DNA of 63,378 nt, filler included, from Reclinomonas americana ATCC 50394 (taxonomy: Eukaryota): assembly GCA_048213135.1 (NCBI GenBank). It is 14 parts of 14 records of this genome, joined end to end, with 100 filler letters (N's around TTAATTAATTAA, not from the genome) between each part and the next. Parts side by side here need not be neighbours in the genome. Positions count along the whole stretch, not along the records: positions 35,401 to 47,533 come from AFZH01017024.1; 13 more parts are not named here. The stretch is one strand, 5' to 3'. Made by a program: the position numbers and the translations under genes. Shown here one piece after another: positions 1 to 63,378 of the stretch. The notes beneath the pieces were generated by a model that was not told the DNA's origin, made no database searches, and saw only the letters and a program-made list of their open reading frames with translations. Position 1 is the first letter of the stretch. The number at the start of each line of letters is the position of its first letter.

Positions 1-33
1 GGGGCGTGGGTGTTTGTGTGTGTGCTCTCAACC

Positions 34-1450
34 CTACTCGTCGTCGTCGTCATGGTTGTCGAGCTCCTTGTGCTCCTCCTGCTCGTCGCCGTCATCTTGG
101 TCGACCTCTGCCGTCTCCGCAGCCGCGGCGGCCGTCGCCGTCTGCGTCATTTCGGCGCACTCGAGACACACGCCGTGCTCGCTCATAATGTCGCACATGA
201 TGCCGAGGTGATGATGGTACGACGGTTGGGAGTCGCCGCGAGGAGCCGCTGCCTCGCCATCGTCGTCGTCGTCGGCATTGTCGCTGTGTACGTCGACGGT
301 GGCGAGCTCGGCCTGCAGCTGCTGCGCCTCCTTGTCGGTGCGCTGGCGCACGGCGGCCAGCTCGCGTTGCAGCAGAGCGAGTTCGTCGCCGAGGGAGGAG
401 GAGTCGCCGGTGGTTTGCTGGTGGCGGGCGGTGCGACTGGCGGATTCGAGGCGCGTCAGCTCTGTGGGGAAGAGGGGAGTGAGGGGAAGGTCTGAGGGAG
501 AAGGGGAAGGGAAGGAGAAGGAGAGGGAGAAGGGAAGGGGGCGAAAGGGCATGGGATGACACCGATGAAGAGATGGAGGGATGGGGTGGCTGGAAGGGAG
601 GGGGAAGGATGCGAAGGGCATGGAACGACAGAGACTAAGAAATGGAGTGACTGGAAAGGAGGGATGGACGAACAGAGTACTGGATGGAAGGGAAGGAGTG
701 AAGGACTCATGCGATGTTAGAGACGAAGAAGTGGAGAGACTGGAAAGGAGGGATGGAAGGAAGACAAGGGAGGAGGCGAAGGGCATGGACGAGGAGATTG
801 TAAAGCAGGGATGGGTGGAAGAAGAAACGTGTAGAGAAGGAGAAGGGACGGACGAAAGCATATGACAATGAACTGTGCCAACACAAAGAGCCAAGTGGAG
901 TAAAACTGTCACAGAATGCAGTTTCTGAGAGGAGAGAGCATGATGCGAAGAAGCAGATTGGTACGGACGAAGGACAGGTAGCAGAACAAAGCTGTCTTTC
1001 GATATCGAGGAAACGAACGGAACGAATGACGGACAGAGCAAGAAGCAAAAGAGGTAGATTGCTGAGACGATGCAAACGCTGTGCACTGCTGCTCCTTGCT
1101 CAGTCAAGATTCCAGCGAGTGGGAAGAAAATCTTCCTTTCTCGCTCATGGATCGGAAAATCACCTTGCTGAGTCGCCAAAACACGCGCCGCAGTCGCCTG
1201 CCTGTCAGCCTCCCTCTCCCGCGTCTCTGCCTCGAGTTGCTGCAGGCGATTGATTGCTGCTTCCACGCGCAAGTCAGACAACTCACGCATTCAGTGTGCA
1301 CACAAAAAAGTGACTTTGTTGCAGACCATCCTCTCTCTGCCTCTGCACCGCATCCCTCTGCGCCTGCACCTGCACGCGCTTCACCTCCGTCTCACGAATC
1401 GCATCCTCCAACTCCGCCACCTGCTGCAACACCGACTGCGTCTCGCTCAT
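34..1450 (-). CDS. Hypothetical coiled-coil protein with acidic C-terminus (multi-exon)
   Basis: ATG at 1450 (MSETQSVLQQVAELEDAIRETEVKRVQ...). Further coding-like blocks at ~1290-1075 (MRELSDLRVEAAINRLQQLEAETRERE) and ~462-34 (ELTRLESAS...DELALLQRELAAVRQRTDKEAQQLQAELA...DDDDE*), separated by low-complexity introns. No family recognised. Confidence 0.6.
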
Positions 1451-1561
1451 TCGTGTTGAAAAAAAAAAGGGTTCAACTCGATCCGCAATTTCAATTCGTC
1501 GAAGCACGAAAATGACGTCATCGTCGATTGTCCATTTCTCAGGCACGCGTTTTCGTCGCGA

Positions 1562-4500
1562 ATGAGCGACAGGTGTGTGTGTGTGTCTCTCTCTCACTCT
1601 GAGTGTGTGCATGTCTCATGCGTGTGTGTGCACAGGAGTGATGAGTCGCACTTTTTGCGGCCAACACAAGAACTTGTTTCGCGTTTGATTGAAGGTGCTC
1701 GTCCCTCTCTCACTAACACACACTCTTTCTCACTCTCTCTGTGTGTGTCTCACTCAGTTCCCTCACAATCGCCGACTCCTCCACATCGGTCGACATCGCC
1801 ATCGTCGGCATCGCTGTCATTGTTCTCCAGTGGTGGAAGTTGCGTCTGTCTCTCTCTGTCTCTCTCTCACAGTGCACTCTCTCAGTGACGCCTTTTCATT
1901 CGTTGCTGCAGCCACTGACATGCTGCTTTTGCGAATCGACGACTCGATGTCGGCCGTGAGCAGTGGCCGCTCATCGTCGCTCGATCGACTGCTGTTTGAT
2001 GTGGGCGATGGAGTGCCTCCTCCTCCTCCTCCACCGCCTCCTCCTCTGCAGGCAAAGGTGCAGCAGAATGGGAGGAGTGGGAGACTGCGATCGCCTCCGC
2101 CGCCTCCTCCTCCTGCTGCAGACATGCTGTTGTCTTCGGCGCAACCGGTGTGTGTGTGTGCAAGCGATTCATTTTCAGTTGTCTTTTGTCGTGCTGACTT
2201 TGGCGTTTGCGGCAGAGTCTCGCTGTGGATGGTGGGGAGGCTGAGGTCAGCAATCTTCGTTCTTGTGGCTGATTGAATGTGCTTTGCTCGTCTCACTCAG
2301 TTCGATTGCAGGAGGCCGATGATCACTTTGAGATTTCGTCGGCGCCACTGGCGTCTGTGGATGAGGTGAGTTGTTGAATCCTTCCACGAGTACAGATCTT
2401 CACGCTCTGCGCGCATCGTTCCTCTCCGCGTCTCTCTCGCTGCGCACGTCGTTCCTCTCCGCGTCTCTCTCGCTGCGCATCGTTCCTCTCCGCGTCTCTC
2501 TCGCTGCGCATCGCTCCTCTCCGCGTCTCTCTCGCTGCGCATCGTTCCTCTCTGCGTCTCTCTCGCTGCGCANNNNNNNNNNNNNNNNNNNNNNNNNNNN
2601 NNNNNNNNNNNNNNNNTTAATTAATTAANNNNNNNNNNNNNNNNNNNNNNNNNNNNNNNNNNNNNNNNNNNNCGCTGCGCATCGCTCCTCTCCGCGTCTC
2701 CCTCGCTGCGCGTCGTTCCCCCTCTCCGCGTCTCTCTCGCTGCGCATCGCTCCTCTCCGCGTCTCTGTCTCGCTCCACATCGCTCCTCTCGTTTCGCGCT
2801 CATCCCTCACCCTCTTCCCCCCCACAGGCCAGCCTCCGTCGCACCGGCAGCAATGCGTCGGCTGTCGACCCGCAGATCAGTGCCTCCGTCGCTGCCGCCG
2901 CTAACATGTATGATCTGTCGGATGACGAAGACAATGACGAGAGTGGAGGTGCTGCCGAAAAGATGCAAGTCGACAACGACGACGGCGACGGCGGTGTTGG
3001 TGACGGCGACTCTGTGAGTCTGGCGGGGGACACCGCGCAGTGGGCCAGGCGCCTCGTCGACGACGACGATTTTGACGGCGACGACGAGGAGACAAGGAGA
3101 GAAAGGAGAATAGCAGGCGGTGGTGATGACGACGATGATGACGACGACGATGATGAGCAGTTGTTGGTGAGTGCATTCACGTTTTCCTTTCTTTTTTCTT
3201 TCCAGCGCTTATCGAAATGTCACTGCAGGCCGCACCCCCGCCACTGGTCCTTCTCGATCCCGATGGCGAACCACCAGCGCCCATGTCAGCCTTCATGGTA
3301 ACTCGTGCACCTCACGGTTGTCTTGCCTTCCACGCCACTCACCTGTTTTATTTCAGTCACGCATTTGCATGAGAGAGGACAGCGCGTCGAGTTCCGCACG
3401 CGACTCACTGGGCGCCGACGAGCGGCGGTTGTGGTCCTCGCAAGCCACCAACAGCAGCAGCGTGGTGGAAGAGAAGGTCGGAGAAGACGACGACGACGAC
3501 GACGACGACGCCGCAGCCGCGCATCACTTTCACCAGCCCTCCAATGTCTCCCCGATGTCGTCCGCCTCGTCGTCCATGTCCTCCGCGGCTCCAATCGCAC
3601 TGGCGGCCTCATTACCACCCGTTGTGCCTGCGACGCCAGAGGACAAGATCACGCTCATTGTGGCGCCAACTCCGTCGGTGCGTCTGCTCTCTCTCGCTTG
3701 CATGTGTCTCTGTCGTCTCACGCCAAACCCCATGCACCCTGCCCATCATTACTTCTGCCTTCTTTCCTTTCTTGCCCATCATTGCCTCCAGTCACCACCT
3801 GCACCTGCACGACCTGCACTGCACTTGTCACACTCCGACTCTGCACAAACCTGTCCCTACGATGCCACACCGTGCTCGCCAGACACATCTCGTGCTCGCG
3901 ACGATGAGCGCACACAGCCTCTCATCTTGCTCGATGAACAGTCGATGCCGGAACCGACACCACCACCACCACCTCCTCCTTCTGCGGCATTACCACCACC
4001 GCCGCCGCCACCGCCTCCCCCTCGTGCCCCTTCGCCACAGTATGCAGTGCCAGCGACGCCGAGGTACATTAGATTTAATGTGCTCTTCTCTCTTCGCTTC
4101 GCCCACACCGCTCTCCGTCAGTTCCGCAATCGCAGCCTCCGCACCGGATTCATTAGCATCGACAACAGCTATCGGTTTGTGGCCTGTCGTCCTGCTCCTT
4201 TCCCTTGCTTTGCCCGCTCACCGTGCCTGTGTACACAGCTCAAGCGGTGCGACGAGTGACATTTGGCGCACACGATCTCGTCTTCAGCCCCGCTCCCGAT
4301 CTCAGCGCCGGCAACTCGCAGCCGAGCACGGCGACTCGCTCACCGACCCCACCGTCGTCGGTACCGACGGCGAAGGCCGCGGCGCCGCTCCCTATCAACA
4401 CGGCCAATATTCTGCGCACCGCCGGCCGCGTGTACGAGCAGCAGTCCAAGGCGGCACGCGGTGACACTGCGAGTCCTCGACCGCAGGTGCTGGACGACGT

Positions 4501-7500
4501 CAGGCAGCGTCGTTTGCTCGGACAGCAGCCGCCACTCGTGTGCACCACCGAGTCGACTCCGCCTCTTGCACAGCCGCCGCTTATTGTGCAGCCGACGCCT
4601 CCGGAGGAGCCGAGTAATCAGCCAAAAGTGGTGGCGGCCGCTGCTGCTTCGCTGTCTCCCAGTCCTCGGTGTGTGAGGAACGGGAGAAGGGGGGAGAAGG
4701 GGAAGGGGAAAGGGCAGAGGGGGAGGGGAAGGGGGGAAGAGCCGAAGGGGGAAGGAGGAAGAGGAAGGGAAGGGGAGGGAAGCGGTAGAAGAAGGAGGAG
4801 GGAAAGATAGAAAATGGAATGGGGACAAGGTGAAGCAGGAGGATAGAAGAGATTAGATGTAGCGGTAATACGGAAACATGGAAACGTGGAAGTGGAGATA
4901 GGGCGAGGTGAAGTGGAGAAGGATGACTTGTGAACGGGGGGAAGACAATTCGGTCAGATGGGTGAAATAAGGAGGAAGGGAGAATGGAAGTGGTGGAAAG
5001 AGGAAGGGGAGAAGCGGTAAATGGTGGGGGAAAAGAGAGGAATCGGGGGAAGCTGTGGTGGAGGAGACAAAGTAGGACTGAGAGAGATAGGTGCAAAAAG
5101 AAAGGGGAGAGGGGAATGGAGAAAAGAGGATGGGGAGAAACGGCAAAGGGTGGACGGGGCAAGGTGAGAAAGGAAACAGAGGAAGCTGTGGTGGGGAGTA
5201 GTCGAAGAAGCAATGAGAGCGATATGTGCAAAAGAAAGGGAGAGGGGAAAGGAGAAAAAGGACGGGGAGAAACGGCAGTGGGTGGACGGGGCAAGGGGAA
5301 AAGGGATACAACAGTCGAAGAAGGAATGTGAGAGATGGGAGATAGAGTGACCAGGCGACAGAGGAAGATGCGATGACAAGCAGCAAGTGCCAGAGTGGAA
5401 CAGAGAGTGATGCGCACGACAGTGTGGTGACGAGCGCGAAAGTGAGTGTGCGAGTGAGTGAATTCGACTGCAGTGGGAGTGCGTGATCATTTGTGAAAGC
5501 CCGTGTGCGAGGAACTTGCGTATCCTGACTTGCCTGTTGTGAATTGCAGACAAGTCTCACGGCGCCGCATTCTCGACGAGTCGAACGAGGACCTGTCGGC
5601 CACTGACGACGCCATGCGGCCAGTGGTGCGTGCAGCATGTTTTCTCCTCTCCCCAGCCCAGCTCTCTCACTGCATTCTTTCGCGCGCAGCAATCCTCTCC
5701 CGCCGAACCACTGCTACCCATGTCACCATCCAGTCCGTCACCGCTGGTGTCGGAACATGAATCGTCGGAAGGTGACGATGACCATCACGACGACGGCGGC
5801 GAGGACGAGGAGGACGACTTGCGGTTGCCTCTGCCACTGCCACCACCGGCACCAGGCTCGCCATCGTTGCAGCGCGGCGGCGTTGCTCCCTCGCAGGCCG
5901 CCTTGGCCGGAGCCGCCGTGCTGGCACGAATTCCGCGAATGGTCGAGGTACGCGCAGCAGTGTTGTGCTCCCACTGACGCCACACATGCTCACTCCCTTT
6001 TCCCCCCACAGCGTCACTCGCCACCCGATGATTTTCTGTTTGAACCACACCCGCCACCACCGGTTGCTCCCGTGGAAGACCTGCAGTTGCGTCGAGAGAA
6101 GTGCCCGAGTCTCTGCGTCTGTGTCTCAACTCACTGGCAACACGCGCAGAGCAAGCGAGTGCGTGATGTGTGGCTTGGAAGGGTCCCCTTTCTATCTGAG
6201 TTGCTTATTCATTGCTGCGCAGATCACCGGCGGTCACAAGAGTGCGCGAGTCTCGGTGCGTTTGCTGTGCCCGTGAGCGACATGTGATGAGCGTGCATCT
6301 CACTCGTGGTGGCAGCTCGCGAAGCCGACGGAGACCGGTCGTAGAAGAGGACGAGGAGGAGGAGGACGACGAGGACGGTGAGTATGTGGACGAAGACGAG
6401 GAAGAAGAAGAGGAGGAAATCGAGGAGGAGGAGGAGGTGGAGCCACGGCGACGAAGGCGCCACACCAGCAATGCAGTGTCGGTGCCTTCTCGACCTCGTC
6501 GCTCGGCGACTCCAACCCCACGAGTGGCCGCGCTGGCAGCAAAGAAGAAGAGGAAACAGGAACAAGAAAAAGCAGGTCGCGAAAAGGCGGCGGGGAAGCG
6601 ACAGGAGCTGTCAGGAGCGTCGATGACTTCCGACGACGGTGCCGGTGTCGGTCTTGGCTCTCCTGCTGCGGAGGTACTGGCACACTCGCGAATGTGCTTG
6701 GCTGTGTGCATTGTGTACTGAAACGCCTCGTGTTGCAGTCTTCAAGCCCGTACGGACTGCGTCCACGCAAAAGTGGTCGCGTTGGACGCAGCGTCGCAAA
6801 GACGGGTTCCAGCAGCAGACGCACGCGTTCACCCACTGTTTCGTGAGCGATTATTACATGTGTGCAATTCCGTCTGCTGACCATGACGTGTGCAGAAGGA
6901 AGTTGAGGAACCTCCAGCCGCTACGAGCAACAAGCGTCGGCGTGTGGAGCCCGTCGCCAGTGAGACACCTGTTCGTGTGGGACGCAAGCGCACTCGTGAG
7001 GTGTGTCCATCAGCAGCGGTGGTAGTTGTGTGTCCAGTGGCTGACCCTGTGACAGCAGGTGGAAGCGGCGTCCGCTGGGTCGACTGCCACCGAAAACTCA
7101 TCGTCGCCGCCGCGCAAGTCACGCCGTGTGGAGGTTGCGTGTTGGCCAGCTGTCTTGTGAGCAAGTGGTATTTGGGCTGAACATTGTTTTGTTTCAGGCT
7201 CACCGTTCAACGAATTCATCTCGTCGCACCAAGGAAGCTGTGCGTGCAATCACGTGGAAGAGAAACACAGCACGCAACTCACACGGTGTTTGATGTGCAG
7301 GCACAGGTCTCGCCTCCGAAAACACGGCCAACCAGAGTTGAGTCTTACTTTTTGTCATTTTTTTGTTGCGGCATGTCTGCGTGCTGACATGGAATGCTGT
7401 CACGCACAGGCCTCAACTCCTGCAACGACTGAGTCGAGTAAGGATGCTTCGCCTGTGACCTCCTCGCGCACCTCAGGTCGCCAAAGTGTGGCTGCCAAAC

Positions 7501-9940
7501 CGCCGGCTGCAGGTATGTGCGCTAACTTGGCGTTCTCTTTCAACACGCATTTCTCACTCCCGTAGGTGCAGCTCCCGAGCGTGCGTCTCGTCGCCGAGCC
7601 GAGTCAGCGTCGACACCGGCAGGTGGTGCAGGTGGGCCGATGTCGGGAATTGTTATCGTTTGTCTTGAATCGTCGGTAATCCTTGTTGGGTGCGCAGAAG
7701 AGTCGGAAGTCACAGACGCGTCACAGCAGGACGAGGATATGTACACGGATCTTGTGTCGGCGGCGGAGCGATGCCCACCATTCTTCCGCGACATGCATTT
7801 TCTCATCACTGCTGGTGGCAAGAAGAGCTGTTGCGTGTTACCGACATGTTCTGCGTCTCTCGCATACATTGCGCGTTCTTTTGGCTGCTTTCGACCTCTG
7901 TTGCTCAGTCCCTCTTCTCTCATTCTCGTGTTTCATGTCTAGTCCACCGTCTCTTGTTTAACTGTGTCGTGTCTCTCGCTCAACTGTGTCGTGTCTCACG
8001 CATGCATTCTTTCGTATCCTCTGAAGATGCCTTTCTATGCCTTCGCTTCCCATTCCTCTCGATGTGTTCTGTGCTCTTCTGCGTCTGTTTCACTTATTTT
8101 TGTCTGTCATACTCGTCCACCTGCTGTGGATGTACTCTCCTGCACAGTCCGACGTATCACATTCTCCTGTGCAAGTCTCACTCATTCGGCATGTCTGTTC
8201 CACTGTGTCTTTGCTTTCTCCTCTTGCCCATTTCACACTGTCTCACTAAGCCGTCTCACGTCTCACTCATTCGGCATGTCCCTTGCACTTGCCGCTTACT
8301 TGCTGCCGTTTAATGCTCCACCCTCACTCATTCACCTGCCTCACATCCCATTCCGTCTTTCGCTTTTCCGCGCGCCCTTACCCAAGATATTATGTCCACA
8401 GCCACGGAATCGCTGACGACGGTGGTGAAGACGCTTGGTGGTCACGTGTGGAACACGGTGGAGGATCTCGAAAAGCAACGACGGCGATGGGAGGATGTTG
8501 CGTCTAACCTTCGGTGAGGTTCTTTCTCTCTTTCGCGTCGCTGATTGATGAACGCACGCAGAAAACGTGGAGCCTCGCCGTGCTCAGCGATCGCGTGCAC
8601 AAGAACGAAAAGTACCGGTATGGATTGGCGGTGGGCGGGCCTGTTCTGCAGTTTGAGTGGGTGCGGGAGTGTGTGAAGAAGGTGAGGCGGGGTGAGGAAG
8701 GGGAGGGGAGGAGGAGAAGGAAGGGGAGGGAAGGGGAAGTCAGTGTGAAGGAGATGGATAGTGAAGGGGAAGGGAACGGAAGGTGGAGGAAGGGAATAGG
8801 AAATAAGAGAGGAGGGGAGGGGAAGGGAAAGGGATAAGCTTGGGGTGACGGGAAAGAGGAGGGAAAGGGAAGGCGAAGGAAAGAGAGGACCGGGGAAGTC
8901 AGTGTGAACGAGATGGGATTTAGAATGGGAAGTAGAAGGGGGGAGGAAGGGGGAGGACGGGGGAGGAAGGGGAAGGAAGGGAATAGAAAATAAGAAAGGA
9001 GGAGAGAAGAAAGCTCGAGAAGAATGGGATTGAGGATGGGAAGAAGAAGGTGATGAGAAGGGAGGGAAGGGGCAGTTAGGGTGAAGGAGATGGAACTGAG
9101 AACGGCAAGCGAAAGAGGAAATCGGAAAGGAGGGCGAAAGCAACAGAGAAGAGTAGGATAGAGTTGTTGACGGAAGGCGACACAACTGAAGAGAGAGAGA
9201 GATTGAGAAGAGTAGGAGAGAGAGAGAGAGTGAGTCGCAAGATGACGGAATGTTGGCTGCTTGGAAATGGCAAATACAGACAGAGAGCACTTTGTCATTG
9301 CCACTGAATCCTACGATGCAGAAACGCCTGATCGAGGCTGCCGCGGTCGGGAAGTACATGTTGCCTGCTGGTGTCGACGAAACGAAAACGACGCACGCGC
9401 AGATACCACCTCGCCCTTCGTTGCGTTTCTCTGAGATCTGTTGTTTCTATCCCTTTGTGAAAACTGACGCTCTCCCTCCACGCAGGTTCACAGTGTGGCC
9501 ACGCGCCGATCGAGTGTTTGCCGAACAGCACATTCTGCTCGTCGGCGGACCCGGGAGCGATGTCGATGTGTTGCGTGCTTCTGGAGTTGGTGATGTGCAC
9601 GACGCAGCGACAACTCACTTTTGCGCCACAGCGAATCCCTTGCTCGGCTGTTGAGTGCCGGTGGCGCCACCGTGTACCGAGGCAAGATGCCGTCGGCCAA
9701 GCAAGCTGTTGATGTGGCCGTGTTTACCGGGTTTCCCTTGCCGACTGTACTCGCACAGAGGTATGCGTCTTATCCTCTCACTCGACCCTCCTCCTGCTCG
9801 CAGCTGATCACCACCACCCACACAGTTGTCGTGAGCGCGACATCGCCATTGTGAATCACCAGTGGGTCATTGACTCGCTGTACTGGCAGCGCATACTTGG
9901 GCCGACCGAGTGTGCATACTTTACACCGCACCCGAAATGA
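1562..9940 (+). CDS. 53BP1/Crb2/Rad9-like DNA-damage checkpoint mediator: long disordered N-terminus and C-terminal tandem BRCT domains (many exons; 5' end tentative)
   Basis: Spliced C-terminal exons (~7780-9940) read FFRDMHFLIT...VKTLGGHV...LAVLSDRVHKNEKYRYGLAVGGPVLQFEWVRECVKK...KYMLPAGVDE...VFAEQHILLVG...LARLLSAGGATV...VDVAVF...IAIVNHQWVIDSLYWQRILG, TGA at 9938-9940. This parallels the 53BP1-family BRCT pair (KY..LA.G.P....WV..C; YLLPAG linker; W(V/I)..L). Upstream exons are acidic and Pro/Ser-rich. Confidence 0.7.
2405..2800 (+). repeat. ~31-bp intronic minisatellite (CGCTGCGCATCGTTCCTCTCCGCGTCTCTCT)n interrupted by a gap
   Basis: Directly visible tandem copies on both sides of the gap at 2573-2672. 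Confidence 0.9.
2573..2672. other. Artificial 100-nt gap spacer (N44-TTAATTAATTAA-N44). Also at 13170, 23033, 27732, 28845, 31681, 33750, 35301, 47534, 49109, 52241, 53386 and 61980
   Basis: Identical linker with stops in all six frames between N runs. Repeats and genes continue across several of these spacers, suggesting scaffold order. Confidence 0.97.
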
Positions 9941-9968
9941 AATTAAACAAAAGGTAGTGTGTTTACAG

Positions 9969-12552
9969 TTACTTGCCGAGCACCTCCCACGCCATCTTGT
10001 CGTAGTTGATGACGCCCTTGTGATCGGGGTCGAGTTCGTCGATAATGGCCAAAATCTCCACGTCGCTCAACGCACCCAGCGAGGCGTTGCCGTAGAATTT
10101 GAGGACGTGCATGAGGCGCTCGGTGGTGATGGTGCCGGGCTTGTTGGGTGTCTGGAACTGGTTGAAGGAGCGAATCACGTCGCGGGCGGTGTAGTCGGTC
10201 TCCGGTTGTCGCGAGAGCACCTTGACGAACTCCTTGAAGCCGATGGCGCCGTCCTCGTCTTCGTCCACCTGTTGAGGGGGAGGGGCAAAGGGGGTTGGTG
10301 GGATGAATCGACGGCCGCGCAAAGGGAAAGTAGAACGATGAAGGAAGTGTGAAATTTGAATCGACGGCCGCGCAGCGGCTGTCGCAAGAAGAAAACAAAG
10401 GTGTGTACAGTGGTTCAGGCAGTCGGTGGCGAAGATGACGAAGTGAGAGAGAAATATGAATCGACGGCCGCGCAGCGGCTGTCGCAACAGGGAAGCATAG
10501 ATATGCACGGTTGTGGCAAGAGTGCTTGAAGGATGAAGAAGAGAGAGAAAAATAATAATCGACGGCCGCGCAGCGGCTGTCGCAAGAAGTAAGCAAAGAT
10601 GGGCATGGTTGGCCAGGTGGGTGGCGACGACAGCGGCAACAGTGTTTGGAGGATGAAGAAGAGAGAGAGAAATAAGAATCGACGGCCGCGCAGCGGCTGT
10701 CGCAAGTACAAAGTGAGAACGCGTGCAGTGGGTGGCTGGCGACGATAGCGGCAACAGTGCTTGAAGGTTGAAGAAGAGAGAGAGAAATAAGAATCGACGG
10801 CCGCGCAGCGGCTGTCGCAACAGGAAAGCAAGTATGTGCACGGTTGCGGCAACAGTGCTTGGAGGATGAAGAAGAGGGAGAGAAATAAGAATCGACGGCC
10901 GCGAAGCGGCTGTCGCAAGTGCAAAGAGAGCACGAGCACGAGTGGGGTGGGCGGCAGGTGACGACAGCGGCAACAGTGCTTGGAGAATGAGGAAGACGGA
11001 GAGAAATAAGAATCGACGGCCGCGCAGCGGCTGTCGCAAGAGGAAAGCAACGATGGGCACGGTTGATCGGGCGGCAGGCGACGACAGCATCAACAGTGCT
11101 TCGTGGATGAGGAAGACAAAGAGAAATATGATCGACGGCCGCGAAGCGGCTGTCGCAAGTGCAAAAGAGAACGAGTGGAGTGGGCGGCTGACGACGACAG
11201 CGGCAACAGTGCTTGGAGAATGAGGAAGACGGAGAGAAATAAGAATCGACGGCCGCGCAGCGGCTGTCGCAAGAGGAAAGCAACGATGGGCACGGTTGAT
11301 CAGGCGGCTGGCGACGACAGTGGAACGAGTATTAAGAACAAGAGAGAGTGAAATATGAATCGACGGCCGCGCAGCGGCTGTCGTAAAGTGGCCAGGCAGG
11401 CGGTGGTGAAGGATGAAGAAGACAGAGAAATAAGAATCGACGGCCGCGCAGGGCTGTCGCAACAGGAAAGCAACGATGGGCACAGCTGGCCAGGTGGCTG
11501 ACTACGATAGCGTCAACAGTGCTTGGGGGATGAGGAAGACGGAGAGAAATAAGAATCGACGGCCGCGCAGCGGCTGTCGCAAGAGGTCAAAAGAACGTAT
11601 GCACTGGGTGGCAGGCAGGTATTCGAGGACGAAGCGCGATGCGGCACAACGATATTCGCAGGGAGCGACGCATTTCTCCTCTTGATGTGACAGCGCCCTC
11701 TCGATCTCAATCTCGCCACGCACCTCCTTCACAATCTCCTCCACCTCCTCCATACTCGTCGGCACTTGGAGCATCATCAGCAGCGAATACAATTCGTCCA
11801 CATCAATGGCTCCGCTGCGATCCAGGTCGACGTAGTCAAAGATTTCTCGAAACTCCTTCAACTCGGCCGCCGACACCTTGCGTTGTCTGTGAAGGGAGGA
11901 GGGGTGAGATGCGTCGGAGAGGTGAGGAGTGGCACAACTCGACGAACCGTACAGGTTTCTTGACGGCGGGTGAGCCGGTGCTCTGTTGTCGTCAAAGTCG
12001 GCGATGAGTGATGAAGAGGAGAGGCAGGAGAGGCAAGAGAGAGACGCAACAGCTCGCAGTGATGCGGCCTCGGCGGCCGCTGCAAACATGAGAACGCTGC
12101 CGGATCGTTTGCCGAGGATTTCCGGGGTGGATGGTCGGCGTACGCGAGAGCCCTGCAGATTGGAGGGAAGGGCAGGATCAGCTTGAAGAGAGAAAGAATA
12201 CACAAGGACTGGATCATGTCTGCGCGACAGAGTGCTGAGCAGCACAAGGAGAGTGAAACATCGACACTTTCGGAAACAAGTGCACAGGGATGAGAATGAA
12301 GGAGACATACAAAGCAACGGGAGACAGGATCACTTCTGCCAGATGCGAGGAGGGCGAGAGATCTGTGCGATTGTCTCTCCAGAACACAGAATGAAAGAGA
12401 GAGAAAGAGCGCAAAGGGAGACTGGATCATGTCTGCACAAGGTGAGGGAAACATCGATGCTCCTGTCCCTCTCGGAAATAGCGCATGGGAAAGAGAGAGA
12501 GAAGAAGAGACAAGGCAAGAATGCGGAGAAGCGAATGGATCACGCAGTTCCT

Positions 12553-12642
<90 letters not shown>

Positions 12643-12870
12643 CCCCTTCCACCCTCCCACCCTTCTCCCCACACCACTCACCCTCCTCGACCGCCCACCC
12701 TGCGAGCTGCTCGGCCGACTCCCCGACTGCGATCCCGACTGCGAACCACCACCGTCCGACGAACCCGATCCACCCACAACCACCGCCACTCCCACACTAT
12801 TCGCCCCAGACGCATTCTCCACAGACACAGTCGCTCCAACACTCAACGACGACGACGCAGAAGACGCCAT
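9969..12870 (-). CDS. Calmodulin/centrin-like EF-hand protein with N-terminal low-complexity extension (5' exons tentative)
   Basis: Exon ~11887-11724: ELKEFREIFDYVDLDRSGAIDVDELYSLLMMLQVPTSMEEVEEIVKE|gtgcgt. Exon 10268-9969: cag|VDEDEDGAIGFKEFVKVLSR...IIDELDPDHKGVINYDKMAWEVLGK*. EF loops DLDRSGAID, DEDEDGAIG and DPDHKGVIN; the third loop is degenerate. Confidence 0.85.
10305..11583 (+). repeat. Intronic array of 12 full + 1 half copies of a hairpin core CGACGGCCGC-G(C/A)A-GCGGCTGTCG, period ~77-121 bp
   Basis: Core GAC starts at 10363, 10463, 10561, 10681, 10796, 10894, 11015, 11134, 11248, 11362, 11439 and 11558, with a half copy at 10310. The intervening sequence is related but much more divergent. 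Confidence 0.93.
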
Positions 12871-13402
12871 CTCTCTTACAACAAAAGATGATTGGGTGAA
12901 ATCAGGACATTTGGACGGACAGACGGCGATGACTCATGCCGAGTGCGTTGTGTTTTTTGTGTGATTGCTTGTGTGTTGCGCGTGCGTGCCTTTTTGTCAT
13001 GGAATTCTGTGAGGCTTTCGTCAGACCGCGAACTCTGCCGCTGGTCCGCCAATGGATCGATCACTTGTTGCGTTGTTTTCATGGTGTTCTCGGACTCGGC
13101 ATGTACTGACTCTCTTCTCTTCTCTTCCTCTCTTGCTATCTTCCTCTCTCTCTCTCTCTCTCTCTCTCTNNNNNNNNNNNNNNNNNNNNNNNNNNNNNNN
13201 NNNNNNNNNNNNNTTAATTAATTAANNNNNNNNNNNNNNNNNNNNNNNNNNNNNNNNNNNNNNNNNNNNCTTCTCTCACTTCTGCTCTTTCGTGCTCTCT
13301 CTCTCTTCATCCTCCTTCGTCTCCCTCCCTCTCCTTCTGTCCTTCTCTCCTCTCTCTCTCCCTCCCTCTCTCTCTTCTTCTCTCTCTTCTTCTTCTATAC
13401 AG

Positions 13403-14443
13403 TGCGGAGCCCGCGCAGTTGACGCACTTTCGCACACTGTGTCAGCAGCTTGCGGAGTATGTGCAGCGGTTGGACGATGAGGTGGCGGGCGAGTGGAAGG
13501 TGGCCACCATGACGCGGGTGTATGGGCAGGCACCGTTTCAGCGCATGTATAAGCTGGTGCAGGTGTGTCACTGGGGAATAGGGGAAGGAAGGGCGAGGGG
13601 AGATGCATGGGAACGTTCTCTGTTAGTGTTTCGGAGGAAATGAGCGAGAGAGCACGCGTGCGAGGAGATCGAGAAGTCCTCTCTTCTTCTCTCACACACT
13701 GTCTGTGTGCTTGGACGTGTTGTGCGCGTCTGGAAGGAGAAGCGCGAGTCAGTGAGAGAGATGTGAAGCTGAGGATTGCTCACTTATTCTCTTGCACAAG
13801 CTGTGTACTCGCATGTGTGTCAATGGGCGTATCTTGGAGATAAAGACAGCGTGAGAAATCGTGCGAGGTGATCGTGAAGTCCTGCATCTCTCTCTCCTTC
13901 TCTCACACACTCTCTGTGTGCTTGGGCGCGATGTGCGCGTCTGGAAGAGAAGCGCGAGTCAGCGAGAGCAAGAGAACGCGTGAAGATCAGGATGTTTCTC
14001 TTTCTTCTCTTCTCCCCCTTTGCTCTCCCCGCACAAGCTGTGTGTTTGCATGTGTGTCAATGGGCGTGTCTTGGAGATAAAGACAGCGTGAGAAATCGTG
14101 CGAGGAGATCGGAATGTCCAGTGTCTCTTTCTTCTCTCTCGCTCGCCTTCTTTCTCACTGTCTGTCCTCCTTCTCCTCATCATTATTCTCTCATGCTGTG
14201 TGCTACGACATGTGTGGCTCGGAGGAGATGAGAGAGAGAGAGAGCGAGTGGGATGATACTGGAAGTCCAGTATCTCTCTCATTTCTCAATCCATTCTTCT
14301 CTTCTCTCCTTCACGCACACTCTCTCCATCGCACTCAGTGTGCTGGTACATATTTAGTATCTCAGAGGGACGCGAGAGGGATCATGACTTACATGCAAGT
14401 CCTGTATCTCTCTTACCGTCTCTCTGCTCTTCTCTTCCTTCGC

Positions 14444-14518
<75 letters not shown>

Positions 14519-17500
14519 CCTTCCGTGCACCCTCCCTTTGCCGTTCGTGTTTCCTGTCTGTCGGGGAAACTTATGAGAGTCGCTTTGAAATACTGACCTT
14601 TGCATTTTTCCGTAAACAGACCTATGCCAGCGAGGTGTTGACCCCGGAGGCGGCGGTGCAAGTCGGCGGCTTGCTGACGTCGCAGAGTTCACCCGATTTG
14701 GAGGCGTTCCGCAAGCTGTTTGTCAACATTACGCTGACGGTGGAGCGGAAGCGGGGGTCTGGACCGACGACCTCGGCCGAGCATTTTAGCGATGTGAGTT
14801 TTGTGAGGGGAATTTGAGGGGAAAGAGATGAGGAAAGGGAAGGGGAAGGGGAAGGGCGGATAGGGTTGGAGGTGCATGGATCACGGCAGCCGAGACTTAA
14901 GGAGAGTGTGTGCAAGGAATGAGGCACGTGGTTTGTAATTGCCGAGTGGCCGGTGTGCAACTAATGAGGAAATTCGGTGGAGGAACTGCACGGTAGCTGA
15001 TACCGACGACAGTGCGCGAGCGAGGCACGGGGCGCGTGGCTCACGAGTGAGACGTGAGGACAGTATGCAACGAATGAGAAATCAGGGTGGAGATCTTCAC
15101 GACAGCTGAGACTCGAGGGTAGTGTGCAAGAGGTGGGAAAGAAGGGTGTATCAGTATTCACGGCAACTGAGGAGAGCGTTCGTGACAAGGGGACATAGTA
15201 TGGAGCGAGATACTCGTTGCAGAATGCGTGGGGAACGGAGATCATTTGGGAGAGAGGGCAAGAGAGACCTGCGAAGATCGGTGGCGCACATGAGTGAGCT
15301 GTGGAGAAAGAGCACTTAGACAGTTGAATTTTAGGGGACTGGAGAATGGCTGCATGTGGATAGAAGCATTGAAGACGAGAAGTGTGGCACGCGGTGGGAG
15401 AGAAGCAGTCACCTCTCCTCTCTCTCCTTTTCTTTCTCTCCTCCCCCCCTCTCTCTCTCTGACCATTCGCCTTCCCACACAGGTCAACTACCTCACCAAG
15501 CGACAGGAGAGTCTGGCCAACGCCCACGTCACCCGCGCACTCGCCGCCAAGACGCAACCTGCCGCCGCCACGGCGCCACCGGAGATTGACATGTCGAAGC
15601 GTTGCGTGATACACCATGTTTTTGCCTCCCATGATGCCGCGAGACTTAACGCTTCCACAGCCGTACCACCGCCGACCACCCACTTGAAGACATTCCAGGA
15701 CTGGAAGTCATCGCCACCCGACCGCGCGAAGCGAGTGTACTCGACCAAGGCGCCGTATGCACTGGCCGTGGTCAAGGACAGCTCCACGACAGAGACGAAT
15801 GCCTCGTTTGTCAACTACACACGGTCGCAGCGCGCCGACGTCACGTCGGAGCAGTCAAATCGACACTTCACCACGGCCGCTCTCGGTCGCTGCATTGGTG
15901 CGTCGGCAGTTGTGTGCACGGAGGTGGATGTCTATGCTCATCTATTCTCTCTCACGCAGGCCAGCGACCGGAGACACCCGACGATGTGCGCGATCTGCGC
16001 GAGACACTGCCGCAGCGTGGCACGTTTGTGGATCAAGTCTCGCGGTTGAATGCCGAGTCCGACGCCACACGCACGCAACACGGCGCGCTTCCGAGTGATG
16101 CAGCGTCGACTGCCTCGCGGTCCGCTGTCGCTCGTGAGCCGGGATACTATGAGACGCTGCGCGCGAAGTTCGACAAGGAGGTGGAGGTGGAGGTGAGTGA
16201 TTGGGAAAGGGGGTTGGAAAGGGAAAGGGGGTTGGGGGGAAAGGGGGAGGACAAAGAGGGAAAGGGGGAAAGGGGCAACGGGAGGGAAAGAGGGGATGGG
16301 GAGAGGAAGAAGGGAAAGAGTGAGGAGAGGAAGAGGAAGGAGTGTAATAGAGAAGGACAGGGGAAGAGCAGAAGTGACAAGAGAGGAATCAGCATGGAGA
16401 CAAGGAGAAGGAAGAGCGAAGACGAAAGATGGCAAGAAAAGCGAAGATAAGAAGGGAATTTCGGAAGAAGAACAGGAAAGGTTGTATTTGGACGGCTAAC
16501 GGATGTGGGAAAAGAAGAGTAGGGGACAAAGGAAACAGACAGCAGAGAAGGAAGAGGGAAGATGGCTGAAGGAGGAGCGGAGAGACCAGAATGGAGGCAA
16601 TGGGATGGGAGAGAAAGAAGGCGAAGACAACTGGTTTACAGGGAGAAGGGAAACAGATAAAAGCACGGAGACACCGAACAGAGAGTGGAGAACAGCGAAT
16701 GGAAATCAGAGAGTGCGTTGGGAGAGGAGAACCGAGATCAGAAGGGGGATGGAGATCGGAGAGCAGAGAAGAAGGAGGAGAAAGAGAGCGGCGAAGCCTG
16801 GAGAGTGATTTGAAATCAGCGAAAGAAGAACGGAGAAGCTAGTTGAGTGAATGTAATGGAAAAGCAGTGATCGGCAAGACTCAGCAAAGAAGAGAAATGA
16901 AGAGTGACAGCCGAAGGGAGAAGGGAGAAGAGAAACCTGGAGTGTTATTGGAGATCGGCGAAAGAAGAAGAGAGAAGCTAGTTGAGAGAACGCAAGGGAA
17001 GAGCAGTAATCGGAAAGGAGTCAGCGGAGAAGAGAGACAAAAAAGCCGAAGGGAGAAGAGAGAAGAGAAGCCTGGAGTATGACACGAAATCAGCAAAGAG
17101 CGAAAGAAGACCACAGAAGCCTGTTGAATGAAACGCAGTGATCGCAAAGGAGGAAAGTGCAGAGAAGAGAGACGGAAGAGTGACAGCCGAAGGGAGGAGA
17201 GAGAAGAGAAATATGGAGAGCAGGTGAGAATGACAGCTGATGGGAGAAAGACGGAAGAGAAACCTGGAAGGCGGCAAGAGAAAGCAGAAGAGAGGTAGAC
17301 AAATCATCATAGAGAGTCGGAGAATGCAAGTGAGCGTTCAAGAGAGGCTGTGATAGGCAGTCGTCATGCTCTCCCTTCGCAGCCTTTCCTCATGTCTTTC
17401 CCTCTCTCAGAAACACGCCGGCGGCGAGGGCCGATCAGCCACATTCTACGGACGCACGTACAAGAGGCACGACCCGGCGCTGGTGGCCAAGCTGCGCCCG

Positions 17501-17629
17501 AAGCCATTCAAGCCCAACAAGACCAAGGCTCCGTACGACACGCACACCGTGATGCGCCAGTATGTGTCCGAGCAGGCGGATAACTTTACGACGGAGCACT
17601 CGGTGGCGTCGGCGCACATGCTGCGATGA
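13403..17629 (+). CDS. Hypothetical protein (5'-partial, at least 5 exons)
   Basis: GT-AG bounded coding-like exons at 13403-13562, 14620-14793, 15483-15897, 15960-16192 and 17411-17629 (…KHAGGEGRSATFYGRTYKRHDPALVAKLRPKPFKP…NFTTEHSVASAHMLR*). No family recognised. Confidence 0.6.
13720..14110 (+). repeat. Imperfect intronic tandem duplication (~210-240 bp period)
   Basis: TGTGCGCGTCTGGAAG.GAAGCGCGAGTCAG and GCATGTGTGTCAATGGGCGT.TCTTGGAGATAAAGACAGCGTGAGAAATCGTGCGAGG each occur twice. Confidence 0.8.
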
Positions 17630-17852
17630 GAGGGCTGGGCGCGGGAAGTACGTCGTTCCCGTCGACAAAAAGGAGATATTTGTAATGTGGAAATGATAAA
17701 AAACAGAAGAGCGAACAATGTGGAGCAGATTTCCAATGTCAGCGCACACTGTTTCACTCCGTGCATCAACACGACACACAAGAACGAAAAAAGCAACAGT
17801 GCGTCTAGACCCTCCTCTGCTGCTGCTGCTGCTGCTTTGGCGGCGGCGGCAA

Positions 17853-20800
17853 TTACAGCTCAAACTTGGTGGAGGCCTTCTCCTTAAGGAAGGCGAGGAA
17901 GCCGTCGACCTCACGGCCGCCCTCGTACACAATCGGCTTGTCCTTGGCATTGCCGGGGAAGAAGTAGATAGTGGGGAAGCCACGCACGGCGATGCCGGTC
18001 TGCGGCGGCGCGTCATTCAGCGTCGAGTCGACCTTGGCGATGACAACAGAGTCCACGCCCTTCAGCTTCTCGGCCAGCTCGGCGTACTTGGGCTCCAGGG
18101 TCTTGCAGTGGCCGCACCCTATGGAGAGGAAAAGGGCGAAGTGAGAAGGGGTAAGAGGAGAAGGGGGAGAAAAGGGAAAGGGAGAAGAGAGAGGGGGGGA
18201 GTGAAGAGGAGAAGGGGAGAGCGGAGGAAAAGAGGAGACCAGACAACACTGTGCCTGTTCACAGTCAATCTTTCCTCTTGATGGGCATAGAGAAGGAGGG
18301 AGGCACAGCCAGGGAGAGGACACCGCATGAGAGAATGAAAGTCAGATATGAGAGAGACTACTGCTCTCATTGCCTTTTGATGCGATGAAACGGAGGACGA
18401 CAAAAGAAGGCAAGGCAGACTGCGAGTAAGACACAGATATAACCAGCAAATAAAATGATCGAGAAAGAAACATGTAACGAAGGACGAGAGAATAAGAAAG
18501 AAAGACATACAAAGAGACAGGGCGAAACTAATTCTCTCCTTCTCCTTGATGCGACTGACGGGCAAGAAAAAGTCATGACAAGACGGAGAATATCACAGGA
18601 GCGAGAACGAAAGGCGACACAAGGAGAGGAAGAAGAAGACAGAGACAGGAAGATAGACTGATAGATAAAGAGGGGTAGAAGACAGAAAGGCAGATAGTGT
18701 AGGCAAAGAGAGAGTGAGAGAGTAAGTCAACAAAGAGCTGACAAGAAACAGAAGGCCTGCCTGACAGAGCAAGGACAGCCCCTTCCATTGATCTGCGACG
18801 CAACAGGGAGCGTAGAACTCGACCAGCACATCCTTGTCGTTGTTGAGCACGATCTCGTCGAAAGTGCTGCCGACGACCACCTTGACCGGCTCGTCGTTGC
18901 TCTCCGGCACCGGGGCCGAGCGCACGTGCGAGGTCAGGCGGCCATTGGACCAGTCGTCGAGGAACTTGTCGAGGTTGGCGGCGTTGACGTCGTCGTTCAA
19001 CGGGTACTTCCACGACCGCTCCTGGTCGTCGACGGCAAAGGCCGGCAAGCGCTTCTCGTCCAGGCCCAGGCGGGAGCGGTGCGAGGCGAACTTGTCGCTG
19101 AGCGTAGGAAGGAGAAGTGAGCACACTGAAAAGAGGTCTCTCTACTGCTGATCACTCAACTTGTTCAGGTACACAAAGGTCAGCTTGCCCTCGTACTTCT
19201 TGGCGGTGGGGATCAGGGGGTCGATCACCAGACCCGGCGTGCGCAGCATGTCGGACGACACAAAGAGCACGGCCAGCGGGCGCTTGGTGGCGAGGTAGCT
19301 TTGGGCGTTCTCCATCGTCAGCTCACCCTGCACAACAAAACAGATGTGAGACACAGAGGCACGCCAAGGGAGAGTATGTGTGTGACAAACGCACCCAGAA
19401 CGGAATCGAGGCGTCGCTGAGGAAGGAGATAATGGCGGCGGATTCGACAAACGAGCCCGTGTACTCGGCGGGCTTCTTGCGATCAAAGTGGCGGTGGACG
19501 CGGATCATCGGGAACTTGCTGACGGCCAGCTGCTCCGCAAGGGCGGGATCGGTCACCATGCCGAAGCGCATCTTCTCGCGCTGGTCGTTGGCCACGTTGC
19601 GGAACATGGTGCCGTCGAGGGACTCGGCCTCCACGAAGCCAATGGCGGCCAGTGAGTTCTTGTCCTGGAACTGCGCGACCTCCGTGCCGGAGTTGAGGAT
19701 GACGAAGGCGGGGCCGGTTTGGCTGCAAGGGGGAAAGGGGAAGGGGGAAGGGAGGTTAGAAAAGGAAAAATAAGAAATGACGGCCGCGAAGCGGCTGTCA
19801 CAAGAAGGAGAAGGAACGGAAGTGCAGAGTCAAGAGACGAGGCAACAGAGATTAAAAATGACGGCCGCGAAGCGGCTGTCACACCAGGAGAACCGACGTT
19901 GCGTGCGACGAGTTGGAAGCAGAGAGTGGAGAATGTGAGGGCAGCAAGAACTCAGAATGACGGCCGCGAACGTTCGCGGCTGTCAATTCAGGAGAACGCC
20001 ACAATGCGTGCAGAATGATTCACGCAGGCAGTGGAGGGCACGAGCCATGGAAGAACTCAGATTGACGGCCGCGAAGCGGCTGTCTGGAAAAGAAAAAGCG
20101 AAAAACGCGTGTAGTGCTTCAAGTAGATGAAAGCGAAAGCGCTGAACCGTGCGTGCTTGGAGATAGTGTGACGAAGTGCTGCATCGAGATCTAAATGACA
20201 GCCGCGAAGCGGCTGTCACATCAGGAGAAGAAGTGATTTGTGCAAGTGTTTAAGTCACCAAAGGAGAGCAAAGCACTGAACACGATCCGATGAGCACAGT
20301 ACAAGAATCAAATCGGACATGACAGCGGCAGTCAAGAAACGAGAGCTGGTTGGGAGATGAGGGCACATAACAGGCGAGAGAGAGAGACTGAGAGAAACAG
20401 ACAACGAGAGAAAAAGAAAGACAAGTAACAGAGAACAGAAAAAACTCGGAAACAGATGGAATACCAGTACCAGTCACGCGATAAGCGATGCCCAACTCGA
20501 GAAAAAAAGAGAGAAAGTAAGAAAGGGAGCGACAGAGAGGAGAGAATATCTGTGAAGTAAAGTGGAGGCGACCAGCAACAATCAGGACATAAGGAGTAAA
20601 TATGAGGCAAGAGAGAATAGAAAGAGACAGTGAAAGAGGAAGAGAAAGAGAAAAGAGCGAGAAAACGCAAGCAAGCAAGCGAGCAAACAAAGAAACAAGT
20701 GAGAAAGAAAGAAGGCACTACGAATGAAGAGCGCACCACCCATTTACGTGCAACATACCCCACCTTCCTCTCTCTCCCCTCCCTTCCCTTTCCCCAAACC

Positions 20801-22005
20801 CCTTCTCCCCCACCACCCTTCCCCTTCCTCACCCATCAATGTAACGCTGAAGAGCATCATACGTGCGCTCGCCGCTGTAATCCTTCGGCGTGTCAATGCC
20901 CTTGATGAACAGCTTCAGCGACGGGAAACCGGTGACGTCGTAGCGCTTCTGCTCAACCAAACAACATTATCAGTGACATATCACACTTTTCGTCATCCTT
21001 CTCCTTCATGCACGCAACGGCGAGATCCTTCTCAATGGTGGCATCGAGCTTGCAGATCTTGGCGCCGAGCTCGGGCTGGCGGTTGTAGTGCGCCGCCAGC
21101 TTCTGCCAGTCGGGCGCGAGCTTCTTGCAGTGACCGCACCCTGTCGCACAAGTGAGTGACGCGAGATAAGAAGCTCTTTCCAGCAAGGGGTGCCAACGCA
21201 ACAAGGAGCTGTGCAAATCACGCGCGTGTGTGTAAGTCAAGGGAGTCGTGACAGAGAGCCAACAAGGAGAAGAAGAGAGCGCACCGTAGAACTCGATAAA
21301 GGTGACCGACTGGCTTCCGTAGGTGACCTCCTCGTCCCAGTTGGCCTCGGTGAGCACCACCACATCGGGATCAGCGGCGTCGCCTTCGGAGTTGGAGGCG
21401 GCGGGTTTGGCGCCCGGTGCCAAGTCCGCCGCATTGATCTTCTTCTCCTTGCTGGCGGCCGACGGCGACAGCGACTCGGCCTTCAGGGACTTGACATTCT
21501 GCGAGACGAGTGACGTCAGCATGCAAGACAACAGAGAGAATCGAACGAGTGTGACATGCGCATTTGGTGTGTGCATGCGTGCGTGCGAGAGGGCGTGTGC
21601 TGCCACTCACCGCGCTAATCTCCGAGACAAGACGACGGATCTCGTCGACATTTGCCACAAGTTTCGGCAACTCCTGCACGTTGTACATACACAGAGAATG
21701 AGTTTGTCGCACACTCGCTACACACACCATGACACACGCTCATGCATGGCGAGGGGGGAGAGGGGAGAAGGGGGGCAAGCGACACGTGGCACATGCACAT
21801 CTCTCACTCTCATATTTTTCCCGTTTCTTACCTCTCCTTGCGCAGCGCCCAGCTGGTAGGTGCGGAGGCACACGCCAAAGACGGCGCCGAGGGTGGCGAC
21901 CAGGAGCAGCGAGATGAGCTTGCTGCTGCCTGCCGAGGACGATGATGACGACGATGACGCCTTGGGAGTGGACTTGCCACTGAGAGAGGGTTTGTCGCCG
22001 GACAT
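17853..22005 (-). CDS. PDI: Protein disulfide isomerase (a-b-b'-a'), two WCGHC active sites, C-terminal KFEL
   Basis: VVVLTEANWDEEV...[17 protein letters not shown] (requires the microexon), KRYDVTGFPSLKLF, b/b' exons, [40 protein letters not shown]...VRGFPTIYFF...KFEL* (TAA at 17853). ATG at 22005. Confidence 0.95.
19778..20218 (+). repeat. Five copies of hairpin TGACGGCCGC-GAA-GCGGCTGTCA with largely unique spacers in the long PDI intron
   Basis: Copies at 19778, 19859, 19958 (extended stem), 20063 and 20196 (perfect stem). Same core as the 10.3-11.6 kb array. Confidence 0.9.
21203..21208 (-). CDS. PDI: Predicted 6-nt microexon of PDI (CTCCTT) completing Ala-Pro-Trp before the first CGHC
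   Basis: The minus strand reads TTC TAC G|gtgc...gcacag|CTCCTT|gttgcgt...cgacag|GG TGC GGT CAC TGC, giving FY-A-P-W-CGHC. The flanking introns are 76 and 62 nt. Confidence 0.85.
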
Positions 22006-22327
22006 GACTCTGGCGGAGGGAGCGAGGTGAGTGGGCAGAGAGGGGAAAGAGGGGGAAGAGGAGCGACAAGTGCGCGCATGCAAACCTTTGCACAAAAAAC
22101 GAATTTGCAGTTCTTTGGCGGGAATTCAAGTGTTGTCCTGCGTGGGCGCGAAAAGCCATTCACCGCACATTTCTTGTTGTGCCAACGACACCGCAAGTGC
22201 CACGCCCTCCTGCTGGTGAGTGTCGTCTTGCCACTTGCCTGCGTTTGTTCGTCGTGCGGTTCTCTCTCTTGCTTGTATGATGCCGGGGCGCAGCGCCGTG
22301 TGTGCTCACGTTCCTGCTGTGGCAGTC

Positions 22328-25300
22328 ATGTCCGCTCGTCGCGTAACGGTAGTCTTCCTGACCATCATCTCCTTGCTGCTCTGCATCCACCACGTCAACG
22401 CAGGTGTGTGCACGTCAGAGAGCCTCCCCTCATGTGTGTTCGTGTTCGAGATTTGGGTGTGGGTGTGCGTCCCTCTGCCCGCACCTTTGCTTGACCACAC
22501 TTGCTTGTGTGCATTGCGTGTTTGTGTGCGTGGGAGATGCCGACTTGTCCCATAATCAACCCGTGATTACGCGCACACCAAGTATCATGATCTATCGCCA
22601 GTTTTTGTTTTCTGACTTGGTGCATCTTTTGCCTCTGTGTGGCCAGGCTGGTCGCCGACTGCGATTGGCGTGCCTGCCAAGACCGGTGGTGTGTCTGTCT
22701 ATTTCGCCCTCACTCCCGACACGGGCTTCGATTCCAGCTTCTCCACCGCCGGCGTTTTCCGCGATCAGGGGTGCACGGTGGCTGCTCCCACTCTGGTCTC
22801 TGCCACAACGGGCGACTCGGCCTCCACTCAGGCGTCGGTTACGTTCGACGCCTCCAGCGATCTCTCTGGCGGCGAGTACTTTTTGTGCATTGACCGGGAC
22901 GGCGTCGGCAGTGCTTCCGGCTTTGAGTTTGTCGTGCAGGTCGCAGTCTGTTGCGTCTCCTCTCCCTGCATCCCTTCCCCACACTGTTGTTAGTCTCTCT
23001 CGCTCTCTCTCCCTGCATCTCTCTCTCTCTCTNNNNNNNNNNNNNNNNNNNNNNNNNNNNNNNNNNNNNNNNNNNNTTAATTAATTAANNNNNNNNNNNN
23101 NNNNNNNNNNNNNNNNNNNNNNNNNNNNNNNNCTCCCTCTCCCTCCCTCTCTCTGTGTGCCCATCCTTCTCCTCTTGTCCCAGCGACTGATAGTACCTCG
23201 CAGACGCCGTCAAGCCTCAGCCCGACATTCACGTGGTCACCGGCCTCGCCTCCGCCACCGTCACCGTCCACGGCGACCACTTCCCGTCGGTCGGCACTGG
23301 CAACCTGGGAGCCTCGTTCCTCCTCACGAGCGATGCTGCGTGCACCACCGGCACAGTCAACACCCATGTCGTTTTGTCGCCGCTCGGCCAGAGCCCGAAG
23401 AGTCTGCGCTTCAACATCTCCACGGGCACCAACTTCAAGCAAGGCGCACTGGGCGCCGAGGCCCTCGGCACCTGCGACCTCGCCGCTCCCGGTGTCTACT
23501 ATCTGTGTGGCAGGTGTGTTTGCGCGCGTGCACTGCACACCGAGATTGTTTTGCACTGACTCCCTGTTCCTCCACCCCCCTCGCCTCGCAGTTTCCAACT
23601 GACCGGCGGCGTCGTGTGGCCCGTGCTCGGCGGACGCATCATTGTGGTGCAGTCGTCGACGCCGACAGTGTCCTTTGTCAACCCGCCGGTGCTCCAATTC
23701 GGCAAGGCGAACAACGTCTACGTCGGCTCGCCGACCACCAGCTTCACCAGCTGCACCTCGTTCAAGCTGGTGGCCTCGGGCCAGGACTGCAGCTCTATCG
23801 CCGTCTACGACACGGTGGAGGGCAGTGTCGGCGCCACCGCCACTGCGCTCGGTCCCAGTGGCTGCACGTCGCCGACCGGCTGCAGTCGCTACCGCCTGTC
23901 GGTGACTCCCAATGCAATCACCGGCGGCGTGGCCCTGAAGCTGTGTGTGGCCATCAACAACGGTCCGTATGCCGACAGCAGCGAGGCGTTGACATCGGGA
24001 TTCGACGTGCAAGTCGGAGAGCCGCTGTCGAAGATGACGCCGACGAGTGTGACGATCAAGGCGGCCACCACGGTCACCGAGAATGTCGTGCAGTTCACGT
24101 TTGATCACGACTTCTATCGTCGGCCGCGAGTGCTGCTCGGTTTGACGCAGTACAACAACAACAATGCGGGTGGGAGTGCCGGTGATACGAATGTGCATTG
24201 CGGGGAGCCTGTGGTGACGCCGCATGGGGTGAAGACGGTGTGCACGGCGATTACTGCGAGTGGGGTGCCGGTGCCGACGTATCAATTGAGTTGCGCGGAA
24301 GGGGGAAGGAAAGGGGAAGGGGGTAGAAGGGGAAGGGGGTAGAGGGGAAGGGGGTAGAAAGGGGGAAGGGAAAAGGGAAAAGGGAAAAGGGGAAGCAGGG
24401 AAGGGAAAAGGGGAAGGAAGGGGAAGGGGGAGAGGAGAGAGGAGAGAAAGAACATATATGTGTGCAGAACAAGATGAGTGGAAAGACAGGAAATGGTGGC
24501 GTGATTGGTAAGAGTGAGTGAGTGGCTGTGTGGTTGAGGAAAGGTGCAGTGAGGAAGGAAAGTGGCGGCTTGAGTGGTAAGAGTGAGTGGAGGAGACAAA
24601 GAATTTGTGAGGGAGTGAGTGAACCAATGAGTGCTTTGTGTGGGAGAGACGGGAATGAGGGAGGTTGTGTGCATGGATGGCGGCGACAAAGTGACTGAGA
24701 ATAGAGGCAGTGAATAGTGAAGGGGGTAGAAAAAGGCGTGAACTGAATGAGCGAGCGAGTGAGTGAGTAACTTTGTGGACGAGGAAAGAGGCAGTGAGGA
24801 AGGGAAGTGGAATTGACGGTACTCGTGGCTTGAATGATAAGAGTGAGTGAGGAGAGACAAAGAGTTGTGAGGGAGTGAGTGAATGAATGAGTGCTTGAGG
24901 AGAGAGGCAGTGAGCAAGAGAGTGAGATGGAAGAGACAGGTGAACGGAAAGAGTGAGTGAGTGAATGAGTGTTTGAGGAGAAATACAGGTAGTGACGGGT
25001 GTTTGTGTGGATTAAGGAGACAGGTGAACGGTAAGAGTGAGTGAAAGAATACGGGAGGAGACAGGCAGTTAAACAGAGTGTCTGTGTCGGTGAGGGAACA
25101 GAAATAAGAGGGCGTGAACGGAAAGAGTGAGCGAGTGCTTGAGGAGAGAGGCAGTGATCGAGGGAGTGTCTGTGTGGGTGAGAAGGATACAACAGAGGGC
25201 GTGAGTGGGTGTGGCGGAGACACCGAGACTGCGGGTAGATGATCGTAGGGGTGCTTGAGAAGAAGGGCAGTGACTGAGGGAGTGGGAAAGACAGAAGTGA

Positions 25301-28300
25301 GCGAGTGGAGGAGACAAAAAGTTGTGAGGGAGTTAGTGAATGAATGAGTGCTTGCAGTGAACAAGGGAGTGAGGAGTGTCTGTGTGGATGAAGGAGACAG
25401 GTGAACGGAAAGAGTGAGTGGGTGAATGAAAGCTGGAAGAGAGAGGTAGTGAATGAGGGAGTGACAGGTGTCTTTGTGGATGAAGGAGACAGGAAAAGAG
25501 TGTGAATGGAAAGAGCGAGTGAACGAATACTGGAGAGACAGAGAAACGGAGTGTCTGTGTGGGTGAGGGGGTCAAGAAAAGAGGTCGTGGACGGAAAGAG
25601 TGAGTGAGTGAATGCTAGAAGAGAGAGGCAGTGAAACAGAGTGTCTGTGTTTGTGAGAGGAAGAGATAAAGAGGGAAAGAGTGAGCGAGTGAATGAATGT
25701 GTGCTTCAGGAGAAATGGAGAGTGATGGCTGACAATCTTCTCCCTTCCCCCTCCCTCTCCCTCTCTCTCTCCCTCCCGCCACATCACAGCATATCTGGCC
25801 TACTACGTCCACCACTCGTACGCCTTCACCATGGACACGCAGTTGACTCTCACCGACAAGTCGTGGTTGCTGAGTTCTTCATCCGATCGGACTGCCAAGT
25901 CGGTGCGTTGCCTCGTCGCACTGCTCTCTGCTTTATATGATATCGAAGACTCACTCTTTCGAGCGCAGTCGCACAGCGTCTCCAGCGTGTACCCGTTCGC
26001 CACGGTGCCGACGTTTGCCACTGCACTACTCGGTGCGCACACGCTGCGCCAGTCGCCGCACGACGCTGCGCCCACCGTGCACGGCGACAGCTTTGCGTTG
26101 TCGATTGGTTCGACTGCGCGCTACAATGCCAATGTGCAAGGCACCGTCACCGGCACGTCTCTCGTTGAGAATGTCGCGGCGCGCGTCGCTATTGGGCCGG
26201 CGCGAGAGGATGCCACGAACATTAGCGGATTTGTGCTGTTGTCGGGTGGTGAGTGGATCCTTTCATACGAACACACGGTTCTTTCCCTTCCTGTTACTTG
26301 CCCCGTATTCATTCCGGCTGTTTGAATCCCACCGCGTCGTTCCTCCTTCATGTCCCTTCCATTCACCTCCTTCGCCCTTCTTCATGCTCGTTGTACCACA
26401 TGACCCTTGTCTTTTATCCCTCTTCTCATTCATCCCATTCTTGTTTCCTTTCTTCTCCCTTCTCCATCTCCCTTCTCCTCTACCTCCTCTCATCTACCTC
26501 CTTCCTTCTCCTTCTCCCTTCCTCCTTCTCCCTTATCCTTCTTTCTTCTCCTTCTCCCTTCTCATTATTTCTTCACCTTCTCCTCTACCTCCTCTCATCT
26601 CCATCTCGCTTCTCCTTCCCCGCCTCTCCACTGTCGCGCTTTTCCATCCCCCTCATCGTTCGCCCTTCTCCTTCTCCCTTCTCCTTATCCCTTCTCCGTT
26701 TGTCGCGTTTTCCTTCCTTCTCATTCTCCTTCTCCTTCATCCTTCATCTTTCTCTTCTTTCTTCTCCTTCCCCACTCCTCCATTTGTCGCGTCGTTCCTT
26801 TCCCTCGTCCTTCGCCCTTCTGCTTCTCCACTGTCCTTTCTTCCTCTTCTCCATTCTCCCTGCTCCTTCTCCCTTCTCCGTCTCCGTTCTGTAGTGACGC
26901 GCTTTTCCTTTCCGTCGTCCTTCACCTTTCTGCTTCTCTCCTTTGCCTTCTTCCATCTGCTCATTTATCCCCTTTTCCTTCTCCCTTCTCCCTTCTCCTT
27001 CTCCCTTCTCCCTTCTCCATCTCCCTTCTCCTTCTCCCTTCGGCTTCTTCATTGTCCTTCCTTCCTCTGCTACAAACAAAACACCTCATTCACCACATTC
27101 CAACAACGCGACAAACGCCCACGAATCCCTTGCCTACACATAAAAACACCCATTCTCTTCCCGTCACCTTCCCTCTTCTCCTTCTCTTTCTGTTCTTCCC
27201 TCTTCTCCTTTCCCTTCTCCGTTCTTCTCCCCTTTCCATTTCTCATCCCGCCAATTCATTCCGCGCCTTCCCTTCCGTGATCCTGTTCCCGTTCCTCCCT
27301 CTGTCCCATCTCCCTTTTACCATTTCCTCGTCCCTCATCTCCTTCTCCCCTTCTCCCATGAGCCCTTCCTTTATCCTCCTTTCCCTCACTCTCTCTCTTC
27401 TCCCTTCTCCCTTCCCAGCAACGACGCACAGCAGCAACTCGCTGACGGCCACCGTGGACCTCAAATCCATTGACGCACCGCACGGCCTGCTGGCCACCAC
27501 GGCCACCGTGCAACTCTTCCTGCGAGGCTGGAAGTCGCTGGCGGCGCAGTCGATTCAGCACCAGGTGCTCAACAACTCCATCCAGCTGATCACCGTTCGG
27601 GTCGGCGACGACACGTACGTCACCGGCTTTTCGTTCCAGGTGGCGGATCCGGGTGCCGGCAACGAGACGTACGTGACGTGGACGGCCATTGGTCGTGTGC
27701 GTCCGGGTGCGACGCCCAAGTGCCAGGCGGGNNNNNNNNNNNNNNNNNNNNNNNNNNNNNNNNNNNNNNNNNNNNTTAATTAATTAANNNNNNNNNNNNN
27801 NNNNNNNNNNNNNNNNNNNNNNNNNNNNNNNAGCAACGACGCACAGCAGCAACTCGCTGACGGCCACCGTGGACCTCAAATCCATTGACGCACCGCACGG
27901 CCTGCTGGCCACCACGGCCACCGTGCAACTCTTCCTGCGAGGCTGGAAGTCGCTGGCGGCGCAGTCGATTCAGCACCAGGTGCTCAACAACTCCATCCAG
28001 CTGATCACCGTTCGGGTCGGCGACGACACGTACGTCACCGGCTTTTCGTTCCAGGTGGCGGATCCGGGTGCCGGCAACGAGACGTACGTGACGTGGACGG
28101 CCATTGGTCGTGTGCGTCCGGGTGCGACGCCCAAGTGCCAGGCGGGCTTCTTCGGATCGGACTGCTCTCGGTGCTCGCTGAGTGTCGGCGACTCGGTGTG
28201 CGGCGAGGACCAGATGAGCGTGCTGACGTGCAGCAAGGACGGCGAGCGTGTGAAGACGGCGTGTGGCGCCGACAAGCCGGTGTGCGTCGGTCTGCCTGCG

Positions 28301-28844
28301 CTGAAGACGTCGTGCGAGGCGTCGTGCCTGGAGACGTTGACGACTCCCGCCACCACCGCATTCGGCATTGTGCAGATCTTGGTCAGCGGCGACGGGCAGA
28401 CCATGCTGTACGTCGACGAGGCGAATGTGTTTGTGTCGACTGACACGGGTGCCAGCTGGACCGCTCCCACCGTGGCCGGCGCCGGTGGCGTCATCTGGGG
28501 CTCGCCAGCTCTGAGTCGCGACGGCTCGACCATGTGCGTCTCGTCGGGCCACACCGACACCCTCGGCGTGTACGTGTCGCGAGACGGCGGAAGCACGTGG
28601 AGTGCGTCGCTGCCGGGTCAAGCGGCAGTGGGCACCGTCGGCATCAGCGACAACGGATCGGTGATTGCGGTGACGTTTGATACCGCGCAAGTGACGGTCT
28701 CCACCGACGGCGGAGCCACGTGGTCGTCGCCGACCGTGCCGAATTTCAAATTCAGTCGGGGTGCCTTTGTCACTGGCGACGGCTCGAAGGTCATCTCCCT
28801 GACCAACTTTGGCAGCCCTCAGGTCTCGACCGACCAGGGCGCCA
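22328..28844 (+). CDS. Large secreted modular protein: signal peptide, beta-rich domains, H-type-lectin-like segments, EGF-like motif, BNR/Asp-box repeats (3'-partial)
   Basis: Signal MSARRVTVVFLTIISLLLCIHHVNA. VVQFTFDHDFYRRPRVLLGL and GFSFQV...YVTWTAIG resemble H-type lectin strands. CQAGFFGSDCSRC is EGF-like. Asp boxes STDTGASW, SRDGGSTW, STDGGATW and STDQGA. Runs into the gap at 28845. Confidence 0.7.
24450..25730 (+). repeat. Degenerate purine-rich intronic satellite (GAGACAGGTGAACGGAAAGAGTGAGTGAGTGAATGAGTGCTTGAGGAGAGAGGCAGTGA-like units)
   Basis: The motifs GAGACAGGTGAACGG and GAGAGAGGCAGTGA recur several times. Confidence 0.7.
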
Positions 28845-29419
28845 NNNNNNNNNNNNNNNNNNNNNNNNNNNNNNNNNNNNNNNNNNNNTTAATTAATTAA
28901 NNNNNNNNNNNNNNNNNNNNNNNNNNNNNNNNNNNNNNNNNNNNAAACGAGGCATACCGCTACCAACAACTGACCGTCCGAGGCGACAACAACAGAGCAC
29001 ACAGTGGTGGACGTCGGGGCAAAACCCTTCCAACCTCACCTTCCAGCCATCGACGAGCGATGCGCTCCACAACAGGACCGAGGAGGATATAAAACAACTG
29101 GTAAAAAGTACTTTCGGAAGAGACCACTCGCGCCCAAGGCTGCTGACTCGTGCGCCTCAAGCACAGATACAGACCGAATGTGTGAAAACAAGCCATGCGC
29201 TAAAGTCACCAGTATGAAAACAGACTCCAACCAAAGTACACGACGATCCAAAACAAGTGGCGAGGCTGAGAAGAACCACCACCACCAATTGCTGACTCCC
29301 AGCGCCGACCACCAGCAGTGTCCAAGTGCGAGGGTGGGGAGAATCGGGGTTGGAGGAAGCCACCGGGAACAATCAGTAGATTCCAGGAGATAGAGCATAC
29401 TTCAGCTGTCTAACGACGT

Positions 29420-31523
29420 CTACAATCCTTCTGCAATACGCGTCACTCTCCACGATCTCATCGACAAGCCCACCAACATTGCCACGAAAGGCACAACTTC
29501 GTAATCGGGATACAGCCGTCGAAGGTTAGCTGCGTATCGCAGCACCTGCTGATCGGCGCTAGCTACTGTGGCCGCGAGAGTCGATTCGACCATGCCCCTC
29601 GCTTTCTTGTCAAAGTACCTGTACGACATTGAGGGCATATTTTTCCTCTCCTCTTCGGTCGCGAACTGCTCCTTCGTCTGCACACATGCGAGTAAGCGAG
29701 CATCCAACTTACACCACAAGCAACAGGGAACGCGTACCGGAAGCAAGGCCTCGAGAGCGGACTGAACCTCATCAATACTGCGTGCCTTGGCCTCCATGCC
29801 TCTTGTCTGGCTCATCGGAGTACCACGGATATTGAGGCGGATCCCGTTCAGTGGAATGCACTTGAACTCGAACACCAGAATGCGCTTCGGACACTTTGTG
29901 AAAAGCACCATGTCGCAGAATGCGGACAGCCGCTGGCTCTACTCTCAAAGAGTGAATGTAAGTAGAAATCTTGTTGTGGGAAGCATTGTCACGAACCCCT
30001 ACGGCATTCAGCTCACGGCTAATTTTGACCGGCACTTTGGCGCCTTTGAACAGCGCGTCGAAGGCGTCCCTGACGTTGGCCTCGCGCAAGTCCTCCGGGT
30101 TCCGCCACGCACACTTGCGCAAAATACCTTCACACGCATCGCTCAAGGGAACAATGTCGAGATCACTGCGGTGCGTTGAGCAACTAGGAGAGAGAAACAC
30201 GACGTGGAGCGCAAATGAAACAAACCTGAGAAGCGAATCGCAAGCAGTTGGGTTGACACGCTGCAGAAGGCCTTGGAGAATGCGGTCGCGCGTGCTCTCA
30301 TTCGGCACCATCAGCGCTATGCGAGGGAGTCAGCGCCAAGGACGTGAATAAAAGAAGACGAAAAACGACAAACGCAACAATTTCCATCCGGCGCGATGGT
30401 AAAGCCACCGAGGTACTGGCAGAACTGTGCAAACGCGTCTGCGTTGGCACTGACAATGTCGTCTCCGCGAAAAGCTCGCTTGCCACGCGGCAAAGATATC
30501 TTGGAGCCACGTAGCATGCCAAGCAACGACGGAAGGTGAGGTGACTCGACCATTATCTGCAGTGCCGTGCTACTCAGCTCGACATTGGCATCGCTCGTCA
30601 CGATCTCTGTCTCCCCATCTTGCACACTCTGCAACAGAGACCCTCTCCCGCTCGTAAGAACGCTTCGTTGTCGCGAGCAGATCAACACATAGGGGACGCA
30701 CCCGCAGGTACGACATGACTTGGTCGGTGCAATACATGGGAACGGCATCCGCGGACGGGAAGAACCGAAAGCCATTGTAATGCTGACGAATGACGGAACG
30801 GTGGAATGTCTTCTCGTCGACAGACAGCAAGCGAGAGCCGTTGAACTGCACGCGATCCAACAGCAGATCGACCTCGGCACCCGTCAAACCGCACACAGAC
30901 TGAGTGGAGGCCTTGAATGTCCAATCCTGACCGATATTGAAGCCACTCGTCACGTCGTTGACGGCCAGCGGCAGTACACTGTGTGCGGAGGAGTAAGTGG
31001 GTGAGAAGGAGAGTCGTAACAAGTGCTAACCCCGTGATGAGCATGAAGCCGATGGCGCCAGACTGCACGTCACTCTTGATGGAGGCAAACAAGCCCTTCA
31101 CGCCACAGTCGTTCAGCAGATCCTGGTACTTGTGCGCGTCGGCGATATCGAGAGCCGGTACGAATAGGCGGTCGGACTCGTCGACGAGGATGACGAGCTG
31201 TGTGTGTATGTGAATGTAAACGCGCGATTTTTTTCAAAAAAAGACCTCCACCGCACCTTGTGAGCAGCTGCCTGTACGGCATTGACAAGTCGAGTGTATG
31301 ACTTGACACAGCTCGTTGCATCGACAAGATGGAGATGCTGAAACTCGGGATACCTGGCGACGAACGGTTCCACGCAGGCATTGGCAAAGAACTCGGCAAA
31401 CGTGGTGGAAGGATCGGTCGACGGCAGAAAGTCAAGCTTTGACATGTCGATGCGCAGCACATAGTGCTGGCAAGGCAACTGGTTGCGGTGCACCTCGTGG
31501 ATGCGCTCCGCAATGTGGAGGCC
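29420..31523 (-). CDS. AAA-ATPase-like (P-loop) + C-terminal PD-(D/E)XK nuclease (PDDEXK_9/DUF1703-type), 5'-partial, at least 7 exons
   Basis: The spliced product has GLHI, HYVLRIDMS, LVILVDESD (Walker B), FMLITGVLPLAVNDVTSGFNI, HYNGFRF, MYCTDQVMSYL, LMVPNES, then ISRELN...AFCDMVLF...ILVFEFK...QQVLRYA (E..D..ExK..QxxxY). All junctions are GT-AG with consistent phase. Walker A was not seen, presumably in or upstream of the gap. Confidence 0.85.
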
Positions 31524-31851
31524 CTGTGAATTAGGTAGAGTGAGAACCGAAGAGAAGGAGAGAGAGAGACGAGAGAAGGAGAGAGTTAAGGAGAGGGGGG
31601 AGGGGGAGAGGGCGAGGGGGTTAACACGCGAGGCACACCGAGAGCGCCGGCACAAGAAAGCAGAGTATCGACTCAGTCATNNNNNNNNNNNNNNNNNNNN
31701 NNNNNNNNNNNNNNNNNNNNNNNNTTAATTAATTAANNNNNNNNNNNNNNNNNNNNNNNNNNNNNNNNNNNNNNNNNNNNTGAGGGAGATAGAGTGAGAC
31801 AGGGAGTGACAGAGAGAGAGATAGATAGAGAGAGAGAGAGAATGAGTGTGA

Positions 31852-31886
<35 letters not shown>

Positions 31887-31919
31887 AGGGAGAGAGAGAG
31901 AGGGCTGAAGGTGGAAGCA

Positions 31920-32140
31920 ACTCTTCTCGGAGGTCTGCATGGCGAAGTTGATTTTGAGAATGCGCTTCTCCTGCAGTTGTCGATCTTTCCCGCGCAGCTG
32001 CTCCTTCTCCTTGCTGAGTTGTTGCTTGTCCTCGCGCAGGTGCTGGAATTCGGTGGCCCCGACGATGACGTCGCCAGCTCGATTACTACTCCACACGCTG
32101 AATGTCTTCCTTGGAACCGAAGAGCGTCGGCGGGGTGGCT
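31920..32140 (-). CDS. Short coiled-coil exon fragment, probably N-terminal part of the AAA/nuclease gene
   Basis: EFQHLREDKQQLSKEKEQLRGKDRQLQEKRIL heptad pattern, on the same strand immediately across the gap. Confidence 0.4.
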
Positions 32141-32420
32141 TTGCATGTGAGGTGAGATGGCATGTGAGAGGAGAAACGACGAAGTGCGACTCGGCGACAA
32201 CAGAAAAAAGGTCGGAGCGGAAACACACGGGGCATTGCCTGTGAAGACAGACAAGGGCGTTGGGGACGGAAGATGGCAATGCAACACGCACCAGCGTAGA
32301 AGCGAGACGGCATGCACTGCGGCAGCATCATTGCACGTGGGTTAGGTTCTTCCTTCTTTTGTCGGACGAGCATGTTCTTGCGCGCTCCTCCCCGCCTCTC
32401 TCCTCTCCCGCGTCGTCTCT

Positions 32421-34255
32421 ATGATCATGAGACAGAGTGCCCACCCGCCATGGACTCATCACGCGTCTTTCATTCACGACAACCAGCACGTGCGTGTCGC
32501 CGTGCGTGATGTGCACAAGGTTTGGTGTGCTTTTCAGAGGTGAAGTGCGAATATCGGCGGTGATTGACCCCTTTTCCCCCTCGTGTGGCAGGCCGACGAG
32601 CTGCGTCGCTTGGGTGCCGAGATTGTGCAGTCGGGACTGGAGGACCGAGAGAGTGTGCACCGTGCCATGAATGGCATTCAGCGCCTGTTCCTCTTTGTGC
32701 CGTTTGCCGACGAGCGCACTATGGCTGAGGTCTTGCGATGGCTGAGGTCTTGTGTTGTGCTTGGCTTTGCTTACTTGGCTGCGCACTCTGAACTGTGCTT
32801 CTGGTTCGTGGTACAGACTGCCCAGAACGCTATCACCGCGGCCAAGGCGGCCGGCGTAGAGCACGTGGTCAAGCTGTCGGGCGCGGGTGCTGCGCCTGAC
32901 TCGCCTGTCGCCATTGGCCGCAAGGTTAAACTCATGAAGCAGTCAGATTAGCGGGCTTGATCTTAACTCACTTTGTTGCTTTGTGGTGCAGCACGGTGCT
33001 GGCGACCAACTGCTGCGACGCGAGATCCAGTAGTGGACCGTTGTGCGACCGACCATGTTCCAGGTGTGTGTGGCTGATGAGATGGGGTGTGCCACCAGCG
33101 TCTGATCGTGTCGAGCAGGAGAACTTTGCGCAAAACGACGCCGTGACCATCAAGACGGCCGATGCCATCTTTAACAGTTCTGGCGACGGTGCGTGCGGAT
33201 ACGTGGCGGTGGATGATATCGGCGATGTGGCCGCGGAGGCTCTGCTGAACCCGGCCAAGCATCGCGGAAAGGTGTGGAGAGGGATGGATGGAAAGAGGAG
33301 AATGTTATGGGTTGCTCACATTGGAGATCTGTTTTTACAGGCGTAGGATTTGACTGGCCCGGAGGTTTGTAATGATGCCCGACTTTATGTCCTTTCTTTC
33401 TCTCCGCTCGTTGCGCTTCGCTTCTCTCTCTCCTTCTCCGTTCGTTGCGCTTCGCTTCTCACACTCTCCGCTCGTTGCGCTTCGCTTCTCTCCTTCTCCG
33501 CTCGTTGCGCTTCGCTTCTCTCCTTCTCCGCTCGTTGCGCTTCGCTTCTCTCCCTCCGCTCGCTGCGCGTCGCTTCTCTCCTTCTCCGCTCGCTGTGCGT
33601 CGCTTCTCTCCTTCTCCACTCGCTGTGCGTCGCTTCTCTCCTTCTCCGCTCGCTGTGCGTCGCTTCTCTCCTTCTCCGCTCGCTGTGCGTCGCTTCTCTC
33701 TCTCTCTCCGTTCGTTGCGCTTCGCTTCTCTCTCTCTCTTCGCTCGTTGNNNNNNNNNNNNNNNNNNNNNNNNNNNNNNNNNNNNNNNNNNNNTTAATTA
33801 ATTAANNNNNNNNNNNNNNNNNNNNNNNNNNNNNNNNNNNNNNNNNNNNTCCCTGCAGGCACTGACTGTTGCCGACGTCGCCGCGGTGATTTCGAACGTC
33901 CTCGGCCGCCGCATCACGTTCACGAATGTGACACCCAATGAGCGCCGCCGCTCGCTCCTGTCCCACCACGTGCCCGACTGGGCGGTGACGGTTTGTGTTG
34001 GCGCGTCTCTCATCGCACCTGCATAATCTCACTGCCTGTAAACAGGATATCTGCGAACTGGAGGGCCTGCAACGCCAGGGCTACATGAAGAACGTCACCA
34101 ACACTGTCCAAGTTGCGCCTTGTGTCGGAAGTGGATTGCTTGCGTTTTCGCTGTTGTTCCTCACTCCCCCTGTCTTGCAACAGGAGGTGCTGGGCCGCCC
34201 GGCTACGAGCTTCCGTGCCAATGCCGCTCACCTGGCGTCGGCGTGGCGCAACTAA
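32421..34255 (+). pseudogene. NmrA-like / atypical SDR NAD(P)-binding protein, probable pseudogene
   Basis: HVRVAVRDVHK|ADELRRLGAEIV...AMNGIQRLFL...AAKAAGVEHVVKLS...WTVVRPTMFQ|ENF...YVAVDDIGDVAAEAL...LTGPE|ALTVADVAAVISNVLGRRITF...VLGRPATSF. In-frame TAG at 33031-33033 and 33344-33346. No GxxGxxG N-terminus found. Confidence 0.75.
33400..33749 (+). repeat. 30-bp intronic minisatellite (CCGCTCGTTGCGCTTCGCTTCTCTCCTTCT)n
   Basis: About 11 tandem copies running into the gap. Confidence 0.9.
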
Positions 34256-34756
34256 GTGTGCACGGGAGAAGGAGGTCGCGTGTGTTGTTGTTTTGTGTGT
34301 TGATGCCATTGTTTCTCTTTCGTGTCACGATTTCGTGGACTGTCTTTTTTGGTTGCTTGCCGCTGCTGCGGTTTTGGCATGATTATCGGTATATATCCTT
34401 GCTGGGCCTGCCGTCATGTGCTTGGGGATGGGAGGGCAAGGGTGGGATGGTGCTGGGTTCCAGTGCATGCAAAGTCGGTGAGCGCAAGAGCTCTCGTCCC
34501 ATTTTGAGCTGCTTGTTCGCCTTGAATAGAGTAGGATGCATGCGGGAAGCAAATGGTTCGTCTGTTAGCGAAAGTCGCAGGACACATTCAAAACACCGAA
34601 CACGCTCACTCGGGTGCGAAGATTGGAGCACTGTATGAATGTCTACCATCCCGCTGTCTTATTCTCATGCGCACATCCATCTTGCAGGTTTAAACGACAG
34701 TGTACTACATCCGTACGGGTGATATTCTCTATCCACGCATTGACATCTGCAGAGCA

Positions 34757-35457
34757 ATGCAACACCCTCGTCACCTCCTGTTGGCGTGCGTATGGGGGGC
34801 GATGGTGGTGGGAGTGTTGCTCTCTCACATGACGCTGTTGTCTGCTGCGAGCGCGGGAGCGGAACATGCGGGTGCGCGTGAGTGGCATGAAATGTCCGCC
34901 TCTGCAACTTTGCCTGTGAGGGAGCGCACTCGACTCTCTGCTCTTGCACTTCCGTCGTCTCTCTGCATTGGTTCGTCTGCAGAGCTCGAGCGCATCAGAG
35001 TATCGCTGTGGGAATTGGCTCATGAACTTTCTTGTCCGCAGTCAACGTGTCTGCCGACGGCTCGTCGTCCACGCCTTGCGGCGACTCTGCCAAGCCCTGC
35101 GCTATCAGCCAGATTATACCGTCGTGCGTGCAGCGCGGATATCCGGCTGCATCCCCTGAGTGGGCGTTGCAGGTGCTGTTTTCCGACGACACATTTGTTC
35201 TGACTCAACCATTGTCACTTGGCGGTGAGTGAGTGAGAGCGTATCGGGGAAGCTGTGAGACCGAGGGACGTCTCCAGTCTCTCTCTCTCTCTCTCTCTCT
35301 NNNNNNNNNNNNNNNNNNNNNNNNNNNNNNNNNNNNNNNNNNNNTTAATTAATTAANNNNNNNNNNNNNNNNNNNNNNNNNNNNNNNNNNNNNNNNNNNN
35401 TCCTTGTCTCTTTGTCCTTCTCCTTTCTCTCTGTCGCTCACGCTCTCACATACACAT

Positions 35458-35499
<42 letters not shown>

Positions 35500-37442
35500 C
35501 CTCCCTCCCTCTCCTTCTACATGCTTGTCTGTGTGCTGTGAGAGTGACGCTTGCCGAGTGCTTTCCTCATCTCGCTCACGCTGACTCCTACTGCAGGTCG
35601 CAACGTCACTCTCCAGGCTTCACCATCATCCTCACCCATTCTGCAAGCGACGGGCGCGTCTATCGTGGTTCAAGATGTCTCGCGGTTCGAGATGACTGGC
35701 CTCACCGTGACGGGTGGCCAGCCGGCGGTCTCATGGAGCGCACTTGCCACCACACCGTCTCCGCAAGTCGTGATCTCCAACTGTCTGTTCACTGGGTCGA
35801 CGGCGGGTGCTCTCCAACTGGATGCCACTTCCCTTCCAGCCTCCACCACCGCCACGCTTTCCATCGCCAACTCGCAGTTTGTGGATCACCGCGCTGCCGC
35901 GCGCGGTACACAGTCCTCTGCCGTGCTAGCGTCTGGTCGCTTTTCGGTCGTTCAAGTCGTCGGCTCCACTTGGCACAGCTGTACCAAGGTCGGTGACGAT
36001 GCCTCTGGAGCTGCCATGGCGCTTGTCAACCTCGCTGCTGGTGCCACTGTATCGTTACATGATAGTGTGTTCTCTGGCAATTCGGTGGTTGGATCGGGCA
36101 ACACGGCGACTTCGTTGGGGAATGCGGGTGGTGGCGCTGTGTACATGACTGGCGCTGACAGTATGACACTGCAGTTGACAAACTGCTTGTTTACAAACAA
36201 CACTGCCGCGTTCCTGGCAGGCAGCAATACTGGCGGAGGCGCTGTGTATGTCACGAGTAGTGCAACAGTGTCGCTGACGGATGTCGGTGGACACTGGACG
36301 AACAACACCGTGTGGCAATGTGGCAACGGCGATGTGCTGTCGCCGAATGGAGCCACAAATGTGGGTGGCGGCGGCTTGTTTGTCAACAATGCCCTGTCGG
36401 CGACGTTTACGAACTCTACTTTCACTAGCAACGTGATATCGCAGAGTGCAAGTGGTGTGCAGTGCCCCTCTCGTGCTTCGTGTACTGTGCAAAACGCAAG
36501 CGGCGGCCAACAGGCTGGTGGTGGAGCGCTGTGGATGAGCATGACGCAGACGCAACCAAACAGTGTGGCGATGCAGGTGTGAAGTATTTATCTTGAAGTC
36601 GGTTTGCGTGTATCTCATATCGTTGCTTGTGTCGCCCAGTCAATAATAGCAGAAGGCAACCATGCTACCAGCAATTGCGTAGGCGGTAGCAATCTGCTGG
36701 GCAACGGAAATTCGGGATTTTTGTGCGGCGGAGGCATGTTGTGGGTCCTCGGCGTTGTTGAGCTGTCGGTGGTATGAGTCGAGGATCCTCTGACTTTTCT
36801 CGTGCTGGTGCTGACATTGTTGAGCCTTCAGGGGACTGGGAGTTCGTTCACTAGAAACTCGGCGACGGGAAATTCCTGTGGTGGATCAGGAAACGGTGGG
36901 AGCGGTGATTCAACTGGCACCTCTCAATTTCAAGGGGTAGGCGTCCCTCAGGTGAATCTTTCTGGAGGAGGCGCCATGTGGGTCGCACATGCGAAGAATT
37001 CAGGCGCTGTGCAAACGGTTTGTAGTGCGCCTTGCGCTGTGTCTACTTTGCACTTTCGACTGAAGCCACTAGCCTCTACAAGATCTCCAGCAGCGATTTT
37101 CTAGAAAATGTTGCAAATAGCAACGGCAGTGGTGCGTCTGAGGCCAGCAAATTCGGATCAGCAAACGCCAAAGCTGGACATACCGGGGGTGGGGCGGTAC
37201 TATCATTCTTCTTCGCTGGGCAGCAGGTATATTCAACAAAATCACTCAGACGTTTAGCGAAGATTTGATGGAGATGAGTGAGATGTGCAGTCATGTTTGT
37301 AGTCTAGAGAAGTCTAGACAGGTTCTGCACGAAGGTGATTGCCACCATGTACACGAAAAGGACGTGTGCAAACACGCCACATTCACTCACTCTTTTCTCT
37401 CATCCCGTCACTCTCATTAATATTCTCCCTCTCCCGCTGGCT

Positions 37443-37495
<53 letters not shown>

Positions 37496-37496
37496 G

Positions 37497-37547
<51 letters not shown>

Positions 37548-40500
37548 ATACACACATTGTGTTCGGTGGGCACTGAACTATGCTGATAAATCGGCGTTTA
37601 TGTTGCAGACAATCAGCGGCTGTCAATTTATCAAGAATGCAGCGACAATGAACGGGAGTGGAGGGACATCGCCGGGCGGTGAGTTGTTGTCGGTTGTTAT
37701 CGTGCATTTGTCGTGCGTGAGGAGATAAAGATAGGTTGTGTGCGTTTGGGGATATGGAATGCAGTTATGAGATTTAACTGATATGTACGTGGATGTAACT
37801 TGCAAGCATTTTTTGCATGCATGTGGGAACATCTGTGAGCTCGTGACAGTCGGTGTAGGCGATTGTGGAATCGGTGATTTTTGTTGTAGTCGCGTTTACT
37901 CTGTCGATAGAGCAGGAAGTGAATGTCGTGTCTCCCGTTGGCCGCAGCCGTGCGTGACATGAGATATTGTCGTGTTCAGGAGGCCTGACGAGTAGCTCCG
38001 GCGTTTACAATGGAGGTGGCGCTTTGTGGATTAGTTTTATCGCTAGTGACGCGCAGGTGAGCAACATGGGTTGCAACTGGTGCGTGAGATGAAAGTGATT
38101 GTAGGGAGTTGGTTTTTGTTATGTGTTGGTGGTTGTGATAATCTTGTTGACAAGAGAACAACAGAAGGAGTACTGGTTGCGCTGGCAGTTGTGCACTGAA
38201 TAGTTAAGTTGACCTTGCGCGTTGCTGACTGGGCGTATTGTTGTTGTGTGTGCAGAGTACGCAGACAATCAGCGACTGCCGTTTCATGGACAACACGGCG
38301 TCGATGAACGGCAGTGGAGGGAGATCATTGACCGGTGAGTTGTTGCATGGCATCGTACACGGATAATTGGCGATGATTTATGTCTATACTTGATTCTGTT
38401 TACACGGCACGGTATGTTTGCGAGCCGACAAGCCTGCATTTGCGCGCGCGTGTGTGTATGTGAAGATCTGAAGGCAGTACTTACTGGTGGTGGAGAATGA
38501 GTGAGTTTGTCGATGGAAAGCAGTATTGTTTGTGTGCATGGGCGAGAGAAAGAGGGAAAAAGGAATAGAGATCTACAGTGTGTGTGTGTGTGTGTGTTTG
38601 TGTTTGAGCGCGTGCGAGTTAGTGAGGTATTACAACTACCGACTGTGAGGAAGAAAGAAAATAGATTTTAGAGAGAGAGGATGACAGTCAGAAATGAATG
38701 TTGTGTAGCACGGTGCTCACTGTAATTATTGTTCTGTGCAGGTGACGTTATAAGTTCTGGCGGTTTTAATGGAGGCGGTGCTGCGTGGATCAGTTTTAAT
38801 GGCGACAAACAGGTGAACAATATAGCAAGTGCAAACTTTGCACAAGATAACGTTCAGAGGTACAGGCGAGTTGCTGTAGAGAGTTCGTATTGTCATCATG
38901 GGTGGGCATGCGTGAAGCTTTTGTGGAGAGGATAATTGAAGTACGTGGAGGGCAGTTAATACGAGAGAGAGAGAGAAGCAAGAAAGTAGCAAGAGAACAC
39001 GTCAGTGCGTGCACGTGTGAGTACTAAACATTTTGTTGCTGCGTATGCAGAGTGCTCAGACAATTAGTGACTGCCAGTTTATGAACAACACGGCGGTGAT
39101 AAATGGCAGTGGAGGGACATCGCAATTTGGTGAGTTCTTTACACGGCTGTCGTTCTCGTTGTGCAGATGTTGGTAATCGGCGATGACAGGTTCAAGATGT
39201 TGTTTACTCGTTGTGTGCATGAGCGCGTATGTTTGCAATCAGCAAGCCTGATGTGCAAGCTTGCGGTTGCATTCGTGTGTGAAAGAGGCAGTACGTGCTT
39301 GTGGTGGAGAATGAGAGAGTTTGTCGATGGAAGCCAAGAAAGTGTATAGATCTATAAGTGTGTGGGATTGCGTGTGCATGGGCGAGAAAAAATGAAAGAG
39401 AAAGAGAAAGAGTGTATGTGTATGTGTGTGTGTTTGCTGTGAGCGTGTTAGAGTGATTGAGAGTGCGAGAGGTAGAAGGTTTAGTGTCTGCTGACGGCCG
39501 CTTACAACATATGCGCCACGAAATCCTTTTGAGGCCAACACGTGTTTGATTGGCTTTGTCTCTTTGAAGGGAAGATGACTGTTGGAGAAGAGATAGTAGT
39601 GTTAGTGTGCCAAGGTCATTATCGGTAAGGGATTTGTGGTGAATGAAGTGTTTTGTTATTGTGTGGTCGTGAGGAAGAAATGGGAAGGGAGTAAGACAAA
39701 GAGGATGACAGTCATATAGAGAATGTAGTGCGTTGCTCACAGCGATAAGTGACATGAGATCTTATTATTTTGCGCAGGTTCTGCAAGTAGTTCAGGCGTT
39801 TCGAATGGAGGCGGTGCTATTTGGATCAGTTTCTTTGGTTTCGAACAGGTGAGCAATACTGTAAGCCACCGGGTGTGCATGTTACACAAGAGAACGTTGA
39901 GAGTTCAGGCCAGTTGCTTGTGATCGTGCAAGGAAGAGCGGTGCTTGAAATCTTGTTTGTAGAGGATTCTCGGAGTGAGTAGAGGGCTGTTGACAAGAGA
40001 AATACAGAATGCAAACCTGTGAAGCATGATTGTGAGTTCACGCGGTGTTGCCATGTTGCTGACTCCGCATTCTGTCCTTGTGTTCGTTGAATGTGCAGAC
40101 AATTAGTGACTGCCGGTTTATGAATAACACGGCATCGATGAATGGCAGCGGTGGAACATCGTTCTACGGTGAGTCATTTGTACGCATATCGTACAGTGCA
40201 GATGTTGGAAATCGGCGATGAAATATAGTTGGTTTTGTTTACTCGGTGTGTGAATGTGCACGTTTGTTTGCGAGTCGGTAAGCCCTATGTGTTAGCGCTG
40301 CGTGTGGTTGCATTTGTGTGTGTGTGTGTGTGTGTGTGTGCGTTTGTGCGAAAGAGGCAATACGTACTGGTGGTGGAGAGTGACGAAGCGTGTAAGTGGA
40401 ATTGTATGTTGCATCGGAGAAAGAGAAAGACAAAGAGAAAGAGAAATTGAAAAAGAAAGAGAGCGCGTGTGAGTGAGAGTGCAGGAGATAGTAGTGTGTG

Positions 40501-43500
40501 GTTGAGAGGAAGAAAAGGGAAGAGATAAGAGAACGTGAGTAATGGGCGTGATAGAATCCAGGGAATGTTGTGTAGAACGTTGCTCACAGCGATGAGTGAC
40601 ATGGATTATTGCTATTTTGTGCAGTTAGTGCAAGTAGTTCTGGCGGTTCAAATGGAGGCGGTACTATGTGGATCAATTTCGTCGGCAACAATCAGGTGAG
40701 CACAATGCTGTGTTTCGTCGTACTGTGTCATCGTGAGCAAATCGTGCACACGAGAACGATCAGAGATCAGACGAGTGCCGTAGAGAGTTTGTATTGATCG
40801 TGGGTGGGCCTGCGTGAAGTTTTTATGGTAGAGAGGATTATCGAAGTGGGTAGATTGCAGTTGACAAAAGAGAGAAGCAAGAAATATAATGAGAACTTGT
40901 AACATGCGTTTTCGAGTTCATGAATCGTATGCTGTGTGTATATGTGTGAGAACGTGATAACTGAGTATGATGTTGTTGTGTTTGCAGACTATTAGTGACT
41001 GCCAGTTTATTAACAACCTGGCGTCGACAAGCGGAAGCAGTGGGACATCGTACTACGGTGAGTCATTTCTACGCCTATTGTACTTATTGTGCAGATGTTG
41101 GTAATCAGCGATGAAAGATTGTTGATTGTTTTCTTGGGTGTGAAAATTTCGTACTTGTGGTGGAGAATGAGTGAGTTTGTCGATGAAAGTGAAGAAACTG
41201 TTGTGTAGCTCGTTGCTCACGGCGATGCTTGACATGGATTATTTTTGTTCTGCGCAGGTGATGCAAGTAGTTCAGGCGGTTTGAATGGAGGCGGTGCTAT
41301 ATGGATCACTTTCAACGGCAACAGTCAGGTGAGTAATATTTTAAGTGCCAACGAAGTCATCGTGTACATCGCGCACAGCAGAACGATCGGAGATCAGGCG
41401 AGATGCTGCAGATAGCTTGTATTGGTGAATTTGTGAGCAAAGTCTTTTTTTGCAGAGGATGATCGACGTGATAAGAGGGCTGTTGACAAGAGATGCTGTT
41501 GACGAGAAAAACATAGAATGAGAACCTTTGAAACATGATTGTGAGGTCACGCTGTGTTTTTTCACACATTTTCCTCGTGCCAGAAATGCTATATCTTCAC
41601 TGACTCCACGTGTTAAAATACAGATAATCAGTGACTGCCATTTTATAAACAACACGTCGGCGATGAACGGCAGTGGAGGGGCATCGCAGTACCGTGAGTC
41701 ATTTGTACGTCTTTGCACTCGTTTGGCATATGCTGGTAATCTGCGAAGAAAGTTAGTTGATTCTTTTCTTGTGTGTGAAAATTTCGTACTAGTGGTAGAG
41801 AATTCAGTGAGTTTGTCGATGGAAGTGAAGATAGTGTGGAATTGTATCTGTGCATCGGCGAGGGAGAAAGAGAAAGAGAAATAAAGTATGTGAGCGTGCG
41901 AGAGGTAGGAGTGCGTGGTTGTGTGGGAGAACAGGAAGAGATTGAGAGAAAGAGGATGACAGTTGTGGAAGAGAATGTTGCGTAGCTCGTTGCTCACAGC
42001 GATGCTTGACATGGATAATTGTTGCTCTGCAGGTGATGCAAAGAGTTCAGGCGGTTTGAACGGAGGCGGTGCTATATGGATCACTTTCAACGGCAACAAT
42101 CAGGTGAGCAATGTTGTAAGTGTGAACGATGTCATCGTGTGCACATCTCGCACAAGAGAATTGTCGGAGATCAGGCGAGTTGCTGTCGATAGCTTGTATT
42201 GGTGCTTACGAGAGAGTGTGCGTGAAGGGTCCATGTTGGAGACGATTATCGAATTGAGCAAAGGGCTGTTGACAAGCGAGAGAGAGAGGAGAGAGAGAGA
42301 GAAAGGCAAGAAAAGTATCGTGCCTAGAATGAGAAACACATGAATCATGATTGTGCGTTCGCGCGGTGTGTTTTACCACATTTTTATGCGTTGAAAGTGT
42401 GATATGGTTGTCGAATTGCTGACTCGGCATCGTGTCTATGTTCTTATTGAATGTTCAGACAATCAGTGACTGCCAATTTATGAACAACACGGCGTCGATG
42501 AACGGAAGCGGTGGGACTTCGGGCGGTGAGCTATTCTTCATGGCTGTCTTAGGCGCATGTGCAGAGGCGTAGTTTTGTGTCGTTTTGATGTGCAATATCG
42601 GGACAGAGATGACAACGAAAAGAGTGAGAGAGCGGGCCGCTTTCGTAGATAGAAGTGCGCTCATGCAGATAAGTTGCAAATAATAATAGTAATAGAAACT
42701 TCACTAACACATACAACAATGAGCATCAACCAGTGATCGCCAACGAGCTTAGGCGTTCGTTATAGACAACTAGTGCATATTTCTGCTGTACAGGTATCTG
42801 AGGAATACAGGGGACAAATCGTGATGAGACAGAGTGAGAGAGAGAGAGAGTGAATTCGACGAGCAAAATTGGTAGTAAAGTAGAATGTGGTAGAATGTTG
42901 CCTCTTGTGGGTGATGTATTTTGATTTTCTGGTGGACGCAGGCCAGCAAGAAGACGGTCATGGAGATGCAAGTAGCTCTGGTGGCTACAACGGAGGTGGA
43001 GCGAGCAGCATCGTGGTCGGCGATGGGGGGTTGTCTCTGGTATGCGAGTATGTTGTACATTTGTCTTGCCAGTCGCCAATGTTAGGAGTATGTTGCCTTG
43101 TTTCGAGCAGATGCGTCGCAACGTATATTTCGGAAACCAAGCTGTGCGCAACGGCTGCGGTGGAACAAGCGCTTCTGGTCCGGCAAAGTCTTCCGGTACA
43201 GCCAGTGGTGGTGGGGCACTACTTGTACAGTGGACGACCTCTTTTGATGCTACGCTAAATGTTGCGGCTTGTATCACGTCAGAAAGATGTCTTCGACGAG
43301 TCGTTTGTACTGATTGTCGTGCAGATCACCGAATGTCACTTTTACAGCAATGTCGCATCAAGCAACGGTACGTGGGTGTTGTGCGCTTGCCCATATGCGT
43401 CGTTGCCCTAAGCTCCGAGTTGTTATAACAGGAAATGGTGGAATTGGCCTCCAATCTGCATTCAGCTCTTCCTCATACTGCGGCGGTGGCGCAATGTTGC

Positions 43501-46500
43501 TCCACTCGGAGTCTAATTTCGCTGTCTCGTTGGTGAATATTTTTCGTATCTTCTCAACGCGTACGTGCTCAACGTGCTTCAGACCCTTATTCACCGTGCA
43601 TATCAGGGAGTCTTGCACTCAAACTTCACCAACAACCTGTCCAGCAACAACGGTAATGGCGGCAACTCTCCAGTCGGCGCATCCCTTAGCGGCTTCCACG
43701 GTGGCGGGGCAGCACTGCTGGTCGCCCCAACACAATTTTCTGCGCAAGTTACGTGACAGAAGCTGTATGATGCGCCCTGCTTGTCGAGTTCTCATCTTTA
43801 TCGAGTGTACAGAATGCGGCATTTAACATTGCTTCGTCGAATTTCGTCAATAATCGCTCTTCGCAAGATGGCTCGGGGAGGCCGAACGTACCGGGACAGC
43901 CTTCGTCGAATGCACAGGGTAGCAACCACAACGGCGGTGGCGCTCTCCTGCTGGTGAACTCTGTGGCCGTCATCAACAGCAACTTTACCAGCAACTCTGT
44001 GGCCGACGCAGGAGCGGGAGTTGCTCCGTTCTCTTCCGGCAACTTTTGTGGTGGAGGCGCAGTGCTGCTCTATGGCAATGCCGCTCTTTCAACGTCTACG
44101 TTGAGCGGGAACTCGGTGACGTCCTCGATTCCTCTTGTTATTGCTGGTCGTTCAAGCGGTGGTGGCGGAGTGCTGGCGGATGCTACCAGCACAATCAGTA
44201 ACTCGACAATCGCGAACAATTTCGTCTCTGGTTCACTAGTCGCTGGAGGCGGGGTGTTACTGGGCCCGAATTCCATAATCCAGCAGAGCATGGTGTCGTT
44301 CAACTACGCTTCCACTTCGAGTGGTGTGTCGGGTGGAGGTGGTATCAGCGTCAGCGGAATTGGAGCGCACATTGTTTCAACGAAAGTGATGAGCAACTGG
44401 ACTCCGACTGGATTTGGTGGCGGCATTTTGGTGAACGAAGTGGACACTGCTGTCACGGTGCAGTCATCGTTCCTCTTTAACAACACGGCGCTGTATGGCG
44501 GTGGTATCGCTGTTCGCGCCGATCAGAGCCGTCTCAACATGAACGGAATCACGGTGGCGCAGAGCAATACTGCATATCGCAGTGGCGGCGGCCTGTACGT
44601 GACGGCCACAGCCAGTGTTTCCGTGAGCGGCAATTCACGCGTAGACTCCAACTCAGCTGTCAGCTTTGGCGGCGGTGTGTTTGCTGACTCGCAGTCCACC
44701 ACGCTGTGGTCCGGCGCGTTTGTGGTGCGCAACACGGCGCCATTTGGCGGTGGACTCTTCAGTGACGCGGAGAGTTCGCACAACATCACGGCCACCAACT
44801 TTGCCAACAACAACGCCGCGACTGCCGATGGTGGCGGAATCTATGCGGACGGCGTATCGCGAATCAATTGCAACAACTGCACGGTGACAGGAAACGGAGC
44901 CGTGCTGGCTGGCGGTGGGCTCTTTGTGTCTGAGCTGGCCTCCGTCAATACCACACAGTCGCAGTTCACTTCTAACAGTGCCAACACCACTGGTGGACAC
45001 GTGTGCCTGCGCGGTCGTTGCCAGTGGAATGACGGCTACTCGACCTTTGGTGTTGGGCGTGCCACTTTGGCAGGTGGTGCAGCCTTCTTTGCTGGTGGTG
45101 CCGCGGGTTGCTTGGTCGGGACGCAGTTTGCCTCGAACACGGCGGTGGCCGGCGGTGGCGGCGCGTTGTCGGTGACAGAGACTGCCAATGTGACACTATC
45201 AAATGTGGGACTCGCGTCGAACCGGGCTCTCTTTGGCGGTGCGGTGCAGTTGGACAACTCGCCGTCGGTCAGCCTGACTGACACAACGTTTTCTGGTAAT
45301 GTGGTCCCGACTGCTGGTGGCGGCCTGCTCGCCGCCGGTGCCAGTACGCTGGCATGCCTGCGCTGTCGCTTTGCTGGCAATGAGGCACTCGGAGGTGACG
45401 GTGGTGGCGCATCAGTGACCAACAGCACCACGGTGTCGTTCGTCGACAGTGATTTCATTTCCAATTTGTCCGGCAGCCGTGGTGGCGGTCTGGCAATCAA
45501 CATGACGGCCGTACCCTCTGTCGCTGCTTCCGGCTTCGGCGTCAGTGCAGTAGGCGTGTGGCTGCAAGGGCTCTCACTGTCTGGCAACATGGTCGAGGCT
45601 CCCAGCGGCGTGCACGCACTAGGCGAGGGCACTGGCGGTGGCCTTTTCCTGAACGGAGGTGGCGATCCGATGCGGCTGGCGACCACGGCTGTCATCTTTG
45701 CGTCATATGGTGGTGGGTGGGAGCAGTGGGTCGAGGAGTACGATATTGAGCTGTCTGGGAACTCGGCGACCGACACCAGTACCGATGACGTTGGAAGCAG
45801 TTGCGTTCACTGGGTGTACAGGGAAGGTGACAGCGTGCGGGAGGGATCTGGGAAGACGTAGAAAAGGGAGCAGAAGTCACTACATTGTTATCAGTAATTT
45901 TTGTATGCGCCAAGTGCGATGTGAGTCCCTCACGTGCTTGTCATCGCCATTTGTGCGTTGGCAGCGTATCTCTCTTTTTCGTATTGTTCGTCCATTCGTT
46001 TTCTTGGCTGACTGCAGTATTTGCTCAGCACTTTTCGATGTTAGAGTATCATTGGTGCTCAACGACACCAATGGCGACAACAGTATCGTATATCCCTCGC
46101 CGAGTACACCATACAGAGTCCAAGTTGAAGCTGTGGATGTCTTTGGACACCCTCTGACGACGCTCGATAATACCATCTTGTCTCTCGCATGCAATGGCTG
46201 CAACGCAGGGGTGAGTCGGACGAACATATTAGTGTGTGTGAGTTGTGAGAATGTTCTTTGACACGCAGTGTTACAGACGGCGGATCAAGCTGAGCCCACA
46301 GTCGGGGGAGTTGCCACCTTCCAGATATTGGTGAACCAGGAAGGCACCGCCACTGACGCGGATGTGGGTGCACGCACAGTGGACATGTCATCGCAGTCCG
46401 CATTCAACATCACCGTGGGCATCAGTGGCGGAGGTCACTTTGCGCAGCAACCGCCGCCACTTGCGATTCCAGTCGGGCCGTGTCCAGCTGGCACGGAATT

Positions 46501-49500
46501 CAAGAGCAGCGCAGGAGGCTGCATTGACTGCGCTGGAGACACGTACTCTCTGGCGGCTCCGTCGTTCGACCAGACATGCCAGGCGTGTCCGCCCGGTCTA
46601 ACGTGTCTGGGCGGCAGGAGTATCAGTGTGGAGTCTGATTTCTGGACTTTCCCAGTCTCACATGCCTGGGAGACGGAGGCGGTTTACGTGAACAGCTTTT
46701 CCATTGGGCCGCCTGACAATGGCTACGTCGTGATGTACACATGCCCCTACGACTATTGCCAACGGCCTGAGTCTGTTCCGATGAGCAATGTCGAGGAGGC
46801 CGACTATTGCAATGAGGAGCTACATCGCGATCCGTTGTCGCCGTTGTGTGGCGCGTGCAAGGTGTGTGCCGATTCCGGCCGATGCGATGAAGCGCCTTGT
46901 TTGCTCTGCTGACCCTTGCTCTCAGGCAACGTATTCGTATTGGGAGGGAGAGTGTATCGAGTGTGAAACCACGTCGAATGTTGCTCGACTCGCCGTCATC
47001 CTCAAGATGGCGGCGTTTGTCCTTGGGCTGCACATCTTCTCTCAGACAGGTGGTGGTGGAGGTGAGAGGGGAATGTGAGGGAAAGGGAGAGGGAAAGGGA
47101 GAGGAGAGGGGTGAAGAGGAAAGGGGAAGGGGCAAGGAGAGAGAGAAACAGAGGGAGTTGAAGGGAGGAAGAGAAAGAGAAGACAAAGGAAAGAGAAAAA
47201 AGGAGGGAGGAAAGAGAAATAAACAGAGACAGAAAGGAAGCGGGGAAAGAGGGACGAAGGAGAGGAAACGAGAGCGGTAATTTGGGAGGAAGTGTAAGGC
47301 AAGGTGAAGGAGAGAGGAAGGGAGAGAGGAAGGGAGAGAGGAGAGGAGAGAGGAAAGGAGAGAGGAAAGGAGAGTGGAAAGGAGAGAGGACAGAAGAGAG
47401 AGAGGAAACAGGAATGGAGACAAGAATGAAGATGGAAAGAAGAGAGGAAAGGAGTGAGAAATGGAAAGAGGAAAGGAGAGAAAGGAGATGGAAAGAGAGA
47501 GAGAGAGGAAGGGATAGAGGAAAGGAGTGAGAANNNNNNNNNNNNNNNNNNNNNNNNNNNNNNNNNNNNNNNNNNNNTTAATTAATTAANNNNNNNNNNN
47601 NNNNNNNNNNNNNNNNNNNNNNNNNNNNNNNNNAGAGAGGAATGGAGAGAGGAATGGAGACTGAAAGGAGAGAGAAATAGAAAGAGGAAAGGAGAGAGAA
47701 ACGGAAAGAGCGAGAGAGAGAAACGGAAAGAGCGAGAAAGAGAAACAAATGAGAGAGTAAGATAGAGGCAAGGAACGCAGAGGGAGACAAGAGGAGAGGG
47801 AAAAGAGAAGTCTCGGGGAGATTAATGAATAAAGAGAGAAGAGAAAAGATGACATGAGAGAGGAATGGAGCGAGACAAGGGGCGAATGAGGATGGAGATG
47901 AAATGAGAGAGGAAAGGAGCGAGACAAGGAAGCAGAGAGGTGAATGAAAAGACGAGAGGAAAGCATAATACAGAGAGAGAATGAGTGTAACAGAGAGGAG
48001 AGGAGCAAACAGACGATAGGGGCGCGGAGAGAGACATGAAGTGAAGCAAGTAAGTTGACAAGCTAGGCAGAAGAAAAGTGGCTTTTCAGGATGCGGGGAA
48101 TGAGAAAGAGCAGATAAGCAAAGCAGAAGTGAGGCGGAAGAGAGAGAAATAGGAATTGGGGGGATTAAGCTGGACAGACCATATTTCGTAGCGAGAGTCT
48201 CGTTTCTTGTTCTGCCACCTTTGCAAGAGAATATCTTGTGGAAACGATTACCGAAGCAGCTGATGGGTATCCGCCTACTTTTTTGCTTTCTACCGCTCAC
48301 ATTCTCGTTTTGTCCGTTCGTTAGCTGTCAACTCACTTATCTCTTCAACCTTTGCGCATCGCAGCCTCGGCTGAAATGATCATCTTCACGTTGCAGACCA
48401 TGACTCTACTCTTCTACCCCAATGTGGAGCTGCTGTCGGTTGGCCGCCTCCTCAAAGGTTGGGTACCGGCGTACTTTAATGTCGGCTGCCCATTGCATCT
48501 CGACGCTGCTGGCGACATGGTTGCCCGCGTCGTTTCACCCTTGGTGTACTTGGCGCTGCTGTGGATGTTTTTTGGCCTTCACCAGTTGCTGGCGTTTTCG
48601 TTTATTCGTTGTTGTCAGCCGGGCAGTCGATTCCAGCGTGATGGCTGGCGAGGCCGATTTGCTCAATGGTTTGCTCGAGAGGCGTCGCCGTATCGCTACG
48701 TGACGACGACTATTGTGCTTTTGTTGTCGGCCTACGAGGGTATGACAGAGGCGGTGATCACATTTTTGTTTTCATGCACGGCTGTTGGCAAGCAGCATGT
48801 CGTGCTCTTCTCGCCCAGCATTGTGTGCTACACTGGAGTGTTGCGTGGGGGGAAAGAGAGAGGGAAGGGAAGGGAGGGGAGGGTAAGGGAGGGAAGGGAA
48901 GGGTTTAGATGAAAGAGAGGGAGAAAGAGAGTGAGAGAGTTTAGGGAGGATAGAAGTGAGGGAAGAAGAGAGGGACGACAAGAGGGAAGGAGAGAGGAAA
49001 GGGAGGGAAGGAAGGGAAGTGAGGAATGGGAGGGAAGGAGGCAAGGAGGGAAGGAGGGAAGGAAGGGATGAGGGAAAGGAAGGGAGAGAAGGGAGGGAAG
49101 GGAGGGAANNNNNNNNNNNNNNNNNNNNNNNNNNNNNNNNNNNNNNNNNNNNTTAATTAATTAANNNNNNNNNNNNNNNNNNNNNNNNNNNNNNNNNNNN
49201 NNNNNNNNGGGAAGGGAAGGGAAGGGAAGGGAAGGGAAGGGAAGGGAAGGGAAGGGAGGGAAGGGAAGGGAAGGGAAGGGAAGGGAAGGGAAGGGAAGGG
49301 AAGGAGAGAGACAAGAGAGGAAAAGGAGTGAAGGGAGGGAAGGACGGAGGGATGAGTGAGTTACAGGAGTGAATGAGTGAGTGAGTGAGTGAGTGAGTGA
49401 GTGAGTGAGTGTGATGATGAGAAGATGAGAAGAGTGAGAAGCGTGTGTGAGTGAGAAAGTGAGCGAGAAAGAGAGAGAGAGAGTATGAGTGAGTGAGTGA

Positions 49501-50730
49501 GTGAGAAAGAGAGAGAGAGAGAATGTTGAGTTAGCTCATGATGCTTTTTATGCGGTGGTTTCTTACTCGCTCTGTTGTTGTGGAACAGATGGATGCGGCT
49601 TGTACCTCTATTTGCAATCCTCGGAGCGCTGGTGCTCGCCACCCCGGCTGTCATTGTGTGGTGGACCGTCCGGCTGCGACGAAATCGCCGGCTGGACGAC
49701 GAGAAAGTGCGACGCAGTCTCGGTACATTGTATGACCACTACCGACCGCAAGTGGTGTGGTATCAAGGTTTGTTGATGTACACGCTGTGTCTGTCTTGGT
49801 GTCAAACAACTCCTGACTCTCCTGCATTATGTGTGCGGCGCTTTACAGCCTATCAGCTCACTCGTCGACTGGTCATTGTGGGTACACTGTTCCCGCTGGC
49901 AGCAGCCGATCAGCTGGCTACTCTCCCGCTTGTGCTGTGGCTGGTGTGCGTCGGGTTCCTGACGGTGCATCTGATCATGCGACCGTACTCGCACAAGCTG
50001 TATAACATACTTGAGGTGTGTGTGTGCGTGAAGTAAGCGAAGAGAGAGAAAGGGGGTGAAAGCAACAGGCAGCAGCAGTGCATCGCAGTGCAGCAGTTTG
50101 ATCTAAAGTGAGCACTGTGTGTCGTGTTTGCGAGTGTTAGCTGGTGGCGATTTGTAGAGAAGAGGAAGGATCCTTTACTTGCTGAATGGTTTCTTCAAGG
50201 GGCCGCGAGATAAGTTGAGATGCGAAGCATCAATGAGCGGAGAACGAGAGGGAGCATACTCGACGCCGTAATTCATAGAGGGCAAGATCGACTCTCCCCT
50301 CAATGTGCTCACCGACGACGTGTATCACACACAGGCTATTGGTTTGGGCAGCTTGGTGGTGGTGTCCACTATCTTTGCCTCGCAAGTATCTTCTCAGTTC
50401 AAGACCACCACATGCATTGTCATTTTGGTGGTCACTGGCGTCGTGTTGCTGTCGCCAATTCTATGGTCTGGGTGGCGCGAACTTGTCGCGTGCTGCAGAC
50501 GACAGCGACGGCGCAATTCAAGTGACAGTCAGAGTGGCGAAGTGATCGGTGTGTTTCCAACCTCTTTCCTTTACTGCTCTGATACGTCACCTCACCTCAA
50601 TGTTGTTGCAGACGAAGCCGACCACCAGGCCATTGAAATGATGCCACGTGATGCAGAGAGACGATCTGTGGCCGGTGGTGAACTGGGCATCCCGCTTCTT
50701 CGGGTCCACGAGGAAGGTCGAGAGTTGTGA
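34757..50730 (+). CDS. Pmp-like (GGA[ILV]/FxxN) beta-helix ectodomain + Cys-rich stalk + multi-pass transmembrane domain surface receptor/adhesin (>30 exons, spans 3 gaps)
   Basis: Signal-like MQHPRHLLLACVWGAMVVGVLLSHMTLLSAASA. Dozens of FxxN...GGG(A/G)hh repeats (35597-45800). CPAGTEF...CIDCAGDTYS...CQACPPGLTCLGG...CPYDYC...LCGACK. Hydrophobic helices with LGTLYDHYRPQVVWY...LTRRL...RPYSHKLYNILE. TGA at 50728-50730. Confidence 0.85.
37609..43039 (+). repeat. Tandem array of 7 two-exon cassettes (exon A 70 nt + exon B 71 nt = 47 aa) with paralogous introns
   Basis: A exons: 37609-37678, 38265-38334, 39060-39129, 40099-40168, 40988-41057, 41624-41693, 42459-42525. B exons: ~37980-38056, 38742-38812, 39778-39848, 40625-40695, 41258-41328, 42033-42103, 42942-43039. 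All are bounded by cag| and |gt. Confidence 0.9.
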
Positions 50731-50779
50731 ATGAAGGAGGCATTATGTCGTTTCTCAGAAAGTGGAGAGAGACAATAAT

Positions 50780-51215
50780 CACGCACACGTCTGTCAAGAG
50801 TGGGGGGTGACCACGGAGAGAGAAACTGATTGCAAGTACACACTGATCAAGGGGTTCAGGGTGGAGGAGAGACGCTGATTACACGCACACATCGATCAAG
50901 GGGTTCAGGGTGGAGGAGAGAGACACTCATACAGATAAAGGGTTGAGGGTGGAGGAGATCTTGAGGCTTTGATCACACACGCACACATCGATCAAGGGCT
51001 GTGGGTGGAGGAGAGACACTGATTGCACGCACACACCGATCAAGGGTAGAGGGTGGATGAGAGACACTATTCACGCACATACCGATCAAGGGTCGAAGGT
51101 GGAGAGAGATACTGATTGCGCACGCACATCGATCAAGGACTGAGGGTGGGAAGAGACACTGATCACACACACACACATACAACATACAAACACACACTGA
51201 TCAAGGGTTGAGGGT
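50780..51215 (+). repeat. Degenerate ~43-45 bp minisatellite (CACACATCGATCAAGGGTTGAGGGTGGAGGAGAGACACTGATT-like), ~9 copies
   Basis: The GATCAAGG...GGGTGGA..AGAGACACT motif recurs directly downstream of the receptor stop codon. Confidence 0.85.
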
Positions 51216-51540
51216 TAATGTGGGATATTACTCCTTCATTTCATGCATCCTCCACAAATGAGAGAGACAAAGGAGACTCAAAACGCAGGAACACAACGAG
51301 TGGCAGACACAGAATCACACTCACAAGAACATTCACAAGCACGCCGCAGTCACGATGACGCGTGTTCATGCGGGCTGCGACAGTTCCAAGACGTCGGTGC
51401 TCAACTGAAAGGTGGGCTTGTGACGGCACATGCAGGCGGCCGCTTCATGCGATCGGTCAAGTACACCAGTCACATGGTCGCATGAACGAGCATACCGCAA
51501 GCGTGGCCATGCTCACACTGCAACCGGCGTTGCATGACAG

Positions 51541-51572
<32 letters not shown>

Positions 51573-52340
51573 CAAGAAGGAGATGTGCTCTCACGTGGTG
51601 AATTTCACCATGAAGACATGGGGGGACAATAGTGAACAGATTCACTCACACTGACGCCTCCAGTAAAGCAGACCATCTCAACAATCCTTCCACACACACA
51701 CTGTCACCTGATCACTCACATGGCGTGGTATGAATGATCGAGACAAGCGACCAATTCAAGCTCATGCCACGCACATGCACACTCTCTCCCTTCTCATGTG
51801 TCTCTGTACTCTTTCCCCTCCAGTGCCACAACCAGGAGCAAATAGAGCAGCATGAAAGAGACAACTCAATGTTGAGATGAGGGGAGAGTGACAGAGACAC
51901 GTGTCCATCACCGGCATTGGGAGACTAGCAATAAAGACATCCTGCAAGTGAGGGAGACAGAGATGCGAGAGACAGACCAACTAGCAGGCAAGTATAATTG
52001 CTGGCAATTGACAAAGCAGCGACGATGCGCACTCTCTCTGTTGATGCCACACATGAAAACACTGCCCGTCGTCGGTAATGAGAGAACAAACAACAACAAC
52101 GATCCATAGAAGTGAGACAGATGGAGAGAGACGGGCGCAGGCGAACGAGATGGATGGTGCGCTATGTGCTCCATGCATCAACAACCAAGCCTATGGAGAC
52201 AAGGAATAAGCAGGAGAGACGGGAGAAGAGAGAGAGAGAANNNNNNNNNNNNNNNNNNNNNNNNNNNNNNNNNNNNNNNNNNNNTTAATTAATTAANNNN
52301 NNNNNNNNNNNNNNNNNNNNNNNNNNNNNNNNNNNNNNNN

Positions 52341-52460
52341 AGGAGAGGGTGGAGAAGGAGAAGCACGAGTGCGTGTTCAGGCAGTACGACAGACGAGGTG
52401 AAAAGAGACGGAGTGAGAGAGAGGAAATCAACAAGAACAAGCCTGACAGCGCTGCTCAGC
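52341..52460 (+). repeat. Dispersed repeat, copy 1 (direct repeat of 61852-61979)
   Basis: AGGAGAGGGTGGAGAAGGAGAAGCACG.GTGC.TGTTCAGGCAGTA..ACA.ACGAGGTGAAAAGAGA...ACAAGAACAAGCCTGACAG...GCTGCTC is shared by both copies. Confidence 0.85.
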
Positions 52461-53343
52461 GCGACAAGCATGTGTGGCACAATGATGATCAGAGACGGAG
52501 ATGCAAGACGAAGGGAGGGAAGGAGAAGGGGCGAGTGCGAGAGAGAGAAGGAGAGAGAGAGAGAGAGGAGAGTGGAGGAGGGACGATGAACAAATGATGT
52601 GTGTGTGGGTGGGTGGGGGGAAGAGAGAGTAGGATCAGGACGGAGAGGCACACACGAGAAATGAAGACAGGGAACACATGTGAAAACAATGCAAGACAAC
52701 ATGTACAGGCAAAAAGTGAAAGAGAGGCACACGTATGCGGAAAGAGCACGATGAGAGGAGAATGTGAGTGAATGAGAATGGATGCGGGGAGGATAAGCAA
52801 TAAGCACGCACGAAATACGGGAGGTGAGGGAAGCGGAGGAAGAAGAGGGCGATGTGAGTGATTCACACACACGGATGCGATTCGCACAAGGCACAGACAA
52901 ACAAGCACACGCGAGATGATGAGCACTCCAAGAAGGAAGAGGGAGAGCGAAAGAAGAGAAGAGAGAAGAGAGAGAGTGTGAAACAAGGGATGAGGGTGTT
53001 GATCAATCACGTCACACATGCGGTGCACTCACACGAATCAATGACACGCATACATGCACGCCGAGGAGGGAGAAAAGAGAGCAGAGAGAGCAGAGAGCGC
53101 GAGAATGTGACGAAGATGGGCGCGAAAATCAATCACGACGAGAATGCAGCGCGCGCACACACAGGCAGATCAACGAGAAGCACACACACATGCACACGCG
53201 CAACAATGTTCACTCAGGAGAGGAAGAAGAGAGACGAGAGAGGAGAGACGAGAGAGGAGAGAGGAGAGAAGGAATCATTTCTGCGATCAATGCACACACT
53301 GCAAGAAGAATTCTCTCCCTCTCTTTCTCTCTCTCTCTCTCCC

Positions 53344-53385
<42 letters not shown>

Positions 53386-53981
53386 NNNNNNNNNNNNNNN
53401 NNNNNNNNNNNNNNNNNNNNNNNNNNNNNTTAATTAATTAANNNNNNNNNNNNNNNNNNNNNNNNNNNNNNNNNNNNNNNNNNNNGTGGTAGTAGTACGT
53501 TGTTTCGTTAGTAACGAACGACGTCGTAGTGTGTCGTGTCGTCGTCGTACCGTACTACTCCGTCGTCGTCGTACGAAGTAGATATCTCTCTCTCTCTCTC
53601 TCTCTCTCTCCTCCTCCTCTCTCTCTCTCTCCTCCTCTCTCTCTCTCTCTCTCTCTCTCCCGCACACACACACACCTTTCATGCAACGACGATTCAAACA
53701 CGAGTCCTTTCGCCTCTCGCGTCCCTCTCTCCCTCGCTCGCGCATTCTCTCACACCCCGCACTCTCTTTTTCTCACTCACTCATGACACGCGACACAGCA
53801 GGTGACCATCAAACACGGGCGCGCTGCAGAAAGCAAGATACGTCGGATGTCCTGCATGACATTGACGATCTCACGTACTGTACACCGCCACGAGAACAAG
53901 CCGACTGTGTGTGAGACGTGTGTGCAACAAGGTGCATCAACCTGAAGAGCGAGAAAAGAAGCCAAGAACTGCGACGAGAAG

Positions 53982-56900
53982 ATGTCGGTGAGTTGTATTG
54001 ATTGAGTGGGGGACGCTTGTTGTTCGCTTGCTTCTCCTTGTCTTCTCTCTTTCTCATCGCTTGGCACTCACTTTCCTGTGTATGTCGCAGTTCTCTGTGC
54101 ATGTGAGCGCGGCGCATGATTCATCGCTGTCGGTGGTGGAGGGCATGTCGGCCATGTCCACTCTCGCAGACTTGCTGCGCGAGGCCACACGCGTGCTGCG
54201 TGAGAAGTGTGGAGATGAGGGGGTGGAGATTGTGGGGGTGGAGAAGCCGAGTGCATTCGACTTGGAGGATGCGAGTGTGTTGAAGCTCAAGTCACTCGGC
54301 ATCAACTCAACTAGTCATCTTGTTGTCCGTGTGACGCTTGGCGCGGCGGTGCAGTCGAATGGAGGGAGTGGGAGTGAGAGTGGAAGGTATGTGAGTGATT
54401 CCTCTCTTTTCTCTTTTGCACACATGCAACTCACTCATGTCTTCGCACAGCAACTCGGATCGAGTGACGCGGTTTGTTTTGCTTGTCTTCGTCATCCTTC
54501 TTCTCTCCCTTTCTTTGTTCTTCCACTCGGAGTGAGTATGTGCTGACTATGTCTGTGTGTGCGCGCACAGCATGATCAACTCACAGCGCATCAACATGGC
54601 CTTTGAGGCGGTAGAGGAGGCCGTGCGTCTGCGCTGTCAAGTTGCACTGGCCAAGTTCAGTCGTGATCATCCCGACTTTGATGTGCGGGCATGGGTGCCA
54701 AGTTTCACACCTGTTGGCATGGATGCGGTGGCCGTGAAGGCATGGCGTGAGCGACATGCTCCACTCCATCCCGCACGAGTCAAGTTGTTTGCGGAGAAGC
54801 AGCCGGTGTTGTTGGCCTGGCGTGCTGCATTCGACGCGGACTCCTCATCCGACCCTCCGTGTAACGGATTCGACACGACGGCACTCACCACTATCATGCT
54901 GTATGGTGGCTTTGTTCTGGATGACGGTCGCCAGGTGCTATTGATTGACGATGTCGAAGAACGGAAGGCGGTGGAGGAGCTTCATTCTGTCAGAAACAAG
55001 CTGAGACACGATGAGTTGCCATTGACAGACACCACTGTGCAGCATTACCTTGGTGACGGTGGTGTCTTTTTCTCCATCCTCTCTCGACTGCAGTTCACCG
55101 ATGATGAGCGTGCTCGATTCTCTTCTCGTATCTGCGAGGCGCGTCATGCTCGACACATTGTTGACACATTCGAGGAGCGACTGCATCGGTTGGCTGTGCG
55201 TGAGCTCTCCTTCTACCAGCACGACGAGAGTGTGCACAAGGACATGCAGATGTATGTGCCACTGTTGTGCTCACGTGATCGTGACGTCTCTTCGAGTGAC
55301 AAGATGACCGATCTGTTGACGGAGGTGGATGCCTTCCTCTCTGACGCCAACACCACGCAACGTGTGTTGGTTCTTTTTGGTAATAGTGGCACCGGCAAGA
55401 CCACCACCATGTCGGTGCTGGCTGAGAGAGCATGGCGACAGTGGCAGATGAGGGAGAGCAGGCGAGTGCCTGTGCGTGTGCCTCTCGGTGCACTGCGCAA
55501 TGCCAATGAGCGATTGTTGGAGGAGGCACTGGAGCGATTGTCACCAGAGGTGGGATTGGAGTCGGATGTGCGACGACTGAAGGAGGAGCCACTGCTGTTG
55601 TTGCTTGACGGATACGATGAGTTGTACCGTGGTGTGAATCTGTTTGTCAAGAACCAGCTGGATGTGTGTCGCGATGTGAAGGCGATCATCGCCTGTCGTG
55701 GGGATTACGCACTGACGGCACTGGGTGGAGTGACGCAGTATCGACGGTACTTTGCACCAGTGGATGCACGAGGACAGTTGTGCATGCTGCAGCTGATGGA
55801 GCGACACGTCGCGCCATTCAACAAGGAACAGATTGTGGAGTACTTTGTGAGATTGGTGCAAGTTGGTGATGATGATGATGACGGTGAAGTGCGATGGTCG
55901 ACTGCCGAGGAGTACATTGATGCACTGAGGAGTGTGCTTGGACTGGATGCACTTGTGTCGAATCCATTCCTGTTGGCAGTGGTGGCTCGTGTGTTGCCGC
56001 AGTTGGTGGCAAGTGGTGTGCAGCGACCGACTCGGTGTGATGTGTTTGACCGATTCATTCGACAGTGGATTGCGAGGGAGCTAGGGAGACAAACTCGTGT
56101 TGGTGCGAAGTGTGTGCCGATGGAGGAGACGTGTCTGGCATTCTGTGAGGGACTGGCACGGTTGATGCATGAGAGGAATGTGGTGCGGGCCATGTCAGAG
56201 GAGCGGGCATTCGAAGAAGATATTGCTGAGTTTGGCGGCGCGCCATTTTCCTTGCGACGAGTGGAAGAGGGACCGTTTGACAAGTTCCTCGGTCACAGGA
56301 ACCAGTATGTGCGAGTGTGCTGTCCGATTGTGCGACGGTTTGGAACGACGCAGTGGGGTTTCGTGCATCTGTCGTTGCTTGAGCACTGTGTGGCACGGCA
56401 TGTGTTTGCGTGGGAGACGTGGGATGAGGAGAGGAGATTGACGGTGCAAGATGTGCAACAGCATGTGTTGGGAGTGCGACTGCTGAACGACAGACCATCG
56501 TTGGTGAAACAGATGGCCGAAGTGGTGCGACGGTCTCCTCGACTGCAAGCGAGACTGTGGGAGGTAATTTATATGTCACGTGAGGTGGATGAGGAGCGAT
56601 TGGTGACGGCTGCCGCGAATGCAGCAACGGTGTTATGTGTGGCGCAAGTGTCGTTCAGTGGGCGAGATCTCTCGGGTGTGCGAGTGAGGGGTGCGGATTT
56701 GAGGGACGCGGTGATGCACAGGACGGCGTGGAGGGGGGCGGATTTGCGAGGGGTGAATGTATGCATGGCGTATGCGAGGGAGGCGGATTTCAGAGGAGCG
56801 GATGTGACGGGCGTGAAGTGGCCGATGAAGCCGATAGTGAGCCACACTGATAGAGTATTTGCAGTGGTAGTGACACCCGATGGGCAGCATGTTGTGAGTG

Positions 56901-59662
56901 GCAGTGCTGACAAGACTGTACGGGTGTGGTCGGTGGCAAGTGGCGAGGAGGTGCGCCGACTGGAAGGCCACACGAATCGGGTGAATGCAGTGGCAGTGAC
57001 TCCCGATGGTCAGCACATTGTGAGTGGCAGTACAGACAAGACTGTACGGGTGTGGTCGTTGACAAGTGGTGAGGAGGTGCGCCGACTGGAAGGCCACGTA
57101 TGTTCTGTGTCTTTAATGGTAATAACACCGGATGGCCAGTACATTGTGAGTGGCAGTAATGACAATCTAGTGCGGGTGTGGTCGATGGCAAGTGGCGAGG
57201 AGGTGCGCCGACTGGAAGGGCACGCGAGTGAGGCGAATGTAGTGGCAGTGACACCCGATGGACATCACATTGTGAGCGGTAGTCGGGACAAGACTGTTCG
57301 GGTGTGGTCGCTGGCAAGTGGCGAGGAGGTGCGTCGACTAGAAGGCCACACGAATTGGGTGTATGCTGTTGCTGTCACTCCAGATGGTCAGCACATTGTG
57401 AGTGGCAGTTGGGACAGGACTATACGGGTGTGGTCACTTGTAAGTGGCGAGGAGGTGCGCCGACTGGAAGGCCATACTAGCGAGGTGTCCGCAGTGGCTG
57501 TGACACCCGATGGGCAGCACATTGTGAGTGGCAGCGATGATAGGACTGTACGAGTGTGGTCGGTGGCAAGTGGCGAGGAGGTTCGCCGACTGGAAGGACA
57601 CACAAGTGGGGTGTCCGCAGTGGCAGTGACACCCGATAGTCAGAACATTGTTAGTGGCAGTGCGGACAAGACTGTACGTGTGTGGTCGTTGGCTAGTGGC
57701 GAGGAGGTGCGCCGACCGGAAGGCCACACGAATTGGGTACATGCAGTGGCCGTGACACCCGATGGGCAGCACATTGTGAGTGGCAGCTGGGACAAGACTG
57801 TACGGGTGTGGTCGGTGGCGAGTGGTGAGGAGGTGCGCCGACTGGAAGGCCACACAAATGGGGTGTCTGCAGTGGCAGTGACTTCGGATGGCCAGCACAT
57901 TGTGAGTGGCAGTGCGGACAAGACTGTACGTGTGTGGTCGGTGGCAAGTGGCGAGGAGGTGCGCCGACTGGAAGGCCACAAGAATCGAGTGTTTGCATTG
58001 GCAGTCACACCTGATGGTCAGTACATTGTGAGTGGCAGTGCGGACCGAACTGTACGGATGTGGTCGGTGGCACGTGGCGAGGAGGTGCGCCGTCTCGAAG
58101 GCCACACGAGTGGCGTGTATGCAGTGGCCGTGACACCCGATGGCCAGCACATTGTGAGTGGTAGCGGGGACAAGACTGTACGGGTGTGGTCGCTGGCGAG
58201 TGGTGAGGAGGTGCGCCGACTGGAAGGCCACACGAGTTCGGTGTTCGCAGTGGCAGTGACACCCGATGGCCAGCGTATTGTGAGTGGCAGTGAGGACGAA
58301 ACTGTGCGGGTGTGGTCGCTGGCATGTGGCGATGAGATGCGTCGACTGGAGGGCCACATGCATGATGTATTTGCAGTGACAGTGACACACGATGGACGCT
58401 ACATTGTAAGTGGCAGTCGGGACAGGGGAGTGCGGATGTGGCCACTGGAAAGCGGCGAGGAGGTGCGCAAACTTGAAGGTCATGGGAGCCTGGTGAATTC
58501 AGTGACACTGACACCCGATGGATTGCACATTGTGAGTGGCAGTGATGACAAGACTGTACGGGTGTGGTCGGTGGCGAGTGGTGAGGAAGTGCGCCTACTG
58601 GAAGGCCACACGAGAGCTGTGTATGCAGTGGCAGTGACACCCGATGGACAGCACATTGTAAGTGGCAGTAACGACAACACTCTGCGAGTGTGGTCGGTGG
58701 CAAGTGTTGAGGAGGTGCTCCGACTGGAAGGTCACACGAGAGCGGTGCGATCAGCAGTCGTGACTCCTGATGGCCAACACATTGTGAGTGGCAGTGCAGA
58801 CAGGACTGTACGGGTGTGGTCGGTGGCAAGTGGCGAGGAGGTGCGCCGACTGGCAGGCCACACGAGGGAGGTGTGGGCAGTGGTTGTGACACCCGATGGC
58901 CAGCACATTGTGAGTGGCAGTCGGGACAAGACTGTACGGGTGTGGTCGGTGGCAAGTGGCGAGGAGGTGCGCCGACTAAAAGGCCATACGGATTGGGTGC
59001 GTGCAGTGGCCGTGACACCCGATGGCCAGCACATCGTGAGTGGCAGTTGGGACAAGACTGTACGGGTGTGGTCGATGGCTAGTGGCGAGGAGGTGCGTCG
59101 ACTGGAAGGCCACACGGGTTTGGTGCTTGCAGTGGTAGTGATCATGACACCCGATGGGCAGCACATTGTTAGTGGCAGTGCGGACGAGACTGTACGCGTG
59201 TGGTCGGTGGCAAGTGGCGAGGAGGTGCGCCGACTGGAAGGCCACAAGAATCGAGTGTTTGCAGTGGCAGTCACACCTGATGGCCAACACATTGTGAGTG
59301 GCAGTGCAGACAAGACTATACGGATGTGGTCGGTGGTAAGTGGCGAGAGAGTGCGTAAACTGGAAGGCAATACGAGTGCGGTGTGTGCAGTGGCAATGAC
59401 ACCTGATGGCCAACACGTTGTGAGTGGCAGTCAGGACAAAACTGTACGAGTGTGGTTGGTGACAAGTGGCGAGGAGGTGCGTCGACTGGAAGGCCACACG
59501 GGTTTGGTGCTTGCAGTGGCAGTGACGCCCGATGGGCAGCGCATTGTCCCGCGTGGGAAAGATGCACCAGTTCTGCGCCGATGTGAAGGGGTACTCGAGC
59601 GCATTCTCGGCTCCTTCAAGCCTGTTCTCCCATATGACGAGCACGACTGCGGGCTTACGTGA
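53982..59662 (+). CDS. NLR-like STAND protein: ubiquitin-like - HEPN-like - NACHT - pentapeptide repeats - 21 WD40 repeats (predicted 1804 aa)
   Basis: Phase-consistent exons 53982-53987, 54091-54386, 54451-54471 and 54571-59662. Walker A GNSGTGKT (55379), Walker B LLLLLDGYDE (55592), NPFLL, WGFVHLSLLEH, AAANAATVL, pentapeptides (~56650-56815), and 42-aa WD40 repeats. RNKLRH at 54992-55009. Confidence 0.9.
56840..59550 (+). repeat. 126-bp coding tandem repeat: 21 full + 1 partial highly similar WD40 units
   Basis: Consensus EGHTxxVxAVAVTPDGQHIVSGSxDxTVRVWSVASGEEVRRL, conserved at DNA level. Confidence 0.97.
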
Positions 59663-61478
59663 ACTCCCCATATAGACGTGAACTCCCCATATAGACCCCC
59701 CTTGAATTGCAATTGCGGATAGTGCAGACACGCAGGTCATCCTCGCACTCTGCATGCACGGAGTGTGCAATGGTGTTAATGACGAGGTTATCTACATCTA
59801 CATATTACCAATTTCTGTCCACAAAGAATCCATGTCAAAGCCTTGTGCAGGTTGTTCGCCATCGCTTCTGGCTCCAGCCGAAGCGATGAATGATTTGTAG
59901 ATCCTTCTCCCGCCCTTATACCGCAAAGATGGATGTGGTGTTGTGTGTAGTCTTCTTCAGATTCGACTGCGAGACGACTCTCTCATCCTGTGGAGGCATT
60001 CGATAAGAGGGCATTCTTCGTGTTGCTAAGTTGCATGCACTGCAAAGCTTGATGGTTAGAGATGTGTCTCCGATACAAAAGACGCTACGTAATCCTGACG
60101 AGTACTAGTGTGCGTGATCTCAGTGCAGTGGCTGAATGGAAATGTTAGAGGCGTTAGTCCCTCCCCCTCTGGACGTGCTTTTTGGCCTAGCAATGCACAA
60201 AATAAATAAAACTATCTCTGCTGAAGAAAACAGATTCCTCACCGAGTTTCTCCCCGTCGAAAAGATGGCAGCACTCGGAAACGCAATGGGCGATACCTAG
60301 AAATAGAAAGAGCACTGCAGATAATTTGAAGGCATCACAGGAAATTACAGAAGTGACTGATGAAAAATACGAGGCACGCACCTTCTCAGAACTAGGGCAC
60401 CGCCTCCGTCATTGCGATTCACACGGCCAGTGATAGTCTTGCGTACTATCACCCGTAACAATTACCCACTGCACTCCACAGTGGCACTGGACCACCACCA
60501 CCACCACTGCCGCTGTAACGCACAGAGTCAGTGAGCTGGTGGAGAGTGACACCATCAGCCAGCCACCACCACAGCGCACCACAGTGACAGTGGTACCACC
60601 ACCACCACCATCACATGGACTACTGCTTCTATCAATCCACCTCTGCCTTCCTCACTGCAAATATGTGCCAAAGAAAGGTGGGTGCATGTGTGTGAATGAT
60701 CAGCGAAAGGCGCGTCCCATGAACGTCATGTATCAAGCTGTGAGTTACATGAAGCATAAACAGCTGAGCGGCAGGAGGCCAGCGAAAAACGGCAACGTAA
60801 AAAGGAGAGATATGCTGCACAGAAAGAACAGGAAAGGGAAGAACACGAAAACAACCAGCTAACAGTGTGGAATCCATAGAAACAAAAAGACGTCGTGCAT
60901 CCAATCCCATGTGCAAGCAGAGACTGCTGCGAATGCCAACAGAGGAGAGCAAAATCTGCCAGGCTTTGAGAGAGGTAGGTTGCTGTCACAGTCTCTTCCC
61001 CAACATCATCGCGAACGGCAGCAGCGTCGACCAGCTCCAACACCGCAACTGTTGGCCCATCAGCTTGCCGGCGAGGAGTTGTGGAGCCGAGGCCCGCCAA
61101 CGATGAAGGACGCGAAGGTCGGCTGGAGAAGGTGGATGTGTTGCCAGTCGTGGGAACACTCACACTCGCCTGTTTGGTTGAGAAGGCAGCAATGTCAACT
61201 AAGCGAGAAGGCAATCGACATGGAGAAAATGTGATAACGAACCTTTGTGTGGCAACAAAACTCTTGCTCTTCTTGTCACCGTCTTGCGCCTGACTGTCCC
61301 GTTGCACTGCGTCTGATCGTCCGCCATTCTTGCGCACGCGCCTCTTTGAACAGCTGTCTCTCTCCTTCCATTTCTTACCCCACACATTGACAGTCGCCAA
61401 TGTCCAGACGCGTACGTATCCCAGAAGGAATGAGAGATATCCTCCATACTCCCTGCTTTCCTCTTTTCCACACGACGC

Positions 61479-61511
<33 letters not shown>

Positions 61512-61851
61512 AATTACCATACACCGCGCTCATCTCCCAAGCACGCCGTTCAACAGAGAAAACACACCATGAAATGTGATCAAGGGCAGTGGGAAAGAGA
61601 GATTGTGGTGGTGGAAGAGAGACAGAGGGGATAAGGAACATTGAATGTGGATGGATGGATACAGGAGAGAAACACGGAGATGACGAAATGAGACGAACAG
61701 AGAGCAGCAGGAACGAGAGAAATGAAAGCCTGAGAGCACGAGAGTGACGGTGATACGACGAAAAGAGACAACCACACACGGATGGAGGATGCAGAGATAC
61801 ATGGCAGACCACGATAAAATGTGGAGGAAGAAGGAGTGTGGAGAGCGAGAG

Positions 61852-61979
61852 AGGAGAGGGTGGAGAAGGAGAAGCACGTGTGCATGTTCAGGCAGTATCA
61901 CAAACGAGGTGAAAAGAGATGGAGAGCGGAGTGTGAGAGAGGGGAACCCTACAAGAACAAGCCTGACAGTGAGCTGCTC
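61852..61979 (+). repeat. Dispersed repeat, copy 2 (direct repeat of 52341-52460)
   Basis: See copy 1. Truncated by the gap at 61980. Confidence 0.85.
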
Positions 61980-62105
61980 NNNNNNNNNNNNNNNNNNNNN
62001 NNNNNNNNNNNNNNNNNNNNNNNTTAATTAATTAANNNNNNNNNNNNNNNNNNNNNNNNNNNNNNNNNNNNNNNNNNNNCTGCCTCACTCTCTCTCCATT
62101 CACAG

Positions 62106-63145
62106 CACTCGCCATCTGTCGAGGACCTTCCACTCTCTGTGCGACTGCAGGCACGACTTCGCCAGCAACCATTAGAAGAAGAAGAAGAGGAGGATGTTGT
62201 CGACCTGACAGCTCTTGAACCTTCTCCTCCTCCTCCTCCGCGTCCTCGACTTCCTCCTCTCCGCGACGACGACGACGAGGAAGAAGAGGACGATGAGTGG
62301 TGGCGCAGTTGCATGAGCAAGAGCGCCCAGGACAAGGCCAAGGCCAAGGCCGTGCCCAAGGTCGACATTGACAGCGAGGAGGAGGAGGAGGCTGAGTTGT
62401 ATGTGGACTCGCCAGCAGCAGCAGCAGTGGAGATGTCACAGTCGTCGACAGTGTCGCTGGTGCCTTGTACCACTCTCGATGTCGAGGCCATGCTGCAGGA
62501 GCGCTTCCCCGATGTGTATGGCATGCCAGCGCATCAGGCGCGTGAGCTGCCCAAGCGCCTGCAGTTGAGGCATGCGAGGGTCGAGCGGGAACGGGAGCGG
62601 CTGCTGGCGAAAATGGAAAAGGAAAAGGACAAGTTCTGTGTCGCTCTGGTCTTGGTTGTCGTCACCACTTTCTCATTCGATGTTGTTGTCGGGGGCAACA
62701 GGCAGCAGAGGAAGCTGGTCAGGAACACGGAGCGGTGAGTGTTCTCTCAGTTCCCCTCCCTCTGCAACACGCTGACCCATTGTGTGGCGAAAAAGGCAAA
62801 TCAAGCAGGCCGGCAAGGAGGCCGCCAAGTGCGTGACTCGCTGTGTGGATGAAGCTGTGTTTGTGCGTGCTCTCACGCCAGAGACTCACAGGCAAGCCAA
62901 GGCGGAGGAGCGCTCGCGGCACAAGGAGCGGCAAGGCATCAGTGCGTTTGAGAATCTGCGGGTGTTTCTCGATTGCAGTCTGAAGGTGCGCTTTGCAGCA
63001 ACTCTTTTCATTCTCCTCCGTCGCTCACGTTTTCTCACGCAGGAACTGTGCCACAAATTCGACGAGTGGCTGGTGCAATTCGCTGTCGAGTTGGTGGACT
63101 ACGCCATCAAGAAGTCCCTGGACCGGCGGCAGTATCATCGTACAG
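62106..63145 (+). CDS. Hypothetical protein fragment (acidic/Pro-rich, then coiled coil); partial at both ends
   Basis: Coding-like exon 62106-~62631 (EEEEDVVDLT...ERERERLLAKMEKEKDK) followed by short GT-AG exons (…SAFENLRVFLDCSLK|ELCHKFDEW…). Confidence 0.5.
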
Positions 63146-63378
63146 GTGCGTTTCCTTTGCTTGTCGTCACTTTTCCCTCCTCTCTCTCTCTGTCTCCTCT
63201 CATTCTCTCTCTCCCTCAACTCCTCTCTCTCTCCCCCTCTCATTCTCTCTCCCGCTCTCATTCTCTCTCCCTCTACTTATCTCTTTGTCTCTCTCCCTTT
63301 TTCTCTCGTTCCTTCCCTCTCTTCTCCCTCTCTCCTTTTTCTCTCTCTGTCCTCCCTTCTCCCTCCCTCTCTCTTACG

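What the first reader, a model, noticed from the sequence alone, without database searches (positions are those of the whole stretch)
37609..43039. Exon-cassette array in a surface receptor: frame-compatible A/B exon pairs with a hypervariable di-residue at the splice donor
Seen: seven A exons (phase 0 to 1) alternate with B exons (phase 1 to 0), mostly 141 nt (47 aa) per pair, and the introns are duplicated too. A exons read TISDCQFMNNTASMNGSGGTS-xx-G, where xx = PG, LT, QF, FY, YY, QY or G-. B exons read GDASSSGGxNGGGAIWIxF-xxxx-Q, where the tail = IASDA, NGDK, FGFE, VGNN, NGNS or NGNN. Any A can splice to any downstream B, and any B to any downstream A, without frameshift. Inference: each cassette adds beta-helix coils whose aromatic-rich variable loop positions stack into a ligand-binding ridge. 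Diversity could be generated by cassette skipping (Dscam-like) or by intronic unequal recombination, giving a modular variable receptor or adhesin. The ORF track does not resolve this array.
Basis: partly seen in the sequence, partly recalled or inferred. Interest (0 to 1): 0.75.

Follow-up and report, generated by a model that had tools for sequence, protein, structure and literature searches.

The report
Duplicated exon pairs in a beta-helix surface protein
A eukaryotic gene for a long, Chlamydia-Pmp-like beta-helix surface protein grew by copying a two-exon unit with its introns seven times; the layout is real, but nothing shows that it is used to generate diversity by splicing.

Summary
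Seven A exons (70 nt, the last 67; phase 0 to 1) alternate with seven B exons (71 nt; first 77, last 98; phase 1 to 0). All have GT-AG borders, and the introns of cassettes 2-6 are homologous.

The array is the middle of one large gene. A 23-exon model (35548-45858) stays open for 4989 nt. Its relatives carry PF02415 (Chlam_PMP) and PF13229. An AlphaFold model of the contiguous downstream exon is a right-handed parallel beta-helix.

Each 47-aa cassette is one canonical 27-aa GGG...FxxN coil plus a Ser/Gly-rich spacer of about 20 aa that holds the variable "xx" residues. Equivalent long spacers in the model have pLDDT below 50.

The best reading is an old tandem duplication of an exon-intron-exon-intron unit, with all exons spliced in. 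Genomic copies differ by 22-34 % with no sign of homogenisation, and pairwise dN/dS is 0.22-0.70.

Frame compatibility follows automatically from such a duplication. I found no specific docking/selector RNA pairing, and no RNA data could be obtained, so Dscam-like skipping is untested rather than refuted. This is an ordinary kind of feature: a new member of a known kind.

The parts
34757..35225 (+). Probable first two exons: an ATG with a hydrophobic, signal-peptide-like stretch, then an exon with a Cys-x-Pro-Cys cap-like segment. They lie on the preceding assembly piece (33850-35300), so adjacency to the rest of the gene is not proven.
   Evidence: Kyte-Doolittle mean 2.11 over 19 aa; linker at 35301-35400.
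35548..36576 (+). Large upstream exon with canonical short GGG...FxxN repeats (P0002).
   Evidence: Pfam Chlam_PMP scores 14.7 bits, below the 20.6 cut-off.
36640..37226 (+). Three single-exon repeat units (36640-36771, 36832-37017, 37083-37226), phase 0 to 0. The last one (U0, 48 aa) is homologous to a whole A+B cassette but has no internal intron.
37227..37608 (+). A 382-nt intron before A1 that holds a 106-nt (CTCTCA/CT)n microsatellite at 37441-37546.
37609..38056 (+). Cassette 1: A1 37609-37678 and B1 37980-38056 (147 nt coding).
38265..38812 (+). Cassette 2: A2 38265-38334 (alternative in-frame acceptor at 38256) and B2 38742-38812.
39060..39848 (+). Cassette 3: A3 39060-39129 (alternative in-frame acceptor at 39051) and B3 39778-39848. 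It has the longest internal intron, 648 nt.
40099..40695 (+). Cassette 4: A4 40099-40168 and B4 40625-40695. The junction codon gives Val.
40988..41328 (+). Cassette 5: A5 40988-41057 and B5 41258-41328. It has the shortest internal intron, 200 nt.
41624..42103 (+). Cassette 6: A6 41624-41693 and B6 42033-42103. The junction codon gives Arg. B5 and B6 are 94 % identical.
42459..43039 (+). Cassette 7: A7 42459-42525 (67 nt) and B7 42942-43039 (98 nt). It is divergent, with an 8-aa longer spacer.
43111..43747 (+). Three further long-spacer units. D1 43111-43260 and D3 43607-43747 are single exons (D3 is 141 nt). D2 is split 8 codons earlier than the array cassettes (43325-43367 + 43432-43532). 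Introns here are 64-74 nt.
43813..45858 (+). Large downstream exon with about 20 canonical repeats. It is modelled as a right-handed parallel beta-helix.
   Evidence: TIGR01376 scores 15.1 bits against a cut-off of 15.
46017..47047 (+). Probable 3' exons: a Cys-rich segment and a hydrophobic transmembrane-like segment. The exon borders were read by eye. The gene may run on past the end of the piece at 47533.
   Evidence: Ephrin_rec_like E 0.016, 15.5 bits, below the 23.1 cut-off; Kyte-Doolittle mean 1.93.

Best explanation
The array is the central, recently expanded part of one intron-rich eukaryotic gene. The gene encodes a very long cell-surface protein built of Pmp-type (GGA[ILV] / FxxN) right-handed parallel beta-helix coils.

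The repeat unit here is 47 aa. It consists of a canonical 27-aa coil, which starts at the GGG motif of a B exon and ends at the FxxN-x-A of the next A exon, plus a Ser/Gly-rich spacer of about 20 aa with one or two aromatic residues in its middle (the 'xx').

An ancestral unit that carried a phase-0 intron in the coil and a phase-1 intron in the spacer was copied in tandem as genomic DNA, introns included. Five clearly related copies (cassettes 2-6) sit between older ones (1 and 7) and intron-poor homologous units (U0, D1, D3).

I infer that all 14 exons are normally spliced in. That adds seven coils, which at a recalled rise of about 0.48 nm per coil is about 3.4 nm. It would also give a row of seven flexible loops along one edge of the helix that carry N-glycosylation sequons and are rich in Ser, Gly and Tyr. 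Adhesion or ligand contact through these loops is the most likely role, by analogy with Pmp side loops.

Shown: exon anatomy, phases, intron homology, the open frame, family relationship of the flanking exons, and the beta-helix model of the downstream exon.

Inferred: constitutive splicing, the loop conformation of the spacer, surface location, and adhesive function.
For: Anatomy and frame:
- With all 23 exons joined the frame stays open for 4989 nt with no stop.
- All 14 array exons keep consensus donors and pyrimidine-AG acceptors.

Duplication:
- Introns of cassettes 2-6 align along their length with shared blocks and branch-point-like CTGAC/CTCAC motifs.
- In 30-nt windows the exons are 0.66-0.86 identical and the best intron blocks 0.71-0.78. 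This is what a DNA-level duplication predicts.
- Whole genomic units are 66-78 % identical (cassettes 2-6). They form a star-like tree with terminal branches of 0.14-0.24 and 0.51 for cassette 1.

Selection:
- Pairwise dN/dS among cassettes 2-6 is 0.22-0.70 in 10 of 10 pairs. The copies are under purifying selection, so they are not decaying.

Family and fold:
- Relatives of the downstream exon reach E 5e-79 at 30 % identity, and most listed ones carry PF02415 and/or PF13229.
- The alignment consensus gives a canonical period of GGG, 18 residues, N-x-A, 3 residues.
- ESM Atlas neighbours are Chlam_PMP clusters, scores 0.92-0.93.
- The AlphaFold2 model of 43771-45858 has mean pLDDT 79 and pTM 0.83, with regular three-strand coils above 90.
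- Foldseek matches are antigen 43, pertactin, alginate lyases and tailspikes.
- A profile search of PDB sequences finds 7w5z_U2 (E 4.6e-28) and rhombotarget A 9cdu_A (E 3.4e-24).

The spacer:
- In the model, the three spacers of 15 or more residues between N-x-A and GGG (residues 29-55, 75-94, 120-130) lie in the segments with pLDDT below 50.
- The array spacer is 30.5 % Ser and 24.8 % Gly, and the array holds 13 N-x-S/T sequons.

Literature:
- PMC11166332 (passages read): GGA(I,L,V)/FxxN units correspond to beta-helix coils, the motif residues face inward, and side loops are the predicted adhesion and cleavage sites.
- PMC6701047 (passages read): eukaryotic (trichomonad) Pmp-like proteins have N-terminal repeats plus a C-terminal transmembrane domain and raise adhesion when expressed.
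Against: - No transcript evidence of any kind could be obtained, so constitutive inclusion is an assumption.
- The 14 introns in and before the array are 200-648 nt, while the 8 other introns of the model are 60-74 nt. Short 70-nt exons between unusually long introns are the setting in which exon skipping is most common (general knowledge).
- The array itself could not be tested against Pfam or folded, because spliced sequence is not accepted by those tools.
- None of the 10 single exons I submitted gave a Pfam match.
- Local phmmer of the spliced array against 242 fetched proteins gave no hit with default filters and one weak hit (P0093, 15.2 bits, bias 54.6) without the bias filter.
- Direct family scores on the flanking exons are marginal: PF02415 14.7 bits against a 20.6 cut-off, and TIGR01376 15.1 against 15.
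- AlphaFold2 can give confident but unrealistic beta-solenoids for repeat sequences (10.1101/2024.10.30.621056, abstract seen in the listing).
- The signal-peptide exon lies on a different assembly piece.
Confidence: 0.7

Rival explanations
1. Regulated cassette skipping. Whole cassettes, or an A from one cassette and a B from a later one, are skipped to give isoforms with different helix length and loop sets. This would be a splicing-based diversity generator, loosely Dscam-like.
For: - Every A is phase 0 to 1 and every B is phase 1 to 0. No A-B junction codon is a stop, and flanking units are phase 0 to 0, so any such skip is in frame.
- Array introns are 3-10 times longer than the gene's other introns.
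- A beta-helix tolerates removal of whole coils (general knowledge).
- A 106-nt (CT)n tract before A1 is complementary to (GA)n tracts inside array introns, with arms of 28-30 nt at 82-92 %.
- Tandem exon duplication is a known source of alternative exons and of competing RNA structures (PMC9013439 and PMC6071210, abstracts seen).
Against: - Frame symmetry is automatic for a duplicated 141-nt unit.
- Splice sites are uniformly strong.
- The (CT)n/(GA)n complementarity is low-complexity. The window has 111 purine and 56 pyrimidine tracts. The 9 purine tracts in the 5.9-kb array match the window average of about 1.75 per kb.
- No other long inverted repeat appeared among the 25 longest of the 109 pairs found.
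- All-exon inclusion gives a regular, open product. That is unlike mutually exclusive clusters, where only one exon of the cluster is included.
Confidence: 0.12
2. The array is a recombination hot spot. Unequal crossing-over between homologous introns changes cassette number and order between strains, giving population-level variation of an adhesin.
For: - The array was made by tandem duplication of exon-intron units, so unequal exchange has happened at least four times.
- Neighbours 5 and 6 are the most similar pair: 78 % over the unit, 94 % in the B exon and 86 % in the internal intron.
Against: - Copies are 22-34 % diverged over the genomic unit, and terminal branches of 0.14-0.24 show no recent homogenisation or very young copy.
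- Such divergence is a poor substrate for homologous recombination (general knowledge).
- No second strain or orthologous locus was found. The metagenome scan gave 4 loci, all at or below 37 % identity.
Confidence: 0.12
3. The xx and tail positions are under diversifying selection because they form a ligand-binding surface.
For: - Columns 22-23 (xx) and column 46 are among the most variable of 47. Five of the ten xx residues in cassettes 2-6 are Tyr or Phe.
- The 14 most variable columns give pN/pS 1.25, against 0.21 for the rest.
Against: - Those 14 columns were chosen because they vary, so the ratio of 1.25 is circular.
- Two codons in five copies give no statistical power.
- Overall dN/dS is below 1 in 10 of 10 pairs.
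- Loose constraint on a flexible Ser/Gly loop explains the pattern equally well.
Confidence: 0.2
4. Assembly artefact or decaying pseudogene.
For: - The window is 14 contigs joined by artificial N44-TTAATTAATTAA-N44 linkers.
- Repeats are a classic source of mis-assembly.
Against: - The array lies inside one uninterrupted piece, 35401-47533.
- Copies differ by 22 % or more over the genomic unit, so they would not be confused in assembly.
- There are no stops or broken splice sites in 23 exons, and dN/dS is below 1.
Confidence: 0.03

Closest known systems
Chlamydial polymorphic membrane proteins (Pmp; PF02415 / TIGR01376 repeat)
   Same: Both have alternating GGA(I/L/V)-type and FxxN motifs at regular spacing, each unit forming one coil of a long parallel beta-helix. 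Side loops between coils are the candidate interaction sites (PMC11166332, passages; PMC10715098, abstract).
   Different: This gene is eukaryotic and intron-split. No autotransporter beta-barrel or Pmp middle domain was found in the open frames scanned; instead there is a Cys-rich segment and a transmembrane-like helix. Seven or more units carry a Ser/Gly spacer of about 20 aa where the family consensus has 3 residues. Curated-model scores are marginal.
Trichomonad Pmp-like surface proteins (TvPmp)
   Same: They are eukaryotic proteins with N-terminal FxxN/GGA repeats and a C-terminal transmembrane domain in place of the autotransporter part. Expression raised adhesion (PMC6701047, passages).
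   Different: No sequence comparison with them was made here. The ATPITK motif described for trichomonads was not looked for. The exon-per-repeat structure is not described in the passages I read.
Green-algal and other eukaryotic PF02415/PF13229 proteins (names from sources: Bryopsis, Cymbomonas, Mesostigma, Ostreobium, Aphanomyces) and many bacterial 'outer membrane repeat proteins'
   Same: These are the best database relatives of the downstream exon, at 24-35 % identity among the first 30 listed and E down to 5e-79.
   Different: No near-identical protein was found, so the source organism is not represented. A profile of the 47-aa long-spacer unit found no protein with E at or below 0.001 among 1.84 billion representatives.
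Dscam-type clusters of mutually exclusive, tandemly duplicated exons
   Same: Both have tandem arrays of homologous exons made by duplication, with introns.
   Different: In those clusters one exon per cluster is chosen, through docking/selector RNA pairing (PMC6071210 and PMC1431710, abstracts). Here the unit is an exon pair, all-inclusion is in frame and structurally sensible, and only generic low-complexity complementarity was found.
Exon-equals-repeat genes expanded by tandem exon duplication (for example collagen and other solenoid or repeat proteins; recalled, not looked up)
   Same: There is a one-to-one relation between the exon set and the structural repeat. The phase-symmetric units were expanded as DNA.
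   Different: Each unit here carries two introns, one inside the coil and one inside the loop. Neighbouring homologous units lack the loop intron or have it 8 codons away.

Membership tests
Chlam_PMP / POMP repeat proteins (PF02415, TIGR01376) | Score at or above the curated cut-off of the repeat model | tested here: inconclusive
   PF02415 scores 14.7 bits against a 20.6 cut-off on 35551-36582, and gives no match on 43771-45858. TIGR01376 scores 15.1 bits against a cut-off of 15 on 43771-45858. None of the 10 single array exons submitted matched; they are 22-32 aa long. The spliced array could not be submitted.
Chlam_PMP / POMP repeat proteins (PF02415, TIGR01376) | Alternating FxxN and GGA(I/L/V) tetrapeptides at regular spacing | tested here: met
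   FxxN is present in 7 of 7 cassettes. Strict GGA[ILV] is present in 4 of 7; the others read GGAA, GGTM and GGAS. The period is 47 aa in 5 of 7 cassettes.
Chlam_PMP / POMP repeat proteins (PF02415, TIGR01376) | Significant homology to proteins that carry the domain | tested here: met
   This holds for the flanking exon P0001 only. There were 395 and 508 proteins with E at or below 0.001 among about 8000 scored candidates in each search, the best at 5.2e-79, and most listed ones carry PF02415 and/or PF13229. Atlas neighbours are PF02415 clusters.
Right-handed parallel beta-helix fold | Three-stranded coils stacked into a solenoid | tested here: met
   The AlphaFold2 model of 43771-45858 has regular E-E-E coils with pLDDT above 90 over about residues 135-575. 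Foldseek finds antigen 43, pertactin, PL6 lyases and tailspikes; the best E is 2.5e-4 and TM-scores are low. The array itself was not folded.
Chlamydial Pmp autotransporters (the protein family proper) | C-terminal autotransporter beta-barrel and Pmp middle domain | tested here: not met
   Neither domain appeared in Pfam scans of the gene's open frames. A transmembrane-like helix is present instead. The 3' end of the gene may lie beyond the assembly piece.
Mutually exclusive exon cluster (Dscam type) | Tandem homologous exons | tested here: met
Mutually exclusive exon cluster (Dscam type) | Only one exon of the cluster is included per transcript | not testable with these tools
   No sequencing run was listed for the locus.
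Mutually exclusive exon cluster (Dscam type) | A conserved docking site complementary to a selector sequence next to each variant exon | tested here: not met
   The 25 longest of 109 inverted-repeat pairs all involve the (CT)n tract at 37430-37549 and GA-rich tracts. Such tracts occur at the same density across the whole window.
Mutually exclusive exon cluster (Dscam type) | Joint inclusion of the exons is prevented or disruptive | tested here: not met
   Joint inclusion of all 14 exons is in frame and gives seven regular repeat units.

The most novel reading that the evidence does not exclude
The seven exon pairs sit between introns 3-10 times longer than the rest of the gene's. They could be skipped in frame, in whole or in A(i)-B(j) combinations, giving a single-gene family of surface beta-helices. 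These would differ in length and in the set of Tyr/Phe-bearing Ser/Gly loops displayed along one edge. That would be a splicing-based variable adhesin in a protist or alga. The (CU)n tract before A1 and the (GA)n tracts in the array introns are candidate looping elements.
Probability: 0.1. Interest if true: 0.65.

Novelty: new member of a known kind. Interest (0 to 1): 0.25.

Why it matters
The locus is a clean example of how a solenoid surface protein grows: by DNA-level duplication of phase-symmetric exon sets together with their introns. It also shows that Pmp-type beta-helix proteins occur in an unsampled intron-rich eukaryote with a membrane anchor in place of an autotransporter barrel.

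The neighbouring homologous units either lack the loop intron or have it 8 codons away. This makes the locus a small natural series for studying intron gain, loss or sliding.

If cassette skipping or copy-number variation were shown, it would be a new way of varying an adhesin. Nothing here shows that.

Tried and rejected
- **Pfam scan of the spliced array protein.** Pfam and NCBIfam were run only on unspliced window stretches.
- **Folding the array.** This was not possible for the same reason. I folded the contiguous downstream exon as a stand-in.
- **RNA and DNA sequencing runs.** None was listed for 36000-45900, so no reads could be laid.
- **Whole genome.** None is held for this window.
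- **Orthologous loci.** A metagenome scan with P0001 gave 4 loci, all distant at 27-37 % identity, so it could not be used to count cassettes.
- **Profile of four single-exon long-spacer units** (alignment A4, 49 positions) against 1.84 billion representatives: 0 proteins with E at or below 0.001. The query is short and low in complexity, so this is weak evidence.
- **Local phmmer of the spliced array** against 242 fetched proteins: 0 hits with default filters and 4 rows at E up to 10 without the bias filter, only one of them below 0.01. Composition bias swamps the score.
- **Docking/selector idea.** Only (CT)n/(GA)n low-complexity complementarity was found, at the window's base rate.
- **Hidden micro-exon or intronic RNA in the conserved intron blocks.** By eye, the conserved intron blocks showed no open frame compatible with phase 1. 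Rfam gave one match in 12.1 kb, GcvB at E 0.99, well below its threshold.
- **Minus-strand open frames across the array** (39204-39755, 41341-42099, 42726-43277): no Pfam match.
- **Identifying the organism through the neighbouring NACHT-WD40 gene.** Only relatives at 30 % identity or less were found, mostly Mortierellomycota fungi, which is not informative.

Full report
**What is in the sequence**

The window is eukaryotic DNA. It consists of 14 assembly pieces joined by 13 artificial linkers, each made of 44 N, TTAATTAATTAA and 44 N. The finding lies wholly inside one uninterrupted piece, 35401-47533.

On the + strand I recovered seven A exons and seven B exons. The A exons start at 37609, 38265, 39060, 40099, 40988, 41624 and 42459; they are 70 nt, except the last, which is 67 nt. 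The B exons start at 37980, 38742, 39778, 40625, 41258, 42033 and 42942; their lengths are 77, 71, 71, 71, 71, 71 and 98 nt. Every exon is bounded by a pyrimidine-rich AG acceptor and a GT donor. The donor is GTGAG for all seven A exons and GTGAG or GTGAA for B1-B6; B7 has GTATGC.

A exons go from phase 0 to phase 1 and B exons from phase 1 to phase 0. Pair lengths are 147, 141 (five times) and 165 nt.
- The codon split by the intron gives G, G, G, V, G, R, G, so it is not always Gly.
- A2 and A3 each have a second in-frame AG 9 nt upstream, directly behind the pyrimidine tract. These exons may be 79 nt long and add three residues.
- My own first end for B7 was one base too long.

**The introns are copies too, but only in part**

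The A-to-B introns of cassettes 2-6 are 64-86 % identical and the B-to-A introns 60-72 %. They align over their length, with shared blocks and conserved branch-point-like CTCAC and CTGAC motifs near the acceptors. The A-to-B introns of cassettes 1 and 7 align at only 44-55 %, which I take as no detectable homology.

In 30-nt windows across the aligned genomic units of cassettes 2-6, the exons score 0.66-0.86 and the best intron blocks 0.71-0.78. Most of the exon similarity is therefore inherited from a DNA-level duplication and is not the result of strong constraint.

Whole genomic units of cassettes 2-6 are 66-78 % identical. A maximum-likelihood tree of the six complete units (cassettes 1-6) is star-like: terminal branches are 0.14-0.24 substitutions per site and 0.51 for cassette 1, and no inner branch is well supported. 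The duplications are not recent, and there is no sign of concerted evolution.

**The gene around the array**

Only this locus in the window has a high density of GGG-type and FxxN-type motifs. By reading splice sites I built a 23-exon model from 35548 to 45858. It is open for all 4989 nt and every intron is GT-AG. The model consists of:
- a large exon (35548-36576) with canonical short repeats;
- three single-exon units;
- the array;
- three more units;
- a 2046-nt exon with about 20 canonical repeats.

Upstream, on the neighbouring assembly piece, an ATG at 34757 opens a hydrophobic, signal-peptide-like stretch (Kyte-Doolittle mean 2.11 over 19 residues). Downstream lie a Cys-rich segment (Pfam Ephrin_rec_like, E 0.016, below threshold) and a transmembrane-like stretch (mean 1.93). 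A type I surface protein is thus plausible but not proven. The 5' exon sits on another piece, and the 3' end may run past 47533.

**Family and fold**

The downstream exon (P0001) has hundreds of relatives. In two searches, 395 and 508 proteins reached E at or below 0.001 among about 8000 scored candidates each. The best scored 5.2e-79 at 30 % identity, and most listed ones carry PF02415 (Chlam_PMP) and/or PF13229 (Beta_helix). The named ones come from green algae, an oomycete and many bacteria. No near-identical protein exists in the collection, so the source organism is unsampled.

Direct scores against the curated repeat models are marginal. PF02415 gives 14.7 bits against a cut-off of 20.6, and TIGR01376 gives 15.1 bits against 15. 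ESM Atlas neighbours are Chlam_PMP clusters.

An alignment with 47 relatives gives the family period of GGG, 18 residues, N-x-A, then 3 residues. An AlphaFold2 model of the translation of 43771-45858 built on that alignment has mean pLDDT 79 and pTM 0.83, with regular three-strand coils above 90. Foldseek matches antigen 43, pertactin, PL6 alginate lyases and phage tailspikes; the best E is 2.5e-4 and the TM-scores are low. A profile search of PDB sequences finds 7w5z chain U2 and rhombotarget A. The fold class is the right-handed parallel beta-helix. One caution applies: AlphaFold2 is reported to over-predict solenoids for repeats (10.1101/2024.10.30.621056, abstract only).

**What one cassette encodes**

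Read against the family period, the stretch from the GGG of a B exon to the N-x-A of the next A exon is 26 residues (27 with the next residue), which is one canonical coil. The remaining 20 or so residues replace the usual 3-residue turn. In cassettes 2-6 this spacer is 30.5 % Ser and 24.8 % Gly. The xx residues sit in its middle, next to the phase-1 intron. The phase-0 intron lies inside the coil.

Homologous long-spacer units flank the array, but their introns differ. U0 (37083-37226), D1 (43111-43260) and D3 (43607-43747, exactly 141 nt) are single exons. D2 is split 8 codons earlier than the array cassettes.

In the model of the downstream exon, the three spacers of 15 or more residues all fall in the segments with pLDDT below 50, while coils with short turns score above 90. 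By analogy, each cassette adds one coil and one probably flexible loop. Because the loop occupies the same place in every repeat, the seven loops must lie along one edge of the helix. The array holds 13 N-x-S/T sequons, which fits an extracellular, glycosylated segment.

The passages I read in PMC11166332 say that in chlamydial Pmps the GGA and FxxN residues face the core, and that side loops are the predicted adhesion and protease sites. PMC6701047 describes eukaryotic Pmp-like proteins with a C-terminal transmembrane domain that raise adhesion. These support, by analogy only, an adhesive role for the loops.

**Is xx hypervariable?**

Among cassettes 2-6, 14 of 47 columns hold three or more different residues. 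The xx columns have 4 and 3 states, and one tail column also has 4. Pairwise dN/dS is 0.22-0.70 in all 10 pairs.

The 14 variable columns give pN/pS 1.25 against 0.21 for the rest. They were picked because they vary, so this is not a test. With two codons in five copies nothing more can be said. Relaxed constraint on a loop and diversifying selection are both open.

**Splicing-based diversity**

It is true that any A can join any later B in frame, and any B any later A. This is the automatic result of duplicating a 141-nt unit, so it carries no weight by itself.

Several observations argue against regulated skipping:
- Splice sites are uniformly strong.
- Full inclusion gives an open, regular product.
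- The 25 longest of the 109 inverted-repeat pairs found in 37230-43100 all pair the (CT)n tract before A1 with GA-rich tracts in the introns.
- Such tracts are everywhere in the window: 111 purine and 56 pyrimidine tracts. The nine purine tracts in the array equal the window-wide density.

One observation leans the other way. The 14 introns in and before the array are 200-648 nt, whereas the other 8 introns of the model are 60-74 nt. Short exons between unusually long introns are more prone to skipping.

No sequencing run could be listed, so splicing is untested. I put regulated skipping at roughly one in ten.

**Recombination-based diversity**

The array was made by unequal exchange or a similar process, at least four times. 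The copies are now 22-34 % apart over the genomic unit and show no homogenisation. No second strain or orthologue could be found. Ongoing copy-number variation is possible but unsupported.

**Other checks**

- Rfam gave one match in the 12.1-kb piece, GcvB at E 0.99, far below its threshold.
- Three minus-strand open frames across the array have no Pfam match.
- A profile of the long-spacer unit found no protein with E at or below 0.001 among 1.84 billion representatives. The query is short and low in complexity, so this is weak evidence.
- The array itself could not be scanned against Pfam or folded, because spliced sequence is not accepted by those tools. Single exons gave no match (0 of 10 submitted).
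- Local phmmer of the spliced array against 242 fetched proteins was swamped by composition bias.

**Verdict**

The array is a real and tidy exon-pair array. It is best explained as an old tandem duplication within a eukaryotic Pmp-like beta-helix surface protein, with constitutive splicing assumed. It is a new member of a known kind. Interest is modest unless transcripts or strain comparisons show that cassette usage varies.

Noticed in passing
window, 13 sites (e.g. 35301-35400; full list): Every gap is 44 N + TTAATTAATTAA + 44 N, an artificial six-frame-stop linker. The window is therefore a chain of 14 contigs of 1.0-12.1 kb, and neighbouring pieces need not be adjacent in the genome. Several breaks sit in CT/GA microsatellites.
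   Followed up: yes
window 54557-59662 (+): There is an intron-free 1701-aa open frame with many WD40 repeats. The relatives of its N-terminal 700 residues carry NACHT (PF05729). The best hits are at or below 30 % identity and are mostly Mortierellomycota fungi. It is a STAND-type NTPase-WD40 protein.
   Followed up: partly
whole window: Purine-only and pyrimidine-only tracts of 20 nt or more are very frequent: 111 and 56 tracts, about 10 % of the window. They cluster by strand over several kb, for example all-pyrimidine at 12.5-15.5 kb and 26.4-27.4 kb, and all-purine at 16.2-22.1 kb and 47.1-53.3 kb.
   Followed up: partly
window 37227-43039 versus the rest of the gene model: Intron length is bimodal within one gene. 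The 14 introns in and before the array are 200-648 nt. The 8 others (36577-37082 and 43040-43812) are 60-74 nt.
   Followed up: partly
window 38252-38264 and 39047-39059: Tandem in-frame acceptors lie 9 nt apart before A2 and A3. The upstream AG follows the pyrimidine tract directly. Using it would add three residues at two cassette borders.
   Followed up: partly
window 37083-37226, 43111-43260, 43325-43532, 43607-43747: These homologous long-spacer repeat units lack the loop intron (three units) or have a phase-1 intron 8 codons upstream of the array position (one unit). This is a small series bearing on intron gain, loss or sliding.
   Followed up: partly
A-to-B introns of cassettes 2-6 (e.g. 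41146-41190, 41205-41257): Intron blocks are as conserved as the exons (0.71-0.78 in 30-nt windows). One mid-intron block contains a GTGAGT-like donor look-alike in four of five copies. A block before the acceptor carries CTCAC. Both survive even in the shortest (200-nt) intron. No open frame was seen by eye and there was no Rfam match.
   Followed up: partly
window 39460-39700: A stretch of about 200 nt is present only in the internal intron of cassette 3, making it the longest at 648 nt. It has no counterpart in the other copies, and its origin was not examined.
   Followed up: no

Follow-up and report, generated by a model that had tools for sequence, protein, structure and literature searches.

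A predicted three-exon gene for an NLR-type receptor

The window analysed here, a stretch of 63,378 nucleotides joined from 14 parts of the Reclinomonas americana ATCC 50394 assembly, carries at 53982–59662 (+) a three-exon gene of eukaryotic appearance. Translation and motif mapping predict an NLR-type receptor that has, from its N-terminus onwards, a small Ubl-like domain, a helical one, NACHT, a pentapeptide-repeat linker and an array of 21 WD40 repeats. Exon 1 (53982–53987, +), assigned by reading the sequence, consists of ATG TCG with the proposed start codon and runs directly into a GTGAGT donor; intron 1 (53988–54090, +; 103 nt, GTGAGT...CGCAG, GC 0.485) has canonical GT-AG ends. Exon 2 (54091–54386, +) is an open frame for a small N-terminal domain of about 98 residues, a candidate ubiquitin-like fold. 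Intron 2 (54387–54570, +; 184 nt, GTATGT...CACAG, GC 0.478) contains an in-frame stop at 54544–54546 that makes read-through impossible, and its splicing keeps the frame continuous, AG being joined to C to give Ser. Exon 3 (54571–59662, +) holds the remaining coding sequence to the TGA in one uninterrupted frame, open over 1697 codons counted from the Met at 54572, which is residue 1 in the numbering used below. Codon usage of exon 2 resembles that of exon 3 in the proposed frame only (+0.25 vs -0.20 and -0.40 log2 per codon), and GC is 0.48 in the introns vs 0.56–0.59 in the exons. The predicted gene looks eukaryotic, and its introns are of spliceosomal type. The start at 53982, as placed by the original prediction, is borne out by the ATG and by two introns with GT...AG ends and fitting phases.

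The whole gene lies within one contig (53486–61979). A single DNA sequencing run covers 55613–55930 only, where joints are absent. Rfam and tRNA scans of the whole window were empty, in 11 neighbouring ORFs Pfam returned nothing except a weak TRP match, and no paralogue of the N-terminal domain was found within the window.

The NACHT NTPase module, taken together with the helical region at its C-terminal side (55361–56653, +), is matched by Pfam at E 9.2e-9 and 35.8 bits, against a cut-off of 26.7, and motif mapping places in it a Walker A of the form GxxxxGK[ST] (GNSGTGKT; 55379–55402, +; residues 270–277) and a Walker B of the form hhhhDGxDE (LLLLLDGYDE; 55592–55621, +). A pentapeptide-repeat linker follows (56654–56821, +; Pfam Pentapeptide E 4.4e-7, 29.8 bits vs a cut-off of 20.2); the NCBIfam pentapeptide families scored below their cut-offs. 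The WD40 array (56860–59547, +) comprises 21 full 42-residue repeats and a partial 22nd that runs into a non-repeat tail, with 22 stretches matched by Pfam WD40, and TRF describes it as a period of 126 with 21.3 copies and 80% matches. The repeats vary at positions 12–14, 16, 32 and 34. Between repeats, pN/pS is 0.49/0.53 at the variable codons vs 0.088/0.32 at the 36 framework codons, where pN far below pS shows purifying selection. The NACHT-pentapeptide-WD40 architecture claimed at the outset therefore stands, all three families exceeding their Pfam cut-offs and both Walker motifs being intact, and the product has the tripartite plan of an NLR, with an N-terminal effector slot, a central NOD and C-terminal repeats.

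We found 13 NACHT relatives at 24–31% identity, the closest of which are not animals. They share the NACHT-pentapeptide-WD40 layout and carry other N-termini (TIR_2 and SAM, for example), as would be expected of a swappable effector slot. None of the 13 carries RNxxxH in the stretch scanned, that is, upstream of Walker A in the nine in which the pattern recognised one and within the first 600 residues otherwise. RHSNPGH occurs in the scanned stretch of one relative, P0014.

The small domain encoded by exon 2 has no match in Pfam or NCBIfam. In the ESM Atlas, ubiquitin and Rad60-SLD clusters came at ranks 5, 11, 19 and 30 with scores of 0.86–0.89, behind unnamed clusters and at the level of leads only; a Ubl-like first domain is plausible from these leads.

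A helical domain with HEPN-like signals

The domain between exon 2 and NACHT (54572–55216, +; residues 1–215), predicted to be helical in both AlphaFold runs, is a probable divergent Swt1-like HEPN. It contains FDTTALTTIM (54869–54898, +; residues 100–109), a candidate helix-2 acidic motif (D101, L105), and RNKLRH (54992–55009, +; residues 141–146), an Rx4H motif whose Arg is followed by Asn (R141, N142, H146). The original prediction had noticed both in a helical segment upstream of the NACHT Walker A and had the coordinates of RNKLRH exactly right; its spacing of about 35 residues is close to what we count, 31 residues from M109 to R141 and 41 from F100. The HEPN motif is defined as Rx4-6H with a polar residue after the Arg (PMC3710099, in part), and RNKLRH agrees with this definition (polar residue N, D or H), having R, Asn and H all present at the 4-residue spacing that is commonest in HEPN.

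The alignment-free run (local pLDDT 57–72) and the alignment-based one agree on the predicted layout around the motif. RNKLRH lies at the C-terminal end of a predicted helix (128–145/146), followed by a loop and a helix at 153–171, and a predicted beta-hairpin (113–123) comes after the helix of D101 (102–111). In HEPN domains the Rx4H is found between helix-3 and helix-4, with an insert at helix-2 (PMC3710099, in part), and a motif at a helix end with an acidic residue about 40 positions upstream before an insert fits this layout in the models. When the 240-aa segment was shuffled 200000 times with its composition preserved, RNxxxH by itself turned up in 3603 of the shuffles (1.8%), and D...L followed 30–45 residues on by RN...H in 398, both patterns having been picked after the data were seen. 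The motif alone is therefore not rare, and the weight is carried by the profile signal in its flanks.

HEPN_Swt1 (PF18731) was the sole family that Pfam reported for the helical domain at E up to 10, with E 0.11 and 13.2 bits for residues 129–157 on profile positions 74–101 of 115. Since this lies below the gathering cut-off of 27.5 bits, the domain is not filed as a member and is Swt1-like by best resemblance only. HEPN_DZIP3 (PF18738) gave no Pfam match to it at E up to 10, and the sole pointer in that direction is an ESM Atlas cluster at 0.78, second to HEPN_Swt1 at 0.80; both nearest clusters fall below 0.9 and hence stay at lead level. The ten best family-bearing ESM matches all belong to the family or clan of HEPN_Swt1.

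With a custom HMM built from 59 bacterial HEPN_Swt1 domains the query scored 9.4 bits, a score reached by none of 5000 free shuffles and by 3 of 5000 in which RNKLRH was kept fixed; with 4997 of the 5000 motif-kept shuffles beaten, the flanks must contribute signal over and above the motif. The best score of the 13 NACHT relatives against the same HMM was 4.4 bits. A comparison by hhalign gave a colinear alignment over residues 1–214 (P 0.0026–0.0044, probability 8–12%), its score being reached by 0 of 202 free and 2 of 165 motif-kept shuffles. The tested family was chosen from the Pfam match and the shuffle P-values are thus not library-wide, and all these lines of support may depend on one short motif with the residues around it. 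Identity of the query to the bacterial Swt1-like domains is 12–24%. In the hhalign alignment D101 and L105 fall beneath the D..aLL motif of the bacterial Swt1-like HEPNs, a placement not independently significant; the aligned bacterial domains keep that D in 36/42 and that L in 37/42. In HEPN domains helix-2 bears a conserved acidic residue close to the active site, for which D101 is the candidate.

The alignment A1, made of bacterial HEPN domains and the query, omits 17 of the 59 bacterial domains to thin close copies, and the bacterial set is without locus L088, which had been extracted in a wrong frame. Some apparent supports for HEPN were set aside. Identity in 9 of 23 conserved columns was reached or exceeded in 159 of 488 control shuffles; R141 and H146 came to lie under invariant family columns with MAFFT, and both were matched in 140 of 488 shuffles; an hhalign probability of 97.6% against A1 is void, as A1 contains the query itself.

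Solved HEPN domains are four-helix up-down bundles. Single-sequence AlphaFold gave an unusable model (pLDDT 43.5), and the alignment-based run reached pLDDT 75.2 from a HEPN-based input alignment, so that this model is circular. Compared with it, the C-terminal domain of yeast Swt1 (4pqz; Z 6.8, rmsd 3.8, 129 residues aligned for a chain length of 136) ranked 3 of 48161, yet this Z is inside the range common for helical bundles; AbiF (8vz6, Z 5.7) and Csm6 (4rgp, Z 5.7) are likewise within helical noise. In a second comparison over the Foldseek top 1000 the highest-scoring HEPN entries were AbiF (Z 5.7), Csm6 (4.1) and TM0613 (3.9), none standing out. Foldseek itself returned 0 matches in the PDB at E<=0.001 for the N-terminal model, and the best HEPN match of the A1 profile to PDB sequences was only Csm6' at E 0.21. 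The fold check by Foldseek that had been suggested for this domain thus failed to bring matches above helical-bundle noise.

The candidate HEPN domain is, by all searches made, a sequence orphan with no detectable relatives. Exhaustive phmmer matched the N-terminal domain to 0 of 1,835,955,588 proteins (representatives). Word-indexed searches gave 1988 candidates among proteins of 935–2977 aa, none at E<=0.001, and 385 among proteins of 111–356 aa, none at E<=10. Pattern matches in scans of genome, metagenome and viral contigs numbered 99, 197 and 3, of which not one was confirmed; PDB sequences gave an unrelated match only (E 1.8), PADLOC and NCBIfam none, and a direct protein search of 5 genomes carrying HEPN_Swt1 nothing at E<=10. 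Among 1.84 billion proteins the searches thus gave no homologue in which conservation of the R and H could be followed.

Could this be a helical domain specific to its lineage and unrelated to HEPN, such as an adaptor or an effector that targets membranes, like many NLR heads without annotation, in which RNKLRH arose by chance and whose output is not RNA cleavage? Such a domain would accord with the 1.8% of segment shuffles that contain RNxxxH, with the shuffles in which MAFFT matched the invariant R and H, with family scores that are all below threshold, and with the empty homologue searches and the noise-level fold search. We nevertheless regard it as unlikely: once the motif is fixed, shuffles attain the HMM and hhalign scores only rarely, two methods (Pfam HMMs and language-model features) select the same clade among thousands of families, and the motif sits at a predicted helix end with the acidic residue upstream before an insert, as in HEPN. 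The assignment to HEPN made by the original prediction is therefore kept for its convergent profile and ESM signals and weakened by the fact that all of them are below threshold and the fold matches within noise. From these signals, the N-terminal domain is probably a highly divergent Swt1-clade HEPN that keeps R-N-x3-H.

Proposed function

Our main reading, to which we give a probability of about 60%, is that the domain acts as a HEPN RNase effector activated by oligomerisation. The three WD40 propellers (21 blades, with few hypervariable surface positions) would be the likely ligand sensor, the pentapeptide beta-helix a spacer and the NACHT NTPase the likely oligomerisation switch. By analogy with known receptors, ligand binding would release the autoinhibition of NACHT, and NTP-dependent oligomerisation would bring HEPN domains together to form composite R/H active sites. 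These may then cleave RNA without metal, with growth arrest, cell death or the destruction of invader RNA as the outcome. The HEPN fold, the RNase activity, the activation by dimerisation and the role in immunity or allorecognition are thus what we infer for this protein.

Perhaps the domain has a HEPN fold and serves as an RNA-binding sensor or a homotypic adaptor instead of a nuclease. Eukaryotic Swt1 HEPN is considered inactive and RNA-sensing (PMC3710099, in part), HEPN-NLRs may sense RNA (PMC8662601, in part), and around the motif several family residues are changed in the query (A145R, with Arg for the A of WAH; DD to TT; R158H). Against this, R, Asn and H are retained at the usual spacing, HEPNs that keep the motif are argued to be RNases (PMC3710099, in part) and the 21 WD40 repeats already fill the sensor role, which makes a non-catalytic HEPN rather improbable here. 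It is very improbable that the locus is an NLR copy undergoing decay or a chimera created during assembly, for even if the gene is predicted from DNA, the last WD40 repeat is truncated into a non-repeat tail and the scaffold is stitched from contigs, exon 3 stays open over its whole length with fitting splice phases, the entire gene falls in a single contig and its framework codons are under purifying selection.

Known systems and significance

In RNase L and Ire1, dimerisation or oligomerisation driven by ligand activates a KEN-type HEPN, and 2-5A is the activator of RNase L. The reading as an RNase effector is alike in principle, as self-association driven by a sensor switches on an RNxxxH nuclease there too. 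Mutagenesis of the KEN-type RNxxxH has been summarised (PMC3710099, in part). Unlike RNase L and Ire1, the query has no KEN family match in Pfam, and its switch would be NACHT rather than a kinase or pseudokinase. The gene is compact and its R-N-x3-H intact, which makes it a simple case for asking whether a HEPN nuclease can be turned on by STAND oligomerisation in the way that RNase L is by 2-5A.

The original prediction overstated the novelty of the receptor, as HEPN on NACHT is already documented in invertebrates and bacteria. More than 50 genes with an N-terminal HEPN on NACHT are reported for the pearl oyster (PMC9646362, in part), 17–83 HEPN-NACHT genes per genome for anthozoans (PMC8260672, in part) and nine invertebrate taxa with HEPN-NACHT in a further study (PMC8662601, in part); the repeats are LRR, TPR or WD40 (PMC9646362, PMC8260672 and PMC8662601, each in part). 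HEPN-NACHT in cephalochordates and cnidarians, and HEPN on bacterial STAND/NACHT, have also been described (PMC3710099; bioRxiv 10.1101/2022.07.19.500537; both in part). The invertebrate HEPN-NLRs, whether DZIP3/hRUL138-like (bivalves and cnidarians) or CXorf38-type (cephalochordates and cnidarians), resemble the query in having an Rx4H HEPN with Asn after Arg directly upstream of NACHT, C-terminal repeats that include WD40, and a predicted RNA-targeting immune effector (PMC9646362, PMC8260672, PMC8662601 and PMC3710099, each in part). They differ in that the query HEPN escapes PF18738 and leans to the Swt1-like clade, follows a Ubl-like domain, and is combined with a pentapeptide region and 21 near-identical WD40 repeats after NACHT. 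Their RNase output is itself still a prediction only (PMC8662601 and PMC9646362, in part).

Literature searches gave no HEPN-NACHT in a protist or unicellular eukaryote, though supplements may hold cases; a DZIP3 expansion is listed for Capsaspora in Table 1 of PMC3710099, which gives no architecture. If the host is unicellular, this receptor type would extend beyond animals and bacteria, and a further case of effector swapping would be added on the common NACHT-pentapeptide-WD40 chassis. HEPN heads can diverge so far that they fall below the Pfam cut-offs, and surveys of NLR effectors may therefore undercount them.

Bacterial HEPN-NTPases of the Swt1/Abi2 clade are alike in that a Swt1-like HEPN recurrently stands N-terminal to a large NTPase (PMC3710099; bioRxiv 10.1101/2022.07.19.500537; both in part), and this was so in all four of the bacterial loci that we scanned. 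The NTPase in these four was a DUF499 AAA+ or SNF2, not NACHT, and the query differs also by its spliceosomal-type introns. A bacterial descent of the HEPN domain is possible because the best profile signal is to such bacterial N-terminal HEPN-NTPase proteins. It is tempting to propose, tentatively and at a little short of even odds, that a non-animal eukaryote independently built, in a single protein, a receptor for immunity or allorecognition that degrades RNA. It would carry a catalytically intact, orphan Swt1-like HEPN of possible bacterial descent, behind a Ubl, on a NACHT-pentapeptide-WD40 chassis that has TIR- and SAM-headed relatives, with a WD40 sensor diversifying at few surface positions as in HET-E/D.

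The fungal HNWD/NWD proteins (HET-E, HET-D) are alike in having NACHT followed by similar 42-residue WD40 repeats that vary at few positions, and four surface positions of their WD40 repeats are under positive selection (PMC1805685, in part). The main text of a fungal NLR survey makes no mention of HEPN or RNase (PMC4986451). A HET domain, which would define an HNWD, gave no Pfam match in the query at E up to 10. Unlike fungal HNWD, the query thus lacks HET, has a pentapeptide linker, and carries repeats that are about 80% identical in DNA.

Gene model and receptor core

A single long open frame on the + strand (54557–59662) translates into a helical stretch, a P-loop and then a long run of near-identical WD40 units. 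The DNA upstream of exon 3 agrees with the gene start that had been predicted; a proposed exon 1 with ATG TCG (53982–53987, +) is directly followed by a 103 nt intron with GTGAGT...CAG ends, an open exon 2 of 296 nt (54091–54386, +) and a 184 nt intron with GTATGT...CACAG ends and an in-frame stop inside, and exon 3 begins at 54571 (+), the frames being joined through the split codon AG/C. Codon usage of exon 2 is exon-3-like in the proposed frame only (+0.25 vs -0.20 and -0.40 log2 per codon), GC content is lower in both predicted introns (0.48) than in the exons (0.56–0.59), and the whole gene lies within one contig of the stitched scaffold. A perfect 19-bp direct repeat of 2.1 copies (59657–59696) spans the TGA stop (59660–59662) and continues beyond it.

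The identities of the NACHT (Pfam E 9.2e-9, 35.8 bits vs a cut-off of 26.7), Pentapeptide (29.8 bits vs 20.2) and WD40 (22 stretches in Pfam) parts are certain, and motif mapping placed Walker A GNSGTGKT at 55379–55402 (+) and Walker B LLLLLDGYDE at 55592–55621 (+). The exon 2 domain matched no family in Pfam or NCBIfam; ESM returned ubiquitin and Rad60-SLD clusters at 0.86–0.89, ranked below unnamed clusters, and its Ubl identity is a fair lead rather than a finding.

The NACHT region is common to 13 proteins (24–31% identity) from EukProt records, Mortierellomycota fungi, Hexamita and metagenome records, whose Pfam lists hold WD40 families in all 13 and Pentapeptide in at least 10. TIR_2 and SAM families occur in the precomputed Pfam sets of two of these relatives (P0004 and P0011) and PF03498 in that of a third (P0008), and in two of the three NACHT is located beyond residue 1150, an indication that strongly differing head regions sit on one shared core. 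Among public DNA runs, the one found to share words with the gene covers 55613–55930 only; there, a 137-nt contig (55613–55749) of depth 334 carries 13 differences around the stretch that directly follows Walker B, and a 230-nt contig identical to the gene has a depth of 2, hinting that related NACHT genes form a multi-copy family in that sample.

The N-terminal helical domain as a candidate HEPN

The N-terminal helical domain (residues 1–215, counted from the Met at 54572) holds both motifs that the original prediction had placed upstream of NACHT; motif mapping located FDTTALTTIM at residues 100–109 and RNKLRH at residues 141–146, exactly at the predicted 54992–55009 (+). RNxxxH arises in 1.8% of shuffles of the N-terminal segment and alone is not rare, and it was found in 0/13 of the NACHT relatives in the stretch scanned ahead of the module. 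A second R-x4-H string, RHAPLH (residues 61–66, 54752–54769), lies just behind W58, still within the domain's first half; with a proline within and no conserved family column aligned, it is probably due to chance.

When a 203-aa N-terminal piece was searched against Pfam with E up to 10, HEPN_Swt1 was the sole family returned (E 0.11, 13.2 bits, residues 129–157 on profile positions 74–101 of 115). The ESM Atlas feature search, where a score below 0.9 is a lead only, ranked a HEPN_Swt1 cluster first (0.80) and a HEPN_DZIP3 cluster second (0.78), and the ten best family-bearing matches all fell in the family or clan of the best one, HEPN_Swt1. Bacterial HEPN_Swt1 domains were collected from three phyla (matches in 33/301, 17/251 and 11/301 genomes), and an HMM of 59 of them, with one locus left out, gave the N-terminal domain 9.4 bits, a score reached by 0/5000 free shuffles (maximum 8.3). 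Because RNKLRH alone could supply most of this score, a second control was run with the motif held in place and all else shuffled; 3/5000 such shuffles reached the HMM score (median -1.2 bits) and 2/165 the hhalign score, and therefore the flanks resemble the HEPN_Swt1 family beyond the motif. By hhalign, residues 1–214 are colinear with the entire bacterial domain (P 0.0026–0.0044), D101/L105 being placed under the family D..aLL and E136-L137 under the family EL. Both AlphaFold runs, the alignment-free one included, have a helix ending at RNKLRH, a loop and a further helix, with a hairpin insert behind the D101 helix, a layout given for HEPN in the part of PMC3710099 that treats it.

These lines of evidence are not fully mutually independent, and all HEPN scores lie below accepted thresholds. 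The alignment-free model (pLDDT 43.5) is useless as fold evidence, and the alignment-based one (pLDDT 75.2) shows compatibility with HEPN only, since its input alignment consisted of HEPN domains. Against 48161 structures the latter found the yeast Swt1 C-terminal domain 4pqz at rank 3 (Z 6.8, rmsd 3.8, 129 residues aligned, chain length 136) and, among its other best matches, AbiF and Csm6 (Z 5.7 each), values at which a match may be a mere common arrangement (Z below 8, or below ~13 for helical bundles). The Foldseek search of the domain model, proposed with the original prediction, found no PDB matches at E<=0.001, and relatives of the domain were undetectable in protein, genome-contig, metagenome-contig and viral-contig searches. 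A match at 9 of 23 conserved columns was withdrawn as HEPN evidence; 159/488 shuffles do equally well. Set against the shuffle controls, an unrelated helical head carrying RNKLRH by chance is unlikely. The domain is probably a divergent HEPN, judging from sequence; it misses the cut-off in Pfam for HEPN_Swt1 as well as for HEPN_DZIP3 and is therefore filed under the superfamily as a member of neither family.

Proposed mechanism and known HEPN-NACHT receptors

Reasoning from the way STAND proteins and HEPN nucleases work, we give a probability of about 0.6 to a scheme in which the WD40 propellers would sense a ligand, NACHT would oligomerise upon NTP, and the clustered predicted HEPN heads would pair into active R/H sites that would cut RNA. 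HEPN nucleases require a dimer. AbiF is seen as a dimer in PDB entry 8vz6, and PMC3710099 summarises mutagenesis work on the R, N and H residues of KEN and PrrC. A non-catalytic HEPN head is distinctly less likely than an unrelated one.

The WD40 array (period 126 bp, 21.3 copies, 80% matches) comprises 21 full 42-residue repeats and one partial, a number that suffices for three propellers of seven blades each. Differences among the repeats cluster at WD40 positions 12–14, 16, 32 and 34, with pN/pS of 0.49/0.53 at the variable codons vs 0.088/0.32 at the other 36; by this comparison the framework is under purifying selection, with a few positions free or diversifying, and a dead gene at this locus is highly improbable. 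The same type of pattern is described for fungal HET-D/E WD40 repeats in a section of PMC1805685.

The HEPN-NLR interpretation held in its observation and architecture, with a sub-threshold HEPN signal, and gave way on novelty; this kind of receptor has been documented before, and the gene is therefore a further, unusually divergent member. According to excerpts of the respective reports, the pearl oyster has more than 50 genes with N-terminal HEPN on NACHT and some NACHT proteins with WD40 or TPR tails (PMC9646362), anthozoans have 17–83 HEPN-NACHT per genome (PMC8260672), the combination extends across nine invertebrate taxa (PMC8662601), CXorf38-type and DZIP3-type fusions and bacterial HEPN-STAND proteins are described (PMC3710099), and bacterial NACHT effectors include HEPN (bioRxiv 10.1101/2022.07.19.500537); HEPN is unmentioned in the main text of the fungal NLR survey PMC4986451. 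In all four bacterial Swt1-like loci scanned, HEPN is N-terminal to an NTPase of ~1100–1200 aa (DUF499 in L081 and L126, SNF2 in L112 and L133), in agreement with the Ava_2192-type architecture outlined in PMC3710099. The gene is of value mainly as a clean case for testing and, should its host turn out to be a protist, as a record of HEPN-NACHT beyond animals and bacteria.

Other features of the window

Each of the 13 gaps (e.g. 2573–2672, 53386–53485 and 61980–62079) reads N44-TTAATTAATTAA-N44, a six-frame stop linker between contigs, and ORFs reaching them are ended by assembly, not biology. About half of the gaps fall within CT/GA microsatellites. Strand composition is very strongly skewed at 24001–28000 and 16001–20000 (GC skew +0.48, then -0.43; AT skew as high as 0.43), which points to extended low-complexity tracts rich in purines or pyrimidines, and the long ORFs there matched no Pfam family. 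The sole other recognisable coding pieces are a BNR/Sortilin-Vps10-like segment (27788–28900, +) and an EF-hand pair (9969–11501, -).
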